Assembly (NCBI GenBank): GCA_026391125.1
Contig: JAPLEO010000110.1
Span: 7 to 64,006 of the forward strand
Reading direction: 5' to 3'
Length of the DNA: 64,000 bases
DNA from: Bacteroidota bacterium
GTDB lineage: Bacteria; Bacteroidota; Bacteroidia; Chitinophagales; Chitinophagaceae
Part shown: piece by piece, positions 1-64,000 of the stretch
How positions within the stretch are numbered: position 1 is the stretch's first letter
Layout: the number at the start of each line of letters is the position of its first letter
Made by a program: the position numbers and the translations under genes
The notes under the pieces: model-generated
What the model saw: the letters and a program-made list of their open reading frames with translations, nothing else
Told to the model about the DNA's origin: nothing
The model's database searches: none

Positions 1-1
1 A

Positions 2-1888
2 TTGACAAAGAGTTATGGTATTAACCCACTTTTTTTTTTTTTTTCTTTACATATTAATGAAGGCGATAAAATAGCCTTAATTGCCCGCAATGGGGTTGGA
101 AAATCAACATTATTGCGCATTTTAGCCGGCCAAGAAACTTCAGATAGTGGCAAACACTGGGTCAATAAAGACGTAACAGTGGCTTTATTTGAGCAGGATC
201 CGCATTTCGAAGAGGATAAAACAGTCCTTGAAAATATCTTCCATCTTGAACACCCTATAATAACTGCTATCCGCAAGTATGAAGATGCCATGGAGAGCGA
301 AGACGGGATGTTAATTGCTGAAGCCATTGGAGAAATGGAAGACTTGAATGCTTGGGATTTCGAATCCAAAGTAAAACAGATCCTTGATAAATTAAATGTG
401 CATCACTTAAAGAATCCCGTGAGTGAGCTAAGTGGTGGTCAGCGTAAACGTGTGGCACTTGCAAAAACCTTGATCGATATTGGGTTTGAACATAAGCATA
501 CACTGCTGATGATGGATGAACCTACCAACCACCTTGACGTTGAAATGATCGAGTGGTTAGAGCAATACCTGAATCAAGAAAATGTGACCCTATTATTGGT
601 TACACACGATCGATATTTTTTGGATGCTGTTTGTGAAGAGATCTGGGAGTTGGAAAGAGAGAATATGTATGTGTACACGGGCGACTATGAAAATTATGTA
701 GAGAAAAAAGCTGCGAGGATTGAGAGTGAATTAGCGAGTATTGATAAAGCAAAAAATACATTCCGCAAAGAATTGGAGTGGATGCGCAAACAGCCCAAAG
801 CTAGGACTACCAAGAGTAAGAGCCGGCAAGATAATTTTTACGAAGTAGAAGCGAAGGCCAAACAAAAAATTGAAGACGCACAGTTGCAATTAGAAGTTAA
901 GATGAGCCGGTTGGGGGGAAAGATCGTAGAAATGAAAAAAGTGTATAAAGCCTATGACGACAAGCCCATTTTGAAGGGCTTCGATTATAATTTCAGCAAG
1001 GGCGAACGCATTGGGATCATTGGAAAGAATGGGGTTGGAAAATCAACCTTCATGAATGTGTTGCAACAACTCGAGCCCGCAGATAGTGGAAAAATTGTGG
1101 TGGGCGATACCATCATCTTCGGAAATTTTTCTCAGCAAGGATTGGTGATCAAAGAAGACATGCGCGTAATTGAATACGTAAAAACTTTTGCAGAAAACTT
1201 TCCCCTTGCAAAGGGCGGAAGCTTAAGTGCAGCACAGTTCTTAGAGTTATTTCTATTCACGCCTGATAAACAATATACCTATCTAAGTGCACTTAGTGGA
1301 GGTGAACGAAAGCGTCTGCAACTATTAACGATTTTATTTACAAACCCGAATTTTTTAATCCTTGATGAGCCTACCAACGATTTGGATCTACCAACGCTTG
1401 CCGTGCTCGAGAATTTTTTAAGTGATTACCAAGGATGCGTAATGATCGTTTCACACGACCGTTATTTCATGGATCGATTAGTGGATCACTTATTTGTATT
1501 TGAAGGAGAAGGCGAAGTGCGCGATTTCCCTGGTAACTATACACAATACCGTATTTGGCTCAAAGAAAATGAGAAAAAAGAAAACAAATGGGCAGTATTA
1601 GAGTCGAATAAAAGCAAGGGTCAGACTACAGAAGAAGCCGTAGTAAGCAATGCTGCAATAGCAGATACACCTAAGAAAAAAGCCTCGTTTAAAGAAAAAA
1701 GAGAATTCGAAATCCTGGAAAAAGAAATGCCAGAATTAGAATCAGAAAAAACGATCATCACAGAAAAAATGAGCACGGGAAACCTAGGTTTTGAAGAGCT
1801 GCAAAAACTAAGCGACAGGATGATAGCTATTTCTCAGTTATTAGAAGAGAAGGAGCTGAGGTGGTTGGAGCTTAGTGAGATGGTTTAG
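2..1888 (+). CDS. ABC-F family ATPase (tandem ABC domains, no TM domain); 5' end probably cut by the window edge
   Basis: Two Walker A motifs (RNGVGKST, KNGVGKST). Two ABC signatures (LSGGQRKR, LSGGERKR). Walker B motifs MMDEPTNHLD and ILDEPTNDLD. Charged coiled-coil C-terminal tail. The ORF is open to position 2, so the TTG start is likely internal. Confidence 0.9.
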   Translation: MTKSYGINPLFFFFSLHINEGDKIALIARNGVGKSTLLRILAGQETSDSGKHWVNKDVTVALFEQDPHFEEDKTVLENIFHLEHPIITAIRKYEDAMESEDGMLIAEAIGEMEDLNAWDFESKVKQILDKLNVHHLKNPVSELSGGQRKRVALAKTLIDIGFEHKHTLLMMDEPTNHLDVEMIEWLEQYLNQENVTLLLVTHDRYFLDAVCEEIWELERENMYVYTGDYENYVEKKAARIESELASIDKAKNTFRKELEWMRKQPKARTTKSKSRQDNFYEVEAKAKQKIEDAQLQLEVKMSRLGGKIVEMKKVYKAYDDKPILKGFDYNFSKGERIGIIGKNGVGKSTFMNVLQQLEPADSGKIVVGDTIIFGNFSQQGLVIKEDMRVIEYVKTFAENFPLAKGGSLSAAQFLELFLFTPDKQYTYLSALSGGERKRLQLLTILFTNPNFLILDEPTNDLDLPTLAVLENFLSDYQGCVMIVSHDRYFMDRLVDHLFVFEGEGEVRDFPGNYTQYRIWLKENEKKENKWAVLESNKSKGQTTEEAVVSNAAIADTPKKKASFKEKREFEILEKEMPELESEKTIITEKMSTGNLGFEELQKLSDRMIAISQLLEEKELRWLELSEMV

Positions 1889-1893
1889 AAGAA

Positions 1894-2030
1894 GATAAAA
1901 GATAAAAGATAAGAGTGAAGAGAGGAGCGAAAACAGGTAAGTGAAGAGTTAACTTTTCACTTACACATTTACAAACCTCTCTTCACTCTTATCTTTTATC
2001 TATTCACTTAATATTTATCTCTTCACTTAT
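1894..2030. repeat. Pair of stop-proximal heptamer-type elements in inverted orientation; perfect 25-bp inverted repeat with a nested 9-bp inverted repeat; likely bidirectional terminator
   Basis: gataaaagataagagtgaagagagg (1901-1925) is the exact reverse complement of 1976-2000. Nested pair gtaagtgaa (1937-1945) / ttcacttac (1956-1964). A further GTGAAGA-GATAAAT copy lies on the minus strand at 2013-2026. The region sits between convergent stops at 1888 and 2037. Confidence 0.75.
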
Positions 2031-2036
2031 TAAATC

Positions 2037-2471
2037 CTATCTAAAAGAGATCAATTCCACTTCAAAGATTAAAGTGCTATTCGCGCCGATCTGTGCTGTG
2101 ATTTGACGGTCGCCATAGGCAAGGTGCGAAGGGATAAAGAAACGCCATTTACTGCCTGTGGGCATTAATTGCAAACCTTCAGTCCATCCTGAGATTACTC
2201 TATTTAGAGGAAAAGATGCTGGTGATCCTCTTTGTACTGAACTATCAAAAACAGATCCGTCGATCATGGTGCCATGATAATGACAGGTAACTTCATGATT
2301 CGCGGAAGGCTTGGGGCCATTGCCTTCTACTAGAATTTCATATTGTAAACCACTCGGCAATTCAGTGATCTCTTCTTTGGTTTTATTTGCGGCAAGAAAA
2401 TCTTCACCCACTTTTAAATTTGCTGCTGCTTTGTCGGCTTTAATTTGTGCTAATTGATCGGCTACTCCCAT
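2037..2471 (-). CDS. FKBP-type peptidyl-prolyl cis-trans isomerase
   Basis: Typical FKBP core: GLQYEIL, HYHGTMIDGSVFDSS, PASFPLNRVISGWTEGLQLM, IPSHLAYG, STLIFEVELI. Confidence 0.9.
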   Translation of the reverse strand: MGVADQLAQIKADKAAANLKVGEDFLAANKTKEEITELPSGLQYEILVEGNGPKPSANHEVTCHYHGTMIDGSVFDSSVQRGSPASFPLNRVISGWTEGLQLMPTGSKWRFFIPSHLAYGDRQITAQIGANSTLIFEVELISFR

Positions 2472-2498
2472 TTTTTAACTTTTTACTTTTGACTTTAT

Positions 2499-2999
2499 TT
2501 ATGCGTTGATTAATTTTTGAATGGCAACATTTTTATTTCTTAAATCATTGCCCCCTTCAAAAACTGATTTAAGATTAGCAAGATAGAAAGTCCATCCTAG
2601 GCCGCACTCAATATAGAAATACCTTTTTTCTGCTTCTGTATCTTGTTGCATTTGCTGTTCAATGCTACAAATTATTTCATCCGATTCAATGGGGAAATTT
2701 ACAGTTAGTATATTTTTTCCGCTGAAAGTAAATGATAATTGATCGATACCGTTGGCACTAATGATATGGCCTCGATCAACTGTAGAATCATCGTATCCGT
2801 GCCAGCGCCATTCAAATGAATCGCCTGCTTCAAAATTTTCATCTGCTTCCCTGAGTGTCCCATCGGCTTTGGTTACGATAGCTTCTCTGAGAAACCAACT
2901 TTCTAATCCGGTTTTTGTAGCCCATGCTGCATACAAAGAAAAAACAGGAGCTTTGACCGTTACCCTTTTTATGAAATTATTCCAATGATAATCTTGCAT
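2499..2999 (-). CDS. SRPBCC superfamily protein (AHSA1/START-like)
   Basis: 166 aa. Pattern VTVKAPVFSLYAAWATKTGLESWF ... GLGWTFYLANLKSVFE is typical of the Aha1-like SRPBCC fold. Call is from motif recognition only. Confidence 0.7.
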   Translation of the reverse strand: MQDYHWNNFIKRVTVKAPVFSLYAAWATKTGLESWFLREAIVTKADGTLREADENFEAGDSFEWRWHGYDDSTVDRGHIISANGIDQLSFTFSGKNILTVNFPIESDEIICSIEQQMQQDTEAEKRYFYIECGLGWTFYLANLKSVFEGGNDLRNKNVAIQKLINA

Positions 3000-3026
3000 C
3001 TGATAATATCCAATTAAATAGAAAAA

Positions 3027-4493
3027 TTACTTACCTGCTTCTTGCATCATGATCTGGTAAAAATATACCATCCGCTTTAAATCTGAAACCCCAATTCTTT
3101 CGTCAATCCCATGAAACCCTTTCGCATCAACTGTTGGAGAGAATTTGATAACACCATCTGCGATTGTTTGAAAGTATTTCGAATCTGTCGCACCCACTGA
3201 AAGAAAAGGAACAGGGATCACTGATTTCATAATTTGATAAGTTGCATTTTCTACTTTTTTATAAGCAACACTTTCATAAGATGCTGCGGGCCCAACTTTA
3301 TCTGGAGGGCTATAGTGAGTAATCTTGACTCTTGCATCATTGATCTGCTTATTCATAAATTCCTCCACTTGTTCAACCGAAGTGCCCGGAAGGATTCTTG
3401 TATTTACAGTAGCTTTTGCAACCGTTGGAATTACATTATCCTTAATGCCAGCTTGAATGATGGTAGGAACAATTGTTGTATGAAATAAAGCATTGCTACT
3501 TTTGTCTTTTTCCATTTCACTAACCAATTGTTTTTCGAAAAGCCATGTGTTTGCAATGGCCATTCTTTGCATGAAAGGCATGCCTGGTCCAACTCGATTC
3601 AACATTTCATGAATTACCGGCAAGAACTGATAGGGCATTTGTTTCTTTCTTAAATGCACAAGTCCTTTGTTTAAAACGTCAATGGCGGTTTCTGGAGCAG
3701 GAGTGGAGCTATGGCCACCATGCATTTCAACAGTTAAATCGAAACTCATATATCCTTTCTCTGCAACTGCAATAAGGGCAACAGGTCTTTTTAGTTCTGT
3801 AAAGTTTTCTTCTGTGATTTCTCCACCCTCATCCAACACAACTTCGGGATGAATTTTGTTTTCATCCAAATATTTTGCGATGGCCTGTGCACCATGACCA
3901 ATGGTTTCTTCATCATTCCCAAAACTGAAATAGATCGTTCTCTCTGGTTGGAAATGATCGGCCAATAACTTTTCAGCGGCTTCCAAAATACTGATCAAAC
4001 TTGATTTGTCATCTGCAGCACCCCTTCCATAGATCGTATCATTTTTGAGTATTCCCTCAAAAGCTGGAACAGTCCATAATTTTTCTGTAGCAGCTTCTAC
4101 TGGCACTACATCATAGTGTGCCATCAACACATAAGGCTTTTGTTCAGGATGTTTTCCTTCCCATTTATAAAGTCGGCTTAGTCCGTTAAAACTTTGGTGT
4201 GTCAATGCTTGGTGAACTAAGGGGTAATTCTTTTCTACAAATAACCAGAAGGCAAGGTATTGTGCGGTATCTACTGGCTGTCCATCTCCCGCACTGATTG
4301 TTTTGAAGTGGATAGCCTGTTGCATATGACTAATGGCAGAATCAGGCAGATTGGGTAATTCCTTTGCAGGTTTTGTAACAATCTCTTTACTAAATCGTAA
4401 AGTGTTAAAAACTACGATGCCAACTATAAAGACAAGAACAATAAAAATCGCTAAAAATATCTTTTTAATCATATGCATAAAATAGTCCCTCAA
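3027..4493 (-). CDS. M20 family metallopeptidase with N-terminal membrane anchor
   Basis: Motifs MAHYDVVP, GRGAADDKS, NDEE and LDEGG. Hydrophobic N-terminus IFLAIFIVLVFIVGIVVF. The true start may be one of the internal Met codons a few residues in (MHMIKK). Confidence 0.85.
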   Translation of the reverse strand: MRDYFMHMIKKIFLAIFIVLVFIVGIVVFNTLRFSKEIVTKPAKELPNLPDSAISHMQQAIHFKTISAGDGQPVDTAQYLAFWLFVEKNYPLVHQALTHQSFNGLSRLYKWEGKHPEQKPYVLMAHYDVVPVEAATEKLWTVPAFEGILKNDTIYGRGAADDKSSLISILEAAEKLLADHFQPERTIYFSFGNDEETIGHGAQAIAKYLDENKIHPEVVLDEGGEITEENFTELKRPVALIAVAEKGYMSFDLTVEMHGGHSSTPAPETAIDVLNKGLVHLRKKQMPYQFLPVIHEMLNRVGPGMPFMQRMAIANTWLFEKQLVSEMEKDKSSNALFHTTIVPTIIQAGIKDNVIPTVAKATVNTRILPGTSVEQVEEFMNKQINDARVKITHYSPPDKVGPAASYESVAYKKVENATYQIMKSVIPVPFLSVGATDSKYFQTIADGVIKFSPTVDAKGFHGIDERIGVSDLKRMVYFYQIMMQEAGK

Positions 4494-4606
4494 TATAGTT
4501 CATTCAAAGATTAAGAAATTGTAAAGGGAATTTTTTAAGCTGCTTTTATAAAAAATTAATGTTCAATTCTGACTAAATATTGCAACTTTATAAGAAATAA
4601 TTAAAT

Positions 4607-5596
4607 ATGAAAAAAAGGCCTTTAGGTAAACAAGGTATTATAGCGTCGCAATTGGGATTGGGTTGCATGGGCATGAGTGAATTTTATGGTATTGCAGATG
4701 ATGCTGAAAGTTTACGTTTGTTGGATGAGGCTTTAGAATTGGGTGTTAATTTTTGGGATACGGCAGATATGTATGGTCCGTATAAAAATGAAATCCTTTT
4801 ATCCAATGCATTGAAAGGCAAGCGCGATCAAATTGTATTGGCAACAAAATTTGGGATAGTACGCGAGGGAGAAAATTATGCTACTAGGAGTTTAAACGGG
4901 AAACCAGCCTATGTTCAAACTGCCTGCGAAGCAAGTTTGAAAAGATTGGATACAGATTATATCGACTTATACTATTTGCATCGCAAAGATCCGAACACAC
5001 CGATTGAAGAAACGGTGGGTGCCATGGGAAGGTTAGTAGAGCAAGGCAAAGTGCGAGGTATTGGATTGAGTGAGGTTAGCGCATCTACATTACGTAAAGC
5101 CCACGCAGTGCATCCTATATCTGCATTGCAAACAGAGTATAGTTTATGGAGTCGAGATCCTGAGGATGAAATTCTTGAAACCTGTAAAGAATTAGGAATT
5201 GCATTTGTTCCTTATAGTCCGTTAGGAAGAGGATTCTTGACTGGTCAAATTAAAAAAATAGAAGACTTTGCTCCAGATGATTATCGTAGGTTTTCTCCAC
5301 GTTTTCAAGGAGAAAATTTCGAAAAAAATGTTGAGCTTGTAAAATACTTGGAGATCATGGCAGGGGTAAAGAACTGCACTCCATCACAGTTGGCGTTGGC
5401 TTGGGTAATGAGTAAGGGTGATCATATTTTTCCGATTCCGGGTACCAAAAAATCTAAGTATCTAAAAGAAAATATTGGATCAGTGAATATCAAATTCAAT
5501 GAAGATGAGCTGTCATTAATTGATGATCGATTTAATAGGGATGCTGCAGCTGGAACGAGGTACCCAGAAGCGATGATGGCAGCTTTAAATGCATAA
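4607..5596 (+). CDS. Aldo/keto reductase
   Basis: [26 protein letters not shown] and IPGTKK motifs are characteristic of the AKR11/Tas-like family. 329 aa. Confidence 0.9.
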
Positions 5597-5602
5597 AAGA
5601 AA

Positions 5603-5644
5603 GTGAAGAGATAAAAGATAAAAGTGAAGAGAGGAGAGAGGAGA
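5603..5644 (+). repeat. Stop-proximal heptamer element (GTGAAGA GATAAAA GATAAAA GTGAAGA GAGGAGA GAGGAGA)
   Basis: Read directly from the sequence. It begins 6 nt after the AKR stop codon. Its first 22 nt are identical to 25312-25333. Confidence 0.8.
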
Positions 5645-5688
5645 GAAAAAGAAAGGATAGGTGAAAATTTCCAAGTGAAATACGTTAA

Positions 5689-5708
5689 CCTCAGACTTCA
5701 GTCTGAGG
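5689..5708. terminator. 8-bp perfect hairpin (cctcagac-ttca-gtctgagg) between convergent genes; no U-tract
   Basis: The inverted repeat was read directly. It lies between the stops at 5596 (+) and 5756 (-). The lack of a T-run lowers confidence in terminator function. Confidence 0.4.
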
Positions 5709-5755
5709 GTCTCTCCAGCAAGTCAAAAACAAAAACTGCTCCTAATGATCTAAAA

Positions 5756-6418
5756 CTAGTTGATCTTGATTCCAGGAAGTACTTTACTGTTCTTTTTTTG
5801 CTTGTCAACATCAGCCAATTTAATTACTGGATGTACTGATGCGATACTAGGGCATTTAAAACAACTTGCCCGATAGATTTTATTGGCATAACTCACTTCA
5901 CAAGTTCCCTCATCCCAATTATTCCCTGCTATTACAAATACATCTTCTGCATCTTGGCCCGATTGTGGTACAAATCTTAATCTGTTACCATTTTCAAACT
6001 TGATCCAAATACCTTCAGGATCAATTGCGTCAATAACGCCGGGAGTGTATGCATTGATAGTGATTTCGTCAACTACAGAACTATTGATAAAGCGAATAAC
6101 ACCAGCAGCCACTTCGGCTTTAGTGCTATCAATGTTTTTAAGTAGGATCAATTTTTGATCTAAGTAGATCTGCACTTTTTTATAATCGATGGCAAATGCT
6201 TGCAATTTCATCTGCAGATCACGCGTATAATTTGAAAACTGTGTTTTATCTACAGTAGAAGGTGGTGTGTAGGCATTATTTTCTTTCGGATCGCTTTGGG
6301 CTGCTGTATGCTCTTTTATATAAGCTTTTGAAGAAGCCGATTTACGACCGGTACAGCCCGATAATACCAAAAGGCAAACGATTAAAAGGCTAGTGGTTAA
6401 ACGATACATAAACGTCAT
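5756..6418 (-). CDS. Hypothetical lipoprotein
   Basis: N-terminal signal with lipobox (LLVLSGC). No recognisable catalytic motifs. Confidence 0.6.
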   Translation of the reverse strand: MTFMYRLTTSLLIVCLLVLSGCTGRKSASSKAYIKEHTAAQSDPKENNAYTPPSTVDKTQFSNYTRDLQMKLQAFAIDYKKVQIYLDQKLILLKNIDSTKAEVAAGVIRFINSSVVDEITINAYTPGVIDAIDPEGIWIKFENGNRLRFVPQSGQDAEDVFVIAGNNWDEGTCEVSYANKIYRASCFKCPSIASVHPVIKLADVDKQKKNSKVLPGIKIN

Positions 6419-6657
6419 AATTTATTCAAAATTAGCGAAATTATGTGATGCTATATCAGAACTACATTTTGTCGGAAAGCGCAAAAGTCAATACTGGACT
6501 GCATTATAGCAGTTACAAGTACAACAAAACATACCAATTGCTTGGTATTTTCTCCTATTGAAACAGTTTTTTAGGGGGTTTTATTGCTTTTGAGGTCAAT
6601 AAATATTTTGTTAAACCTTTATATATAAGTTCTTTAAGCTAATAAAAGAACCAAAAA

Positions 6658-7653
6658 TTAGTGTTTTGCCTCGATCCATTTCTTAGAGATCTCGGGATAT
6701 ACATTGATCAATGTATTTGATTTGCCATCTTTTTCAAAGACCTTTTCCCAGGTATTCAAGGGTTCCCAAATGAAAGTGCCCTTCATTTTTTTGCCAGGAA
6801 TTTCAAAAGCAATATCATTCACCTCTTTTTTAAAAGCAGTGTATTCTACCACTACTAACTCTTGTTTATATCGCTTTGCTAAATCGGCTAAATTATTTTT
6901 CAGATCAGTTAATGTTCCATGCCATTGCGGATAATAGGATTGACCAATCACATCGAAAGAAACATTTTTGGCGATCAGCTCATCTAGGAATTTTACGGAT
7001 TCTTCGTTTTGTCCACCGCAAGCTATATGCATCATAATCGGAACCTTTTTGCTAACCGCTCGCACACCTGCTACACCTTCTTTTAGCAGCTCAATCAGCT
7101 GATCCATATTTGAATTCTTTCCTTCGGGCCAAACAATGCCATGATTGATTTCATTTCCCACTTGGATCATATCTGGAAAAGTTCCTTGTTTTTTTAATGC
7201 ATTTAGAACTGTAACAGTATGTTCCTTCAATGCTTCTTTCATTTCGGGGAATGACATTTTTTCCCATGCAGAAGGTTTGATTTGGTGACCAGGATCGGCC
7301 CAATTATCGCTATAATGAAAATCCAATAAGAACTTCATTCCTGCGGCTTTGATCCTTTTTGCCATAGCCATTGTATGTGCTAGATCACAGAATCCTTGTT
7401 TGGGAGAATAGCCGCTATCTGCGGCGGGGTCTACAAATATTCTGAGTCTTATATAGTTAAAACCTTTTTCTTTCAACAATAAGATGGCGTCTTTAGCTAC
7501 ACCCTGATCACTGAATACAATTCCTCTAGCTTCTAGTTGTGGCAAAAAAGAAATGTCTGCTCCAAGAATATTTTCTTTGTTTTTTACTTGCGAATTTGCA
7601 GTTAACGTTAATAGAAAAACAAACAGTGTTTGAAGTAATAATAACTTTTTCAT
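6658..7653 (-). CDS. Glycoside hydrolase family 53 (arabinogalactan endo-beta-1,4-galactanase)
   Basis: Signal peptide. GADISFLPQLEARG, RLRIFVDP, DFHYSDNWADPG, QVGNEINHG and VVEYT motifs are typical of GH53. Confidence 0.85.
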   Translation of the reverse strand: MKKLLLLQTLFVFLLTLTANSQVKNKENILGADISFLPQLEARGIVFSDQGVAKDAILLLKEKGFNYIRLRIFVDPAADSGYSPKQGFCDLAHTMAMAKRIKAAGMKFLLDFHYSDNWADPGHQIKPSAWEKMSFPEMKEALKEHTVTVLNALKKQGTFPDMIQVGNEINHGIVWPEGKNSNMDQLIELLKEGVAGVRAVSKKVPIMMHIACGGQNEESVKFLDELIAKNVSFDVIGQSYYPQWHGTLTDLKNNLADLAKRYKQELVVVEYTAFKKEVNDIAFEIPGKKMKGTFIWEPLNTWEKVFEKDGKSNTLINVYPEISKKWIEAKH

Positions 7654-7713
7654 ATAGAAGGAAATTCAAAATGAAAGGTAGTCATTAATTGATTTGAGTA
7701 TCGATGGGAAGGC

Positions 7714-8010
7714 TTAATTTTCTTTTATAGAGAGGCCATTTCTCATATTACTTGTTTTCAGAAAAGGCAAGGAAAATTCATTTCCTTCTTCACAGGAAAT
7801 TGTAAAAAAATATTGACCATCCGGAATATGAATTAAATTCAACTGAATAGTTTCACCTAAGAAACCACCTTTCCGAACCAATTGATCACTGCTGCTTTTT
7901 ATACAATATTTGAGTGGTGCTTTTTTTAAATTAGGACACTTAATAAGCACATTCATCCTATCTGAAACTATTTCAGTTATTTCAAATTTAGTAAGAGCAA
8001 ACGTTGGCAT
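7714..8010 (-). CDS. Hypothetical 98-aa protein (resembles an isolated T9SS C-terminal sorting domain)
   Basis: ORF only. The segment LNLIHIPDGQYFFTISCEEGNEFSLPFLK resembles a Por/T9SS CTD pattern. Weak support. Confidence 0.35.
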   Translation of the reverse strand: MPTFALTKFEITEIVSDRMNVLIKCPNLKKAPLKYCIKSSSDQLVRKGGFLGETIQLNLIHIPDGQYFFTISCEEGNEFSLPFLKTSNMRNGLSIKEN

Positions 8011-8094
8011 TTAGGGGGGAGTTTCTAACTCAAATCTATTCAATTCAACTTATCTGTTACATTAAGAAAACATTAAGTCTTGCGTTTGTTAAAC

Positions 8095-8128
8095 AAAAAT
8101 GCCCATTCATTCGAATAGGCATTTTTTT
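8095..8128 (-). terminator. Rho-independent-type terminator downstream of gcvP
   Basis: A 9-bp stem, aaaaatgcc (8095-8103) / ggcattttt (8118-8126), flanked by A/T runs. It lies 22 nt beyond the gcvP stop. Confidence 0.5.
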
Positions 8129-8149
8129 AGTATTTAAAATTCAATATGG

Positions 8150-11017
8150 TTATGCGTAAGAGGCAACAGGCTCGCAAGTGCAAATTAAATTCCGATCACC
8201 GTGTGTGTTGTTAACACGAGCTACAGATGGCCAGAATTTATTGAGTGCAACATAACTCAATGGAAATGCCGCATCCTGTCTGCTATAAGCATGGTTCCAC
8301 TCATTGGCACAAATCACAGCTTGTGTATGAGGTGCATTTTTTAGTGGGTTATCAACTTTATCAGAGGTCCCATTTTCAATAGCCTTGATCTCTGCATGTA
8401 TCGCGATCAATGCATCACAGAAACGATCCAATTCTACCTTGTCTTCACTTTCAGTTGGCTCGATCATAATAGTACCAGCAACTGGGAAGCTCATAGTAGG
8501 TGCGTGGAATCCATAATCGATCAGTCTTTTCGCTACATCTTCTGCTTCAATTCCAACAGATTGTTTGAATGGACGGAGGTCAACAATAAATTCGTGTGCG
8601 CAAGTTCCATTGGTACCCGCGTATAAGATTTTATAATATTTCTCCAACCTAGCACGCATATAATTTGCATTCAGGATCGCATACTCTGTTGATTTTTTAA
8701 CTCCTTCTGCACCTAACATTTTAATGTAAGCATAGCTGATCAATAAAATACTTGCTGAACCAAATTCCGCAGCACTTACCGCATGAATGGTTGTATTTGT
8801 TTCTGATGCAACATGCCCTGGTAGGTAAGGGGCTAATTTATCGTTCACACAAATTGGTCCAACGCCTGGTCCGCCACCACCATGTGGGATCGAAAATGTT
8901 TTATGTAAGTTTAAGTGACAAACATCAGCGCCAATAATACCCGGACTAGTTAATCCAACCTGCGCATTCATATTGGCACCATCCATATATACCAAGCCAC
9001 CATTATCGTGGATGATCTGACAGATGTCTTTGATTGTTTCTTCGAAAACACCGTGCGTAGAAGGATAGGTTACCATCAATGCACCTAATGTGTCTTTATA
9101 TTGAGTTGCTTTTGCAAGCATGTCTGCTACATCAATATTACCTGCTTCATCACATTTCACAACAACCACTTTAAATCCAGCCATTACTGCACTCGCAGGG
9201 TTAGTACCGTGTGCACTAATTGGGATCAACACCACATTTCGATTTACCTCATTTCTTGCTTCGTGATACGCACGAATCGCTAATAAGCCAGCGTACTCTC
9301 CAGAAGCACCACTGTTGGGTTGTAAGCTACAAGCAGTAAAGCCTGTGATCTTGCAGAGATAGTCTGTTAATTCAGCAATGATCTGTTGGTATCCTTCTGT
9401 TTGATTAGAAGGAATAAAAGGATGAAGACTTCCAAATTCTGGCCAGCTTACAGGAAGCATTTCTGTTGCTGCATTTAGCTTCATGGTACAACTTCCCAAA
9501 CTAATCATGCTGGTATTCAGAGAAAGGTCTTTGTTTTCTAATTGTTTCATATAGCGCATCATCTGACTTTCGCTATGATAGGTATTGAAAACGGGATGTG
9601 ACAAATAATCAGAACTACGTTTTGCAAATGCAGGAATATTACTCAAAGCGAAATCGCTATCGAACTCAATTTCTGCTTCGTCCAATCCTTTTGATTGAGC
9701 AAAAACAAAAACAATGTCTAGTACATCTTTTTGTGAGCTAGTTTCATCAATACTAATGCTGATCTGATCTGCATTGGTATATCGCAAATTGATACCAGCA
9801 GCTTCCGCGAAAGTTTTAATAGTTGCACTATTTGCTGCAACAGTAATGGTATCAAAATAATGTTGATGAAGAGTAGGGAATCCAAGATCATTTAATGCGA
9901 TGCTAAGACTTTGTGTTAATTCACTCACGCGTGTAGCAATATCTTTTAATCCAGCTGGACCATGATACACCGCATACATAGCCGCCATATTTGCAAGTAA
10001 TGCTTGCGCTGTACAAATATTGGAAGTTGCTTTTTCGCGTTTGATATGTTGTTCACGGGTTTGCAAAGCCATACGTAATGCACGGTTTCCTTGTGCATCA
10101 ATACTAACTCCGATCAATCTTCCGGGCATCCCTCTTTTGAATTCATCTTTGGTTGCAAAGAATGCAGCGTGCGGTCCGCCAAAACCCATCGGTACTCCAA
10201 AACGTTGTGAGCTTCCCAATGCAATATCAGCACCCAATTCACCAGGAGGTGTTAATAGGGTTAAGGCTAATAAGTCGCAAGCCATGATAGTATGTCCACC
10301 AGCTGCGTGTACCTGATCGTGGAATGAAATATAATTTTCAATAGAACCTACATTATTAGGGTATTGAACGATTGAACCAAAGAATGTATTATCAATAACT
10401 GCATTTGTATAGTCACCAACAACAACTGATATGCCAATTGGCTCTGCACGAGTAATTAATACATCGATCGTTTGAGGCAAAACATTTGCATCAACAAAGA
10501 GTTTGGGTTGGGTGATATTGTCTGCTTTGTTAACCTGATTAAAGATCATGGCCATCGCTTCTGCTGCTGCAGTTGCTTCATCTAACAATGAGGCGTTTGA
10601 AATTGGGAGACCAGTAAGGTCGGCGATCATCGTTTGATAATTCAATAAACTTTCTAAACGACCCTGTGAAATTTCTGCTTGATAAGGAGTGTATTGTGTA
10701 TACCATCCTGGATTCTCAAATATGTTACGAAGGATCACACTTGGTGTGATAGTTCCATAGTAACCTTGGCCAATATAAGTTTTGAATAACTTGTTTTTTG
10801 CAGCAACTTTTTTTAATTCGCTGAGATACTCATATTCGCCTATTGCTGCAGGAATATCTAGAGGTTCATTGATTCGGATCGAATCAGGAACTGTTTTACT
10901 GATTAATTCTTCCAGAGATGAAACACCAATGGTCTGCAACATGGCAATGCTGTCTTCTACACTAGGACCAATATGTCTGCCATGAAATTCATTCGATTGT
11001 TTGATAAATAAGCTCAT
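8150..11017 (-). CDS. gcvP: Glycine dehydrogenase (decarboxylating), glycine cleavage system P protein
   Basis: 955 aa, the full-length single-chain P protein. Conserved blocks: [32 protein letters not shown] (PLP lysine region), MIEPTESE. Confidence 0.97.
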
Positions 11018-11197
11018 AGAAATTTCCTTAATAACTGTTAATTATTGATTTGTTGTTCAGCAATAAATACAATAAGCGGGTTTGAATCACACAAATGAGA
11101 CTAAAAACAGATGTGTTTTTCCGCCGCAAAGTTAAGCTGATAAGGGCTTATAAATTGCATTTTGTTGAAGCTGGGGAAAGGATGTGCATGACTTGAT

Positions 11198-12100
11198 TCA
11201 ACCCTTTGATTTTGCTGCTTCTATTTCTCGCATTTGTACACTGGTTTGGCGGCTCCCGTCATGGCTCCAGCCTGGCGGACCAAAAAGGTAATTGAAACGA
11301 TCTTTTAGGGTAATTCCTTTTTGGGTAATATCCCTCCAAACCTGCTGCCATTCATGAAAAACAACCGTTACAGCGGTTGGGTTTTCCAAATTTTTAGTGA
11401 GGCCGTACCTGATTGGTTCGTATTCTTCGGGGGTTAATTCTGGTTGAAATGTGCCAAAAAGCTTATCCCAGACAATCAAAAACATGCCCATATTCTTGTC
11501 AAGGTATTTGGCATTTGATCCATGATGCACCCGATGATGCGATGGAGTTACCAAAATATATTCTAACCAACCCATTTTATTGATATACTCGGTATGTACA
11601 AAAATTCCCCAGATCTGAGTGGCTGAATACACAAATAATAGATCCAATGGATCAAAACCTAATAGAACAATTGGGATAAAATAAATAAACCGATAAACTG
11701 GTTGAAATACAGAAGAACGGAAGCCAACTGTAAAATTCATCAGCTCACTACTATGGTGTGTTACATGAACTGCCCAGAATAAGCGAATCTCATGGTCGAA
11801 CCGATGCAGCCAATAGTACATCATGTCTTCAAACACAAATAGTAAGACCCAATAAATGATACTTGTTTGCCAATGAATCACAGCAAATTTGAAAAAATAG
11901 CCCAGTATTCCAAGTGTAAATAAACGAAGACCAAAATCTAGGCCCATATTCAGCAACATGAGGCATACATTAAAGGCGGTATTCTTTTTGGTATAGGTCT
12001 GTCGTTGTTTTAAGTTCGACAAGATGATTTCAACGGCAATAATGACGCAATAAATAGGGATACTAATAGCGAAGAGCCAAGTTTCTCTGATCGAATCCAT
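11198..12100 (-). CDS. Sterol desaturase / fatty acid hydroxylase family membrane protein
   Basis: Histidine boxes HRFDHE, HVTHHSS and HHRVHH. Multiple TM helices. Confidence 0.85.
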   Translation of the reverse strand: MDSIRETWLFAISIPIYCVIIAVEIILSNLKQRQTYTKKNTAFNVCLMLLNMGLDFGLRLFTLGILGYFFKFAVIHWQTSIIYWVLLFVFEDMMYYWLHRFDHEIRLFWAVHVTHHSSELMNFTVGFRSSVFQPVYRFIYFIPIVLLGFDPLDLLFVYSATQIWGIFVHTEYINKMGWLEYILVTPSHHRVHHGSNAKYLDKNMGMFLIVWDKLFGTFQPELTPEEYEPIRYGLTKNLENPTAVTVVFHEWQQVWRDITQKGITLKDRFNYLFGPPGWSHDGSRQTSVQMREIEAAKSKG

Positions 12101-12206
12101 CGGTGTAATTTCTATTGATTTTTAAGTGCAATTTTGGAGTGGGGAACCAAAAATTACTTTTTTGCAAAGTAAGCACATACCTTGCAAGTATAAATAAAAT
12201 TGATAA

Positions 12207-12692
12207 ATGCTACCTGAAATAAGTTTGGAGGATTGGGAAAAAAGATCGGAAGAGCACCAGAAACAATACAAATATTTATTGGATAAGGGCGATAAGAAAA
12301 AATTGTTGAAGCAATTACCCGACTTGCATGAGGCGGCTTTTGAAAAGATTGATTGCTTGCAATGTGCAAGCTGTTGCAAGAACTATTCTCCTAGATTTAA
12401 GATGCCCGATATCAAGAGGATCAGTAAGCCTATGCGCATGAAGGAGACTGAATTCATTGACACTTATTTAACCATGGATAAAGAGGGGGACTACGTTACA
12501 AAAACATCTCCTTGTCCGTTTTTGGGTGAAGATAATTTTTGTTCCATTTATGAAGACAGGCCATCAGATTGCCATAGGTTCCCTTACACCGATGAAGATG
12601 TGTTGTTTAAACGTCCCGTAATAACGTTAAAGAATTCCACTTTTTGTCCGGCCGTATTCTATGTATTAGAAGCACTGATCAAAACTAAATAA
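12207..12692 (+). CDS. YkgJ family cysteine-cluster protein
   Basis: CLQCASCC ... CPFL ... CSIYEDRPSDCHRFP pattern. Confidence 0.75.
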   Translation: MLPEISLEDWEKRSEEHQKQYKYLLDKGDKKKLLKQLPDLHEAAFEKIDCLQCASCCKNYSPRFKMPDIKRISKPMRMKETEFIDTYLTMDKEGDYVTKTSPCPFLGEDNFCSIYEDRPSDCHRFPYTDEDVLFKRPVITLKNSTFCPAVFYVLEALIKTK

Positions 12693-13581
12693 GTTCACTA
12701 TAGGCTGCTTCTAAGTTTGATTTAATGCGTTTTAAATCGTCTTTCCAATCGCCAACATTATTGATGCTGGTGATCTGTAGTATTTCTTCTTTGCTCTTGC
12801 CTTGTTTGATGGCTGCACCTACCTGATCTAAAAGTTGGTTGATATAGTGCTGCAATCCCTTGAGGTCTTCTTTGGTACCAGTTACTTGATTGTTGCCTCC
12901 ATGCCCAAAAACAAAAATGGTTTCATTATCGAATGTGGTCATGGCTTGATCTAATACTTTAATCCAATTTGTGAATGAAGCGCCAGACTTTTTGTCTACT
13001 ACAGGATATATTTTATTGAACATAAGATCGCCAGTATGAACAATATTGGCGTGTTCAAAATGAATCATGGCATCGCCATTGGTATGGCCTGCACCAAAGT
13101 AGTGGGCTTGAATTTTCTCTTTTCCAATATGGGCTTTCCAATTGTCACTAAATGTGATATCCTGGAATAGTTGTTTGTCTTCTGAATGCTGTTCGGCCGC
13201 CACACGTTGATAATTGCTTAAACAATTAACATGACCAACCACATGTTCAGCTATTCCTTTGAAAGCTATATTTCCTCCTGTATGATCTCCGTGATGGTGT
13301 GTATTGATGAGGTACTTGATGGGCTTGTCTTGTAACTTTTTTAATTCATCCATCAAGTGTTTTGCAGATTCTGGAAATTGCGCATCAACAACTGCGATGC
13401 CTTTCTTTGAAATATAAAATGCAATGGTCCCACCTTTTTCAGTAAAGATGCCAACATCGTTTCTTAACATCGTGATCTTATAAGCAGGCTGTTGTAAAAA
13501 AGCCGCTAAGATCTCTTTGGTTGATAAACCTAGTAAACCTGCTGTAATTGCAGATGTCTTAATGAAACTTCTACGTTGCAT
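12685..13581 (-). CDS. MBL-fold metallo-hydrolase with Tat-type signal
   Basis: MQRRSFIKTSAITAGLLG twin-arginine leader. HHHGDH zinc motif. A downstream HTNGD motif. Confidence 0.85.
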   Translation of the reverse strand: MQRRSFIKTSAITAGLLGLSTKEILAAFLQQPAYKITMLRNDVGIFTEKGGTIAFYISKKGIAVVDAQFPESAKHLMDELKKLQDKPIKYLINTHHHGDHTGGNIAFKGIAEHVVGHVNCLSNYQRVAAEQHSEDKQLFQDITFSDNWKAHIGKEKIQAHYFGAGHTNGDAMIHFEHANIVHTGDLMFNKIYPVVDKKSGASFTNWIKVLDQAMTTFDNETIFVFGHGGNNQVTGTKEDLKGLQHYINQLLDQVGAAIKQGKSKEEILQITSINNVGDWKDDLKRIKSNLEAAYSELI

Positions 13582-13656
13582 AATATTAGATTGTATGATT
13601 TATGAATTAGATACGTGTAAAAGGGTAGAATGGTTGTTCAATATAATTAATTGATC

Positions 13657-14904
13657 CTAATATTCCATTTTTCTGAGAGCTGGAGCTTTGAACCAAGTAG
13701 TGGCAACTACAAAAATGGTCATACAACCACCGAAAACTACAGATGGTACAACGCCTAATAATTTTGCGGCAACTCCACTTTCAAATTGGCCCAATTCATT
13801 GCTGCTATTAATGAACATGGAGTTCACGCTCATCACCCTTCCACGCATATGATCGGGCGTTTTGAGTTGAAGGATGGTGCCTCTGATTACCACACTGATT
13901 CCATCAACAATACCACTCAATAAAAGTGCAGCAAACGAGAGCCAGAACGAACGCGACAAGGCAAAGATTAAAATACAAATGCCGAAGGAGCCCACAGCAA
14001 AAAATAATTTGCGGCCCTGTTTTTTTCGAAGAGGTGCAATGGTTAAAATTATAATCACAAGTATCGAGCCTATATCTGATGCGGCATTCAGCCATCCAAA
14101 GCCTACGGCACCAACCTTTAATATGTCTTTTGCAAAAACTGGGATCATGGCAACTGCGCCTCCAAATAGTACGGCAAAAAGGTCTAGCGACAATGCGCCT
14201 AGAACTTCCTTGGTCTTGAAAACAAAACGGATTCCTTCTTTTACACTATCCAATGTTTTCTTCTCACCTTGAATATTCAAGGGAGGTTTGGGTTTGATGC
14301 GCCACATGAACAGCAGTCCAATTATAACCAATGAAACAATAATGCTAAGTGATGCAGTGTTACCGAAACCCGCGATAAAAAATCCAACTGAAGCATGACC
14401 GATCACTGAAGCACTCAACCAAATTCCTTGATTCCAAGTAGTGGCATTTTGTAAAAGCTCTTTAGGAACAATACTTGCCACCATGGTACCAAAACTTGGT
14501 CCAGTAAAGGATCTAAAAATTCCCGTAAAGAAAATGATGATATAAATACAAAAAGTGATCCAATGATTGCTCAGAAAGCCTGCAGTAAAACGAGTGGATA
14601 GTATTAATAGTAAAAAAGCACAAAACAGGTATAAGGAAACGCCCCTTAGTAACAGCTTTCTTTTTTCGCTAATGTCAATGATATGACCTGCATATAATGA
14701 AAGCGAAACCGCAGGGATTACTTCTGAAAGTCCGATCAATCCAATTGCAAATGGTTCGTTGGTTAATTCATATACCCACCAGCCCACCAGCGTGCCCATC
14801 ATTCTTAAACCCATGATGAACAAAAACCTACCCAGCATTAAATTGCGATATTCAGCAATTCTCATTGCTGCGATGGGGTCGTTTGTTTTTTGAATTACTT
14901 CCAT
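13657..14904 (-). CDS. MFS transporter
   Basis: About 12 predicted TM helices; MFS-like loop motifs. 415 aa. Confidence 0.8.
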   Translation of the reverse strand: MEVIQKTNDPIAAMRIAEYRNLMLGRFLFIMGLRMMGTLVGWWVYELTNEPFAIGLIGLSEVIPAVSLSLYAGHIIDISEKRKLLLRGVSLYLFCAFLLLILSTRFTAGFLSNHWITFCIYIIIFFTGIFRSFTGPSFGTMVASIVPKELLQNATTWNQGIWLSASVIGHASVGFFIAGFGNTASLSIIVSLVIIGLLFMWRIKPKPPLNIQGEKKTLDSVKEGIRFVFKTKEVLGALSLDLFAVLFGGAVAMIPVFAKDILKVGAVGFGWLNAASDIGSILVIIILTIAPLRKKQGRKLFFAVGSFGICILIFALSRSFWLSFAALLLSGIVDGISVVIRGTILQLKTPDHMRGRVMSVNSMFINSSNELGQFESGVAAKLLGVVPSVVFGGCMTIFVVATTWFKAPALRKMEY

Positions 14905-14988
14905 TTTCTAGTTCACGAAGATGCGATTAAAGATTGAATGGGTGTTATGAAACTTGGAATTTTAAAGTAATCTCCACCAACTCAATAG

Positions 14989-15621
14989 CTAGGGAAGCGA
15001 AAAATAATGTTGCCCTGAATCAAAATCCTTATCCAATGCATCAATGACTACTTGAAGATGCTTTTCATTTCCCAAGAAATCTGCATTGCTCGCATCAATA
15101 AAAATGGTTTTAATATTATGCTGTTTGATATAGCTGGTATAGGTTTCCTGTAAATTAAATAAATAGGAATCAGGAATTGTTTGTTCGTAAGCGCGATTTC
15201 TTTTTTTAATATTTAACTGTAATTTATTTACGGGTGCGTGTAAATAAATGATTATGTCGGGGAACACCAATTGTTGATTGATGATGTCGAACAATTTTTG
15301 GTAAAGACGAAATTCTTCTTCAGGCAAAGTCACTTTTGCAAAGAGCAAACACTTTGTAAACAAATAATCAGAAACGGTTACACTCTGAAATAAATCGTTG
15401 GTATGCACCATTTCTTTTTGTTGCTTATAACGTTCTGCCATAAAAAACAATTCCAGAGGGAATGCATATTGGTCAGGGTTATTATAAAACTTAGGGAGAA
15501 AAGGATTGTCAGCAAATTCCTCAAGGATCATACGTGCATTAAAATGCTTCGCCAACAAATGCGTTAAAGTTGTTTTGCCTGCGCCTATATTCCCCTCAAC
15601 TGTAATAAAATGGTGTTTCAT
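14989..15621 (-). CDS. Deoxynucleoside kinase
   Basis: P-loop VEGNIGAGKTTL and a dNK-family ERY-like region. The start was moved to Met28 (MKHHFITVEG, ATG at 15621) because the longer ORF overlaps folK. Confidence 0.85.
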   Translation of the reverse strand: MKHHFITVEGNIGAGKTTLTHLLAKHFNARMILEEFADNPFLPKFYNNPDQYAFPLELFFMAERYKQQKEMVHTNDLFQSVTVSDYLFTKCLLFAKVTLPEEEFRLYQKLFDIINQQLVFPDIIIYLHAPVNKLQLNIKKRNRAYEQTIPDSYLFNLQETYTSYIKQHNIKTIFIDASNADFLGNEKHLQVVIDALDKDFDSGQHYFSLP

Positions 15622-15662
15622 AGTTTCCCTGATGTCAACAAAAATAGGGTTCCAATGTATCC

Positions 15663-16160
15663 CTAGATTGACATTTTTTGCACATCCAACTGGTCTGGGC
15701 ATGCTACTAAAAGATCTTCAATTGTTTTCTTGTGAACAGGATGCAGGAAGTTGGAAGCTATTTCTGTAAGTGGTAATAGTGCAAATCTTCGCTCAGCAAT
15801 TGCTGGGTGGGGAAGTACCAAGAGATCGGTATTTAAAATGATTTGGTTATAAAAAAGCATATCTAAGTCAATAATTCTTGGTCCTAATTTTTTTGATCGA
15901 ACCCTTCCCATCTTTTTTTCAATTGCCAAAAGCTGTTCCATCAGTAATTCAGGTGCCAAGTTTGTTTGCAATTTGATGGCTTGGTTAAAGAAGGAAGGCT
16001 GATTGGTTAATCCCCAAGCGGCAGTTTCGTATATTGCAGACGATTGGATGATCTTTCCGCAGGTTTGATCAATCAATAAGCTAGCTTTTTTCAGATTTGC
16101 AGATCTGTTACCCAGGTTACCGCCTATCAACAAATAAGCTATATTCATAATTTGGAACAT
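15663..16160 (-). CDS. folK: 2-amino-4-hydroxy-6-hydroxymethyldihydropteridine diphosphokinase
   Basis: IGGNLGNR, SAIYETAAWG, GPRIIDLDMLFY and LPHP motifs are typical of HPPK. Confidence 0.9.
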   Translation of the reverse strand: MFQIMNIAYLLIGGNLGNRSANLKKASLLIDQTCGKIIQSSAIYETAAWGLTNQPSFFNQAIKLQTNLAPELLMEQLLAIEKKMGRVRSKKLGPRIIDLDMLFYNQIILNTDLLVLPHPAIAERRFALLPLTEIASNFLHPVHKKTIEDLLVACPDQLDVQKMSI

Positions 16161-16209
16161 TTAGAAGTGGCAAATATCTTTAAATTCAATCAGCATACTA
16201 ATAAAATAT

Positions 16210-17964
16210 ATGAGAAGCTTTTTTAAATCCTTTTTTGCAGCCTTACTTGCCCTATTCATTTTTTGTATTTTAAGTGTATTTATTGTGATCGGAATTATTG
16301 CAAGTGCATCTAGTTCTGAAAAACCTTCCATTGGTACAAAAGGGGTTTTGCTCTTAAATCTTTCAAAACCATTTAAGGAGCAATCAATTGAAAATCCATT
16401 CGCGATGTTCTCTGGGATGGATGAATCAGAACAACCAAGCCTTTATGATGTGATCAGATTGATCAAGCACGCAAAGTCTGATTCTGCTATTAAGGGAATT
16501 TATATTCAGTGTAGCAACAATGCTAATGGATATGCGGCAAGTGAAGAATTGAGAAAAGCAATTATTGATTTTAAAAGAAGCAAAAAGTTTGTCGTTGCCT
16601 TTGGAGAAACTATTACTCAGAAAGGATATTATATTGGTAGTGCGGCTGATAAAGTATACTGTCATCCTCAGGGAGGTTTGGAGTGGGACGGATTTTCGAG
16701 CAATATGCTTTATCTAAAAGGCATGTTGGATAAGTTAGAGATCCAGCCTCAAATTTTTTATGCTGGAAAGTTTAAAAGCGCTACTGAGCCACTTCGCGAA
16801 ACTCAGATGACCGAAGCCAATCGCTTGCAAACAAGTGTATGGTTGGGAGATTTATACAATCGTTTTTTGTATGATGTAGCTGTAACCAGAAAATTAGATA
16901 CAGCAGCGATTCGCCAATTAGCTATAAATGGTTCTATTCAAACTGCAAATGATGCACTGATTCATCATTTAGTAGATGGTTTAAAATATGATGATGAATT
17001 GAAAGCAGAACTAACGCATAGATTGGTGAGTTCTGAAAATGCATCCATCAATTTTGTTGATCTGAATGATTATGCAAAAGCAGCTGATTTTAGACAAGAT
17101 GGAGATTCAAAAATTGCCATAGTATATGCTGCAGGTGATATTGTGAGTGGAAAAGGAGATAATGAATCTGTGGGAAGCGATGCATTTAGAACGGTGTTGC
17201 GTCAGATCAGATTAGACAAAGACATTAAAGCAGTAGTGTTTAGAGTTAATTCGCCAGGAGGAAGTGCTTTAGCTAGTGATGTGATTTGGAGGGAAATTAG
17301 TTTATTACGTAAAGAAAAACCAGTGGTGGTAAGCATGGGTGATGTAGCAGCATCTGGTGGATACTATATTTCTTGCAACGCAGATTCTGTTTTTGCAGAT
17401 GCAAATACTATTACAGGTTCCATTGGTGTATTTAGTATTTTACCAAACTTTCAATCGTTCTTTAAAAATAAATTGGGAATCAGTTTTGATGGCGTGAAAA
17501 CTGGTCCGTATGCAGATTTAGGAAATACAACCAGACCACTCACAGAACCAGAAAAACGTTTTATGCAAAGTGGTGTTGATAGTATTTATTACACTTTTAA
17601 ATCGCGTGTTGCCAACGGTCGTAAGAAAGACATTGTATATATCGATAGTATTGCGCAGGGTAGGGTGTGGACAGGCAATAGAGCTATTTCAGTTGGCTTA
17701 GTAGACAGAATTGGTACCATGCAAGATGCGGTTGACTGTGCAGTTAGTATGGCCAAATTAAAATCATACAGGGTAAAAGAATATCCAACGAAAAAAAATC
17801 TATTGGAACAAATTCTTGAAAATTATAAGAAGACAGTAAAAGTGAATTTGATCAAAGAAGAGATTGGGGTAAAAGAATACGACATGTTGCAGCAGGTAAA
17901 GCAAGTGAAGAACATGATAGGAGAGCCGCAGAGTCGTTTACCTTTTATGATGGATCTTAAGTAG
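16210..17964 (+). CDS. sppA: Signal peptide peptidase SppA, 67K type
   Basis: N-terminal TM helix. Duplicated ClpP/crotonase-like S49 domains. MGDVAASGGYY serine motif. Confidence 0.9.
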   Translation: MRSFFKSFFAALLALFIFCILSVFIVIGIIASASSSEKPSIGTKGVLLLNLSKPFKEQSIENPFAMFSGMDESEQPSLYDVIRLIKHAKSDSAIKGIYIQCSNNANGYAASEELRKAIIDFKRSKKFVVAFGETITQKGYYIGSAADKVYCHPQGGLEWDGFSSNMLYLKGMLDKLEIQPQIFYAGKFKSATEPLRETQMTEANRLQTSVWLGDLYNRFLYDVAVTRKLDTAAIRQLAINGSIQTANDALIHHLVDGLKYDDELKAELTHRLVSSENASINFVDLNDYAKAADFRQDGDSKIAIVYAAGDIVSGKGDNESVGSDAFRTVLRQIRLDKDIKAVVFRVNSPGGSALASDVIWREISLLRKEKPVVVSMGDVAASGGYYISCNADSVFADANTITGSIGVFSILPNFQSFFKNKLGISFDGVKTGPYADLGNTTRPLTEPEKRFMQSGVDSIYYTFKSRVANGRKKDIVYIDSIAQGRVWTGNRAISVGLVDRIGTMQDAVDCAVSMAKLKSYRVKEYPTKKNLLEQILENYKKTVKVNLIKEEIGVKEYDMLQQVKQVKNMIGEPQSRLPFMMDLK

Positions 17965-18033
17965 AATCAAAGAGTAAAATAATAAAGCGCTTGAACGCCT
18001 TAAATAAATAAATTTGCTTTATAATTTAATCAA

Positions 18034-19140
18034 ATGAAAGGAGAGTATAGCCAACTGAGGGCCATGATGGCGATTACAAAAGGTAGTTTGAGAGCTGTAT
18101 TTAGGAGTCCCTCTGCTGTAATATTTAGTATTGCGTTTCCTCTGATCTTTATATTGGTATTTGGTTTTTTAGGTAGTGGTGGTAAGGTTTCAATCAATGT
18201 GGCTTTTGATCCTAAGACAGATACGGTTAACGCCATTTACACCTCCATCAAAAATATTGCAGGGATTAATGTAGTAAAAAAAACCGGGGAGGAATTAAAG
18301 GAAGATCTTGAAAAGGGAAGAATAACTGCAATCATACTCATTAAGAAATCTGGACTTAATAATCCACCGTATTCAATAGATCTGACTAGCTCAGAAGCGG
18401 TGAATCCACAGAACATACAAGTGTTGAAATCTATTTTAAATGCTGTGATCGCGGGCATCAATCAAAGAACATTTTCTGAAGTTCCAACCTATGCATTGAT
18501 CAATCAGAATGTGCAAAAAATACCAGGAAGGATTTATCGTACCATTGATTTTATATTGCCAGGTCAGTTAGGATTTTCGCTATTGAGCTCTGGTGTTTTT
18601 GGAGTGGCTTTTCTGTTCTTCAATCTGCGCCAACAATTGGTATTAAAAAGGTTTTATGCAACACCTATTAAAAGATCGTACATCGTTTTGGGCGAGGCCT
18701 TTAGTAGGGTGATATTTCAAATGCTTACAGCGATCATTGTAATTGGAGTTGGCCATTTTGCTTTTAATTTTACACTAGTACATGGGTTCCAAACATTTTT
18801 AGAGATCATGTTTTTGAGTTTTCTTGCACTGATCCTTTTTATGGGTTTCGGATTTATTGTAAGTAGTGTTGCAAAAAATGAAAGCACCATTCCTCCGTTT
18901 GCAAACCTGATCACATTACCGCAATTTTTATTGGCAGGAACATTTTTCTCAATCGATGCCTTTCCATCTTGGTTACAACCAATCTGTAGAATTTTACCTC
19001 TAACGCATTTTAATAATGCGATGCGAAATATATCTTTTGAAGGAGCAAGTTTAGCAAGTTGCTGGAATGAATTGGGAATATTAGGGATTTGGACAGTAGT
19101 TGTATATGCCGTTGCTTTTAAAACCTTCAAGTGGGAATAA
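18034..19140 (+). CDS. ABC-2 type transporter permease
   Basis: 368 aa. One N-terminal TM helix, a large loop, then a C-terminal 5-TM bundle, as in ABC-2/YhhJ-like permeases. No ATPase gene is adjacent. Confidence 0.75.
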   Translation: MKGEYSQLRAMMAITKGSLRAVFRSPSAVIFSIAFPLIFILVFGFLGSGGKVSINVAFDPKTDTVNAIYTSIKNIAGINVVKKTGEELKEDLEKGRITAIILIKKSGLNNPPYSIDLTSSEAVNPQNIQVLKSILNAVIAGINQRTFSEVPTYALINQNVQKIPGRIYRTIDFILPGQLGFSLLSSGVFGVAFLFFNLRQQLVLKRFYATPIKRSYIVLGEAFSRVIFQMLTAIIVIGVGHFAFNFTLVHGFQTFLEIMFLSFLALILFMGFGFIVSSVAKNESTIPPFANLITLPQFLLAGTFFSIDAFPSWLQPICRILPLTHFNNAMRNISFEGASLASCWNELGILGIWTVVVYAVAFKTFKWE

Positions 19141-19143
19141 TGT

Positions 19144-19671
19144 ATGAGAGTAATTAAATTGGCTCTAATAAGTATTGTAGCACTTTTTATAGTGATGTGC
19201 TTTTTTTCATTGATGATGCCATCAACCGTGATTGTATCGCGTGCAATTGACATTCATGCACCTGCAGATTCAATTAAATATTACGTGGCAGATCTTAATC
19301 AATGGGTGCACTGGGTTAAAGGAATGAATTCAAAGTCAGTTGTGATCAAATCTTCTAAAGAAGCAGACCTAGGTCGTCAGCAATTGACCATTCAAAATAT
19401 CACAGATACTTCTGTTGTGAGCATTTGGGCATCCCCAACTTCAAGTGTGCAAGAAAGCACTATCCGATTCATTCCTTCAAAGGAAAGAAGTCTGACGATT
19501 GTTCAATGGCAGTTCGTACAAAAGCTTCATTGGTATCCCTGGGAAAAATTTGGTTCTTTTATGAACGACAAAATCCTAAGTCCCATGATGGAGCAAAACC
19601 TGCAAAATTTAAAATTGCTTTCAGAGCACCAAACTGTGAATCTCGACTCAAATCCCATCGAGGCGCAATAG
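19144..19671 (+). CDS. Membrane-anchored SRPBCC-like hypothetical protein
   Basis: N-terminal TM helix followed by SRAIDIHAPADSIKYYVADLNQWVHW, a polyketide-cyclase/SRPBCC-like start. Weak support. Confidence 0.5.
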   Translation: MRVIKLALISIVALFIVMCFFSLMMPSTVIVSRAIDIHAPADSIKYYVADLNQWVHWVKGMNSKSVVIKSSKEADLGRQQLTIQNITDTSVVSIWASPTSSVQESTIRFIPSKERSLTIVQWQFVQKLHWYPWEKFGSFMNDKILSPMMEQNLQNLKLLSEHQTVNLDSNPIEAQ

Positions 19672-19809
19672 AAAACCGCATAAAATTCCGAAAACCGTTC
19701 TATTTTGGTTCTTTTTCGTCTAAATCTTGCATGAAATTGCACGTATTTGCGTAATATTTTTTTTGGTCTGCTATTTTTTGCCCACTTTTAGTATCTAACT
19801 GCGGCTCAC

Positions 19810-20556
19810 ATGCTTAAAAGAGAAAGGCAAGCATATATTCTTAAGCAAATCAACCTGCACAACCGAGTGCTATCATCCGATTTAAGCTTAGAAATCAATG
19901 TTTCAGAAGATACGATTCGAAGAGATTTAATAGAACTATCAGAATCAGACAAACTCATTAAAGTTCATGGCGGTGCACTTTCACGCTCATTTCACAGTTC
20001 ATTTCTTCGCTCTGATGTTTATCAATTAGATCATAAAAAGAAAATAGCCGCAAAGGCAGTAAGTCTTATTAAGGATGGCATGTTTGTACTTACAAGTGGA
20101 GGCACCACATTAATTGAAATGGCAAGAATGTTGCCTGTTGAATTACGAGCCACATTTTTTACTGGAAGTATTCCTGCTGCCTATGAATATGCGCAACACC
20201 CAAATATTGAAGTGATTTTTATTGGAGATAAGGTTTCGAAAAGTTCTCAGATTACGGTTGGTGGTGCTGCTATCCAAAAGATCCATAGCATAAAACCAGA
20301 CCTATGCTTACTTGGAATCAATGCCATTGATATGGAGAATGGAATAACCGATAATGATTGGGAAGTGGTTCAAGTAAAACAGGCTATGATTCAATGTGCT
20401 GCACAAACTGCTGTTCTTACCATTTCTGAAAAAATCAATTCTTTTCAAAGATTAAAGATCTGCGCAGTAGAAGAAGTAGATATTTTAATTACAGAGTTAG
20501 ATGAAAATGAGGGTGTTTTTGATACATTCAAACAACACGGATTAAAAGTGATCTAA
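19810..20556 (+). CDS. DeoR/GlpR family transcriptional regulator
   Basis: N-terminal HTH (VSEDTIRRDL) plus a C-terminal DeoR sugar-phosphate sensor domain. Confidence 0.9.
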   Translation: MLKRERQAYILKQINLHNRVLSSDLSLEINVSEDTIRRDLIELSESDKLIKVHGGALSRSFHSSFLRSDVYQLDHKKKIAAKAVSLIKDGMFVLTSGGTTLIEMARMLPVELRATFFTGSIPAAYEYAQHPNIEVIFIGDKVSKSSQITVGGAAIQKIHSIKPDLCLLGINAIDMENGITDNDWEVVQVKQAMIQCAAQTAVLTISEKINSFQRLKICAVEEVDILITELDENEGVFDTFKQHGLKVI

Positions 20557-20558
20557 CC

Positions 20559-21491
20559 CTAGATCGTTTCAATAAATAGTAAGTTTCTTTTGATTCCTTC
20601 AAACTTAGTTCGTTTCAAAGGTGAATCGCGAAACACATTTTTAAACGCTTCTTCACTGATTGATTTCCATTCTTGATTTGTATAGGATAAAATTTCTGGA
20701 ATAGCTTTGAAGGCTTCTTCTTTATTGGGTTTGCTGAATCTATTCCATGGACAAACGTCTTGACAAATATCACAGCCAAACATCCAATTTTTAAATTTCC
20801 CTTTCATCTCTTCTGAAATGAGTGCATCTTTTAATTCAATCGTAAAATAACTAATGCACTTGCTACCGTTGATCTGTTTGTTGGGTTGTATGGCTTCGGT
20901 TGGACAACTATCTATACACTTACTGCAGCTACCGCAATAGTCTTTCGCAAAAGGGTCGTCGTACTCTAATTCAATATCTACAATGAGTGTAGCAATAAAA
21001 TAAAAAGAGCCCGATTCTTTGTTGATCAGATTGCCATTTTTGCCGATCCATCCGGCACCTGTTTTTACTGCCCAGGTTCTTTCAAGCACGGGAGCAGAAT
21101 CTACAAATCCTCGACCAGAAATTTCTCCGATTTCTGAGTTCAAAATTTCTAAAAAATCTTTCAGCTGAGCACGAATCACTTCGTGATAATCTTTCCCATA
21201 CGCATACTTCGCAATATGAGGTGTATTTGGCAATTGTTGTTTTTCGGGATAATAATTTTTTAGTACGGTGATCACAGACTTTGCACCCGGCACAAGTTTT
21301 CTCGGATCAACGCGCATATCGAAATGGTTTTCCATATACTGCATTTTACCATGCAGATTTTGGTTCAGCCAAGTCTCTAACCTTCTTGCATCTTCGTCAA
21401 GAAAACCAGCTTTGGCAATTCCACAATAATGAAAGCCAAGCGCTGCCGCTTTTTGTTTTACAATTTGAGTATTTTTTTGAAGCAGGTTCAA
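20559..21491 (-). CDS. queG: tRNA epoxyqueuosine(34) reductase
   Basis: Two 4Fe-4S motifs (CGSCSKCIDSCP, CDICQDVCPWN) and a QueG-type N-terminal domain. Confidence 0.9.
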   Translation of the reverse strand: MNLLQKNTQIVKQKAAALGFHYCGIAKAGFLDEDARRLETWLNQNLHGKMQYMENHFDMRVDPRKLVPGAKSVITVLKNYYPEKQQLPNTPHIAKYAYGKDYHEVIRAQLKDFLEILNSEIGEISGRGFVDSAPVLERTWAVKTGAGWIGKNGNLINKESGSFYFIATLIVDIELEYDDPFAKDYCGSCSKCIDSCPTEAIQPNKQINGSKCISYFTIELKDALISEEMKGKFKNWMFGCDICQDVCPWNRFSKPNKEEAFKAIPEILSYTNQEWKSISEEAFKNVFRDSPLKRTKFEGIKRNLLFIETI

Positions 21492-21505
21492 TCGATGGTT
21501 AACTT

Positions 21506-22558
21506 TTAATTTTTACATGCAGAACCCATTTGCTCATCGATGATCGACTTGATATCTTTATAAATACCACGCTGACTATCTTTCAATAAAGCATTTGTAA
21601 ACACGATACAAGCGTAACCACGACAAATATCAACCAAGGGCCAGGTACCAAAAAGTCCGGGGCAACTTACAACTTTTGCTTTTCCATTTTCATCAGTTTC
21701 TTGGATCCATTCGCCCAGACCATAGTTAAATCCTTCTGCAACTTTTGGAGCATATTTAATAATACCGGTATTGGTTCTAAGCGTTTGCATTTCGACGATC
21801 GATTTTTCAGACAAAACTCTTTTGCCATTAAATTCTCCTTTGTTTAAAATCATGGCCAAGAAATTCATATAATCGTTGGCAGTAGAAATAGCACCACCCG
21901 ATGGGTTAACTGCATCGAGGCTAGAAAAACTAGTATTACGCATTAACAATGGTCTGGTAATTCTTTCTTGCATTAATTGTTCAAAGCCTCTTCTGCCAAC
22001 AATCTCAACAATGCGCCCAGCGATATTTAATCCAATATTGCTGTAACGAAATTCTAGTCCCGGATTCGCTTGGATTTCTTTTTTAGAGGCAAAGTCAACC
22101 ACTTCTTCTTCTAATGAAGTAAAAGATTTTCTTTCCATCATACGCAACACCAGATTGGGATCAGTCTTAATACCGGTCATATGACTCAAACAATCTCGGA
22201 TAGTAATATAGCCTTTCGAATAACTCGCGAAAATGGGAATGTATTTACTTACTTTATCGTCGAGTGAAAGCTTGCCTTGGTCTACAAAACTCATCACCAG
22301 CGCGGCTGTTAACCATTTACTACAACTTGCAATTGGGGCCTGTGTTTTGGCAGTAAATTCTCCCACTGCTTTTTGATAAATCAACTTTCCATCTTTATAG
22401 ATCATGGTAATTGCACCGCCACCTAAATCCTTTTTTGAGGCATCCATTTTTTGATCTAAGGCCACAAAATTATATTGTGCATTTATTCCCTGAAAGAATA
22501 GCAGAAAAATCAAGATAGCACTGACTTTTACGCAGAAAAAGTGGAACTTTACAGTCAT
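21506..22558 (-). CDS. Serine hydrolase (beta-lactamase/PBP-like, class C family)
   Basis: SxxK motif (SCSKW), a YSN motif (RYSNIG) and a signal peptide. The start was set to MTVKFHFF (ATG at 22558). Confidence 0.8.
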   Translation of the reverse strand: MTVKFHFFCVKVSAILIFLLFFQGINAQYNFVALDQKMDASKKDLGGGAITMIYKDGKLIYQKAVGEFTAKTQAPIASCSKWLTAALVMSFVDQGKLSLDDKVSKYIPIFASYSKGYITIRDCLSHMTGIKTDPNLVLRMMERKSFTSLEEEVVDFASKKEIQANPGLEFRYSNIGLNIAGRIVEIVGRRGFEQLMQERITRPLLMRNTSFSSLDAVNPSGGAISTANDYMNFLAMILNKGEFNGKRVLSEKSIVEMQTLRTNTGIIKYAPKVAEGFNYGLGEWIQETDENGKAKVVSCPGLFGTWPLVDICRGYACIVFTNALLKDSQRGIYKDIKSIIDEQMGSACKN

Positions 22559-22687
22559 AATTTCCGATTTTAAATAGCCCCAAACCACAATCGGGTTGTA
22601 GAACGATTTTTGATTCTAATTTAATGCTTCCTACTGAAATCGGGTGGGAAGTTAAACATTCAATCGTTAAGCAGTTCTTAATTGAAC

Positions 22688-22695
22688 AAGGAGGA
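22688..22695 (+). promoter_or_regulatory. Canonical Shine-Dalgarno-like AAGGAGGA, with 7 nt between its GGAGG core and the clpB ATG
   Basis: Read directly. The start regions inspected for sppA, csp, the PNP gene, the AKR gene, the DeoR gene, the TetR gene and the hybrid kinase gene show no comparable purine block. Confidence 0.5.
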
Positions 22696-22701
22696 TAATT
22701 T

Positions 22702-25305
22702 ATGAATCTCAACAATTATACCATTAAAGCGCAGGAAACCATGCAGAAAGCCCAGCAATTGGCTTTTAATACTGGGAACCCTAATTTGGAAACCAATCAC
22801 TTATTGAAAGTGTTATTGGCTGATACAGATAGTACCGTTGCGTTTCTTTTGAAGCGGAATAATATCAATATAGCTTTTGTTGAATCAAAGATGGATGAAG
22901 CCATCGCAAAACTTCCTAAACAAACAGGTGCGGAAGCTGCACAGAATATTAGTCGGGATCTAGGAAATGTGTTACTTCAAGCAAATAAAGTATTGAAAGA
23001 ATTTGGAGATGAATTTGTAAGTCAGGAGCATTTATTATTAGCATTATTACAAGTAAATGATGATGTTGCTAAAACATTAAAAGCTGCTGGCTTAACTGAG
23101 AAAGGATTGATCACTGCGATCAAAGATTTGAGAAAGGGCGATACCATCAATTCTCAGACTCAAGAAACCCAGATGAATAATTTGAACAAGTTTGCCAAGA
23201 ATTTAAATGATATGGCACGCCAGGGCAAATTAGATCCTGTGATTGGGCGCGATGAGGAAATCAGAAGAACACTACATATACTTACCCGTAGAACTAAGAA
23301 TAATCCAATATTAGTTGGTGAACCAGGAGTTGGTAAAACTGCGATCGTGGAAGGACTGGCTATGCGGATCATAAATGGAGATGTTCCAGACAACTTGAAA
23401 TCAAAAACCATTTTTGCGTTGGATATGGGGCAACTAATTGCTGGTGCCAAATATAAGGGTGAGTTTGAAGAACGACTGAAAGGTGTGGTAAAAGAAGTGG
23501 CAGGTAGTGATGGTGAGATCATTTTATTCATTGATGAGATCCATACACTAATTGGTGCAGGTGGTGGCGAAGGAGCAATGGACGCAGCAAACATACTTAA
23601 GCCGGCACTAGCACGTGGCGAACTCAGAGCTATTGGTGCAACTACTTTAAACGAGTATCAAAAATATTTTGAAAAAGATAAGGCGCTGGAACGTCGTTTC
23701 CAGAAAGTGATGATTGATGAGCCAAGCAATGAAGATGCAATTTCTATTTTGCGTGGATTAAAAGATCGTTATGAAACACACCACCACGTGCGGATCAAAG
23801 ACGAAGCAATTATAGCCGCAGTGGAATTGTCTAGCAGGTATATTACAGATCGTTTTCTGCCTGATAAAGCCATTGACTTGATTGATGAGAGCGCTGCCAA
23901 ACTGCGCCTAGAAATGAATTCGATGCCGGAAGAGTTAGACAAATTGGAAAGACAAATTCGTCAGCTTGAAATTGAAAGAGAAGCGATCAAGCGTGAGAAA
24001 GATGAGAGTCTTTTAAAAGACCTAAATATTGAGATCAGCAATTTGAGTGTTGAGAGAGATACTTTACGTGCGAAGTGGCGTGAAGAAAAAGAGATCGTAG
24101 AAAAAATTCAAAATACTAAGGCAAATATTGAAAGCCTAAAACTAGAAGCCGATCAGGCAGAAAGAAATGGCGATTATGGTAAGGTTGCAGAGATCAGATA
24201 TGGGAAAGTAAAGGAAGAAGAAAAACTCATTGAAGCTGCAACGTTACAACTAAACGCGCTCAGTGCACATAGCAAGCGTTTGATGAAAGAAGAAGTAGAT
24301 GCAGAAGACATTGCAGATAATATTGCAAAAGCTACTGGAATTCCTGTTTCAAAAATGTTGCAAAGTGAAAGAGAAAAATTATTACATCTAGAAGATGAAT
24401 TACATCAAAGAGTAGTTGGACAAGTAGAAGCGATCACTGCAGTTGCTGATGCCATCAGAAGGAGTAGGGCTGGTTTACAAGATCCTAAAAAACCGATTGG
24501 CTCGTTTATTTTCTTGGGAACAACGGGAGTTGGTAAAACAGAATTAGCAAAAGCACTGGCTGAATATTTATTTGATGATGAGTCAATGATGACAAGGATC
24601 GATATGAGTGAGTACCAAGAGAAACATACCGTTTCAAGATTGGTAGGAGCACCTCCAGGATATGTGGGTTATGAAGAAGGCGGACAATTAACAGAAGCCG
24701 TTCGCAGAAAACCTTACAGCGTGGTATTACTAGATGAGATTGAAAAAGCCCATCCGGATGTTTGGAATATTCTATTGCAAGTATTGGATGATGGACGTCT
24801 TACTGATAATAAAGGAAGGGTAGTGAATTTTAAAAATACTATCATCATTATGACCAGCAATATTGGTAGTGCCATCATACAAGATGCATTTGAAGAAATA
24901 GATGAAAGCAATGTAGAGTTGGTGATTGAAAAAACAAAATTGGAGGTCATGCATCTGTTACGCCAAACCGTGCGACCAGAATTCTTGAATCGTGTTGACG
25001 AGATCATTATGTTCCAACCTTTGTTGAAAAAGCAGATCATGGGAATTGTGAAAATTCAACTAGAAGGGTTACGCAAATTAGTGGCTGAGAATGGCATCCA
25101 ATTGAATTATAGCGATTATCTATTAGAGTTTTTAGCTGAACAAGGATACGATCCTCAGTTTGGTGCAAGACCGCTAAAAAGGTTGATACAAAAAATGATA
25201 GTGAATGATCTTAGCAAAAAAATCCTATCAGGACAGATTGATAAAGAAAAACATGTCCTAGTGGATGTGTTTGATGGAGTGGTTGTTTTTCGAAATGAGG
25301 ACTGA
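22702..25305 (+). CDS. clpB: ATP-dependent chaperone ClpB
   Basis: 867 aa. Clp N domain, two AAA+ modules ([16 protein letters not shown]) and a long middle coiled coil. Confidence 0.97.
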
Positions 25306-25311
25306 AAATAA

Positions 25312-25465
25312 GTGAAGAGATAAAAGATAAAAGATAAAAGTGAGGAGTGAGGAGTGAGGAGTGAGGAGTGAGGAGTGAGAAGTGAGAAGTGAGGAGTGAG
25401 GAGTGAGAAGTGAGGAGTGAGAAGTGAGAAGTGAGAAGTGAGGAGTGAGAAGTGAGAAGTGAGGA
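25312..25465 (+). repeat. 22 tandem heptamers: GTGAAGA, GATAAAA x3, then 18 x GTGAGRA (10 GTGAGGA, 8 GTGAGAA)
   Basis: Counted unit by unit from the sequence. The plus strand has no C at all from the clpB stop to about 25471. The repeat starts 6 nt after the clpB stop. Confidence 0.97.
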
Positions 25466-25493
25466 GTAAAGCTAGGTGGATGCAATTTTAGTT

Positions 25494-25553
25494 CCCCTCC
25501 TGTGCGCTTGCGCATAGGAGGGGACGCCGATTCCGCGAACGCGGAATACGGCG
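25494..25553. other. GC-rich twin hairpin element
   Basis: Hairpin 1: cccctcct (25494-25501) / aggagggg (25516-25523). Hairpin 2: ccgattccgcg / cgcggaatacgg (25527-25551, one mismatch). It abuts the stop of the minus-strand M1 peptidase gene. Confidence 0.55.
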
Positions 25554-25561
25554 GGGGTGGT

Positions 25562-27439
25562 TTATTTCCAGGTATTATCTTTCTCATTAGCATCCATAAA
25601 AATGCCGCCTTTTAATTGCACTGTTTTTACTTTTTTACTGCTACTGATTTGAATTTTGGCTTCTTTGTTTTGAGTTTTCCAAATTGCTGGAGATTGATGT
25701 AAACTTTCTGTTGTATTATCATCATAAGTTACTACCACATCAAATGGTGCGGGATAGCCACCGATATTTTTTATAGTAACCGTAAATCCTTTTCTTGATT
25801 TTTCTACTTTATCGATTGCAAAGTCGATATAATTATTACTGAAGAACCAGTTATTCCAGAACCAGTTTAAATCCTGACCAGCAGCATCATTAAATGAAAA
25901 GAAGAAATCCCAAGGAATTGGGTGTTTGCCATTCCATCGGTCCATATAAGTGTGTAGACATTTTTTAAATTCATCCTCACCTAAATAATCGATCAGGGCA
26001 AGGTAACCAAGAGAGGGCTTGCCATAGGTATTATTGCCATAACCAGCACTACTCCCTAATGCTGTTGCTGGTGTAATGATGGGCAAGTCTTCTGATGCTT
26101 CTTTATCATTGATCCAACCAGCCACTCTAAATTGTTTATACAGGTTTTCTGCTTTTTCTTTTCCCGATTCTGTTCTTCCAATCAACAATTCTAAAGTTGT
26201 TGCCCAACCTTCATCCATAAAGGGATACCTATGTTCGTTGATGCCCATGTAAAAAGGAAAATAGGTATGCGCAATTTCGTGTTCGGCTACAAAGCGCGAG
26301 AATGTTGTATCACTAGTACTTCCATCATTCACCATCATAGGATATTCCATATCTGCAAACCCTTGACATACGGTCATTTTAGGGTAAGGATATGCAACAC
26401 CTGGCCAATTATGCGAGAACCAGTCCAATGCGTGTTGTGCAAATCCTACCATATAATGGAAGTCTTTCGCTTTATCTAAAAAAGCAGCTTGAACACTTGC
26501 TCTTCTCTTGGTGGCATCATCTACGATCACACTTGACGCATCCCATACATAATGATCGCTAATACAAACTGCAACATCAGGAATATGGGTAGAAGTGAAT
26601 ACCCATTCATTCCAATCTTTTTGTTGGGTAACAGCATTTGCTTTTAGTTCATCATTGGTAGCAATATGAATCAGTTCGTTTGTAGTCATCGATTTTTCTA
26701 AACGATCTGCATATTCTTTGTTTAATACTTCTTGCGGGTTTTCTAGCGTACCAGTTGCCCATGCAATAAAGTTCTTTGGAATTTTAACTGTTAAACGATA
26801 ATCGTTAAAATCGTTATAGAACTCTTGCATATCGGTAAAAGTGGCACGGTCCCAACCATTATAGTCATCATAAACCGCAACCCTTGGATAAAAATAGGCT
26901 AGAAAAATGCTGGATGAATCAAGCATGCCCTCTCTACCACTTTCTTTAGAAGCCTGGAAGTGCCAGTCGAAAGTTAATTTCACTGAATCTTTGGGCAAAA
27001 GCGGACTACTTAAACGAATCGTATTCCAAGTTAAATGGTTATTATTTTCTTTAAATGCAACGGTTTTTCCATTTACGGTACAGCCATCAATTTTTACCCC
27101 ATCAGTTAAATAATCTGATTGTGCATCTCCATCTCTACTAGCACCTGGTTTGTGAATATTTTGAATCAGTTTAATAACAAGATTCTTGAGAGTATCCGGA
27201 CTATTATTGATATATGTGATCTGTTCTGACCCCTTTACAGTTCTATCTGGAGGAGCCGTGGTGATCTGAATATTATAAGTGCCTTTATTCTGCCAATAAT
27301 TCGCACCTGGAGCTCCATTTGAAGTTCTGGTCCCTTTTTTATAGGCTTGCTGAATATCTCTGGGTTGGTATAAATCCTGCGAATAAGAAGAACTTAAAAC
27401 AGTTAATAGGATACCTGTAAAATATAATTTTTGTAGCAT
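25562..27439 (-). CDS. M1 family zinc metallopeptidase (secreted)
   Basis: HEIAH-x18-E gluzincin motif (HEIAHTYFPFYMGINEHRYPFMDE). Signal peptide. Confidence 0.9.
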   Translation of the reverse strand: MLQKLYFTGILLTVLSSSYSQDLYQPRDIQQAYKKGTRTSNGAPGANYWQNKGTYNIQITTAPPDRTVKGSEQITYINNSPDTLKNLVIKLIQNIHKPGASRDGDAQSDYLTDGVKIDGCTVNGKTVAFKENNNHLTWNTIRLSSPLLPKDSVKLTFDWHFQASKESGREGMLDSSSIFLAYFYPRVAVYDDYNGWDRATFTDMQEFYNDFNDYRLTVKIPKNFIAWATGTLENPQEVLNKEYADRLEKSMTTNELIHIATNDELKANAVTQQKDWNEWVFTSTHIPDVAVCISDHYVWDASSVIVDDATKRRASVQAAFLDKAKDFHYMVGFAQHALDWFSHNWPGVAYPYPKMTVCQGFADMEYPMMVNDGSTSDTTFSRFVAEHEIAHTYFPFYMGINEHRYPFMDEGWATTLELLIGRTESGKEKAENLYKQFRVAGWINDKEASEDLPIITPATALGSSAGYGNNTYGKPSLGYLALIDYLGEDEFKKCLHTYMDRWNGKHPIPWDFFFSFNDAAGQDLNWFWNNWFFSNNYIDFAIDKVEKSRKGFTVTIKNIGGYPAPFDVVVTYDDNTTESLHQSPAIWKTQNKEAKIQISSSKKVKTVQLKGGIFMDANEKDNTWK

Positions 27440-27544
27440 GGAAAAAATTTAGAAATTCAAGATAAAAACAAAGCAATGAAAGCAAGCGATAATTTACAGG
27501 AAAGGCAATTTTAATTGGTTCACTATTTCTACATTTGAAAACAT

Positions 27545-28063
27545 ATGATTCAATTTAACACAACGATACAAAAGTTTGGAACACTGGGGGAGAAGACTGG
27601 ATGGACCTATATCCTTATTCCAGAAGCCCTTGCGCTGGAGTTGAAGCCAGGCAATAAGCAATCGTTTCGTGTAAAAGGCAAATTGGATCAATGGGCTTTT
27701 AAGCAGTTGGCCCTGATACCGATGGGGGATGGGGATTTCATTTTGGCTTTAAATGCCGAGATCCGCAAACAGATCAAGAAAAATAAAGGGGCAACGATTT
27801 CCGTACAAATGGCAATTGACAAATCTGAGATAGAATTATCAACAGACCTGATGCTCTGTTTAGAAGACGACCCGGCTGCGAAAGCCTATTTTAATAAAAT
27901 CCCGGGCTCCCATCAAAAATACTATAGCCGATGGATTGATTCGGCCAAAACCGATGAAACCAAGGCCAAAAGGATTGCATTGGCTTTGAAGGCCCTTGCG
28001 AGGCAAATGGACTACGGTTCTATGATTAGAGAGGATAAAGACGAAAGGGAAAAATTTAAATAA
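27545..28063 (+). CDS. DUF1905 / YdeI-OmpD-associated family protein
   Basis: N-terminal GWTYILIP...FRVKGKLD pattern and a C-terminal YYSRWIDSAKTDETKAKRI pattern. Confidence 0.7.
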   Translation: MIQFNTTIQKFGTLGEKTGWTYILIPEALALELKPGNKQSFRVKGKLDQWAFKQLALIPMGDGDFILALNAEIRKQIKKNKGATISVQMAIDKSEIELSTDLMLCLEDDPAAKAYFNKIPGSHQKYYSRWIDSAKTDETKAKRIALALKALARQMDYGSMIREDKDEREKFK

Positions 28064-28078
28064 AAAACACCCCAAAAA

Positions 28079-28096
28079 ACTTACTTATTAGTAAGT
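28079..28096. promoter_or_regulatory. Palindromic operator candidate ACTTACT-TATT-AGTAAGT upstream of the TetR gene
   Basis: 7-4-7 inverted repeat, 18 nt upstream of the GTG start. The 22-mer AAACTTACTTATTAGTAAGTAA recurs exactly at 28701-28722. Confidence 0.6.
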
Positions 28097-28114
28097 AACT
28101 CTTAATTTTACAAA

Positions 28115-28687
28115 GTGAGTGCAAGAAACCCCGATACCAAGGCAGAAATTCTGAGAATAGGGAAGCAGTTTATCCAATTTTATGGGTACAATGCTTTTAG
28201 CTATGCGGATATTGCCCGTGAACTAAACATGAAAAATGCAGCAGTGCATTATCATTTTAGAGGGAAGGAAGATCTGTTAATGGCATTGATTGATAATTAT
28301 ATCGAAACCTATCAACTTCTTGCAAAGCAATTACAGCATTCAAAAGTGAGTGCCATAGGAAAGCTGGAGAAATTTATAGAACCCTATACAATGCTTTGTG
28401 AAAGTGATAGTATTTGTATCATTGGTTCTATTGCGTCTGATTATAATACCCTACCCGAATCTGTAAAAGTCAAGATCAGTTCATTGATTGAGCTAGTAAT
28501 GGGTATGGTTGAACAAACTTTGGCAGAAGGTAAGAAGCTAGGAGAATTGCATTTTTCAGAAACTGCAAGAACGCAGGCATTGCTGATCATGACCAATTTG
28601 GCTGCCGGTGTTCAGCTGGCTAGGATCTCGGGAAAGAAAGATTATATGAGCATTCGTAAGGCGTTGATCAAACAATTAAAAGGCTAA
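28115..28687 (+). CDS. TetR/AcrR family transcriptional regulator (GTG start)
   Basis: N-terminal HTH: FSYADIARELNMKNAAVHYHFRGKEDL. Confidence 0.9.
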   Translation: MSARNPDTKAEILRIGKQFIQFYGYNAFSYADIARELNMKNAAVHYHFRGKEDLLMALIDNYIETYQLLAKQLQHSKVSAIGKLEKFIEPYTMLCESDSICIIGSIASDYNTLPESVKVKISSLIELVMGMVEQTLAEGKKLGELHFSETARTQALLIMTNLAAGVQLARISGKKDYMSIRKALIKQLKG

Positions 28688-28702
28688 TTTTTTAACTATA
28701 AA

Positions 28703-28720
28703 ACTTACTTATTAGTAAGT
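28703..28720. promoter_or_regulatory. Second copy of the palindromic operator candidate, upstream of the 188-aa secreted protein gene
   Basis: Identical 18-mer palindrome, 30 nt upstream of the ATG at 28751. Confidence 0.6.
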
Positions 28721-28750
28721 AAAATAATAAAACAACAAAATACAAAAACT

Positions 28751-29317
28751 ATGAAAAAGGCAATTGGTTCACTCTTGGTAATCCTCGGATTTGCATTCAA
28801 CTTCGTTCAAGCACAAGCTCCTGCAGGTTATGAAAAAGGAAGTATTGTACATGCTAATAACAGTAAAGAAGATGGTTTTGTAAAAGAGGCATTAGGTTCT
28901 AAAGGAAATATCAGTTTTGTTTCAGCAAGTGGTTCTAAAAAGACCTACACCGTTGCTGATTTAAACGGGTTTAGCTTTAAATCAGACATTTATATTGCGT
29001 ATTCGAACGATTTCTATAAAACTATCGCAATTGGTTCTAAAGCATCTCTGTATCAGAAGCAATCAAACAATTCAGGCAAGCTATTATACAATGGCACAGA
29101 ATCTTATACTGCATCAACTACAGAAGGTGCTATTGGGGATTATTATGTTCAATTAAATAACAGTGATGACTTAGTATTGGTGAATGCTAAAAACTTTGAA
29201 ACTGCAACCAGCAAATTATTTGCTAATTGCAGTATCGTTCTTTCAGATATAAAGTCTAAACAATTAGATTTTTCTCAGCTTTCTAAAGCGATAGAGAAAT
29301 ATAATAACTGCAAATAA
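28751..29317 (+). CDS. Secreted hypothetical protein
   Basis: Signal peptide (LVILGFAFNFVQAQA). No recognised domain. Confidence 0.6.
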   Translation: MKKAIGSLLVILGFAFNFVQAQAPAGYEKGSIVHANNSKEDGFVKEALGSKGNISFVSASGSKKTYTVADLNGFSFKSDIYIAYSNDFYKTIAIGSKASLYQKQSNNSGKLLYNGTESYTASTTEGAIGDYYVQLNNSDDLVLVNAKNFETATSKLFANCSIVLSDIKSKQLDFSQLSKAIEKYNNCK

Positions 29318-29342
29318 TTATCTATTTTATCTATACTTATGA

Positions 29343-29369
29343 AAGCCTCCAGCAATGGAGGCTTTTTTT
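29343..29369. terminator. Bidirectional rho-independent terminator
   Basis: aagcctcc-agcaat-ggaggctt followed by a T7 run. It overlaps the stop codon of the convergent minus-strand gene. Confidence 0.75.
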
Positions 29370-30147
29370 ATAAATCAGAATAAGCTGTTGCGTGCATTAG
29401 AATAATATCAGCATGAGAAACAGTATTCAAATACTTTGGCATCGCAGATAAGGTTTTCCATTCTGGGTCTGCTGAAAATATTTTCCATTTAGCATCTCTC
29501 TCTGCCTGATTATTAAAACTAGTCATATAAACCAAGTTGGGCATCTGTGCTCCTGAAAGAACTGAGCCATAAAATACTGCGTTGAATTGAAGTCGCTCAA
29601 AAAGTGCTACCTCACCACCTGCATTAAACATATCTACTTTAGACCTGTAAAGTTTTTCAGATGCTCCTTCATAACTTCTGAACTCATAAATTTTTTCTTC
29701 AACCGATCCAGTTAAATTGGGTACTGCAAATTCTGGCATTTGTTCAAATGCTTTGATCAACATACTTTCCTTTCTCTGAAATGCTGGTTGTTTATATGCT
29801 GTATTCAAGTAGCTAGCTCCATTTTTTTCATGATCTGCATCAGCCCAAATTGCATTATCAATTTTTTCGATCTGATCAATAGATTTCATAGGAATAAAAA
29901 CGTAGATCTTTTTATCTGCGGCAGTATCATTGGCCAATGGTTTAAATACCCCAACTTTTTTCATACCTGCTTTATGAAGTGCAGGTAAGTAAGCAGATTC
30001 TAAATATTGATCAACAGATTTTATTTGTGTATCATTTTTTAAATGATATACAATGATTTGATAATAGATCAGTTTGGGCTTACTGTTAAATGCATTTGCA
30101 TTAGATAAAATGAACATGCATACAATTACGTAGAGGGCTTTTTTCAT
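29368..30147 (-). CDS. NIPSNAP family protein (secreted, tandem NIPSNAP-like halves)
   Basis: Signal peptide. YQIIVYHLKN...YLPALHKAGMKKVGVF and IYEFRSYE...FNAGGEVALFERL patterns. The start was set to MKKALYV. Confidence 0.65.
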   Translation of the reverse strand: MKKALYVIVCMFILSNANAFNSKPKLIYYQIIVYHLKNDTQIKSVDQYLESAYLPALHKAGMKKVGVFKPLANDTAADKKIYVFIPMKSIDQIEKIDNAIWADADHEKNGASYLNTAYKQPAFQRKESMLIKAFEQMPEFAVPNLTGSVEEKIYEFRSYEGASEKLYRSKVDMFNAGGEVALFERLQFNAVFYGSVLSGAQMPNLVYMTSFNNQAERDAKWKIFSADPEWKTLSAMPKYLNTVSHADIILMHATAYSDL

Positions 30148-30394
30148 ATCGAAGTGCAAAGCAGGATTTAATTATTAATGCTTTGTTAAATGAAGTTAAT
30201 TGAAATTATTTATTTAAAGAAGAAGCTGCGATACTGATTTGTATTGCCTCTATAATAATGGGAAAAATGTTTATAAGTTAAAAAGAGGCTTTAACAAGGC
30301 TTTAGTAAACACTTGGTACAAACATTGCATCTAAGGATTAGAACAAACATTATTAATATATATGCCCCACTTATACGCTAAACCAATTATGATC

Positions 30395-31270
30395 ATGAAA
30401 ACTAGAAACATCCTTTCTTTCGCCTCAATGATGGCAATCGCAGTAGTAATATTTGCAACATCATGTAACAGAAGTACCTCAGCAGTGCAACCTCAAGGGC
30501 AACAATCGCTGGCATTGTATTTAACAGATGGACCAGGTCTATTCGACAAAGTATTGATCGATATCAAATCTATCAAAGTATTAGTTGATACTTCAACTGA
30601 TACTAGACGTCACGATACATGTGACTGGGATAGAAGAGGGATTGATGATCGTAAGAAAGATTCTTCTTTTGTGTGGCATGACCTAGGTATCAAAGCTGGT
30701 ATTTATGATTTGCTGCAATTACGTAATGGAACAGACACTTTATTAGCCGATGCTAATATTTCAAAAGGTTCCATCCGTCTGATTAAAATTGAAATTGGAA
30801 CAAACAATTCTTTGGTAAAAGACAGTATCACTTATCCTATCAGTTTACCTGCTGGAGCACCAAATTATGTATTGATCAAAACAGAAGGACATGAATACGA
30901 AGAATACCTTCCTGGTAGAAATCGTTTGTGGCTTGATTTTGACGTAACTCGTTCCATCATTCAATCAGGTAACGGAGCATTTTATTTACGCCCTGTATTC
31001 CATTTCTTTACTAAAAGAACTTCTGCAAGCCTTGTTGGGAAAATCACCCCACAAAGAGATGCAAAATCAGTACTAACAATATATAATTCAACTGATACTG
31101 CCTATGCATTGCCAACACCAGATGGTTACTTCGCAGTAAGAGGTTTAAAAGATGGTACTTATAGTGTGTTTATAAATGCAACTAGTCCGTATATAGATTC
31201 CACCATTAGCAATGTAGTTATTAAAGCACCGAAAGAAACATCGATCGGAGTAATTACGCTTAGAAAGTAG
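30395..31270 (+). CDS. DUF4382-like lipoprotein
   Basis: Lipobox (FATSC). LALYLTDGPG...IDIKSIKV pattern. C-terminal carboxypeptidase-regulatory-like beta-sandwich pattern (GYFAVRGLKDGTYSV). The start was set to MKTRNIL. Confidence 0.65.
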   Translation: MKTRNILSFASMMAIAVVIFATSCNRSTSAVQPQGQQSLALYLTDGPGLFDKVLIDIKSIKVLVDTSTDTRRHDTCDWDRRGIDDRKKDSSFVWHDLGIKAGIYDLLQLRNGTDTLLADANISKGSIRLIKIEIGTNNSLVKDSITYPISLPAGAPNYVLIKTEGHEYEEYLPGRNRLWLDFDVTRSIIQSGNGAFYLRPVFHFFTKRTSASLVGKITPQRDAKSVLTIYNSTDTAYALPTPDGYFAVRGLKDGTYSVFINATSPYIDSTISNVVIKAPKETSIGVITLRK

Positions 31271-31301
31271 CAGTTTTAGTTAGTTTAGATAGTTCAGTAA
31301 A

Positions 31302-31332
31302 AGGGGAAGAAGCAGAACTTCCCCTTTTTTTT
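31302..31332 (+). terminator. Rho-independent terminator
   Basis: aggggaag-aagcagaa-cttcccct followed by a T8 run. Confidence 0.75.
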
Positions 31333-31376
31333 ATGTCCGAACTTTTATATGCGCTTCATTGTTTGTACATTTCATT

Positions 31377-32441
31377 ATGGAAAACAATAAATTCTTGCTA
31401 TACGGAGCCAATGGCTATACTGGTAGGCTCATTGCTAAATTAGCAGCCTCTTATGGCCTCGTGCCCATTCTTGCTGGAAGAAAGATAGATCCAATTGTGG
31501 CATTAGCAAAAGAATTAGATCTCGATTATCGCATTTTTACTTTAAGGGATGCCAAGAAATTAGAAAATTCTCTTTTAGAGGTTCCTTTAGTGTTGCATGC
31601 TGCAGGACCATTTCAATTCACGTCCCGATTAATGATCGAAGCTTGTTTGAAAACAAACACGCATTACCTTGATATAACGGGAGAGATCAGTGTTTTTGAA
31701 CTAGCAAAATCATACGATGAAAAAGCAAAAGCAGCCGGACTGATGATTATGTCTGGAGTTGGTTTTGATGTGGTGCCAACAGATTGCATGGCAAAATATT
31801 TGAAAGAAAAATTACCTGATGCAACACATTTGAAATTAGCATTCGCTTCAATCGGTGGCGCTTTTTCTCACGGTACGGCCATGACGATGGCTGAAGGATT
31901 AGGCCAGGGAAGTGCTGCAAGAATCAATGGAAAGATCACACCTCAACCACTGGGCAAAAAAGGAATGTGGTTGGATTTTGGAATTAAAAAAATGTTTGTG
32001 ATGACGATCCCTTGGGGCGATGTTTCAACTGCCTATTTCACAACTGGGATTCCCAATATTGAAACCTATACAAAAGCATCTCCGAGAACTTTTAAATATT
32101 TGAAATGGCAATTTTTGTATAACTGGATCTTGCGCACTTCATTTGCAAAAGACTTTGTAAAAAATAAGATCAAACAAAAACCAGCCGGTCCTTCTGATGA
32201 AATGCGCGAGAAAGCAATGAGTTTGATCTGGGGAGAAGTTACCAATGGGTCAGGTAAAACAGTCGCCGCCAAAATGGAATGTCTAGAAGGTTATACCCTT
32301 ACTGCAATAAGTAGTTTAATAATTTGCCATAAAGTGTTAAGTAATAATTTTAAAATTGGCTATCAAACGCCGGCGGCAGTTTACGGAGCAGACTTAGTTT
32401 TGGAAATTCCTGGTACCACAAGAGAAGATATTACAAATTAG
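31377..32441 (+). CDS. Saccharopine dehydrogenase-like NAD(P)-binding protein
   Basis: Rossmann motif LLYGANGYTGRL. The start was set to MENNKF. Confidence 0.8.
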   Translation: MENNKFLLYGANGYTGRLIAKLAASYGLVPILAGRKIDPIVALAKELDLDYRIFTLRDAKKLENSLLEVPLVLHAAGPFQFTSRLMIEACLKTNTHYLDITGEISVFELAKSYDEKAKAAGLMIMSGVGFDVVPTDCMAKYLKEKLPDATHLKLAFASIGGAFSHGTAMTMAEGLGQGSAARINGKITPQPLGKKGMWLDFGIKKMFVMTIPWGDVSTAYFTTGIPNIETYTKASPRTFKYLKWQFLYNWILRTSFAKDFVKNKIKQKPAGPSDEMREKAMSLIWGEVTNGSGKTVAAKMECLEGYTLTAISSLIICHKVLSNNFKIGYQTPAAVYGADLVLEIPGTTREDITN

Positions 32442-32545
32442 AATTGTTGCTTTAAGCAGATTTTAAGAACCGTTATATTGCTTGTTGGTGAAGGGTTCCA
32501 TTTTTTTAATGCAACTTTGAGCCTTACCCATATTAAATCACATAC

Positions 32546-33787
32546 ATGGCGCAGAACCGCAAAGCCGCTATTGGCTTTATTTTTATTACTTTATTGATTG
32601 ATGTTACAGGTTTAGGGGTAATCATTCCGGTAATGCCTAAATTAATCGAACAGCTATTGCATACCACGGATGTTAGTACAGCATCTCAATATGGTGGATG
32701 GCTCACATTTGCCTATGCATTTATGCAATTTATTTTCGCACCTATTCTTGGTAACCTGAGTGATAAATACGGTCGTAGACCAGTGCTACTTTTTTCACTA
32801 TTTGGTTTTGGGATTGATTATCTATTTCTCTCATTTGCACCAAGTATTTGGTGGTTGTTTGTAGGTAGAATCATTGCTGGTATCACTGGTGCAAGTTTCA
32901 CAACGGCTTCTGCCTATATTGCTGATATCAGTACCCCAGAAAATAGAGCACAGAATTTTGGAATGATTGGTGCTGCATTTGGACTTGGATTTATTCTCGG
33001 ACCAATGATCGGTGGTTTGTTGGGTGAGTATGGTGCAAGAATTCCATTTTTTGTGGCAGCTGGATTAGCTTTAACCAACTGGCTCTATGGATATTTTGTG
33101 CTACCAGAATCTTTAGATAAGGAACACCGTAGAGAATTTGAATGGAGAAGGGCTAATCCTTTTGGATCTTTAAAACAACTTAAAAAATATCCGGCAGTAA
33201 GTGGATTGATCATTTCTTTAATGCTGATCTATATCGCTGCTCATGCTGTTCAAAGCAATTGGAGTTTCTCCAATATCGAAAAATTTCATTGGACACCAAA
33301 AATCATTGGAATTTCTCTCGGACTAGTGGGACTTTTAGTAGGAGCTGTTCAAGGGGGGCTCATCCGATTTATCAATCCGATATTAGGTAACGAAAAAAGT
33401 GTGTATGTTGGATTAGGTTTATATGCACTCGGATTATTTTTGTTTGCATTTGCAACTCAAAGTTGGATGATGTTTGTTTTCCTGATCCCATATTGTTTAG
33501 GGGGGATCGCAGGTCCGGCTTTACAATCCATTATTTCAGGACACGTGCCCCGCAATGAACAAGGTGAATTGCAAGGTGCATTAACTAGTTTGATGAGCGT
33601 TACATCGATCATAGGGCCTCCATTAATGACCACTTCATTTGCATACTTTACTGGTCCGAATAAACCCTTTTATTTTCCAGGAGTATCATTTTTAATTGGA
33701 GCAATTCTAATGTTGATTGCAGCAATATTAGCGTATCGTGTATTAAAAAGCGAGAAGGAGCATGGTTTTGCACCTGTTAGTGAGTAG
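32546..33787 (+). CDS. MFS efflux transporter, TetA/TCR-like
   Basis: 12 TM helices. Motif A: [14 protein letters not shown]. Confidence 0.85.
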
Positions 33788-33788
33788 C

Positions 33789-34310
33789 TTATTTGTCTTC
33801 AACTTCCACGATCATTTCAATTTCAACTGATATATTCATGGGTAATGAATACATGCCAACGGCCGACCTGGCGTGTCTTCCTTTTTCACCAAATACAGCG
33901 ACCATTAAATCAGAGAATCCATTGATGACCTTGGGTTGCTCATAAAAATTTTCTGTACAATTCACCATCCCGAAAACTTTTACGATCCTTTTTACTTTGC
34001 TTAAATCGCCGATGGCATCTTTAAGTGTAGCGATCAAATTGATGCCGGTTAATTTTGCTGCGGAAGCACCTTCTTCAACAGTCAGTTCACGGCCCAGTTT
34101 CCCAGTGATAAAAGTTCCATCAGGTTTTGCTGGCCCTTGTCCGGATAAATAGATAAGGTTTCCAGTTCTTACAAATTTTACATAATTATACAAAGGGGAA
34201 ACAGGCTTAGGTAAAACTATCCCAAGTGCTTGCAGATTTTGATCAGGCGTCTGTGATTTTACAATTGAAATTGCAAAGAGTAAGAACGCAACTAGAAAAT
34301 ATTTTTTCAT
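33789..34310 (-). CDS. RidA (YjgF/UK114) family protein with signal peptide
   Basis: The start was set to MKKYFLVAFLL (ATG at 34310). C-terminal RSAVGMYSLPMNISVEIEMIVEV is typical of the RidA family. Confidence 0.8.
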   Translation of the reverse strand: MKKYFLVAFLLFAISIVKSQTPDQNLQALGIVLPKPVSPLYNYVKFVRTGNLIYLSGQGPAKPDGTFITGKLGRELTVEEGASAAKLTGINLIATLKDAIGDLSKVKRIVKVFGMVNCTENFYEQPKVINGFSDLMVAVFGEKGRHARSAVGMYSLPMNISVEIEMIVEVEDK

Positions 34311-34311
34311 A

Positions 34312-34920
34312 TTAGGATTGTTTTTTTCTAAATACGATTTTTTGTTTGGATAAGAAATATCGGTATCGATAAAAACCCGCCACCACAATTACAATCAAAC
34401 AGATCTCAGAAAAGAACTTTTCAGGATCAATAAAATCTGTTGCTCTGTCTTTTAAAAGTGGATCCATGAATAAACCATGAACTAAAAATAATAAGGCTGT
34501 TGCATAAGATATCAAATGAATGTTTTTCCAAGTTCTAAATCCTAATTTTTTCTTGACGATCTTTTGTGAACTGATGATGACAACAAGAATTGCAAAAAAG
34601 GAAATTACGCCTAGTAAAACTATCCAAGGTTGTTTAGGTGCAGTTAATGGTTTAATAATATGCTTCCATTCAAATCCAGATTCTTTGTCCATGAATAAAA
34701 GACAGGGATGCATAAATGCAAAAAAAAGCGCTAGATAGGCCGTCCAATTATGGATTCTTTCGATAGGAGCAGTTCTGATTTTTTCTGGAAGCCTTTTCCA
34801 AAATGGTTGTGCTTTATAGCCTGTACTTAAAAGTATGCCCAACAAAAAATTAACACAGAGTAAACCGGTGGCACATAAGCCCAGGCTTCCTGAAATATCT
34901 AAATAGGTTAATCCAAACAT
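34312..34920 (-). CDS. Ferric reductase-like transmembrane domain protein (YedZ/MsrQ-like)
   Basis: Six TM helices with conserved His residues (IHNWTAY, FMHP, FLVHG). Its stop lies 1 nt from the RidA start. Confidence 0.65.
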   Translation of the reverse strand: MFGLTYLDISGSLGLCATGLLCVNFLLGILLSTGYKAQPFWKRLPEKIRTAPIERIHNWTAYLALFFAFMHPCLLFMDKESGFEWKHIIKPLTAPKQPWIVLLGVISFFAILVVIISSQKIVKKKLGFRTWKNIHLISYATALLFLVHGLFMDPLLKDRATDFIDPEKFFSEICLIVIVVAGFYRYRYFLSKQKIVFRKKQS

Positions 34921-35122
34921 AGATGATGAAGATACAGAAAACCAGTTTTTAAAAAAATCAAATAGCTGATAGAATCTTCGAAATTGAAACTAATATCAAA
35001 TGTTAAATTCAATGTTAACCCATTGACTACTAGGTAGTTTTAACTTTAAACGTACATTTATTAGGCTGGAAGTCATTTAAAGGCTACTTTTGCATTTCAT
35101 TATTTATTTTACAAATTTTACA

Positions 35123-35326
35123 ATGGACACAAAAATTCAAGGAACTGTAAAGTTCTTTAACGAAGAAAAAGGATTCGGCTTTATTAAGCACGACAATTCT
35201 AACAAAGAAACTTTCGTACATGCAAACGGTTTGATCGATCAGATCGAAGCTAATGACAAAGTTGAGTTTGATGTACAAGAAGGACGTAAAGGCCTTAACG
35301 CCGTTAACGTTAAACGTATTAGCTAA
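35123..35326 (+). CDS. Cold-shock protein (CspA family)
   Basis: GTVKFFNEEKGFGFI (RNP1) and FVHANG (RNP2-like). 67 aa from the internal ATG at 35123. Confidence 0.95.
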   Translation: MDTKIQGTVKFFNEEKGFGFIKHDNSNKETFVHANGLIDQIEANDKVEFDVQEGRKGLNAVNVKRIS

Positions 35327-35345
35327 TACTAACTTTCTTTACTAT

Positions 35346-35376
35346 AAGGCCATTCTTCACTGGATGGCCTTTTTTT
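35346..35376 (+). terminator. Rho-independent terminator of the cold-shock gene
   Basis: aaggccat-tcttcactgg-atggcctt followed by a T run. Confidence 0.7.
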
Positions 35377-35428
35377 GTACCCAAGACACAGGGAATTTCT
35401 ATATTTGCCAGATTAATAAGTTCAAGAT

Positions 35429-36250
35429 ATGTCAGCATTGATGCAAGAATTGAAGGAAACGGTAGCATTCATACAAAGTCGTTATTCAAAGGAAATAAAA
35501 ATAGGTATCATATTGGGAAGTGGACTAGGGAATCTAGCCAATGATATTGAGTCGGAATTGGAAATTCCCTATCATGAAATTCCAAACTTTCCTCTAAGTA
35601 CTGTAAAGGGTCATAAAGGTCGTTTGATCTTTGGAAAACTAAATGGTAAGAATGTTTTAGTAATGGCTGGACGTTTTCATTTTTATGAAGGCTATTCTGC
35701 TAAGCAGGTAACATTCCCTATTCGTGTGATGCGTTTATTAGGAGTTACCACACTTTTATTATCAAATGCTGCAGGTGGCGTTCAAGACAAAATGGAAGTG
35801 GGTGATCTGATGATTATCAACGATCATATAAGTTTGTTTCAACCAAATCCACTGATTGGTCCGAATGAAGAAGAACTTGGTACTCGCTTCCCAGACATGA
35901 GCGAACCTTATAGCAAAGAACTGATTCAAAAAGCAGAAGCTATTGCAAGGGCTAATAATATCGATTTGAAATTGGGTGTGTATTGTGGTGTAACTGGTCC
36001 AACTTTCGAAACAAGAGCAGAATACAAATTGATCCATACTTTAGGTGGTGATGCAGTAGGCATGAGTACTGTACAAGAAACCATTGTAGCTAAACATAGT
36101 GGGATGCAAGTATTTGCAATAAGTGTTATTACCGATATCGGCATCAGAGAAGATGAGAATACTATTACCCATGAAGAAGTTTTGCAAGCAGCAAAAGATG
36201 CAGAACCAAAATTGACATTGCTTTTCGGAGGATTGGTTGCAGATCTTTAA
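35429..36250 (+). CDS. Purine nucleoside phosphorylase (PNP/MTAP family, trimeric type)
   Basis: ILGSGLG, GRFHFYEGY, NAAGG and GMSTVQE motifs. Confidence 0.9.
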   Translation: MSALMQELKETVAFIQSRYSKEIKIGIILGSGLGNLANDIESELEIPYHEIPNFPLSTVKGHKGRLIFGKLNGKNVLVMAGRFHFYEGYSAKQVTFPIRVMRLLGVTTLLLSNAAGGVQDKMEVGDLMIINDHISLFQPNPLIGPNEEELGTRFPDMSEPYSKELIQKAEAIARANNIDLKLGVYCGVTGPTFETRAEYKLIHTLGGDAVGMSTVQETIVAKHSGMQVFAISVITDIGIREDENTITHEEVLQAAKDAEPKLTLLFGGLVADL

Positions 36251-36276
36251 TAACAAAAAATACTAGATTTAGGCGA

Positions 36277-38328
36277 ATGCAAATAAAGGGATTATACCGC
36301 TTTTTAGGATTAACCATTTTGATGGTAGTAATGGCGCTTCCTGTATTTGCACAAATGCCCCGTACTTTAAATACCAATAGTTTTTCAAGTGGGAATAGCT
36401 TTGGTAATGCATCCGGTAAAACCAACGATAAAAAGAGAGATTCTTTGCAGCACCGTGATCCCTTTGCAGATTCATTGACCATTTATTATCGCTATTTTGA
36501 TTCTACTAGAAATAGAAGAATTGATTCTTCGATCAATGATTATTATAGTAGGCTGCCCATGGGCCCATCTTACCACACTTTAGGAACGTATGGGGCGCCA
36601 GCGCAATCTTATTTTTTCAACCCTGTGATGAAAGCAGGATGGGACCCAGGCTTGCACCAATTCGATACTTATAACTTTACTACAGAAAATACGAAGTTTT
36701 TTCAAACCACTAAACCCTATTCTGAATTAGCCTATTTATTGGGCAGTAAAGCAGAACAGTTAGTGAGTATTTTATTGACACAAAACAAAAAAAGTAATTT
36801 CAATTATTCCTTCGAATATATTTTTAGTAGTACCCCCGGCTTTTTGAAAACACAGAATAATAGCCATAATAATTTTAGAATAACAACTCACTATTTGAGT
36901 AAAAACAAACACTACGAATCATTCTTTATATTTATTTCAAATAAAACAGCTGCTTCAGAAAATGGAGGCTTAAGAGATGCTACAAAATTAGATAGTCTCT
37001 CATCCTCATTGAATGATCCCTATAGTTTGGAAACAAGATTAGGTAGAGCGGGTGCTGCAAGTAGAAACCCTTTTAATACATCAGTAAGTACTGGTAATAC
37101 TTATACTAGTTCCAGCTTTCTGTACAAGCATCATTACGATCTAGGACAAAAAGATTCTACTGTTACTGATTCTACTGTGTATCACTTTTTTTATCCAAGA
37201 TTTAGGATCGAACATACTTTTAAGTACGCTAGCAGTAGTTATTCCTTTTCAGATATAGCAGCTGATTCCTTAAGCTATCGAACTTATTTTAATTATAAGA
37301 TTCCTTACAATGCGAATGGGGATACTGTTAGTTATAAAGACAAATGGACTGAGATCAACAATGAATTTAGTTTGATCTCTTTCCCGGAAAAAAATAATCA
37401 AAGTCAGTTTTTTAAGGCGGGTATTGCCTTGCAAAATCTGATCGGTGTTTTTGATACACTCACGGGCAAGCACAATTTCTATAATGTATATGGTTTAGCA
37501 GAATATCGTAACCGTACAAGAAATCAGAAATGGGATATTGAGGCTGCAGGCCAATTGTATTTGAATGGTTTGAATTCGGGCGATTATGCTGCAATCATTA
37601 GTATGAAGCGGCAATTAGGGTCAACGATCGGTTCATTAAAAATTGGATTTCAAAACGTCAACAAATCCCCCGTATTTATTTTAAACCCATTGAGTAGTTT
37701 TCCTGTACAAAATAGATCAAGTTATAGCAAAGAAAACATCATTCGCTTTTTCTTGCAATATGATATTCCGAAAGTGGGTTGGAAACTCAACGCAGAATAT
37801 TTTGCAGTGAACAATTATATCTATTATGATAGTTTTCTTACTGCAAAACAAGACCCAACCTTATTCAATGTTTTGCACATCAGTGCTGAAAAGAAATTCA
37901 AATTGGCCAAACATTGGAATTGGTATTTTGATGGACACTTGCAGCAAACAACAGGGGCACCGCCTGTAAATATTCCGTTCTTGTACACCAGAAATAGAAT
38001 TGCTTTTGAAGGAAATTTCTTTGCCAATTTATTTATCTCAACAGGCTTTGAAATTCGTTATCAAACTCCGTTTAAAGCATCTAACTATTCACCATTCCTG
38101 GGGCAATTCATGTATCAGAATTCTTATTCAGTAAGTAACCGACCTGATATTGCAGCCTTCCTAAATTTCAGGATCAAAAGTTTCAAGGCTTTTTTCAGAC
38201 TAGAAAATTTAAATACACTGAGTGTGCAGAATGGATTTCAATTCGACCATAGAAACTTTGCCGCTGAACAATATCCTTATGCTGGATTGTGGGTTCGCTT
38301 TGGTGTGTGGTGGAATTTCGTAAACTAA
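36277..38328 (+). CDS. Putative outer-membrane beta-barrel protein (porin-like)
   Basis: Signal peptide. Alternating aromatic/polar composition throughout. Aromatic-rich C-terminus (FGVWWNFVN). Confidence 0.55.
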   Translation: MQIKGLYRFLGLTILMVVMALPVFAQMPRTLNTNSFSSGNSFGNASGKTNDKKRDSLQHRDPFADSLTIYYRYFDSTRNRRIDSSINDYYSRLPMGPSYHTLGTYGAPAQSYFFNPVMKAGWDPGLHQFDTYNFTTENTKFFQTTKPYSELAYLLGSKAEQLVSILLTQNKKSNFNYSFEYIFSSTPGFLKTQNNSHNNFRITTHYLSKNKHYESFFIFISNKTAASENGGLRDATKLDSLSSSLNDPYSLETRLGRAGAASRNPFNTSVSTGNTYTSSSFLYKHHYDLGQKDSTVTDSTVYHFFYPRFRIEHTFKYASSSYSFSDIAADSLSYRTYFNYKIPYNANGDTVSYKDKWTEINNEFSLISFPEKNNQSQFFKAGIALQNLIGVFDTLTGKHNFYNVYGLAEYRNRTRNQKWDIEAAGQLYLNGLNSGDYAAIISMKRQLGSTIGSLKIGFQNVNKSPVFILNPLSSFPVQNRSSYSKENIIRFFLQYDIPKVGWKLNAEYFAVNNYIYYDSFLTAKQDPTLFNVLHISAEKKFKLAKHWNWYFDGHLQQTTGAPPVNIPFLYTRNRIAFEGNFFANLFISTGFEIRYQTPFKASNYSPFLGQFMYQNSYSVSNRPDIAAFLNFRIKSFKAFFRLENLNTLSVQNGFQFDHRNFAAEQYPYAGLWVRFGVWWNFVN

Positions 38329-39524
38329 TCTTTCTCGAAATAACAAAGGCTTCCGCCAACCCATTCCTTGTCTTTATTGTAACGTACACCAATCATTTTT
38401 CCTTTGCTTAAGCGCGCTAAGTTATTGGTAGCAACTGGTCTAGCTTCTCCATCTTTCCAGAAATAAAAAATTCTGATCTCAGCTTTTGCAGGAATGTCAG
38501 GTGTGATAATCACATCTGCATATTTTACTTTGCGTTGCAGGATCCAATTCTCAGGGTCTGCAATTTTTTCAATGTCTGCTAGGGTTAGATCAATTACTAC
38601 ACCTTGTCCAGCAAAGGAGAAGAGCGGCTTTAATACATAGTTCTCTAGGTCGGCAGGAATTTCTGCTATATCGTTTAAGAATTTTGTATAGGGTACATAA
38701 GGATGCTCAATAAAAGGCAATGTGTGTTTGCTGATCCGATAGAACCAATTTGGATGGGGTACCCATTCAACATTCAGGTCTTCTAAAAGTAGTTTCCCTT
38801 TTTCTTGGATCTCGGGTGACTGCTGTTGCAGGTCATCAAAAATGATTCTGTTATAAATCCGTTTGATGGCAATTTCTTTTCCATCTTTTAGGTAAAACAA
38901 ATCGCGACCTTTTTGTATTAATTCAGTTAAGCAAACAATTGGGATACCCACATAATCGCTGGTACAATAAAAATCAATTTTGGTCTTTTGTTGGTGTGGC
39001 AAGATTTCTAGTAAGATCACATTTTCAGGAGCATGATTTCCTAAAATAATTTCTTTCAATAATTGGGTATAAGAATCACTGTCGTATCCATTTAAAAAAG
39101 GGGAATAATTTTCAGGGATTTGAAAATGTTTGCGCGTTACTTGATCTTGAAATATTTGGTAGGCAAAAAGAGTAGGGAAACCCTGCATCTCAATTAACTG
39201 TGGTTCCAATTCTCCGTTTGCATTTTCGCAGATCCCGAAATCAAATGCAATGAAATGTGAGTGGTTGTTTTCGTTGGGCACATTTACATTTTCGGGGATC
39301 GCTTGATTGCTGATTGTTTTAAAATTAAACCCCGTAATGGTATCTACAATACTTTCGCAGGCATCTAATACTTTATGCTTAAATACTTTATCAATGAACA
39401 CAGGAGTCTCTGCAACCCTGAACTCCAATGCTCCTGGGTGTTTGCTTTCTAACTCCTTCAGATAAGCCTGATAAGTTTCTTGCGTAAATTTTTGATTAAA
39501 TGCTTTGCGTAAGGAAGGAACCAT
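38325..39524 (-). CDS. Conserved hypothetical protein, possibly ATP-grasp-like ligase
   Basis: 399 aa. The C-terminal half (YVLKPLFSFAGQGV ... WILQRKV ... EIRIFYF ... NLARLSKGK) resembles nucleotide-binding strands of ATP-grasp folds. Judged by eye only. Confidence 0.4.
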   Translation of the reverse strand: MVPSLRKAFNQKFTQETYQAYLKELESKHPGALEFRVAETPVFIDKVFKHKVLDACESIVDTITGFNFKTISNQAIPENVNVPNENNHSHFIAFDFGICENANGELEPQLIEMQGFPTLFAYQIFQDQVTRKHFQIPENYSPFLNGYDSDSYTQLLKEIILGNHAPENVILLEILPHQQKTKIDFYCTSDYVGIPIVCLTELIQKGRDLFYLKDGKEIAIKRIYNRIIFDDLQQQSPEIQEKGKLLLEDLNVEWVPHPNWFYRISKHTLPFIEHPYVPYTKFLNDIAEIPADLENYVLKPLFSFAGQGVVIDLTLADIEKIADPENWILQRKVKYADVIITPDIPAKAEIRIFYFWKDGEARPVATNNLARLSKGKMIGVRYNKDKEWVGGSLCYFEKD

Positions 39525-39556
39525 GGGTCATGATTTAATATCAACTAAGTTAAGAA

Positions 39557-40396
39557 TTATACCTCCACCAATTCACCAACAGCTAGATTTAAAAAATTGG
39601 GAAGTATGTTTTTATAGGTCCACATGATTTTTTCAGGATCCTGTAATTGCTCTACCATGCTCCTCCATTTTGCCTCGCCATGGTTTTCAATAACACCAGC
39701 TTTCTTATCTTCTCTTTGTAAATACATACTCATCCCTATTGCATCGGCTTCAGGGTGAAATTGAGTACCAATAAAATAATCGTTGAAACGAATACTCATG
39801 ATGGCCCTTTCATAAGGTACATGTGGCCGATGTTTTTCGATCGCCAAAATTTGCGCACCCATTTTACGAAGCTTTTGATGATTGGGAGAGATCACTTGGT
39901 AGTCGCGACTATCAACTGCATAAAAAGGATCGCGCATACCTTGGAAAACCGTTTCATTTTCACCTTCATGCATTCTGTGAATGGGAAATACGCCAAACGA
40001 TGTTGACTTCCTTTTACAAACCTCAGCAATGCCGTAATACCTGCAGGCCAGTTGAAAGCTATGGCAAATAAAGAATACATGTTTCTTAACAGCATTTGTG
40101 ACATCGTTATTCCATGCTTCCATACGTTGCAACCAATCCATATATAAATTATCCCAGGGCTCACCCTCTGTTTCTATGGGAGAACCTGGTCCGCCACTTG
40201 AAATATAGATATCGTAAGAAAGGTCAGGAACAACTAAATCCTGACGAACATTATAAGTGTGATAAGTAAATGAAATATTGTTGGTCTCAGCCCAATGTTC
40301 TACAATTTCTTGAATACAGCGCATGCCTTGGTTAGGGAATCCTTCGTACAAATCCAGTACGGCAATTTTTATCAATTTGTTTTCTGTCCAATTCAT
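39557..40396 (-). CDS. Class I glutamine amidotransferase-like protein
   Basis: Nucleophile elbow FFICHSFQL and catalytic GTQFHPE motif. Confidence 0.8.
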   Translation of the reverse strand: MNWTENKLIKIAVLDLYEGFPNQGMRCIQEIVEHWAETNNISFTYHTYNVRQDLVVPDLSYDIYISSGGPGSPIETEGEPWDNLYMDWLQRMEAWNNDVTNAVKKHVFFICHSFQLACRYYGIAEVCKRKSTSFGVFPIHRMHEGENETVFQGMRDPFYAVDSRDYQVISPNHQKLRKMGAQILAIEKHRPHVPYERAIMSIRFNDYFIGTQFHPEADAIGMSMYLQREDKKAGVIENHGEAKWRSMVEQLQDPEKIMWTYKNILPNFLNLAVGELVEV

Positions 40397-40483
40397 CGGC
40401 TGCGAAAATAAGCATTAATGGTGGCAGAAAGAAGAGGAACTAACAGTGTTTGAGATACTGTCAGTTCCTTGTTGAAATCTTAT

Positions 40484-41602
40484 TTAGAGATAACTCAAAT
40501 TTGTCTTCGGACTTAGTGTGAGTAAGGTCTCATACATTAGTTTGATGGTGTCTTCAATGTCTTTTTTGTGTATCATTTCAACCGTTGTATGCATATAACG
40601 CAATGGAATTGAGATTAATACAGACGGACAACCATCGTTCGCGTAAGCAAAACTATCGGTATCAGTGCCTGTGCTGCGGCTCAGTGCTCTTAACTGAACT
40701 GGGATGGATTTTTTCTCAGCCACATCCTGAACCAATTGCAATAATTTATTATGGATGGCAGGGGCATAAGCTAAAGAAGGTCCTTTACCGCATTGAATAT
40801 CGCCCTCAATCGCTTTGCTGATCATGGGTGTGCTAGTATCATGAGTAACATCTGTAATGATGGCAACATTCGGTTTAATTCTGCGTGCGATCATTTCAGC
40901 TCCACGTAAACCAATTTCTTCTTGTACAGCATTTACGATATATAAGCCGAATGGTAATTTTTTTGAATTCTCTTTTAATAGACGCGCAACTTCTGCGATC
41001 ATAAATCCACCAACGCGGTTATCGAAAGCGCGGCCAATTAAGAAATCATTTGCGAGTTCATCGTATCCATCTACATAAGTAACCACAGCACCAATATGAA
41101 TACCTAGTTCTTCTACTTCTTTTTTAGTGCGCCCGCCACAATCCAAAGTTAGATTTTCAACTTTTGGTGTAGGTTCTTTGCTATCCGCAGATCCGTGACG
41201 TGTATGAATCGCAGGCCATCCGAAGACCGCTTTAACTGGTCCCTTTTTGCCATGAATATACACGCGCATAGAAGGTGCAATTTGATGATCAACACCACCA
41301 TTTCTTTTTAAATAGATCTGTCCTTGTTCATTGATATAGTTCACAAACCAACTGATCTCGTCAGCATGTGCTTCGATCACTACTTTGAATGCTGCTTCAG
41401 GATTTATAATGGCAACTGCGGTACCATATGGGTCGGTATAAAAACTATCGGTATATGGTTTAATATATTCGAGCCAAAGTTTTTGTCCGCTAGTTTCAAA
41501 ACCAACAGGAGATGGATTATTGATATAGTTCCTTAAAAAGCCCATTGACTTTTCTGTAAGGATGGATTTTGTTTCTTTCTTGTCTTTTTTAGTCTTAGCC
41601 AT
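40484..41602 (-). CDS. M42 family metallopeptidase (glutamyl aminopeptidase/FrvX-like)
   Basis: AHADE, FDNRVG, VQEEIGLRGA and ITDVTH motifs. The start was set to MAKTKKDKK (ATG at 41602), 1 nt from the upstream gene's stop. Confidence 0.85.
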   Translation of the reverse strand: MAKTKKDKKETKSILTEKSMGFLRNYINNPSPVGFETSGQKLWLEYIKPYTDSFYTDPYGTAVAIINPEAAFKVVIEAHADEISWFVNYINEQGQIYLKRNGGVDHQIAPSMRVYIHGKKGPVKAVFGWPAIHTRHGSADSKEPTPKVENLTLDCGGRTKKEVEELGIHIGAVVTYVDGYDELANDFLIGRAFDNRVGGFMIAEVARLLKENSKKLPFGLYIVNAVQEEIGLRGAEMIARRIKPNVAIITDVTHDTSTPMISKAIEGDIQCGKGPSLAYAPAIHNKLLQLVQDVAEKKSIPVQLRALSRSTGTDTDSFAYANDGCPSVLISIPLRYMHTTVEMIHKKDIEDTIKLMYETLLTLSPKTNLSYL

Positions 41603-41603
41603 A

Positions 41604-42515
41604 TTATTTGATTTTAAAAAGTAACACACCGATGATTCCACAGGTGGCTTTGATGAGCATGAGTCCGTCAATAACTGCAAGATAGTAGAGAATGCTTTTA
41701 CGACGTTGCATTGACCAGGTTACAATTATCAACAAAATGAAAGGGATACTGTTAATCAATATTCGAGAAAGGGGAAGTTCCCTGTAAATCGTAAAGCCGA
41801 TAAAGCTAATAAAACCTGCTAGAGACAGGGGAAGGATTATGTAGAACAAGGTTTTTCGCAATCCTAGTCTTACTACAAAAGTTTTTAATTGACTATTATG
41901 GTCGGCCGCATAATCCTTGATATCAAAGAGGATGCAGAGAATGGCGATAAAAATAAAATTTTTGATAAAGAACATTTGTTCCAACCAGCTCAGGTAAAAA
42001 TGGGTACCCTTTTCAATGTTGTCGAAAATGAGTGGGTAGATACTAACCACACCTGTCCAGACAAAACTGATCACAAAGGGTTTGAGCCATCCAATGCTAC
42101 GCAGGTTATGTGTTGCGTTTTTTGGAGAAATGCTTTCGTAATATAAAAGTGCAGTGATGGGAAAGATCAAAAGATAAATCCATTCTGCAAGATTCAAATT
42201 TCGAATCGTATCAAGGTTTTGGAATAATAGGATGAAGCCCGCGAGGGTTGCTGTTACCAGTAAAATATTCTGGGAATAGAAGATGATTTGTTGATGCGTT
42301 TTGTACCAGTAGGCTCTTTGATTGAATTGCATGTAACTCGCTTCTGAAGTGTACGATTTTGTATAATACCAAACTGAAGCAGCAAATAAAAAAAGGTAGT
42401 AGAGTGGTGGATTTAAAGCAATGCCCAATTGAAAATTAGTTTCCATGGAAAGTGCTAATACACAAGTGCCATAGAAGTAATTGCTAAAAAAATAGCTACG
42501 TGCAATTTTGTTCAA
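41604..42515 (-). CDS. Polytopic membrane protein, distantly UbiA-prenyltransferase-like
   Basis: About 8-9 TM helices. One Asp-rich motif, FDIKDYAADHNSQLKT (DxxDxxxD). No clear first NDxxD motif was seen. Confidence 0.4.
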   Translation of the reverse strand: MNKIARSYFFSNYFYGTCVLALSMETNFQLGIALNPPLYYLFLFAASVWYYTKSYTSEASYMQFNQRAYWYKTHQQIIFYSQNILLVTATLAGFILLFQNLDTIRNLNLAEWIYLLIFPITALLYYESISPKNATHNLRSIGWLKPFVISFVWTGVVSIYPLIFDNIEKGTHFYLSWLEQMFFIKNFIFIAILCILFDIKDYAADHNSQLKTFVVRLGLRKTLFYIILPLSLAGFISFIGFTIYRELPLSRILINSIPFILLIIVTWSMQRRKSILYYLAVIDGLMLIKATCGIIGVLLFKIK

Positions 42516-42520
42516 ACAAA

Positions 42521-42970
42521 TTATTTGTAAATGATAATATCGGGCGAGATCACTGTATCGCTGACGTTCTTACTTAAGTCACGGGCCCAGAATCTAAAAT
42601 AGCAGGTATCGTTTTTATTACCAGGGCAGCCGGGTAAGATAGGGTATTGAGAATTTAGATTAGTACCAACGCTATAACCAATTTCTAAAATTCCTTTAAG
42701 ATTTGAAGTAGCGGTGAATGTGGGTATTTTAGATCGGTCAGCAAAATTGAGACAGCCCTTAGTTTTGGTTATTTTTTGGATCCAAACGCTGTCTTGCAGG
42801 TCACCCTCTTTGTCGGTAAAAGTCAGACTAAAGATGATCTCACCACCACTTGTGAACGCGGTATTGTTCACAGAAGTGAATGCAAGGCTTGGTTTGGTAT
42901 TGTAAGAATCTTTGGTGCAGGCACCGAATACCAATGAAATTGCCAGAACTAACCCTAATTTTGTCTTCAT
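42521..42970 (-). CDS. Hypothetical lipoprotein
   Basis: The start was set to MKTKLGLVLAISLVFGAC (lipobox; ATG at 42970). The longer ORF overlaps the divergent gene. Confidence 0.6.
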   Translation of the reverse strand: MKTKLGLVLAISLVFGACTKDSYNTKPSLAFTSVNNTAFTSGGEIIFSLTFTDKEGDLQDSVWIQKITKTKGCLNFADRSKIPTFTATSNLKGILEIGYSVGTNLNSQYPILPGCPGNKNDTCYFRFWARDLSKNVSDTVISPDIIIYK

Positions 42971-43019
42971 TCTTATTACTTTCAGTTCAAATTTAGTTAA
43001 AACATTACAATACCTGCTA

Positions 43020-44000
43020 GTGCACCCATTCGATGTTAACAATATTTTCTCTGTTTCTGAGGCCAATTTCGAGCAGCAGGCCATTCAATTGTTTCATTTA
43101 CAGTATCAAATGAACCCAGTATATCGAAAATGGTGCGAACTCACGATAAAAGACCCCAACAATATTAAGACGATCGAACAGATCCCTGCGTTGCCTGTAG
43201 GTTTTTTTAAATCGCAGACCATTCAGACCGGGCAATTTCCATTAGATCATTTTTTTGAGAGTAGTGGCACAACTCAAACAATCAATAGCAGGCATTGGGT
43301 AAAGGATTTGGATTTATATCGCAAGAGTTTCAATAACGCTTTCGAAATGTTTTATGGCGAGCCCAAAGATTGGTGCATTATAGGATTATTGCCAGCTTAT
43401 TTAGAAAGGCAACATTCTTCCTTGGTAATGATGGTAGATGAATTAATCAAAGAGAGTGGACATGCATCGAGCGGATTTTATTTGTATGAGCATGATCAAC
43501 TTTCACAAACATTGCAATTATTAGAATCAAAACAGCAAAAGACTTTATTAATAGGAGTCACATTTGCTTTATTAGATTTTGCGGAATCTTATCCGCAGCA
43601 ATTGAAGCATACGGTGGTCATGGAAACGGGAGGCATGAAGGGTCGGAGATCTGAAATGACAAGGGTTGAAGTACACGATCAATTAACGAAACAATTAGGA
43701 GTTGAAAAAATACATTCAGAGTATGGGATGACGGAATTATTGAGTCAGGCATATTCGAAGGGTGATGGAATTTTTGTTTGTCCGCCTTGGATGAAAATTT
43801 TAGTACGTGATGAAGAAGATCCATTGACAGTTAGAACAAAGGGAAGGGGAGTGATCAATGTGATTGACTTAGCCAATGCTGATAGTGCAGCATTTATAGC
43901 AACCGATGATGTAGGGATGATTTATGAGGATGGAAGTTTTGAAGTATTTGGAAGGATTGATCATAGTGATATTAGAGGATGTAGTTTGATGGTGGTGTAG
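43020..44000 (+). CDS. LuxE-like acyl-protein synthetase / acyltransferase family protein
   Basis: FEQQAIQLFHLQYQMNPVYRKWC N-terminus and SSGTT adenylation-type motif. A GTG start at 43020 is proposed because the ATG at 42912 overlaps the divergent lipoprotein gene. Confidence 0.65.
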   Translation: MHPFDVNNIFSVSEANFEQQAIQLFHLQYQMNPVYRKWCELTIKDPNNIKTIEQIPALPVGFFKSQTIQTGQFPLDHFFESSGTTQTINSRHWVKDLDLYRKSFNNAFEMFYGEPKDWCIIGLLPAYLERQHSSLVMMVDELIKESGHASSGFYLYEHDQLSQTLQLLESKQQKTLLIGVTFALLDFAESYPQQLKHTVVMETGGMKGRRSEMTRVEVHDQLTKQLGVEKIHSEYGMTELLSQAYSKGDGIFVCPPWMKILVRDEEDPLTVRTKGRGVINVIDLANADSAAFIATDDVGMIYEDGSFEVFGRIDHSDIRGCSLMVV

Positions 44001-44035
44001 GTTTTTTTTACATAAATTTACAGCCCTGAATAAAA

Positions 44036-44119
44036 GCCCAGGTGGCGAAATTGGTAGACGCACTGTGTTCAGGTCGCAGCGTTCGCAAGGATGTGCTGGT
44101 TCGAATCCAGTCCTGGGCA
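44036..44119 (+). tRNA. tRNA-Leu, anticodon CAG (class II, long variable arm)
   Basis: Acceptor stem GCCCAGG/CCTGGGC. D arm GCGAAATTGGTAGACGC. Anticodon stem-loop CTGTG-TTCAGGT-CGCAG. Long variable arm. T arm GCTGGTTCGAATCCAGT. Confidence 0.93.
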
Positions 44120-44122
44120 CAA

Positions 44123-44151
44123 GCCCCCAACACGAAGTGTCGGGGGTTTTT
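44123..44151 (+). terminator. Hairpin plus T-run immediately after the tRNA
   Basis: cccccaacac-gaa-gtgtcggggg (one mismatch) followed by TTTTT. Confidence 0.55.
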
Positions 44152-44447
44152 AATTTGTGAGCGTTGAAAGCTCGCTTTCAAAAGCGAACAAGTTAAAAAC
44201 CTCCGCATCGCCGGAGGCGATGTTGGGGCTTGAGTAAGCCCCTCGCAGACGGTGGATCACCGCAGGTAATCCAGTTTGGAATCATTAATACTTTTTAGGA
44301 TTCCTGCAAAGAAATATTGCTAAAAGCCTCTAAATCTATTACAAAATGGTTCGGGAAAAGTACTTTAACCGGCACCATTTAGTTTAAACAAAAAAGCCTT
44401 GAAGATTTCTCCGAGGTTTTTTTATCGACTATTCGAAATTTTATTTT

Positions 44448-45293
44448 TTATTTGGACTCATCTTCTCCCTTTTTTTTCAAAAGGAACACTTTTTTAGAGT
44501 TTATATTACTGATTACTTTTTTGCCTGTTTTAGACTCTAATTCTTGCCTTGCTACTTTTGCAACATTGCCACCTTGTTGGGCTGCATTTTTGTTTTCTTC
44601 AAAAGTTTTTGGATTAATAGCTTGCGAAATATCTTTTGTGGAAGCTTCTGCAAGCATGCTTAAAATTAATTCTGTGTTGGTCATATTATCCCGGAGGTTT
44701 TCTTTTTTTAACCCTTTGAATACTTTATACTCTTTAGTTGTTTTATCTGCCCAAGCTTTTGTAATAATATCTGTAAGTGTTGCAAATTGAGGGCCAGCTT
44801 TTAATCCTCTTTGCTTCCATTCGTCTGTAAGTTCTTTTCGAATTTCAATACTCTTCAAGCGTTGGTTAATCCAGTTTTCGCTATAGCCCAATTGAAGATA
44901 TTGCTCTAGGGCTCGATCAATAGAAAGTTCAGGGTCTTGCATTTCATCTAACCGTTCAGCAGCAATCTTTCCAAGCCATACTTTAAATGGCTCTGCCTTC
45001 GGTGAAGGGATTGATTGTATAAGCCTAAAAAGTTGTTCAGTATTTGCAACATCAGTCACACGCATTTTGCCATCAGGTGCCTGCATTTTAAAACCGTTAC
45101 AATTTGTAACGGTTTCATTTCCTTCGTCCTTTAGTCTTTTTTTCATTACTCGCCAGTAAACTTGAGGATTAGGACTATCAGTTAAAGCTGCAATTACATC
45201 AACAATTGAAAAATACCACAACTCATTTTCAGCATCCCATAATGTGCGAACCTTTTTATCTTCAAAAATTTTAATTGAATCTTTTTCTTTCAT
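44448..45293 (-). CDS. Bro-N domain protein (DinD / phage antirepressor-like)
   Basis: The N-terminal region FEDKKVRTLWDAENELWYFSIVDVIAAL is typical of Bro-N. The C-terminal helical region is DinD-like. Confidence 0.75.
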   Translation of the reverse strand: MKEKDSIKIFEDKKVRTLWDAENELWYFSIVDVIAALTDSPNPQVYWRVMKKRLKDEGNETVTNCNGFKMQAPDGKMRVTDVANTEQLFRLIQSIPSPKAEPFKVWLGKIAAERLDEMQDPELSIDRALEQYLQLGYSENWINQRLKSIEIRKELTDEWKQRGLKAGPQFATLTDIITKAWADKTTKEYKVFKGLKKENLRDNMTNTELILSMLAEASTKDISQAINPKTFEENKNAAQQGGNVAKVARQELESKTGKKVISNINSKKVFLLKKKGEDESK

Positions 45294-45339
45294 TTCTCAC
45301 ATTTTAGGCCTGTGTAAAAATATTGAAACTTTGAAGTTA

Positions 45340-45558
45340 TTACTCCCTAGTCTTGCTTGAGCTAGCCTTAAACTTTGTTTTATCCATTTTAGGCGGATTA
45401 TTTAAGGGGTAATTGAATGCAATACTATTTAAATAGGCAGCTATTTTCAAACGCTCTTGCCAACTCAATTTCTTATAATAAGCAGAATGATTAGATGCCT
45501 CATCAACAGTCTGTGCTTTAAAAGCGGTTCGGTCTAATTTGTATTCTTCCATATCCAA
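45340..45558 (-). CDS. Small hypothetical protein (72 aa)
   Basis: ORF only. Co-directional with, and 46 nt upstream of, the Bro-N gene. Confidence 0.5.
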   Translation of the reverse strand: MDMEEYKLDRTAFKAQTVDEASNHSAYYKKLSWQERLKIAAYLNSIAFNYPLNNPPKMDKTKFKASSSKTRE

Positions 45559-45894
45559 ATATACGATTTGCTAACCTTCAGTCAAAAAGTTCAAGATTTC
45601 AATTAAATCTTTAAAATATGGTTCGTACTCTAACTAGCCAAGGGCACTTACCAGCTTTTTGAGGTGTTTTTTTATTGCTAGAACCTATTCAAAAATATTC
45701 GATTATTAGATTTATTAAAATCGGTTTTACCAATAGTGAAACCTGCCCAACTTTATTTGCAAAACTGAATGGTCTGTTAGGCAATCAGTTATAAAAAGAA
45801 CAACATTTACCAAATAAAAATCTTAAATTTAAGTGCTAGTACAATCCCCCACAATTGTTTAAGCTAAGCGATTGATTATATTAAACAATTGATT

Positions 45895-46818
45895 ATGAGT
45901 TCCCCTACTCAATATTCAAATGAAACGCATCTTTATGATCTATTAAGAGAAACAGAGATCATCGGCAAGATTGGCGGATGGGAATTTGATGTGCTCACAC
46001 AAAAGCAAAAATGGACAAGAGGTATTTTTGACATTCTTGAATTTGATTCCACTGAACAAGCTCCTGATGTGCCTGAGGGAATAGGCTTTATAGATGAAGC
46101 ATTTCAGCCAATGGTCCTTGATGCAATGAAACATGCTATTGAAAATGGAGCGCCTTATCATGAAGAGTGGAAAGTCATAACCCAAAAAGGAAATTATCGT
46201 TGGGTCTGCTCAATTGGTAAAGCAAATCAAGTTAATGGAAAAACAATCAGTTTATCTGGCTCTTTTCAAGATATCACCGATCAAAAAGCCAAAGAAAAAA
46301 TAGTACAAGACTTATTAATCAAGCAAGGCTCTATATTAAATGCTGTGCCAGACTTATTATTTGAAGTAGATATTACTGGTAAAATTTACGATTTCCATTC
46401 ACATAGTCCTTTATTATTAGCAGTTCCCAAAAATGAAATGATTGGCAAATGCTTTTCTGAGTTGATAGAATTAGAGGCAGCCGAAGTTTGTTCCTCTGCA
46501 ATTCAAGAAGCGAATGAAATGGGCATTTCAATTGGCAAGCAATATTCTTTAGTATTTGAAGAAAGTATCTATTGGTTTGAAATTTCAGTTGCTGCTTTTG
46601 AAGTTGACAATCAAATCAAAAAACATTTCATTTTCCTTGCTCGTGATATAACGGAAAGAAAATTAGCGGAAAATGCATTAAACGATAAAATGAAAGAAAT
46701 GAATCGTTTATTACAACTTACTATTGGGAGAGAAAGGACTATGATTGAGCTGAAAAAGGAAATTAATGAACTTTTAATAAATGGGGGTAAATCAGCTAAA
46801 TACCAGCATCTAGAATGA
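45895..46818 (+). CDS. Tandem PAS domain protein with C-terminal coiled coil
   Basis: Two PAS/PAC-like modules (GGWEFDV...YHEEWKVITQKGNYRWV; DLLFEVD...YWFEISVAAF...FLARDITERK), then a coiled-coil tail. ATG at 45895. Confidence 0.8.
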   Translation: MSSPTQYSNETHLYDLLRETEIIGKIGGWEFDVLTQKQKWTRGIFDILEFDSTEQAPDVPEGIGFIDEAFQPMVLDAMKHAIENGAPYHEEWKVITQKGNYRWVCSIGKANQVNGKTISLSGSFQDITDQKAKEKIVQDLLIKQGSILNAVPDLLFEVDITGKIYDFHSHSPLLLAVPKNEMIGKCFSELIELEAAEVCSSAIQEANEMGISIGKQYSLVFEESIYWFEISVAAFEVDNQIKKHFIFLARDITERKLAENALNDKMKEMNRLLQLTIGRERTMIELKKEINELLINGGKSAKYQHLE

Positions 46819-47630
46819 GTACCCTGATAAAATATATTTCCACTCAAACTGATGTCAAAAATATCGATCACTACGATGATTCCTTTGTGAACAATATAAT
46901 AGAACAAAGGACTGCTGCATTAAAGTTAAAGGATATAGAAACTTATTCTAACTTTTTGATAAATAGTAAAGCCGAACAGTTGTTTTTTTTTAAAGCACTC
47001 AATAATAATTATAGCGAATTTTATCGTAATCCATTTACTTTTTACAGCATTGAAAACCTTCTATTCCCTGTATTTGTTGGTCAGCTTCTAAATAAGAATA
47101 AAAAAGAAATTAGGGTTTGGAGTGCAGCCAGTTCTGCTGGTCAGGAAGCATATAGTTTAGCGATCCTATTTGAAGAATACCAAATGAAGTGTGCAGATTT
47201 ATTTCCATATAGAATTTTTGCAACTGATAAGTGCTCCGAAGAAATAAATAAGGCAAAGACGGGCATGTATAAAGAAGTAGAATTCCTTCAAATGAGTTTT
47301 TCTAGAATTAAAAAATGGTTTAGTAAAAAAGGAGACAACTATTTTATTGATCCAAATCTGCAGAAGAATATCCATTTTTCAGTTTTCGACCTTTTAAATA
47401 AGTCAACCAATAGCCCTGGTAGTAGTATATATGGTGATTTTGATCTAATTATTTGTGCAAATATCCTCTTCTATTATAAGCCAATGTATCAGATGAGGAT
47501 AATAGAAAAGCTAGTTGCCAATTTATCGAAAGGGGGCTATCTAATTGTTGGTGAAATAGAAAGACATCTGTTGCTTGAAAATAACTATAAAGAAATATAT
47601 CCGCAGTCTGGAATATTTCAACCTAAATAA
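46815..47630 (+). CDS. CheR-type SAM-dependent protein-glutamate methyltransferase homologue
   Basis: SEFYRNP (TEFFRD-like), IRVWSAASSAGQEAYSLAI, ATDKCSEEINKAKTGMY and DLIICANILFYY align with E. coli CheR blocks. The start overlaps the upstream stop (ATGA). Confidence 0.85.
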   Translation: MSTLIKYISTQTDVKNIDHYDDSFVNNIIEQRTAALKLKDIETYSNFLINSKAEQLFFFKALNNNYSEFYRNPFTFYSIENLLFPVFVGQLLNKNKKEIRVWSAASSAGQEAYSLAILFEEYQMKCADLFPYRIFATDKCSEEINKAKTGMYKEVEFLQMSFSRIKKWFSKKGDNYFIDPNLQKNIHFSVFDLLNKSTNSPGSSIYGDFDLIICANILFYYKPMYQMRIIEKLVANLSKGGYLIVGEIERHLLLENNYKEIYPQSGIFQPK

Positions 47631-47637
47631 TAACGAA

Positions 47638-50604
47638 ATGAAAAAACAGACTCTATCAATTTCGGCGCAAATTAAAATTGGTTTTAGCTCAATACTTATT
47701 TTAGTTTTGGGATTACTTTTCTTTTTATTAAGCCAGAATATCACTTTAACAGAACAGACGAAAACAATCTATGGGCATCCCTTGCAGGTTAGGGCTTCTA
47801 TAGCCGAGATACAACAAAGCACATACAGGGAAATGGCAATTCTAAGAGACGCTACACATTTGTATCAACCTGAGGAATATCAATCAATTGTTCATTCCAT
47901 AAATGCCATATCAGATGATGCTGAAAAATCTTTTGAAAATATAAAATCCAACTATTTAGGTAACCCTGCAGATGTTACTAGTGCTCAAGATACATATGAA
48001 CAATGGAGTAATTTGTCCATTCAAATGTTCGATTTAATTACAAATGGTAAATCAAAGGATGCCATTTTAAAAATGAGCCAAAAAGGGGAAGAAGGGAAAA
48101 GCAGAGAATTAGTTTTTGAGAAGCTTGCAATTATTGATGATTTTGCAAAGAGAAAAGCAGATAGTATATATGAAGAAACATTAGTATTAGCTGATAAAAT
48201 GATTCGTGATTCAATACTATTAGCAATTTGTATGCTCACAATTGCCATATTGATTACCTATTATCTAATTAAACAAATATTAACGCCTATTAGAATAATG
48301 GCAAATACAACTGAGCGATTTAAGAATGGTGATTTATCTGCTAGAAATTCTTACAAACAAATGAACGAATTTGGACATTTAGCAGATTCCATCAATCTAT
48401 TTGCTGATAAAATTCAAGCTAGTTCTGAAATGAGCACGAAAGTAATTCAAATTTCAGAACAACTTTTGAGTAAATATGAGGCGAAAGAATTTTTCCATGA
48501 TACCCTAAATACTTTGCTAAGTTTTACGAATTCACAAATGACTGCTGTTTATTTAATAGACAATGAAAAGCAAAACTTCAACCATTTTGATTCTATAGGT
48601 GTGGATGACAACGCTAGAAAATCTTTTTCAGCTATTAACTCTGAGGGTGAATTTGGAGCAGCAATCTCCACAAAAGAGATTCAACATTTAAAAAATATCT
48701 CTGAAAATACAAGATTTCAGTTCTACTCATTTTGTGGAAAGATTATACCCAAAGAAATTATTACTATACCCATTTTGGCCAATAATGAAATAATAGCTAT
48801 CATTTCGCTAGCCAGCATAAATGGATATACCCAAAATGACCTGCAATTAATTAAAAGTATTTATCCAATACTTTGTACACGCATTGAGGGAATCATTGCA
48901 TATCATGCTATTCAAACTTTTTCAGAATCACTTGAATTGCAAAATCAGGAGCTTTCAGTTCAGAAAACAGAACTAGCTGCTCAGTCAAGCGATCTGAGAT
49001 CACAAAATACGATACTTGAAATACAGAAAAATCAATTGAATGAAGTAAGTCGTTTAAAAACAAACTTCTTATCGAATATGAGCCATGAATTACGGACTCC
49101 ACTAAACTCTATCATTGCACTAACAGGATTACTCAGCAGAAAGTTAATTCAAAAAGTTTCTGAGGAGGAATATAGTTATTTAGAAGTGATTGAACGTAAT
49201 GGCAAAAGTTTATTGTATCTAATTAACGATATCCTTGATATAGCCCGGATTGAATCAGGGAAAGAAGAAATTGACATCACGAAGTTTAATCTCAATATTT
49301 TGATTTCTGAGATAGTAACTATGATTCAACCTCAAATATTAACAAAAGCAATTTCGGTACATCAAAAAAATAAGGAAAATGTTTTATTTATTTCAAGCGA
49401 TTCAGATAAACTAAAGCATGTTTTACAAAATTTAATAGGCAACGCAATAAAATTTACTGAAAAAGGGACGATAGAAATTATCTCAGAGAAGGATGGTGAG
49501 AATATTATTATTAAAGTAATTGACACCGGAATTGGCATTCATCAGGATCAGCTTCCACACATATTTGACGAATTCCGACAAGCCGATGGAAGTACTTCAA
49601 GAAAATATGGTGGCACAGGACTTGGCCTTGCAATTGCCAAAAAATATATACAATTACTTGGGGGCAGTATTTCAGTCACAAGTATTCTTGGAACAGGATC
49701 TGAATTTAATATTTCTTTACCTGTAAACTATCAATCTTCCAAAAAAGAACTTGCAATTGAAGGATTTAATGAGTTAAAGTATCCTGTTTTACCTCCAGTT
49801 CCAAACCCTGAACATTCCATAAAAACTATTTTGCTGATAGATGATAGTGAAGCAGCATTATTACAAATGAAATACTTATTAGAAGAATCTGGTTTTCATA
49901 TTTTAGTTGCAGAAAATGGTCAGGCAGCTTTCGATATTTTGGAAAATAATATCCCGGATGTGATTGTATTAGATTTAATGATGCCTGGAATTGATGGATT
50001 TCATGTTTTAAAAAATTTAAGAGCGCAAGTGAAAACGGAAAATATTCCTGTGCTGATTCTAACTGCCAAACTTATATCAAAAGAGGAACTACTATTTTTT
50101 AATAGAAATAATGTCCATCAGTTAATACAAAAGGGAGATGTAAAAAGAAGTGAATTATTAGCGAAAATAAATTTGTTATTATATCCTGCACATACAATCA
50201 TCCCAAAGAATACGACTGACCAATCTACTGCTATAATCAAGCCATTAGTATTAGTGGTGGAAGACAATCCAGACAACCTGCTTACGATAAAGGCATTGCT
50301 TGATGGGAAGTATCAATTAATTGAGGCAACAGATGGAATTGAAGCACTAGAGATAATAAAAAAACAGCTTCCTAATTTGGTATTAATGGACATTGCTTTA
50401 CCTAGGCAAGATGGAATTCAAACCTTTTTGGCAATACAACAAGATGAGCTGTTAAAACATATTCCGGTGATTGCAATAACTGCAAGTGCTATGAATAGCG
50501 ATCGTGAATCAATATTAGCGCATGGTTTTCGTGGTTATATTTCTAAACCTATTGATCATATTCAATTTCACCAAATGATTAAGGAGGTATTATATGGATT
50601 ATAA
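47638..50604 (+). CDS. Hybrid sensor histidine kinase: TM / helical sensor / TM, HAMP, GAF, HisKA, HATPase_c, REC, REC
   Basis: H-box FLSNMSHELRTPLNS, N-box NLIGNAIKFT, G1 DTGIGI, G2 GGTGLGLAI. Two receiver domains (LLIDDSE...LDLMMPGIDG; LVVEDNPDN...MDIALPRQDG). Start at MKKQTLS (47638). Confidence 0.9.
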   Translation: MKKQTLSISAQIKIGFSSILILVLGLLFFLLSQNITLTEQTKTIYGHPLQVRASIAEIQQSTYREMAILRDATHLYQPEEYQSIVHSINAISDDAEKSFENIKSNYLGNPADVTSAQDTYEQWSNLSIQMFDLITNGKSKDAILKMSQKGEEGKSRELVFEKLAIIDDFAKRKADSIYEETLVLADKMIRDSILLAICMLTIAILITYYLIKQILTPIRIMANTTERFKNGDLSARNSYKQMNEFGHLADSINLFADKIQASSEMSTKVIQISEQLLSKYEAKEFFHDTLNTLLSFTNSQMTAVYLIDNEKQNFNHFDSIGVDDNARKSFSAINSEGEFGAAISTKEIQHLKNISENTRFQFYSFCGKIIPKEIITIPILANNEIIAIISLASINGYTQNDLQLIKSIYPILCTRIEGIIAYHAIQTFSESLELQNQELSVQKTELAAQSSDLRSQNTILEIQKNQLNEVSRLKTNFLSNMSHELRTPLNSIIALTGLLSRKLIQKVSEEEYSYLEVIERNGKSLLYLINDILDIARIESGKEEIDITKFNLNILISEIVTMIQPQILTKAISVHQKNKENVLFISSDSDKLKHVLQNLIGNAIKFTEKGTIEIISEKDGENIIIKVIDTGIGIHQDQLPHIFDEFRQADGSTSRKYGGTGLGLAIAKKYIQLLGGSISVTSILGTGSEFNISLPVNYQSSKKELAIEGFNELKYPVLPPVPNPEHSIKTILLIDDSEAALLQMKYLLEESGFHILVAENGQAAFDILENNIPDVIVLDLMMPGIDGFHVLKNLRAQVKTENIPVLILTAKLISKEELLFFNRNNVHQLIQKGDVKRSELLAKINLLLYPAHTIIPKNTTDQSTAIIKPLVLVVEDNPDNLLTIKALLDGKYQLIEATDGIEALEIIKKQLPNLVLMDIALPRQDGIQTFLAIQQDELLKHIPVIAITASAMNSDRESILAHGFRGYISKPIDHIQFHQMIKEVLYGL

Positions 50605-52477
50605 GAATATTAAAATTCTAGCCATTGATGATAATAGGGATAATCTATTTACAATCAAAGCACTGATTAAGGAGACTTTCCCAGAAGCATCTATTGAAAT
50701 GGCAACTGATGGAAATGAAGGATTAGCAATGGCCTATGAACAGGATCCAGATGTAATTCTATTGGATATTCTCATGCCAATTATTGATGGCTTTGAAGTT
50801 TGTAAGCAATTGAAAGAAAATGATTTATCAAAAGATATTCCAGTTATTTTCATCACAGCATTAAAAGGGGACCGTGACAGCAAGGTAAAGGCTTTAGAAG
50901 TTGGAGCCGAGGCATTTTTGGCAAAACCAATTGATGAAATCGAACTGATTGCTCAAATCAGGGCAATGGTAAAGATAAAAAAGAATAATATACAAAAGCG
51001 TACCGAAAAAATTGAACTCTCATTATTGGTTGATGAACAAACTGTTCAGTTGAAGGCTACAAATATGGCGATGCTGAATTTATTAGAAGACCTTAAAGCT
51101 GAAAATGAAGCAAGAAAGAAAAGTGAAGAAATACAACAATTACATTCATCAAGATTAGAATTTGCCATGTATACTGCAAATATGGCTTGGTGGGAAATGG
51201 ACATCTTAAATGGGTTAGTAAAATTTGATAATCGGAAAGCTGAAATGTTGGGATATACACCAGAAAAATTCAATCATTACACAGATTTTACGGCACTGTT
51301 ACATCCAGATGATTTTGAAAAATGTATGAATGCAATGCGTAATCACTTAAATGGTTCTGTTGAAAAATATGAAGTTGACTATAGAATTAAAATAAAGGAT
51401 GGTACTTATAAATGGCTTTTGGATATCGGAACTGTCAATAAAAGAGATGCTGCAGGAGTGCCACTTTATATTACTGGGTTAGTTATTGATATCAATGACA
51501 GTAAAAATGCGGAAGATAAAATAAGGCAAAAAGACATTGAATTTCAAAAGCTCTCAAAAAATATGCCCGACTTTATTTATCAATTCACGCGGCGTGTTGA
51601 TGGAACTTATCATGTCCCCATTGCTACTGCAGGAATTAAAAATGTATTTGGGTTAAATTTAGAGGATGTGATGAATGATTTTTCTCCTATAGCGGAAAGG
51701 ATTCATCCAGATGATATTGCAAATGTTTTTCATAAAATAGAAAATTCTGCCAATAATTTAACAGCATTTCTTTGCGAATACCGTGTTCAAATTCCTAACA
51801 AACCCATCAAATGGTTACTCTCTAAGTCAACTCCAGAAAAATTGCCAGATGGTTCTATTACATGGTACGGCTATGTTGCAGACATTACCGAATCAAAAAA
51901 AGTTGCATTGAAACTACTTCAACTTACACAAGCCATTGAACAAAGTCCGGTTTCCATTTTTATCACTGATCAAAAAGGTAATATCGAATACGTGAATCAA
52001 AAATTCACAAAAATAACTGGCTATGATTTAGAAGAAATCATTGGCAAAAACCCTAGGATCATCAAATCTGGAAATACTTCTCTCAAAATATATGAGCAAT
52101 TATGGGATTCAATATTGGATGGTAAAGAATGGAATGGTGTGCTTCAAAATAAAAAAAAGAATGGTGAATTTTTTTGGGAATCTATTAAAATCTCTTCTAT
52201 TAAAGATAAAAATGGAGTCATCACCAATTTCTTGGCTATTAAAGAAGATATTACAGAACGAAAAATTGTTGATGATAAATTAAAAAAAATTGCCTGGCAA
52301 CAAAGTCATGAAGTTAGAGGTCCGCTATCCTCTATCTTAGGAATTATTTCAGCTATGAACTTTAAAATAACCTTAGAAGAAAAACTGGAACTATTAGGAA
52401 AATTGGATGAAGTTTCAAAGAAGTTAGACAAAGCAATTCATGCAATAGTAAATGAAACTATTCCCAGCAATATTTAA
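50594..52477 (+). CDS. Response regulator: REC, three PAS domains, C-terminal H-box/DHp-like segment, no HATPase_c
   Basis: REC (LAIDDNRDN...LDILMPIIDG...FITALK). PAS/PAC repeats. The protein ends about 60 aa after WQQSHEVRGPLSSILG. The start overlaps the kinase stop by 11 nt. Confidence 0.85.
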   Translation: MDYKNIKILAIDDNRDNLFTIKALIKETFPEASIEMATDGNEGLAMAYEQDPDVILLDILMPIIDGFEVCKQLKENDLSKDIPVIFITALKGDRDSKVKALEVGAEAFLAKPIDEIELIAQIRAMVKIKKNNIQKRTEKIELSLLVDEQTVQLKATNMAMLNLLEDLKAENEARKKSEEIQQLHSSRLEFAMYTANMAWWEMDILNGLVKFDNRKAEMLGYTPEKFNHYTDFTALLHPDDFEKCMNAMRNHLNGSVEKYEVDYRIKIKDGTYKWLLDIGTVNKRDAAGVPLYITGLVIDINDSKNAEDKIRQKDIEFQKLSKNMPDFIYQFTRRVDGTYHVPIATAGIKNVFGLNLEDVMNDFSPIAERIHPDDIANVFHKIENSANNLTAFLCEYRVQIPNKPIKWLLSKSTPEKLPDGSITWYGYVADITESKKVALKLLQLTQAIEQSPVSIFITDQKGNIEYVNQKFTKITGYDLEEIIGKNPRIIKSGNTSLKIYEQLWDSILDGKEWNGVLQNKKKNGEFFWESIKISSIKDKNGVITNFLAIKEDITERKIVDDKLKKIAWQQSHEVRGPLSSILGIISAMNFKITLEEKLELLGKLDEVSKKLDKAIHAIVNETIPSNI

Positions 52478-52512
52478 TAAAACAGTATAGTGAATACTTG
52501 GAAAGTGATTAT

Positions 52513-53973
52513 TTAATGACTATGTCTTATTTTAAGTACGCCTCCTTGAGTTTCTTTTATGGTATGAACAAACATAAAAGCTTGTGGGTCTAATTCATAC
52601 ACGAGGTTTTTTAATTTCCTTAATTCAAGTCTAGTGATTACGGTGAAGATGATGTCACAATCTGAACTAACTTCAAATTTGCCTGGTAAAAAACCTCGTT
52701 CACCTTTATAAACAGTAATACCTCTTCCTAATGTATTTACCAATTGGTATTTGATCATTTCGCTTTTACCTGAAATAATAGTAATACCTGTATATGCCTG
52801 TATGCCCTCAACAACATAATCAATACTCCTTGTTGCAGCAAAATAGGTTAGAATACTGTAAAGAGAAGTAACTATTCCAAACTTAAAAGCAGCAATAGAA
52901 AAGATTACAATATTGATACCCAGAATAATTTCGGTGATAGTAAAAGAAGTTCTTTTCAATGTATAGATTGCAAGAACTTCAATGCCGTCCAAAGCTGCAC
53001 CCACTCTCATTACTAGCCCTACACCAATACCGAGGAATACGCCTCCAAAAATAGAAATGAGTAATTTATCAGAAGTTAAAGCAAACTCTGGTAATAGCCA
53101 TAAAGCAATACCCAGTAGGATAACACTAATTAAAGTTCTAATAGCAAACCTGCGGCCAACAGAAAAATAACTAATCACTACAAAGGGCATATTCATCAAC
53201 ACAATAACTATTGCTAAATTGAAATGATATAATTCATGTATTAGCAGAGAGATGCCGGTAACTCCACCATCAAAAAATTGATTGGGTACTAAAAATCCTT
53301 TTAATGCGACTCCCGCAATAATAACACCTAAAATCATTAATACAGCATCTTGGATCAGTTCTGTTAGATTGGGTTTGGAATGATTAAATTCTGTAACCAC
53401 CAATTTTGATTGCAGCTCCTGTAGATGTTGTTGTTTTTTGGTTTCCCTTTCATTTTGCGCAGTTTTTGTAAAAAAATGATGGGTAGTTAGGAACTCAACT
53501 TGTTTTAATACCCATTCTGTATCTGTTTTTAGTAACCCATTTTTTTGTGATTCTTTAAATAGCTTTTCTGAATACATAAAATATTCTTCACTCCCTAAAT
53601 AAAATAAATCAGCATCGCAAAGTATTTGACTTAAATGATCAATAGGAGACTGTGGCAACTTTGTAGCCATAATCATTCTACAAATGATTTCAATCTGCTC
53701 GGGAGAATAACCATATTCAGGCAAATATTTTTTGGCAATGGTGCAAGAAATTGTCTCATGTTCGGTGTGGTTTTGCAAAAATCCAGAATCATGAAATAAA
53801 GCAGCAGTCTTCAATAAAATGATATCATCACCTCCAATATTTTCAGCCAAAGCCAAATGGTCAGCAGCGGCAATTACATTTTTCGTGTGCTGAGCATTGT
53901 GATAGATAATATAGTTGGGTATACCAGTTTCTAATTTATGTATCAGAAAAGAATAAATTTGTTCAAACTGCAT
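52513..53973 (-). CDS. HD domain fused to a YitT-family membrane protein (with DUF2179-like C-terminus)
   Basis: N-terminal YHNAQHT...LFHDSGF HD motif. About five central TM helices. The C-terminal ITVYKGERGF... pattern is typical of YitT/DUF2179. Confidence 0.75.
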   Translation of the reverse strand: MQFEQIYSFLIHKLETGIPNYIIYHNAQHTKNVIAAADHLALAENIGGDDIILLKTAALFHDSGFLQNHTEHETISCTIAKKYLPEYGYSPEQIEIICRMIMATKLPQSPIDHLSQILCDADLFYLGSEEYFMYSEKLFKESQKNGLLKTDTEWVLKQVEFLTTHHFFTKTAQNERETKKQQHLQELQSKLVVTEFNHSKPNLTELIQDAVLMILGVIIAGVALKGFLVPNQFFDGGVTGISLLIHELYHFNLAIVIVLMNMPFVVISYFSVGRRFAIRTLISVILLGIALWLLPEFALTSDKLLISIFGGVFLGIGVGLVMRVGAALDGIEVLAIYTLKRTSFTITEIILGINIVIFSIAAFKFGIVTSLYSILTYFAATRSIDYVVEGIQAYTGITIISGKSEMIKYQLVNTLGRGITVYKGERGFLPGKFEVSSDCDIIFTVITRLELRKLKNLVYELDPQAFMFVHTIKETQGGVLKIRHSH

Positions 53974-53994
53974 CCTAAAAATTTAAAAGGTATT

Positions 53995-55026
53995 TTAATT
54001 TAATACTTCATACAGTATTACTTCTCCTGTTTTATTTTTTAAACTTACTGTGCCAATACTTTTACAATTAAAAGATTGGTTTACTTTTTTATAACAGGAT
54101 TCTGTAATTAAAATTTGGCTATAGGTAGCAGCAGTTTGTAATCGCTGCGCAGTATTAACAGTGTCTCCTATGACAGTATAGTCTAACCGGCGCAGGGTTG
54201 CTGATCCAATATTGCCTGAGATCATTTCACCACTATTAATACCAATTGAAACCTTGGGGTTAAAACCATATTCAACTGGGAGTACATCGATTTTGTTTTT
54301 GATTGCTAAACAGGCATCAATAGCACGGTCTAAATGATAAGGGCCTTTAAATACCGCCATAATACAATCGCCAATAAATTTATCTACGATCCCATTTTGA
54401 GCAATGATCTCTTTTACCATTAACTCAAAATATTTATTCAACAATTTCACTACAATATCGGGCGTTTCTTTTTCACTAATGGAAGTAAAGCCACAGATAT
54501 CAATAAAAGCAACTGTTGCTTCTAGTGTTTCGTTGTCGGTTAATGATTGTTCATATTCTTTTGAGTTCATGAAATTGAGCACATTAGAATCAACATACAT
54601 TTTGAGGATATTATTTTCTTTGATGGCAAGTAAGGTTTCTTTCAGCTGATTCACATAACTAATCGTTTTTTCAATGGTAAGTTCTAGGTCCTCAAAATTG
54701 ATGGGCTTGGTTACAAAATCAAAAGCACCTCTATTCATGGCAGTTCTGATATTATCCATATCTCCATAAGCAGATACCATTACTGTTTTAGACATTGGAG
54801 AAACCTCATTCAGCTTTCCAAGCAAAGTAAGTCCGTCCATTTCTGGCATATTGATATCAGATAGCACCACATCAATATCATTGTGCAATTGCATTTTTTC
54901 TAAAGCATCTTTCCCATTAATAGCAAACACAAAATCGTATTGTTGTTCTCTGATCTTTTGCCTAAACTTTTGCTTGATCAAAACTTCTAAATCTGTTTCG
55001 TCATCAGCTACCAGAATTTTGGTCAT
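53995..55026 (-). CDS. Response regulator fused to a class III adenylate/guanylate cyclase domain
   Basis: REC (ILVADDETD...LSDINMPEMDG...MVSAYG). Cyclase blocks VAFIDICGFTS, KFIGDCIMAVF, IGINSGEMISGNIGS and YTVIGDTVNTAQRLQ. Confidence 0.9.
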   Translation of the reverse strand: MTKILVADDETDLEVLIKQKFRQKIREQQYDFVFAINGKDALEKMQLHNDIDVVLSDINMPEMDGLTLLGKLNEVSPMSKTVMVSAYGDMDNIRTAMNRGAFDFVTKPINFEDLELTIEKTISYVNQLKETLLAIKENNILKMYVDSNVLNFMNSKEYEQSLTDNETLEATVAFIDICGFTSISEKETPDIVVKLLNKYFELMVKEIIAQNGIVDKFIGDCIMAVFKGPYHLDRAIDACLAIKNKIDVLPVEYGFNPKVSIGINSGEMISGNIGSATLRRLDYTVIGDTVNTAQRLQTAATYSQILITESCYKKVNQSFNCKSIGTVSLKNKTGEVILYEVLN

Positions 55027-55400
55027 AGGAGTCTTGTTTTTAATTTTTCTTTTAAAGAGTTGAAATCAACGGGCTTAGTCAAAAAATCATCCGCTCCAAG
55101 CTTCATCGCTTCCTGAAAATTTGCATCATCGCCATACGCTGTAATCATCATTACAACTGGGGGAGGAGTTGCATACTTTTCCTTGATCTGCTTAAGTAAT
55201 TCCAATCCGCTCATGCCTGGCATATTGATGTCTGATAGAATCAACACGGCTTCATGAAAATTTTTCTTCATATAGTCTAATGCTTCCTCGCCCGAAAAGG
55301 CAAATACAAAATTGATTTCACCTTCCTTGATCTCTTTTCTAAATCTCTGTTGGAAAAGAAATTGCACATCTTTTTCATCATCTACTACAAGTATTTTCAT
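55023..55400 (-). CDS. Single-domain response regulator (CheY-like)
   Basis: ILVVDDEKD...LSDINMPGMSG...MITAYG...DFLTKP. Its stop overlaps the cyclase start (ATGA). Confidence 0.9.
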   Translation of the reverse strand: MKILVVDDEKDVQFLFQQRFRKEIKEGEINFVFAFSGEEALDYMKKNFHEAVLILSDINMPGMSGLELLKQIKEKYATPPPVVMMITAYGDDANFQEAMKLGADDFLTKPVDFNSLKEKLKTRLL

Positions 55401-55407
55401 TGTGGGG

Positions 55408-57750
55408 TTATTTTGGTAAAATGATTATAAATTCGGTTCCTTCACCTTCTTTTGTTTCTACTTTCAATTCTCCACCATGTGCTTTTACAATATCATAACT
55501 CAAACTTAAACCCAGCCCTGTACCTTTTCCGGTAGGTTTGGTTGTAAAAAATGGTTGAAAGATTTTATCAAGATTTTTTTGAGCAATCCCATTACCATTA
55601 TCCTTCACTGAAATGATGATATTATTTGCTGTTTTCTTTGTTGTCAACGAAACTGTAGGATCATAATTAAGGGCCCCTTTTTTCTTTTTTTCATCCACTA
55701 CATAAAAAGCATTTGTAAAAAGGTTCAAGATTACCCTGCCAATATCTTGAGGAACAACATTAATATTTCCAATTGATGGATCCAAATTTGTTTCCATTTT
55801 TGCATTGAATGATTTGTCTTTAGCTCTCAAGCCATGATAGGAGAGACGTAAGTATTCTTCGGCCAATACATTGATATCTGTAGGTTCTTTCACTCCAGAG
55901 CTGCTTCGGCTATGTTGTAGCATCCCTTTTACGATTCCGTCTGCACGTTTGCCGTGGTGATTGATTTTATCCTCATTATCGATTACATCTTTTGCAATCT
56001 TTTTTACTTCTACATAATTACCCTTATCAATTTCTTCGTTTAATTCTGTTAATAGCTCTTGGTTGATTTCTGAAAAATTATTAATAAAATTTAATGGGTT
56101 CTGGATCTCATGGGCAATGCCTGCGGTAAGTTCTCCGAGTGAAGCCATTTTTTCGGATTGAATCAATTGTTTTTGAGTGGTTTTTAATTCACCCAAAGTT
56201 GTTTCCAGTTCCTTTTTTTGTTTTTGCAATAAACTATATGCTTTTTGTTTGTGCTGATTATTTCTATATAAGAGAAACACAACAACTAGTATTCCTGTAA
56301 TGATCGAGATCAAACCATACATTCTTACCCGATTATCATAATCTTGCTTAGCTTCTTTACTTTGTTGTTCTAATTGCTGGCGTCGGGAGGATTCATTAAA
56401 AGTAAGTGTTTGAAACTGACGGATCTTATCGGTATTATATAGGCTGTCTTTTAATGTAACAGAAAGCTGTAAGTATTTATAGGCACTATCTAGTTGGTGA
56501 TTTGATTTATATAGATCAGCAATGATTGGGCTGATTTCTGCTATAAAATAGTTTGAATTTTCGCCCCATGATTGTACTGTTTTTTTCTTTGTTTGATAAA
56601 AAGTTAAAGCCATTTTTGCATAATATAAAGCGGAGTCTATTTGACCATCGTTTTGAAATGTCTTAGCCATTCCAAAATGAGTTTTTGTTAACCAATAGTC
56701 ATTCGGATGTGCAAGAGATAATCTATAGAATTTTAAAGCTGTTTTATTATCTCCTTTTGCTGAATAGCAGTCTGCAAGTATTTGATGGCAAGAGGCTAAA
56801 TATGCTTGTTCAAAAGCAAATCCTTTTAAGTTTATTAATTGATTTGCATAAATCAATGCAGAATCAGGTAAATGCAAGTTTAAAAATGCATTTATAATGA
56901 TATTGTTTACTCTCCACCTATTCAAAGAATAACTTGGATCATTTGGGTTCAATGTGTGAAAAATAGAATCAGCAAATTTTCCATATACAAGTTCATGCTG
57001 ATAATCTTTCATTGCTCTATAATCGAAAGCGATGTTATTTATAGCCTGTATTAGTAAAGATTTATCAGATGCTTTCTCTGCTATTTTTAAGTTTTCGAAT
57101 CTCAGTTCCAAAGATTTTGGATAATTACCTAGGGAATGCATCAAAGTAGCTACCACTTCCTTAAGACTCAGAAATTGATATATCGATCTTGAATCATTAT
57201 TTGATAATTGTTTATCAGTAGCGTTTATACGTTGCTGTAATTGAAGTGCAGTTTGTGCATAATATAAAGCGGAATCCGCATTATAATATTCAGTAAAAAA
57301 TGCGTAAGAATAAGCAATCGTTGCTAATACTTTTAATCGATTACTATCCTCTTTTGCTTTATTTAAAGCATACCATTTATCAAGGAACATCTGATCTCGC
57401 CATCTTTCTACACTATCGGTAATTGTAGTGTCTTTTTTTATAGAAATGATTCGATCCGGAACTTCATCACCATCATCTTGTTTTTCAACACTAAGCCAAC
57501 TGCCTCTGTGAAATTTGTATTTAATGGGGCCAGCTTTTAAATTCAAAGTGATGGACTTTGAATGATCACCAGTTGCATGCATCAAATAATTATTATTAGC
57601 AGTAGAATCCCAATTAGCAAAATTGCCGGTAATGAATATACTATCGTGTTGTATGACTGTCTTCTCTTTTAATAAGAAAGTCACTTTGATTTGGGCATGC
57701 AAATTCATTGCCAAGAACACAGAAATAATCAGACCAAAAATACTTTTCAT
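55408..57750 (-). CDS. Sensor histidine kinase: signal peptide, CBM48/AMPK-GBD-like module, TPR repeats, TM, HisKA, HATPase_c (array member 1, intact)
   Basis: IFITGNFANWD...IKYKFHRGSW module. H-box GIAHEIQNPLNF, N-box NLFTNAFY, G1 DNGNGI, G2 GTGLGL. Confidence 0.9.
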   Translation of the reverse strand: MKSIFGLIISVFLAMNLHAQIKVTFLLKEKTVIQHDSIFITGNFANWDSTANNNYLMHATGDHSKSITLNLKAGPIKYKFHRGSWLSVEKQDDGDEVPDRIISIKKDTTITDSVERWRDQMFLDKWYALNKAKEDSNRLKVLATIAYSYAFFTEYYNADSALYYAQTALQLQQRINATDKQLSNNDSRSIYQFLSLKEVVATLMHSLGNYPKSLELRFENLKIAEKASDKSLLIQAINNIAFDYRAMKDYQHELVYGKFADSIFHTLNPNDPSYSLNRWRVNNIIINAFLNLHLPDSALIYANQLINLKGFAFEQAYLASCHQILADCYSAKGDNKTALKFYRLSLAHPNDYWLTKTHFGMAKTFQNDGQIDSALYYAKMALTFYQTKKKTVQSWGENSNYFIAEISPIIADLYKSNHQLDSAYKYLQLSVTLKDSLYNTDKIRQFQTLTFNESSRRQQLEQQSKEAKQDYDNRVRMYGLISIITGILVVVFLLYRNNQHKQKAYSLLQKQKKELETTLGELKTTQKQLIQSEKMASLGELTAGIAHEIQNPLNFINNFSEINQELLTELNEEIDKGNYVEVKKIAKDVIDNEDKINHHGKRADGIVKGMLQHSRSSSGVKEPTDINVLAEEYLRLSYHGLRAKDKSFNAKMETNLDPSIGNINVVPQDIGRVILNLFTNAFYVVDEKKKKGALNYDPTVSLTTKKTANNIIISVKDNGNGIAQKNLDKIFQPFFTTKPTGKGTGLGLSLSYDIVKAHGGELKVETKEGEGTEFIIILPK

Positions 57751-57788
57751 GAAACCATTTTAAAATTCGTTCATTATCAAAACCTTTC

Positions 57789-59955
57789 TTAAACTATAGG
57801 AATCTCTATAATAAATTCTGTCCCTTCCCCTTCTTTCGTTTCCACTTTCAATTCCCCACCATGTGCTTTTACAATATCATAGCTTAAACTCAATCCCAAG
57901 CCAGTTCCCTGTCCTGTTGGTTTGGTTGTAAAGAAGGGCTGGAAAATTTTATCCATTATGTTTTTAGGGATTCCATTTCCATTGTCCTTAATGGAAATTA
58001 ATATATTTTTTTCTGTTTTTTGGGTTTTCACATTAATCGTAGGCTCATAATTGGCTGGCTCATAGAATAACACGACCTATATCCTGTGAAATGATATTGA
58101 CCTTTCCAATACTTTCATCAAAATCAGTTTTCATTTTGGCATTAAAAGATTTGTCTTTGGCGCGAAGTCCATGATAGGCGAGGCGCAGGTATTCATCAGC
58201 CAATGCATTGATATCAGTTGGTTCTTTTTGTCCACTACTGCTGCGGCTATGTTGGAGCATTCCTCGCACAATGTCGCCGGCGCGTTTGCCGTGGTGGTTA
58301 ATTTTTTGTTCATTTTCTTTAATTTCATTTGAAATGGCAATAGCTTCTTCCGTATTTCCGGTTTTTAGTTCCTGTTGTAATTCATCTATTAATTCTGTGT
58401 TTACTTCTGAAAAATTATTGACGAAGTTTAGTGGGTTTTGAATTTCATGGGCAATACCTGCTGTGAGTTCTCCTAGCGATGCCATCTTCTCTGATTGGAT
58501 CAATTGCGCTTGGGCTGCTTTTAAACTGTCTAAGGAATTTTGTAGTTCTCTGGTGCGCTCTGCAACTTCTTTTTCCAATCTTTCATTTTGTTGAGAGATT
58601 AATAAAATTTTCTCTGCTTCTTTTTCCTTTTCCATTCTTTCTTTATCAATGATCTCTTCGGTTAATTTTTCTTGGATGGATTGATAGCGTTTAAATAATA
58701 ACCAGGAAAAAAATAATATTAGCCATAACAACATAAGTAAAGTAATTAAAGAACTCCAGTTGTTGATCCATTGAATAAATGAAGGTTGCTTGACTTTATA
58801 ATATTTATCAAGCATGCCATAATAAAATTGTACGCTAAGTACCGGACCAAAATAGAAAAAGAATGGAACTGTTGCCAGTAACCTATTATTAATTTTCACT
58901 TTTTTATTGAGCAGCACTAAAAAAATAGTAAGAAATAAAAAGTCTAAAAAAAGATAAACAAAAACTATTACTGAGTCGCCAATTCTGTCATACAAAAATT
59001 GTTTAATTGGAATGAAGGTTATCCATGCTAATACAATCCATACTAATACAATAAAGTAATTATAGAATTTTAAAAATTTGTCCCACTTGGGTAAATATAT
59101 TTGGGTTCTAAAAAAATACCTGACAAATAGCATTAACGAAAAAAACCAACAAATAAGGGTCAGATAATTTACAATTAACAATGTTATAGTAAAAGAATAC
59201 CCAAAAAGCAAATCCGAATATTGGAAAAAAGAATTGAGTCCGAAGGAAATCAAGAATAATGAAAAATATAGGTATTCTTTTTCTTTAGTTGCACGATAAA
59301 AGGTAATATTAATAAAAAAGGCAAGGATGATGATACCTATTAAAATTGCATTAACAATATTGTCAAAATCGGATGTATAGGTAAGTTTATTTTTAATATC
59401 CCGACTTTTCTGTAAGTAAGCCGGCATCACATTAAAAGTGAGTTTATTGGGTATTAAACCACGAAGAGTATTATGCAGTCTTGTATAAATAGTGATCTCC
59501 TGAAAAGGTTGCAGTGTAAGGGTTGCAATAAATAACATCTTATAACCATCTCTTTTGGATTTATGATATGACCATCCAGTTTTTAAATGTTGCCATTGCA
59601 AAGTTGAATCAGCAAAATAGATATCAGTTTCCATTGCCTCTGCAGGGATGCCCATTTCCACAGTTTTATTCAGGGTATTCTTTATCCGTACATGATACCA
59701 AAATGTTTTTACAGTAAAATCAGATTGCTTAGTAGTATCAAACTGCCTGAATCTATTTGCAAATGCCGGATTTGAAACTATTTTAAAATCGGTGGTACCC
59801 AAACTATCATCCCAGACCCGCCAGAATTTTCTTTCTACTTTAAATTCAGCAACTGTATCAGTTGTAATTAAAAAAGTTTCGGGCAAAACATTTTGCGCAA
59901 CTGAGCACAAGGGCAGAAAAGAAAAACAAATTATTTTTATCAGATTCTTCATCAT
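57789..59955 (-). pseudogene. 7TMR-DISM-type sensor histidine kinase, interrupted (array member 2)
   Basis: Body ORF 58060-59955 has a 7TMR-DISMED2-like ectodomain, 7 TM helices and H-box GIAHEIQNPLNF, and stops after DIGRVIL. Tail ORF 57789-58073 carries the G1/F/G2 boxes and is in the +1 frame. The N-box codons present in intact paralogues are absent. Confidence 0.8.
57922..58062. repeat. 141-bp block identical to 60096-60236 (kinase tail cassette, copy A)
   Basis: Base-by-base comparison shows 141/141 identity. The adjacent 81 bp (57841-57921 vs 60015-60095) differ at 8 positions. Identity ends exactly at the interruption point. Confidence 0.95.
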
Positions 59956-59965
59956 AGCAGTTTTA

Positions 59966-61886
59966 TTAAATAGGTAATATGATTAGAAATGTTGTGCCTT
60001 CACTTTCTTTTGTCTCCACTTTCAACTCCCCACCATGTGCTTTTACAATATCATAGCTTAAACTCAATCCTAAACCGGTACCTTGTCCAGTTGGCTTGGT
60101 TGTAAAGAAGGGCTGGAAAATTTTATCCATTATGTTTTTAGGGATTCCATTTCCATTGTCCTTAATGGAAATTAATATATTTTTTTCTGTTTTTTGGGTT
60201 TTCACATTAATCGTAGGCTCATAATTGGCTGGCTCACTGTGGTATGATATTTACCAATCCAATAGACGGATCAAAATTTGTATGCATGGTCGCATTGAAT
60301 AATTTGTCTTTAGCTCTTAATCCATGATAGGAGAGGCGTAAGTATTCATCAGCCAGTTTGTTGATATCGGTAGGTTCTTTCACTCCGTTGCTACTTCTTG
60401 AATGTTGTAGCATCCCTTTTACAATCGCATCGGCACGTTTGCCGTGGTGATTGATTTTTTCTTCGTTATCAATAACATCTTTTGCAATCGCTTTTACTTC
60501 CTGATAATTGCCTCGATTAATTTCATCATTTAATTCATTCAATAATTCCTTATTCACTTCCGAAAAATTATTGACGAAATTTAATGGGTTCTGGATCTCA
60601 TGAGCAATACCAGCGGTAAGCTCCCCAAGGCTTGCCATCTTTTCGGATTGGATGAGTTGGGACTGTGTGGATGTAAGTTCAGAAAGCGTTTTTTCAGCGA
60701 AAACCTTTTGCCTGTTTATCTCTTCTTTTTGATAATGCAATAAGGCATTGGCCTTTTGTTTCTGCTTGTTATTTCGGTAAAGAAATGACGCAATCAAAAG
60801 GAACACCACTAACCCAGCCAGCATCACATACTGCTTTAAACGATTTTGATAGGCAGCCTGTGTCATATCTAATTCGTATTGCCGTTCCTCTTCATCAAAA
60901 ACTGCAAGGTTTTGCATACTATTCAGATTTCCAAAACTGTTCTGTTTTTGTATTGCCTCCAGGGCCATTTTCTGGTATTTAAGGGCAAGTGACAAGTTGC
61001 TTTTTTCATACATTGTAGACAAAAAAATACTGACTGTTGCAATGGAATTGCCAATGTTGCTTTTTTGTGCGTCGGCAAGAGCTTTTTGTGCATAATAGAT
61101 ACAAGAATCAATTTGCCCTGCCTGTTGATAGATCTCCGCAATTTCAAGGTTTGATTTAAATGTAAAAATATATTGACCGCTTGAATAGCCAGCCAACAGG
61201 CTTTGTCGAAAATAACTGAGCGCAAGCGGTACATTTCCTTTTTTTAATTGGAGCCTGGCAAGTGTTATAAAATTGGTACTACTCATAGATTCCGACCCAT
61301 AGCGCTTGATATGATTATCTGCCATCAGGCAATAATACAAGGCAGAGTCTGTTTGATTCATTAAATAATATGCCCTTCCGATTTGTACTTCTGACGTTAC
61401 CGCCTTGTAATAATTATGCAATGAGTCGAAGAGCTGCTTTGACTTTTTATGATAAAACACTGCCCGGGCGATATCGTCTGTTTGTCTGTATATTACCCCA
61501 AGCCTGTTATATACTTCCCCCCGGCCTATCGTAAAATTGTATTTCTCCGAAATCCGTAAGGCCTTCAACTCCAATTCCAGCGCCCGAGAGTGATTGCTAG
61601 CCAGGGAAAGTGCAAACCCCATCATCAAAAGGGATCTAAATTCCCCTTCGTGAAATTTTATTTTCCGAGATAGTATCAAAGCTTGCTGGGCGTAGAATAA
61701 AGCAGAGTCAGCGTTAGTGTACTTATATTGGTTAACCAGTTCCACCATCGACAGAACATTACTGGTATCGATCTTGCTTATGGAAAGCTCCTGTTTCAAG
61801 CTGTCGATGATGGCTTGCTGATTGCTCTGTGCAAAGCACGGCTGTGATAAAGACCCAATAAGGAACAGACTTATCAACTTTTTCAT
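59966..61886 (-). pseudogene. TPR-type sensor histidine kinase, interrupted (array member 3)
   Basis: Body ORF 60234-61886 has a signal peptide, TPR repeats, a TM helix and an H-box, and stops after GLVNIIPQ. Tail ORF 59966-60205 carries the G1/F/G2 boxes and is in the +1 frame. The GRVIL-N-box segment is absent. Confidence 0.8.
60096..60236. repeat. 141-bp block identical to 57922-58062 (kinase tail cassette, copy B)
   Basis: See copy A. Confidence 0.95.
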
Positions 61887-63853
61887 TATACAATGGATTT
61901 AAAGGGTAATTGAATAATAAATTCACTTCCTTCGTTTTCTTTTGTTTCCACTTTCAATTCCCCACCATGCGCTTTAATAATATCATAACTTAAACTCAAA
62001 CCTAACCCTGTTCCCTGGCCTGTTGGCTTGGTAGTGAAGAAGGGTTGGAAGATCTTATCTAAAACTTTCTGTGGTATTCCATTTCCATTATCCGCAACGG
62101 AGATCTGTATTTTCCCCGCAGAATTTTTGGTGGCGACGGTAACTGTTGGCTCATAACCCTCACCAACCATTTTTTTCTTCTCTGCAACAGCATAAAAAGA
62201 ATTGGTGATCAGGTTAAGGATTACTCTTCCAATTTCCTGCGGAATCAGATCGATCTTACCGATCGACGCATCAAATTTTGTGACCAATGTTGCATTGAAA
62301 TCTTTATCCTTGGCCCGCAAACCATGATAAGCTAACCGTAAATACTCATCAGCCAAAGCGTTGATATCAGTAGGTTCTTTTTGTCCGTTGCTGCTGCGGC
62401 TGTGTTGTAGCATGCCTTTAACAATGGCATCGGCGCGTTTGCCATGGTGGTTTATTTTTTGTTCATTGTCTTTGATGTCGTTTGAAATGGCTGTTGCTTC
62501 TTCGGTGTTGCCGGTTTTTAATTCCTTTTGTAATTCATCGATCAATTCGGTGTTCACTTCCGAAAAATTATTGACGAAGTTTAATGGGTTTTGAATTTCA
62601 TGAGCAATGCCTGCTGTAAGCTCACCCAAACTTGCCATTTTTTCGGATTGGATGAGTTGCGATTGGGTGGATTTTAGATTTGTCAACGTTGCTTCTAAAA
62701 TTTTATTGGCATTTTGCTTTTGTCTGTTATTAAAGTAAAGAATAGAAGCCACAATCAAAAATATTCCAAGCCCCCCCAGTAAAATGAATTGCTTCTGCCT
62801 GTTTTGACTTTCAATACGTTCTGCCTCTAGAGTTTTCTGTCGTTCCTGTTCATCCAAAATAATCCTCTGCAATTCAAGGAACCTTTTTATTCCTGTCAGA
62901 TTATCCTTTTCTTGATTGGCTATGGATAAATATTTATAAGCACTGTCGTTCTGGTTCCTTTTTTTATATAAATCGCTTATAAGGACAGAAGCATCATAAA
63001 CGCCTTTTCTGAACGTAACGGCATTTCCGGTTTGCAATGCATTATAAGCATACTTCAAACTAGAGTCAGGCATGTTGAGATCATTATACAATTTTGCCAG
63101 AAATAAGGTATTCGCAGTGAGGTTACGTAAATCATTATCGATATTAGCCTCGATGATTCCCTGTTTATAATAATGCATTGCCTTTTCTTTATCTCCTTTC
63201 AATTTATAGGCATTGCCCATTCTAAACATCATTTCAGGCCAGGTTACAAAATTTCTATTATTATATCTTAATTTACTTGCCTTATACACCTGTTGCTGAT
63301 AATATAAAGCAGAGTCTGGCAGATTCATTAATTCATAGATATTCCCAATATTCGAAATTTCGTTATAAATCAATGCTGAGTCACTCAACACTTCAAACAG
63401 TTCTTTGGACCTGAAATAATATTCATTCGCCTTCTTATAATCTGCCAATTCCATATACGTATTTCCAATGCGGTTAAAAGCCATGGCTATCGTAGCGGTA
63501 TCTTTTAATTTTTGAGCAATATCCAGTGCTTCAAATTGAAACTGAAGCGACTCCGGCAACCTTCCACTTTCCAAAACTGTTGCACCTTTTAATGATAACA
63601 TACCTGCACGCACAAGAGGCAATTGCAATTTAACTGCATAATCAAGAGCCAGGTCAGTATAATAAAGCGAAGAATCTACATTAGAAAACCGAAGGCCTGA
63701 TGCTAATTGCATTGAAAGATTTAATCTTATTGAATCATTGATTTCCGCATACAACTGCCTTTTAAATTTGGAAATATCTTCATTCGATATTTGTGCGAAA
63801 GAGGAAAAGGTTAAACATCCAAATAGAGTAATTGCCAACAATAATTTTTTCAT
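61886..63853 (-). CDS. Sensor histidine kinase: signal peptide, TPR repeats, TM, HisKA, HATPase_c (array member 4, intact)
   Basis: H-box GIAHEIQNPLNF, N-box NLITNSFYAV, G1 DNGNGI, G2 GTGLGL. Its stop overlaps the start of member 3 (TAATG). Confidence 0.9.
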   Translation of the reverse strand: MKKLLLAITLFGCLTFSSFAQISNEDISKFKRQLYAEINDSIRLNLSMQLASGLRFSNVDSSLYYTDLALDYAVKLQLPLVRAGMLSLKGATVLESGRLPESLQFQFEALDIAQKLKDTATIAMAFNRIGNTYMELADYKKANEYYFRSKELFEVLSDSALIYNEISNIGNIYELMNLPDSALYYQQQVYKASKLRYNNRNFVTWPEMMFRMGNAYKLKGDKEKAMHYYKQGIIEANIDNDLRNLTANTLFLAKLYNDLNMPDSSLKYAYNALQTGNAVTFRKGVYDASVLISDLYKKRNQNDSAYKYLSIANQEKDNLTGIKRFLELQRIILDEQERQKTLEAERIESQNRQKQFILLGGLGIFLIVASILYFNNRQKQNANKILEATLTNLKSTQSQLIQSEKMASLGELTAGIAHEIQNPLNFVNNFSEVNTELIDELQKELKTGNTEEATAISNDIKDNEQKINHHGKRADAIVKGMLQHSRSSNGQKEPTDINALADEYLRLAYHGLRAKDKDFNATLVTKFDASIGKIDLIPQEIGRVILNLITNSFYAVAEKKKMVGEGYEPTVTVATKNSAGKIQISVADNGNGIPQKVLDKIFQPFFTTKPTGQGTGLGLSLSYDIIKAHGGELKVETKENEGSEFIIQLPFKSIV

Positions 63854-63861
63854 GCTTTTGT

Positions 63862-64000
63862 TTATAATGGTAATACTATCTTAAATGATGTGCCCACTCC
63901 TTCTTTGGTCTCTACTTTCAATTCCCCCCCATGCGCCTTCACAATATCATAACTCAAACTCAAGCCTAACCCTGTTCCCTGGCCGGTGGGTTTAGTAGTG
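63862..64000 (-). CDS. C-terminal end of a fifth paralogous histidine kinase (partial, runs off the window)
   Basis: Manual translation of the minus strand gives [44 protein letters not shown]-stop. This matches the tails of the other array members. Confidence 0.75.

Follow-up and report, generated by a model that had tools for sequence, protein, structure and literature searches.

A multi-kinase two-component operon of Bacteroidota with a predicted cyclic-nucleotide output

Gene content of the array

The window, which is the whole 64,000-nt stretch of Chitinophagaceae DNA that was analysed, ends just short of the end of its source contig (64,050 nt). Open reading frames and Pfam domains place five co-directional histidine kinases on the minus strand between positions 52513 and 64000, followed by a stand-alone receiver (REC), a REC-class III cyclase, and an HD-YitT-DUF2179 protein (Table 1). 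One of the kinases is cut by the contig end, two carry TPR sensors, one has a 7TMR-DISM sensor, and one has a TPR region together with a possible CBM. The gaps across the array range from -4 to 38 nt, and no terminator-like site was found between its genes on the minus strand. An earlier note on this DNA had described the same five kinases and three downstream genes, the tight spacing with overlapping stop and start codons, and the lack of a DNA-binding response regulator. All three observations are borne out, the last by a Pfam search that found no DNA-binding domain in any of the eight array products.

Table 1. Features of the array, in the direction of transcription (minus strand)
Feature	Position	Strand	Basis	Junction to the next gene
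Edge kinase, C-terminal 45 codons and stop	63862..64000	-	frame translation	8 nt
K1, intact sensor kinase, 655 aa	61886..63853	-	ORF, Pfam	-1 nt; K1 stop overlaps K2 start (TAATG)
K2, TPR sensor kinase including tail	59966..61886	-	ORF, Pfam, frame translation	10 nt from tail stop (59966)
K3, 7TMR-DISM sensor kinase including tail	57789..59955	-	ORF, Pfam, frame translation	38 nt from tail
K4, intact sensor kinase, 780 aa, adjoins the receivers	55408..57750	-	ORF, Pfam	7 nt
Stand-alone REC, 125 aa	55023..55400	-	Pfam Response_reg, E 4e-26	-4 nt; ATGA overlap with REC stop
REC + Guanylate_cyc (class IIIb nucleotidyl cyclase), 343 aa	53995..55026	-	Pfam	21 nt
HD + YitT_membrane + DUF2179, 486 aa	52513..53973	-	Pfam	

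K1 consists of a signal peptide, an extracytoplasmic TPR region, one transmembrane segment (about residues 353-371), HisKA, and HATPase_c, and K4 of a signal peptide, a possible CBM-like beta domain, TPR, one transmembrane segment (474-492), HisKA, and HATPase_c. K2 has TPR, a transmembrane segment, and HisKA, and K3 has 7TMR-DISMED2, 7TM, and HisKA; their reading frames in the window end at 60234, short of the N-box, and at 58060, respectively. The fragment at the edge corresponds to the G2-box region of HATPase_c and is 89% identical to the C-terminus of K4, the remainder of this kinase lying beyond the contig end. The sensor labels given earlier hold for the two TPR kinases and for K3, in which PF07696 and PF07695 both exceed their cut-offs (E 2e-8 each). 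The label “CBM-like” for K4, however, comes down to a sub-threshold match of its N-terminus to AMPK1_CBM (E 0.003, 18 bits; the cut-off is 26.8), and a PDB sequence search with this region returned no match.

The H-box AHEIQNPL is present in K1 to K4. The Pfam HisKA model scores the array kinases at 25-26 bits, just below its cut-off of 26.9 bits, and NCBIfam models of AtoS/ZraS-type kinases span the whole transmitter (E 1e-48). HATPase_c is matched over nearly its full length in K1 (E 3e-23) and K4 (E 4e-24). The ATP-binding domain, with its N, G1, F, and G2 boxes, is complete in K1 and K4 in the window, and in K2 and K3 by way of the N-box found in public contigs from the same population.

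Apparent breaks in K2 and K3

As assembled, K2 and K3 each continue in a different frame. The 278-nt “gap” after K2 is not intergenic but encodes the HATPase tail of K2 (59966-60236), and the corresponding tail of K3 (94 aa) lies in an ORF at 57789-58073. These sites were compared with contigs from four metagenome runs of the same population as the window. Relative to these contigs, the window lacks 68 nt encoding DIGRVILNLITNAFYVVDEKKKN at 60236/60237 in K2 and 47 nt encoding NLITNAFYVVDEKKK(N) at 58062/58063 in K3. None of the four runs yielded a contig matching the window across either junction, and at both breaks the contigs continue through an intact N-box. At the K2 site, a 2,295-nt contig (depth 28.8) continues into DIGRVILNLI, and the unitig carrying the tail, which is preceded there by FYVVDEKKKN, has a depth of 56, about twice single copy. 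At the K3 site, all contigs end at 58063 in loose ends reading VIL-NLITNAFYVV, except for one from run X4 that continues across it; this contig has 47 additional nt, which bring the two parts of the gene back into frame. On their right side, the two deletions have an identical edge, where a two-copy repeat begins; this pattern is typical of assembly error. The broken state of K2 and K3 is, therefore, most likely an artefact of assembly at this repeat. Nearly identical transmitter modules can thus give rise to assembly errors that mimic pseudogenes, which matters for the annotation of such arrays in metagenome-assembled genomes.

Conservation of the unit and of its parts

Kinases with this core, followed by REC and REC-cyclase on the same strand, recur as a unit in 80 Bacteroidota genome loci (69 in metagenome-assembled and 11 in isolate genomes), most of which have 1 to 5 or more kinases. 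These loci come from Chitinophagales, Cytophagales, Flavobacteriales, Sphingobacteriales, and Bacteroidales. The cyclase proteins are 63-80% identical to that of the window across classes, and this identity falls roughly with taxonomic distance, as expected of a vertically inherited core gene rather than a mobile defence gene. Kinases were counted strictly, on the same strand, in the 46 loci with a full 10 kb of upstream flank. Here, the comparison of copy number that the earlier note had proposed shows that kinase number varies: 1-5 kinases of this core are present in 42 of the 46 loci (none in 4, one in 11, two in 14, three in 13, four in 2, and five in 2). Where there is a single adjacent kinase, it is often short (about 450 aa). 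Judged from these comparisons, the array is an ancient, conserved Bacteroidota unit with a kinase number that differs between genomes.

The single kinase core that had been claimed for the array was recovered, the quoted motif being present in all four readable kinases. Among 133 kinase cores with unrelated sensors and from any array position, the histidine column of the H-box and the DHp segments, including INHHGKRAxxIVKGML, are at least 95% conserved. Among 96 kinases, the sensor domains include TPR (33), Reg_prop with Y_Y_Y (15), 7TMR-DISM (5), and HAMP (3). At the sequence level, then, the sensor varies freely (TPR, 7TMR-DISM, propeller/YYY, HAMP) and the transmitter is almost frozen. The paralogues in the window have saturated dS (1.1-1.8) and a dN/dS of 0.06-0.11, values that identify their cores as old paralogues under strong purifying selection, not recent duplicates.

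The two receivers are themselves paralogues (46% identical), and both retain the complete set of phosphorylation residues: D7, D8, D57, T87, and K109 in the stand-alone REC, and D8, D9, D57, S85, and K107 in the receiver of the REC-cyclase (Response_reg E 7e-23). The stand-alone REC was detected upstream of the cyclase in 79 of the 80 loci, with identities of 52-84%.

In the REC-cyclase, a helical linker joins the receiver to a class IIIb nucleotidyl cyclase domain whose best solved relative is CyaB of P. aeruginosa (E 1e-24); photoactivated adenylate cyclases come next. The PDB sequence matches, 57 in total, are without exception adenylate or guanylate cyclases, and none is a pyrimidine cyclase. 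The motifs FIDICGFT, KFIGD, and DYTVIGDTVNTAQR align with CyaB, and the catalytic residues are D176, K216, D220, T284, N291, and R295. The two metal-binding aspartates (D176, D220) and the transition-state asparagine and arginine (N291, R295) align with those of CyaB (3r5g), and the substrate-determining pair, K216 and T284 (DYT), matches KFVGD and DYT of CyaB. In class III cyclases, a Lys and Thr pair confers specificity for adenine (ATP), and Glu/Cys for guanine. None of the six residues, which include the Lys/Thr pair of the adenylate type, varies among the 119 closest homologues. A cyclase domain missing key catalytic residues on proper alignment had been named as an observation that would speak against a cyclic-nucleotide output; since alignment to a solved adenylate cyclase shows that all of them are kept, this objection falls away. 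The predicted output of the operon is a cyclic nucleotide, most probably cAMP.

The last gene of the array encodes an HD phosphohydrolase domain (residues 1-193; Pfam HD E 1e-7), followed by a five-TM YitT membrane domain (E 5e-54, with five hydrophobic segments at residues 202-360) and DUF2179 (E 8e-13). Residues H25, H29, H61, D62, H72, E73, D120, and D122 are invariant in 53 sequences, giving the family pattern YHNxxH, FHDxGF, HE, DADL. The AlphaFold model of the HD domain is all helical (pLDDT 97). In Foldseek searches, it resembles small HD hydrolases and, weakly, phosphodiesterases (TM 0.55-0.71, E-values 5e-4 or worse), and its matches to PDE4, PDE5, and PDE9 (TM 0.55-0.68, E at least 0.0026) are no better than those to generic HD hydrolases. 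Pfam PDEase_I is matched below threshold in 5 of the 53 members (best E 0.0024), and no significant sequence match of the HD domain to solved structures was found. Small HD phosphohydrolases (B. subtilis YpgQ, 2pq7) and class I cyclic-nucleotide phosphodiesterases have the same all-helical fold and H...HD...D ligands; unlike these, the domain here is fused to a YitT/DUF2179 membrane module and has its own conserved pattern.

An HD gene occurs in 27 of the 80 loci, directly downstream of the cyclase in 16; it is not within the flanks in 45, and another 8 have too little downstream sequence to judge. Its arrangements include HD-YitT, YitT-HD, HD alone, an upstream position, and the opposite strand. 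Across loci, the position following the cyclase is taken by HD-YitT, by HD alone, or by a PycTM-like or Cap15-like membrane protein, and HD-YitT is the only large recurrent gene family downstream of the cyclase. This recurrent neighbourhood leads us to speculate that HD-YitT-DUF2179 is functionally tied to the cyclase.

A candidate route from many sensors to one cyclic nucleotide

The reading that we consider probable is that of a multi-kinase two-component operon in which many sensors act through two receivers on the production of a cyclic nucleotide, most probably cAMP. The input, as the sequence shows, consists of several membrane histidine kinases with differing extracytoplasmic sensors and one strongly conserved transmitter (DHp and catalytic domain). 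Since the DHp helices that determine the partner hardly vary, each of the kinases is predicted to phosphorylate both of the paralogous receivers encoded just downstream, in each case at Asp57. Phosphorylation of the receiver of the REC-cyclase may then alter the geometry of the cyclase dimer via the helical linker and turn on cAMP synthesis, by analogy with CyaC. The stand-alone REC may draw on the same phosphoryl groups in competition with the REC-cyclase, serving as a sink, or it may be a connector; in either role it would set the gain and the rate of shut-off. As for HD-YitT-DUF2179, its intact metal-binding residues allow the speculation that it hydrolyses the cyclic nucleotide at the membrane or couples the nucleotide to the YitT module. 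The convergence of sensors sharing one DHp domain on two receivers and a cyclic-nucleotide output, as proposed in the earlier note, thereby gains indirect support from synteny, the DHp domain, the receivers, and the cyclase residues. Counting against this reading, no Crp-like (cNMP-binding) gene was detected in the 64-kb window, 45 of the 80 loci show no HD gene in their flanks, and the PycTM-like and Cap15-like neighbours in other genomes would also suit another type of output.

Parts of this scheme have precedents. The CyaC proteins of Spirulina and Anabaena are class IIIb cyclases activated by phosphorylation of a REC through phosphotransfer from a histidine kinase (PMC3009899). CyaC of Spirulina platensis and Anabaena, like the window protein, has a receiver N-terminal to a class IIIb catalytic domain. 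However, CyaC combines these domains with a kinase, GAF domains, and a second receiver in a single chain, whereas the window protein is a minimal REC-cyclase of 343 aa, its kinases are separate membrane proteins, several per operon, and a paralogous stand-alone receiver lies between the kinases and the cyclase. REC-adenylate cyclases of rhizobial megaplasmids (Rhizobium, Sinorhizobium) share the two-domain architecture over 99% of the length, and their records name them adenylate cyclase/signal receiver proteins; at 39% identity, their sequences are only distantly similar, and we know of none that follows a kinase array. P. aeruginosa CyaB, the closest solved catalytic domain, has a cAMP output governed via the Pil-Chp system, in which PilG and PilH are the two single-domain receivers. 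Its own architecture comprises a MASE2 membrane domain without a fused receiver, and its control by receivers is indirect, whereas the window cyclase has a fused receiver and classical kinases take the place of the chemosensory CheA.

Convergence of several kinases is likewise familiar from KinA-E and Spo0F in B. subtilis, from LuxN/LuxQ/CqsS and LuxU in Vibrio, and from the GacS network of P. aeruginosa, in which the kinases are usually scattered in the genome, the transmitters have diverged, and the output is transcription. Unlike these, the window kinases lie in tandem in one operon, with a nearly invariant transmitter, and their number differs between genomes, from 1 to 5 or more; the output is a predicted nucleotide cyclase, and the convergence is read from sequence. 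Networks in which several kinases with different inputs act on one receiver have been reviewed (PMC5812489, PMC8175716).

A rival explanation would be that only K4 partners the receivers. The upstream kinases would then be tandem relatives that signal to regulators encoded elsewhere, and duplication, not convergence on a shared target, would account for the array. The 11 full-flank loci with a single adjacent kinase imply that one kinase suffices and that extra kinases could have other partners; moreover, neither kinase number nor sensor type is conserved between genomes. However, the conservation of the partner-setting DHp helices extends to all 133 kinases whatever their array position, and the gaps of -1 to 38 nt and the overlapping stop and start codons point to co-expression. 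Nor does Pfam detect a response regulator in the array other than the two receivers, or does any kinase with this core occur elsewhere in the 64-kb window. We consider the restriction to K4 unlikely.

Another possibility, to which we give equally little weight, follows the model of Pycsar or CBASS anti-phage signalling: the cyclase product, perhaps not cAMP, would target a membrane effector directly, and the operon would be a two-component-gated switch for membrane permeability, dormancy, or defence instead of a classical cAMP pathway; the effector would be HD-YitT here and a PycTM-like or Cap15-like protein in other lineages. Pycsar (PycC with PycTM or PycTIR) also pairs a class III-fold cyclase with a small membrane effector. 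In 8-9 Flavobacteriales-type loci, the cyclase is followed on the same strand, at a distance of 19-131 nt, by a full-length PycTM family member (PF18967 E down to 8e-25; PADLOC PycTM E 1.6e-28), and in loci L009 and L016 an oppositely oriented gene for a Cap15-like 2TM effector directly adjoins the stop of the cyclase. In Pycsar, PycTM is a cCMP-binding, membrane-impairing effector (PMC12489823). The window cyclase domain itself matches PADLOC PycC models (E 7e-21), but at 73 bits against 90 bits for the generic Pfam cyclase, and pyrimidine cyclases are missing from its PDB matches. No PycTM or Cap15 homologue is present in the window and a PycTM/PycTIR effector adjoins the cyclase only in some Flavobacteriales relatives; the window has HD-YitT instead, which matches no PADLOC model. 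In contrast to Pycsar, the cyclase also has a receiver, the Lys/Thr pair of adenylate cyclases, and the conservation pattern of a vertically inherited core gene.

These neighbours also bear on a broader suggestion, doubtful to a similar degree, that the operon is related to cyclic-nucleotide defence signalling and is inherited vertically across the phylum. Envelope-facing sensor kinases would gate the REC-cyclase, and the nucleotide would act directly on an interchangeable membrane effector, which could be HD-YitT in Chitinophagales, a PycTM-like protein in Flavobacteriales, and a Cap15-like protein in some others. If true, the operon would be a counterpart of Pycsar/CBASS-type effectors with a housekeeping role, or their ancestor or domesticated form, controlled by a two-component system, and the uncharacterised YitT/DUF2179 family would gain its first functional context.

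Least probable is a decaying array, a cluster of paralogues that evolves rapidly and is partly dead, with K2 and K3 as genuine pseudogenes: the missing N-boxes and shifted frames of the window sequence, and the kinase-core fragments in 12 of the 69 metagenome-assembled loci, which could be real recombination scars, are set against the intact N-boxes in contigs of single-copy depth, the spanned K3 site, the shared right edge of the deletions, a dN/dS of 0.06-0.11 in the retained kinase parts, and the lack of such fragments in all 11 isolate genomes (a difference that is not significant; Fisher p = 0.2). The rapid evolution that the earlier note had suggested from the broken kinases is not supported, the breaks being absent from independent contigs of the same population and the cores being ancient and under purifying selection.

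To our knowledge, cyclic-AMP signalling in Bacteroidota is poorly studied, and literature searches found no published study of this operon. Its recurrence across the phylum looks like that of a conserved, unstudied cAMP pathway and not of a local oddity, and a conserved cyclase with its own receiver and kinase set points to an uncharacterised core pathway. The recurrent HD-YitT, PycTM-like, and Cap15-like neighbours offer testable ideas about the YitT/DUF2179 family and about effector roles outside defence. Finally, the combination of free sensors with a nearly frozen transmitter amounts to a natural experiment in two-component design, so that the system could serve to examine how a single pair of receivers integrates many inputs.

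Layout of the operon

The gene layout of the minus-strand operon was obtained from the ORF listing and a Pfam scan of the ORFs (see the table), and it agrees with the gene order and domains described in an earlier note, which had read the array from sequence alone as many sensors converging on one output. Four readable sensor kinases (K1 to K4), preceded by a fifth at the contig end (the edge kinase), are followed by a stand-alone receiver (REC), a receiver fused to a class III cyclase (REC-cyclase) and a last gene, HD-YitT. The tight junctions with overlapping stops and starts that this reading relied on were also found (-4 to 38 nt): the edge kinase and K1 are 8 nt apart, the K3 tail and K4 38 nt, K4 and REC 7 nt, and REC-cyclase and HD-YitT 21 nt, and the K1-K2 and REC-REC-cyclase junctions are at -1 (TAATG) and -4 (ATGA), respectively. 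A scan of the minus strand found no terminator-like hairpins between the operon genes. In a scan for sigma-70 promoters and terminators, which does not cover Bacteroidota promoters, counts were not above those of shuffles. Pfam sees no DNA-binding domain in the array products, in line with the claim that a DNA-binding response regulator is missing. An NCBIfam search of these proteins gave generic kinase and receiver models only, with no specific family, and the exact K1 sequence has no record among public assemblies. Gene order, domains, operon-like spacing and intact catalytic and phosphorylation residues are established at the level of sequence.

Hydrophobicity indicates in K1 and K4 a signal peptide or anchor followed by one later transmembrane segment; in K2, only the later segment is found at the threshold used, and the N-terminus is also signal-peptide-like. 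By this arrangement, the TPR regions of these kinases face the periplasm. The N-terminus of K4 had been called CBM-like, a description that derives from a sub-threshold Pfam match and finds no backing in the search of PDB sequences, where there was no usable match.

Features of the operon, its surroundings and the compared loci (L-numbers denote individual Bacteroidota loci; other coordinates are those of the window)
Feature	Location	Strand	Remark
Edge kinase, last 45 codons	63862-64000	-	cut by contig end
K1, 655 aa	61886-63853	-	TPR sensor, HisKA, HATPase_c
K2, 550 aa	60234-61886	-	TPR and HisKA; ends ahead of ATP-binding domain
K3, 631 aa	58060-59955	-	7TMR-DISMED2, 7TM, HisKA
K3 HATPase fragment, 94 aa	57789-58073	-	different frame
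K4, 780 aa	55408-57750	-	TPR, HisKA, HATPase_c
REC, 125 aa	55023-55400	-	stand-alone receiver
REC-cyclase, 343 aa	53995-55026	-	fusion
HD-YitT-DUF2179 protein, 486 aa	52513-53973	-	
Second signalling cluster	45889-52477	+	converges on end of HD-YitT gene
BRO-N domain protein, 281 aa	44448-45293	-	E 1e-11
LuxE-like acyl-protein synthetase	42912-44000		
PycTM-like genes	L028:2491-3054; L051:11434-11991	+	also L054, L056, L059, L062, L064, L066
Cap15-like two-TM protein	L009:11417-12046; L016:11420-12049	-	abuts cyclase stop, opposite strand
Second kinase-receivers-cyclase sets	L016:12949-16240; L043:16280-19513; L060:11018-14267	-	
BLUF blue-light sensor	L013:13531-13971	-	E 2e-29
Stray kinase-core pieces	L012:4171-4326; L016:5011-5091; L019:2563-2676 and 6086-6169; L026:5976-6149		and others

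Recurrence of the unit and its kinase transmitter

A protein search with REC-cyclase returned thousands of matches, the best 120 of which are nearly all exactly 343 aa long and ~78-100% identical, with Chitinophagaceae, Ferruginibacter and Emticicia among the source names. When one genome per species was scanned, at least 574 REC-cyclase loci were confirmed. Eighty of these were kept, each with flanks of 10 kb unless the contig was too short, and the domains of the window were mapped onto them. Their hosts belong to Chitinophagales, Cytophagales, Flavobacteriales, Sphingobacteriales and Bacteroidales (identity 63-80%), and the order kinase core(s)-REC-REC-cyclase on one strand is present in almost all loci for which upstream sequence exists. 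The number of kinases with this core within 10 kb, counted in the 46 loci with a full upstream flank, is zero in 4, one in 11, two in 14, three in 13, four in 2 and five in 2, and a more divergent kinase (41-48% identity), which lies under the counting threshold, is present in two or more of the four loci counted as zero. Cultured relatives with the operon include Flavisolibacter nicotianae (L034, with five kinases and an HD gene), Mucilaginibacter sp. SP1R1 (L077, with one kinase) and Seonamhaeicola aphaedonensis (L051, with a PycTM-like gene). The sensors of 96 kinases comprise TPR (33), Reg_prop with Y_Y_Y (15), 7TMR-DISM (5) and HAMP (3), the rest being without a Pfam match. At the level of sequence, the unit is conserved and an invariant transmitter is set against variable sensors.

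A mobile-element origin was rejected, REC-cyclase having no close homologue in phage records. Among the matches listed, plasmid homologues are only distant, on rhizobial megaplasmids, whose proteins share the same REC-cyclase architecture at 39% identity.

The shared transmitter (the DHp and catalytic core) is 74-88% identical in protein among the four readable kinases (138 residues compared), and their sensor regions are at best 23-29% identical. Synonymous sites of the cores are saturated (dS 1.1-1.8 where computable), with a dN/dS of 0.06-0.11, which indicates an old transmitter module, kept constant by strong purifying selection, as the source of the shared core. As explanations, recent duplication and concerted evolution were considered and discarded, since, besides the saturated dS, the closest relative is a paralogue from the same locus in only 39 of 107 kinases. 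The mean best core match is 76% across genomes versus 75% among paralogues within a genome.

Established work on two-component specificity places the residues that choose the partner directly behind the phospho-accepting His and at the foot of the second helix. When 133 cores are aligned, conservation is at least 95% both in the first DHp helix and where the second begins (INHHGKRAxxIVKGML), and, as the partner-choice residues lie there, this invariance is the strongest argument available that all kinases with this core address the same receivers, as we infer they do. They would then all phosphorylate Asp57 of both receivers. It is improbable that K4, the kinase adjacent to REC, is instead the sole cognate kinase, the invariant stretch being common to the other cores.

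Receivers, cyclase and the downstream slot

The receiver of REC-cyclase is 46% identical to REC; both have the complete set of phosphorylation residues, and an unusual insertion after helix 1 is common to both. For the cyclase domain, the closest matches are P. aeruginosa CyaB and photoactivated adenylate cyclases (E 1e-24 to 1e-22), and its PDB sequence matches are all adenylate or guanylate cyclases (57/57). The earlier note had named missing catalytic residues as one outcome that would speak against its reading; on the alignment, all six are present (metal Asp D176 and D220, the substrate pair Lys216/Thr284, and the transition-state Asn291 and Arg295), and they are invariant in 119 homologues. 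The product is likely to be cAMP. Alignment to the photoactivated cyclases begins at residue 123, inside the helical linker; receiver and catalytic domain are thus connected by a helical handle of the signal-transmitting kind found in those enzymes. Class IIIb cyclases activated through a receiver are an established type in cyanobacteria (PMC3009899). Receiver phosphorylation would here switch on cAMP synthesis, and the stand-alone REC might act as a sink or connector. Probing the window with E. coli CRP for the gene of a cAMP receptor gave no match, a weak test.

In all loci, the genes that follow the cyclase were clustered and then scanned for domains, which revealed four recurrent occupants of this slot. 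HD-YitT-DUF2179, as in the window, is directly downstream in 12 loci by BLAST, and 16 of the downstream neighbours have a Pfam match to YitT; an HD domain alone is directly downstream in 4 loci. A full-length membrane protein of the PycTM (Pycsar effector) family lies 19-131 nt downstream, on the same strand as the cyclase, in 8-9 loci, all from Flavobacteriales except Membranihabitans (L064); the lowest Pfam E value is 8e-25, and the PADLOC PycTM model is matched from end to end (E 1.6e-28). This neighbour is stable across several genera, and such stability is unusual for a defence gene. The fourth occupant, a Cap15-like protein, occurs in two Chitinophaga-like hosts (Pfam Cap15_CD_rec, E 2e-10; PADLOC 2TM effector, E 2e-25).

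An HD gene is present somewhere in 27 of the 80 loci, and its varied positions and both domain orders speak for a functional link to the cyclase rather than a chance neighbourhood. In Bacteroidota, the HD family occurs mostly as a free-standing protein of ~193 aa, with invariant H25, H29, H61, D62, H72, E73, D120 and D122. Its model (pLDDT 97) is about equally like small HD hydrolases (YpgQ) and eukaryotic class I cyclic-nucleotide phosphodiesterases, all of these matches being weak; Pfam PDEase_I matches below threshold only, and PDB sequences gave no usable match to the HD domain. The most likely, albeit speculative, role of HD-YitT is that of a cyclic-nucleotide hydrolase tethered to a membrane module: the HD domain (residues 1-193) might degrade the nucleotide, and the YitT part might couple the signal to the membrane. 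Another possibility, suggested by the PycTM- and Cap15-like occupants, is an output working in the manner of a Pycsar/CBASS membrane effector, with a product that may not be cAMP; the substrate pair being that of adenylate cyclases, we consider this unlikely.

The interrupted kinases, the surroundings and the meaning of the unit

The 278-nt "gap" 3' of K2 is, on translation, the K2 HATPase tail in a different frame, and the same holds for K3. Both genes are without the stretch around the N-box in the window, and the right edge of both deletions is identical, TGAGCCAGCCAATTATGAGCC. From this edge onward, the two tails are identical over 141 nt (57922-58062 and 60096-60236); this exception to the lack of homogenisation points either to local gene conversion of neighbouring kinases or to copy mixing in assembly. 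Overall, the tails are 90% identical, and the remaining cores differ at most synonymous sites.

Logan contigs of four freshwater metagenome runs, which hold 66-94% of the region's sampled 31-mers, were aligned to the window. None in the four runs spans 58063 or 60236/60237; each breaks off into letters absent from the window, and the reverse-complemented continuations read VIL-NLITNAFYVV (K3) and DIGRVILNLI (K2). The unitig of the shared tail has a depth of 56, ~2x the single-copy depth (29-36). One contig of a single run (X4) crosses the K3 site with 47 extra nt, which restore the reading frame; K2 is, by the same logic, short of 68 nt, the addition of which also restores the frame, and the K2-to-K3 gap is 10 nt once the K2 tail is counted. 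Since the source contig has a length of just 64,050 nt, ending 50 nt past the window, its end also falls inside the kinase repeat family. Most likely, the two broken kinases are assembly errors, K2 and K3 being intact in the population and the window holding two collapses at a two-copy repeat; a rare deleted allele may have been present in the original freshwater sample. The breaks had been taken as a sign of a rapidly evolving array, a view that the old cores do not support, and true decay of the array is very improbable beside the restored frames.

Stray short pieces of kinase core were observed in 12 of 69 metagenome-assembled loci versus 0 of 11 isolate genomes (Fisher p = 0.2); they often comprise just the final 30-60 codons, and several loci have them shortly past an intact kinase. 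Unequal recombination between tandem cores could have left them as scars, or they may be more assembly errors.

The second signalling cluster of the window encodes a PAS protein, a CheR methyltransferase, a 1009-aa HAMP-GAF-HisKA-HATPase kinase with two receivers and, last, a protein with REC and three PAS domains and a C-terminal H-box-like SHEVRGPL, without an ATPase domain; its coding regions overlap at 46815-46818, 47575-47630 and 50594-50604. Three Chitinophagales loci carry, on the other strand and several kb further downstream, a distantly related second set of kinase, two receivers and cyclase, whose layout resembles this convergent cluster, the window version being without a cyclase. 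G+C is 0.32-0.35 across both signalling clusters (46001-59999) versus 0.35-0.40 in most of the window, and returns to 0.38 in K1 and K2. The BRO-N gene lies between the signalling clusters and the LuxE-like gene; BRO-N domains are common in phage and mobile-element proteins. A BLUF sensor is encoded ~2 kb downstream of REC-cyclase in a Cyclobacteriaceae locus, and a BLUF-like protein occurs in one further locus.

None of the operon's parts is new in kind (HisKA kinases, receivers, a class IIIb cyclase, an HD hydrolase and a YitT protein), and the convergence of many kinases is a known concept (PMC5812489, PMC8175716). A literature search found no description of variable tandem kinases with a frozen transmitter combined with a receiver pair, a REC-adenylate cyclase and a membrane-protein slot, and nothing specific on a Bacteroidota REC-cyclase pathway, YitT/DUF2179, REC-linked Pycsar or "HD-CE". 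The receivers of this pair are paralogues, the cyclase is of a minimal REC-adenylate type and the membrane-protein slot is interchangeable. The window itself adds less to the interest of this unit, which comes mainly from its phylum-wide conservation and from the slot shared by PycTM, Cap15 and HD-YitT.

Follow-up and report, generated by a model that had tools for sequence, protein, structure and literature searches.

Two adjacent sensor kinases of a Chitinophagaceae MAG contig split at one shared base: most likely a stitching artefact over a gene-conversion tract

Two neighbouring sensor kinase genes in a Chitinophagaceae MAG contig (here K2 and K3) are each divided into a body ORF and a tail ORF, and both are interrupted at the same base, the first of an exact 141-bp repeat (block R). 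The reading that we rank first, at about an even chance, is that contigs were wrongly stitched at a repeat exceeding k in length, on top of a gene-conversion tract that is real; it corresponds to the last alternative of the earlier note on this DNA, an assembly problem across near-identical paralogues. Ordinary recent null alleles are nearly as likely, and a new genetic system is not favoured. Most likely, the loss of the N-box from K2 and K3 is not biological.

The window (the whole stretch of 64,000 nucleotides analysed here), from a GenBank contig of 64,050 bp, carries, according to its ORF map, at least five HisKA/HATPase_c sensor kinases in tandem on the minus strand, all NtrB/ZraS-like sensor histidine kinases. 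K1 (55408..57750) is an intact TPR-type kinase of 780 aa with complete HisKA and HATPase_c domains, including the N-box segment (55679-55746) that K2 and K3 lack. K4 (61886..63853) is likewise an intact TPR-type sensor histidine kinase (655 aa), followed by the 3' end of a fifth kinase, K5 (63869..64000), which continues past the window edge. K2 consists of a body ORF of 631 aa (58060..59955; 630 aa as annotated in the record), with 7TMR-DISMED2, 7TMR-DISM_7TM and HisKA domains in Pfam, and a tail ORF of 94 aa from a GTG (57789..58073; 80 aa as annotated). In K3 the body ORF (60234..61886, 550 aa) has TPR repeats and HisKA in Pfam, and the tail ORF (59966..60205) runs for 79 aa from a GTG. A promoter and terminator scan of the region gave nothing above shuffled expectation.

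The split itself, first described in the earlier note, is confirmed by the ORF map: the K2 body ends at a junction-formed TGA directly after ...DIGRVIL and the K3 body at the junction TGA directly after ...GLVNIIPQ, in both cases the first codon of block R, and both tails lie in the +1 frame relative to their bodies, also as described. On the minus strand both junctions read ...|TGAGCCAGCCAATTATGAGCCTACGATTAATGTG, the full junction sequences of the two kinases being GTCGTGTTATTCTA|TGAGCCAGCCAATTATG and ATATCATACCACAG|TGAGCCAGCCAATTATG; the junction k-mers are GTCGTGTTATTCTATGAGCCAGCCAATTATG (K2) and ATATCATACCACAGTGAGCCAGCCAATTATG (K3), and the k-mer of the intact arrangement, N-box segment followed by block R, is GAAAAAAAGAAAAATGAGCCAGCC. 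When the two genes are aligned to K1, K4 and three L003 kinases (L003 being a related array), the missing N-box segment has an exact size, 47 nt in K2 (between 58063 and 58062) and 68 nt in K3 (between 60237 and 60236). As the earlier note had it, the right edge of the gap is the same base in both genes and the left edges differ; the difference amounts to 21 nt. Neither junction bears a mutational signature: no inverted or direct repeats were found flanking them, and no copy of the missing segment was found beyond K1's own N-box. Microhomology-mediated deletion was rejected, with only 0-1 nt common at either junction, and so was hairpin-mediated deletion, there being no hairpin in K1's N-box segment (fold of -4.6 kcal/mol, z = +0.84).

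The two copies of block R (57922..58062 and 60096..60236, minus strand), which code for (N) + 47 residues, match exactly over 141 bp with 0 bp of extension on either side. In the 81 bp past the block there are 8 mismatches, as reported before, at offsets 1, 7, 13, 16, 19, 22, 25 and 70. Outside the block the tails look like ordinary paralogues, with 72% identity over 25 bp, then a 44-bp identical stretch and then 67%. This 44-bp stretch (57853..57896 = 60027-60070, minus strand) lies in a conserved coding part and is the sole other repeat of at least 31 bp in the array. On the body side of the junctions K2 and K3 are unrelated at this resolution. Because block R lies in the most variable part of the domain, where other array members are 45-76% identical, a perfect 141-bp match is not due to chance. 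A 141-bp tract of 100% identity, where the downstream sequence falls to 72% and 67%, together with similar tracts in relatives, is the pattern of gene conversion. The interior of one larger tandem duplication, which the earlier note had named as a refuting possibility, is ruled out by the halt of identity at both 141-bp ends.

The missing segment removes a defined part of the catalytic domain. K1 and K4 cover positions 3-108 and 4-110 of the 111 of the Pfam HATPase_c profile, whereas the K2 and K3 bodies match HisKA (E-values 1.7e-5 and 9.7e-6) without HATPase_c, and their tails cover only positions 23-109 (K2) and 34-108 (K3). Both bodies keep the H-box with the conserved His (AHEIxNPL) as GIAHEIQNPLNF, and both tails keep the G1 (DxGxG), F and G2 (GxGLGL) boxes; the N-box helix (...LxNLxxNAxxY/A, with the Mg-ATP-coordinating Asn) is present in K1 and K4 and gone from K2 and K3. 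When 47 nt from K1 (55679-55725) are put into K2 a single ORF of 737 aa results, and 68 nt (55679-55746) put into K3 give one of 662 aa. HATPase_c then spans positions 4-108 of 111 in both, and the restored lengths agree with those of the homologues (736-741 aa for K2, 660-699 aa for K3). There is one lesion per gene, the ORFs of 631, 550, 94 and 79 codons being otherwise open; a decaying pseudogene with several independent lesions or relaxed constraint was discarded as a description of either gene.

Among relatives, split kinases of this kind were not seen. Hundreds of homologues of 640-770 aa share the same architecture, no broken homologue occurs among the 20 closest to K2 and the 10 closest to K3, and none of the 40 kinase tails in related loci from short-read assemblies is interrupted. 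All interrupted relatives sit in frameshift-ridden long-read contigs. Tail-only ORFs as a recurrent biological split were also considered and rejected, the cases on short contigs being contig-edge fragments and those on long contigs belonging to such long-read assemblies.

What relatives do show is exchange of the DNA in question. Near-identical tracts cross the N-box-to-G1 region in related arrays with intact genes (L004, L007 and L015), and tracts comparable to block R over their flanking divergence are found in these three and in L012. The L004 tract, in which 24+40+123 bp fall inside a stretch of ~300 nt that is ~95% identical, covers the N-box, and the tracts of L007 and L015 do likewise. 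Several related MAG contigs bear names beginning k141_, and the longest internal repeats in related k141 loci are 135, 104 and 78 bp. In two relatives, L020 and L021, the orthologue of the K2 copy of block R is the tail that lies upstream of K1, and in the latter it reads GAAAAAAAGAAAAA|TGAGG with its N-box intact; the orthologous partner of the K2 body is instead found in L003. The cytoplasmic part of K2 is ~72% identical to its orthologue, versus ~85% overall. As the related arrays show, N-box-to-G1 DNA is copied repeatedly between neighbouring kinases by gene conversion, and the cytoplasmic parts of the array kinases evolve in concert. Of the earlier proposal that tail DNA is exchanged by recombination, the exchange between neighbours therefore stands, on the tracts in L004, L007 and L015 and the different partners of K2 body and tail. 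Spread of a cassette from a fixed end is not supported, because ordinary gene conversion cannot yield two left ends; recombinases, repeats, a hairpin and microhomology above 1 nt are all absent.

The largest k used by MEGAHIT is 141, and where a repeat breaks a contig the end sequence has the length maxK, which is the basis of COBRA (PMC10914622). Block R has the length of this largest k and stops where the two tails fork, at their first mismatch; were MEGAHIT the assembler, as we infer, the 'tail cassette with a fixed end' would be the footprint of k = 141. K2 and K3 would share a conversion tract in this genome, the true identical tract would continue leftward across the N-box segment, like the one in L004, and its full length would exceed the assembler's largest k-mer. 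The contig would have been produced by joining pieces that end or start at this repeat. A de Bruijn contig leaving the repeat would start with the repeat's last k-mer, that is, exactly 141 bp before the first K2/K3 mismatch, at the site of both junctions. In the cell, K2 and K3 would be intact proteins of 737 and 662 aa. No 141-mer can occur twice in a raw k=141 unitig, and this contig has two copies of one; it was therefore joined after assembly, if MEGAHIT was used.

The stitching artefact is favoured by the exact length and end point of the block, by the N-box-covering tracts in the same or neighbouring gene pairs of relatives whose genes are intact, and by the ease with which K1's 47 or 68 nt restore kinases of homologue-like length. 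It is also consistent with the intact N-box of the L021 orthologue, the open state of all four ORFs, the 40 uninterrupted tails in short-read loci and junctions with 0-1 nt of microhomology and no hairpin. In a protein search the split K2 and K3 proteins occur in one GenBank record only. Exact-protein look-ups of the K2 body (including its 630-aa form), the K3 body and K4 gave no match, and the search for block R elsewhere that the earlier note had proposed, run as homology searches with the two bodies and the tail of K2, brought up nothing else of at least 92% identity that contains it. Identity in GTDB representative genomes is at most 70%. A JGI scan for GAGCCAGCCAATTATGAGCC also gave 0 matches, a weak negative: the JGI contig L019 does contain a certain control pattern, and the scan for that pattern scored 0 as well. 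Neither junction thus turned up in an independent assembly.

Several points weigh against the artefact. The assembler and the post-processing, like the joining step and the true tract length, are our reconstruction. Without a shared k-mer, no junction can come out of a de Bruijn graph, so a non-graph joining step is needed (scaffolding with Ns removed, or naive k-overlap trimming), which is uncommon in MAG pipelines; a pure de Bruijn mis-join is excluded on principle, as no k-mer is common across either junction. The rule 'left contig minus 141 + right contig' yields the K2 junction and leaves K3's extra 21 nt over, and naive trimming and concatenation was rejected on this account. The match of 141 to a k-mer size is also partly post hoc, since about a dozen 'special' lengths would have counted, which puts the likelihood ratio nearer 10 than 100. 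Finally, the remaining 58 kb are clean: among 24 ORFs scanned outside the array none looks truncated or frameshifted and 20 have essentially full-length domain matches, figures that also led us to reject a noisy long-read assembly.

That the junctions are real is a reading of slightly lower probability, short of even. K2 and K3 may then be recent null alleles, each comprising a HisKA-only body and a CA fragment devoid of the N-box. They might have arisen by two one-sided deletions (47 and 68 nt) with a common starting base, the last of the A7-G-A5 tract at the close of the N-box segment. They could be due to a sequence-specific break or stall site in both copies, or a deletion followed by gene conversion and a second deletion of 21 nt. 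The 141-bp identity would represent a recent conversion tract and its agreement with a k-mer length a coincidence, and neither gene would be expected, judging by its predicted domains, to make an ATP-binding kinase. The public record does hold this sequence, with proteins annotated accordingly, and de Bruijn contigs are read-supported by construction, the rest of this one being clean. The array is hypervariable and recombining: housekeeping DNA of conspecific contigs is 97.8% identical, yet homology search found no orthologue of K2 or K3 above 85-91%. Samples ERZ27280322 and SRR28327197 are conspecific. The distinct partners of K2 body and tail and the lower identity of its cytoplasmic part point the same way, arrays of this kind normally show conversion tracts of 78-135 bp, so that ~141 bp is of the right order, and any sequence-specific hotspot would be common to both copies. 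Against null alleles, they call for two to three independent illegitimate events abutting one base with 0-1 nt of microhomology, and simple conversion in either direction would give both genes one left edge, contrary to what is observed. A length of exactly 141 would be a coincidence of ~1 in 100 (~1 in 10 allowing for post hoc choice), the four ORFs show no other decay, and no broken counterpart exists among the 40 short-read tails or the closest homologues of either gene.

Assemblies of two SRA runs bear indirectly on the same base. Their Logan contigs share 100% identity with the window over 45096-55708 alone, and both stop at 55708, inside K1's N-box. A literature search gave no paper on the SRA runs. 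The stop is at the last 31-mer containing the K1-specific base 55678; the fork lies at 55678/55679, the base homologous to the K2/K3 junction; the stop fits a second gene in which K1's N-box DNA is followed by a different linker. Although these stops speak for the stitching artefact, the Logan samples are no clean test of it, because the K1, K2 and K3 bodies are missing there altogether. The window's exact GcvP, ClpB, K1, K2 and K3 proteins are absent from Logan and conspecific contigs are 2.2% different. Taken with the Logan edge, these findings speak for structural variation between strains, one edge of which lies at the N-box segment. The contig could thus be a chimeric consensus of co-occurring strains with differing kinase arrays, the path through K2 and K3 mixing alleles and possibly including real minority deletion or fusion alleles, which we consider unlikely. 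Mixing alleles along a graph cannot make a junction that is absent from all reads, and for the junctions this explanation therefore folds into the other two.

More doubtful still is that the junctions are real and non-independent, marking a break or recombination hotspot between the N-box segment (with its A7-G-A5 tract) and the variable linker, or a fixed end for tail exchange. A site common to paralogues with the same converted tract would be recurrently cut or stalled and repaired with one-sided loss; alternatively, tandem kinases would exchange ATP-lid/G1 'tail' segments as modules, with this site as the fixed end. If true, this would be a dedicated route to shuffle or silence kinases in hypervariable arrays.

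Least probable of all, in our view, is a programmed system in which site-specific excision, insertion or cassette exchange of the N-box segment serves as a kinase on/off switch. Barely more than conceivable is its variant with targeted breakage, a site common to both paralogues being cut and then end-joined; a recoding variant, in which a +1 frameshift at ...CUA-UGA-G / ...CAG-UGA-G would fuse body and tail, appears just as improbable. The shared right boundary with different left ones, the stop of both bodies at the very first codon of block R and the +1 frame of both tails would suit such systems. However, no recombinase, transposase, nuclease, reverse transcriptase or CRISPR feature lies within the 64 kb, the scanned ORFs containing no recombinase, transposase or reverse transcriptase domain; a nearby mobile element or recombinase was thus rejected, and the earlier idea of a segment existing in another genomic state is not supported, given this and the lack of repeats, only K1's own N-box holding the segment. 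A +1 fusion product would still be without the N-box (HATPase_c positions 23-108 only), and the slip context of K2 is unlike that of K3, with no known shift-prone site at either, so that RF2-like +1 frameshifting and gene-60-like bypass were both discarded. The arrangement was seen in no relative examined.

If the split is an artefact, conversion tracts longer than k in tandem arrays can give clean-looking 'split genes' in deposited MAGs, and four spurious proteins (630, 550, 80 and 79 aa) are now in nr. If it is real, two recently silenced kinases lie in a fast-evolving signalling array, a small case of birth-and-death evolution with gene conversion. Both states in reads, or recurrence of the boundary GAAAAA|TGAGCC in other strains, would point to an N-box recombination hotspot that shuffles sensor bodies and catalytic tails.

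Set against known systems, K1 and K4 align over the whole DHp + CA region with NtrB/ZraS-type class I kinases, the closest solved structure being that of ZraS (9jfj), with further likeness to FixL fusions and HK853 (2c2a/3dge), and they have the H-box AHEIQNPL, the N-box VILNLFTNAFY, G1 DNGNGI and G2 GTGLGL. K2 and K3 resemble that type in the H-box of their bodies and the G1, F and G2 boxes of their tails, but as deposited they are two ORFs each and lack the N-box helix (HATPase_c profile positions ~1-22), a defining feature of an active GHKL ATPase. Kinases with 7TMR-DISM and TPR sensors are expanded in Bacteroidota/Chitinophagaceae, and the K2 body (7TMR-DISM) and the TPR sensors of K1, K3 and K4 belong with them; unlike K2 and K3, their homologues in short-read assemblies consist of one ORF that includes HATPase_c. 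A fixed right end with a variable left end recalls IS-mediated adjacent deletions, which differ in that here the junctions and their surroundings contain no element, and the window has no transposase. An identical 141-bp tract within genes otherwise 67-75% identical is like gene conversion between tandem paralogues, although conversion alone removes no sequence and cannot give two left borders with one right border. The maxK contig-end overlaps exploited by COBRA (PMC10914622) share with block R the length of 141 and the end at the tail fork, but their correct joining deletes nothing, and an extra faulty step must be assumed.

A tandem array of five or more paralogous sensor histidine kinase genes (K1 to K5), oriented head-to-tail on the minus strand at intervals of ~1.9–2.4 kb, takes up the final 9 kb of the window. 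K1 (55408-57750) and K4 (61886-63853) are intact, with HisKA and HATPase_c domains, the latter covering profile positions 3-108 and 4-110 of 111, respectively. K2 and K3 are each split into a long body ORF (K2, 58060-59955, 631 aa, 7TMR-DISM sensor plus HisKA; K3, 60234-61886, 550 aa, TPR sensor plus HisKA) and a short tail ORF (57789-58073 and 59966-60205, all minus strand), in which the HATPase_c match starts only at profile positions 23 and 34. The genes downstream are also for signalling and include a stand-alone receiver and a receiver-cyclase. The adjoining stretch (45889-55400) is a dense signalling island encoding a PAS protein, a CheR-type methyltransferase, a 1009-aa hybrid kinase (HAMP/GAF/HisKA/HATPase_c/REC), a REC+PAS protein, a YitT/DUF2179 membrane protein with an HD-like N-terminus, a REC-class III nucleotide cyclase and a stand-alone REC. 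The remainder is ordinary housekeeping DNA (ABC-F, GcvP, ClpB, peptidases, transporters) of a host placed by its homologues in the Chitinophagaceae. Essentially full-length domain matches were found in 20 of the 24 other ORFs scanned, and no truncation or frameshift was apparent among the 24. Just downstream of clpB, the 7-bp unit AGTGAGG is repeated 18.4 times in a seemingly perfect tandem array (93% matches, 25339-25467), which a 111-aa minus-strand ORF overlaps.

Every sequence statement of the earlier note on the K2 and K3 junctions proved correct. The stop codon of either body is the TGA with which TGAGCCAGCCAATTATGAGCC begins; the match between 57922-58062 and 60096-60236 is perfect for exactly 141 bp, with zero extension on either side, and the two genes differ at 8 positions in the 81 bp beyond. 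Alignment with intact kinases shows that the stretch encoding the N-box, the ATP-binding motif of HATPase_c, is absent from both, the gaps (47 nt in K2, 68 nt in K3) having a common right edge. Farther downstream the tails are ordinary paralogues, at 72% and then 67% identity on the two sides of 44 identical bp; on the body side of the junction the genes show no relationship at this resolution. A relative of ~84% identity, L021, carries an orthologue of the K2 tail that continues into a K1 orthologue and reads ...ITNAFYVVNEKKKN-EVDGYEPK (DNA GAAAAAAAGAAAAA followed directly by TGAGG). This orthologue fixes the register: the T of TGAGCC ends an Asn codon as its third base, so that K2 lacks exactly 47 nt and K3 exactly 68 nt. 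When 47 nt of K1 (55679-55725) were inserted into K2, and 68 nt of K1 (55679-55746) into K3, the reading frame stayed open over 737 and 662 aa, each product having HATPase_c positions 4-108 and the length seen in homologues. There is exactly one lesion per gene, all ORFs being otherwise pristine.

The best 20 homologues of the K2 body (45–85% identity) have 735–768 aa and a HATPase_c domain, and the best ten of the K3 body (77–84%) have 660–699 aa and read ...IIPQDIGRV(I/V)LNL..NAFY.... Short-read assemblies of 12 related loci hold 40 kinase tails, all uninterrupted. The many 'tail-only' proteins of the database were contig-edge fragments or came from long-read contigs full of frameshifts. Two short proteins, P0121 (NCBI, 846-bp contig) and P0122 (Logan assemblies of SRA runs, 20,963-bp contig), resemble tail-tail fusions or duplications, in which a CA-domain end or degenerate G1-G2 region runs straight into a second linker and CA tail (...LPFVWTLDLLGFHQKQQPEGYEPAIS...).

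No ordinary mutational route fits the junctions well. Only 0–1 nt is shared at them, which speaks against microhomology-driven deletion; the N-box segment does not fold, and nothing mobile lies nearby. Conversion of one copy by the other would give the same left edge, yet 21 nt (DIGRVIL) present in K2 are missing from K3. Twin null alleles that are real, arising by recurrent one-sided deletion at an A-tract boundary or by deletion, conversion and a second deletion, are still a serious possibility, if one we hold at somewhat less than even.

Exchange of DNA between array members is seen in relatives, where neighbouring kinases, with genes intact, share near-identical DNA over the N-box-to-G1 region. 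In Chitinophagaceae MAGs, exact repeats of 78–135 bp, mostly N-box-to-G1 coding, are shared by adjacent kinases: L004 8102-8292 and 10323-10513 (24+40+123 identical bp within ~300 nt, ~95% identity), L007 740-993 and 2868-3121 (identical stretches of 58, 44 and 78 bp), L015 3452-3555 and 6895-6998 (a 104-bp exact repeat) and L012 1136-1270 and 3316-3450. These repeats indicate that conversion is recurrent in the family. The K2 body is orthologous to an L003 kinase bearing a different tail; in L020 and L021 the K2 tail has its orthologue in the tail that precedes K1. Divergence of K2 from its orthologue is much greater in the cytoplasmic part than in the sensor: the DHp/CA-linker DNA (58063-58410) is ~70–75% identical to L003 3576-3923, the whole gene averaging 85%, and resembles K4 at the protein level. 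The cytoplasmic half seems a mosaic of paralogous sequences. Given the tracts in relatives, the differing orthologous partners of body and tail and the uneven divergence, exchange of catalytic-domain DNA is real and recurrent. To this extent the earlier proposal of a tail cassette has some foundation. No recombinase, transposase or reverse transcriptase was found among the ORFs scanned in the 64-kb window, and we consider any programmed rearrangement or recoding very improbable.

We give about even odds to a genuine gene-conversion tract overlain by a stitching artefact. The block length is striking: MEGAHIT ends its k series at 141, and a contig leaving a repeat starts with the repeat's last k-mer. 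The last k-mer before the first K2/K3 difference would start 141 bp earlier, which is the position of both junctions. If the true tract takes in the N-box segment, as in L004, its length would be ~188 bp, above k but under the 200-bp limit commonly set for contigs; what a faulty join would then lose is precisely the DNA that precedes the last k-mer. The same 141-mer cannot occur twice in a raw k=141 unitig, and the internal repeats of the k141 loci compared are all below 141 (≤135 bp). If it came from MEGAHIT, the contig must therefore have been joined after assembly, as the 141-mer is present twice. Where a repeat breaks a contig, the end sequence has the length of the maximum k (PMC10914622). 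The artefact reading has clear weaknesses: the assembler is assumed, a graph cannot invent such a junction, which calls for some non-graph step, the extra 21 nt of K3 go unexplained, and the match of 141 to k is partly post hoc.

Almost the whole of a 64,050-bp contig from a GenBank MAG is covered by the window, and the two bodies with their 80- and 79-aa tails occur in that record only. Exact-protein look-ups, homology searches, a JGI DNA scan and GTDB representatives yielded no second assembly of either junction. The scan of JGI metagenome contigs is a weak negative: a pattern present in JGI contig L019 gave 0 matches, so sample 3300045970 lay outside the scanned collection and negatives there say little. 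No close K2 or K3 orthologue was found although conspecific contigs exist (97.8% identity over gcvP), and the array is therefore hypervariable between strains. Logan contains none of the window's GcvP, ClpB, K1, K2 and K3 proteins in exact form. Two Logan contigs, L001 and L002 (SRR20698644, SRR20698640), are 100% identical to 45096-55708 (10.6 kb), and the K1, K2 and K3 bodies are missing from both samples. Both contigs stop at 55708, inside K1's N-box codons, the end of the last 31-mer holding the K1-specific base 55678, which is homologous to the K2/K3 junction base. Such a stop is expected of a k=31 graph if the N-box DNA of K1 recurs in another gene ahead of a different linker; any other paralogue or strain variant would account for it equally well, and it is a hint only. 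It suggests that a strain-level mosaic edge, or else a paralogue fork, lies exactly at the N-box DNA segment. We consider a strain-chimeric consensus improbable. The other end of L001 (45096) lies inside a gene for a Bro-N domain protein (44448-45293), a domain typical of phage and prophage regions.

The K2/K3 anomaly is valid, but of little interest as long as reads do not reveal both states. All the likely readings involve familiar biology: class I histidine kinases, concerted evolution of tandem paralogues, and pseudogenes or assembly errors.
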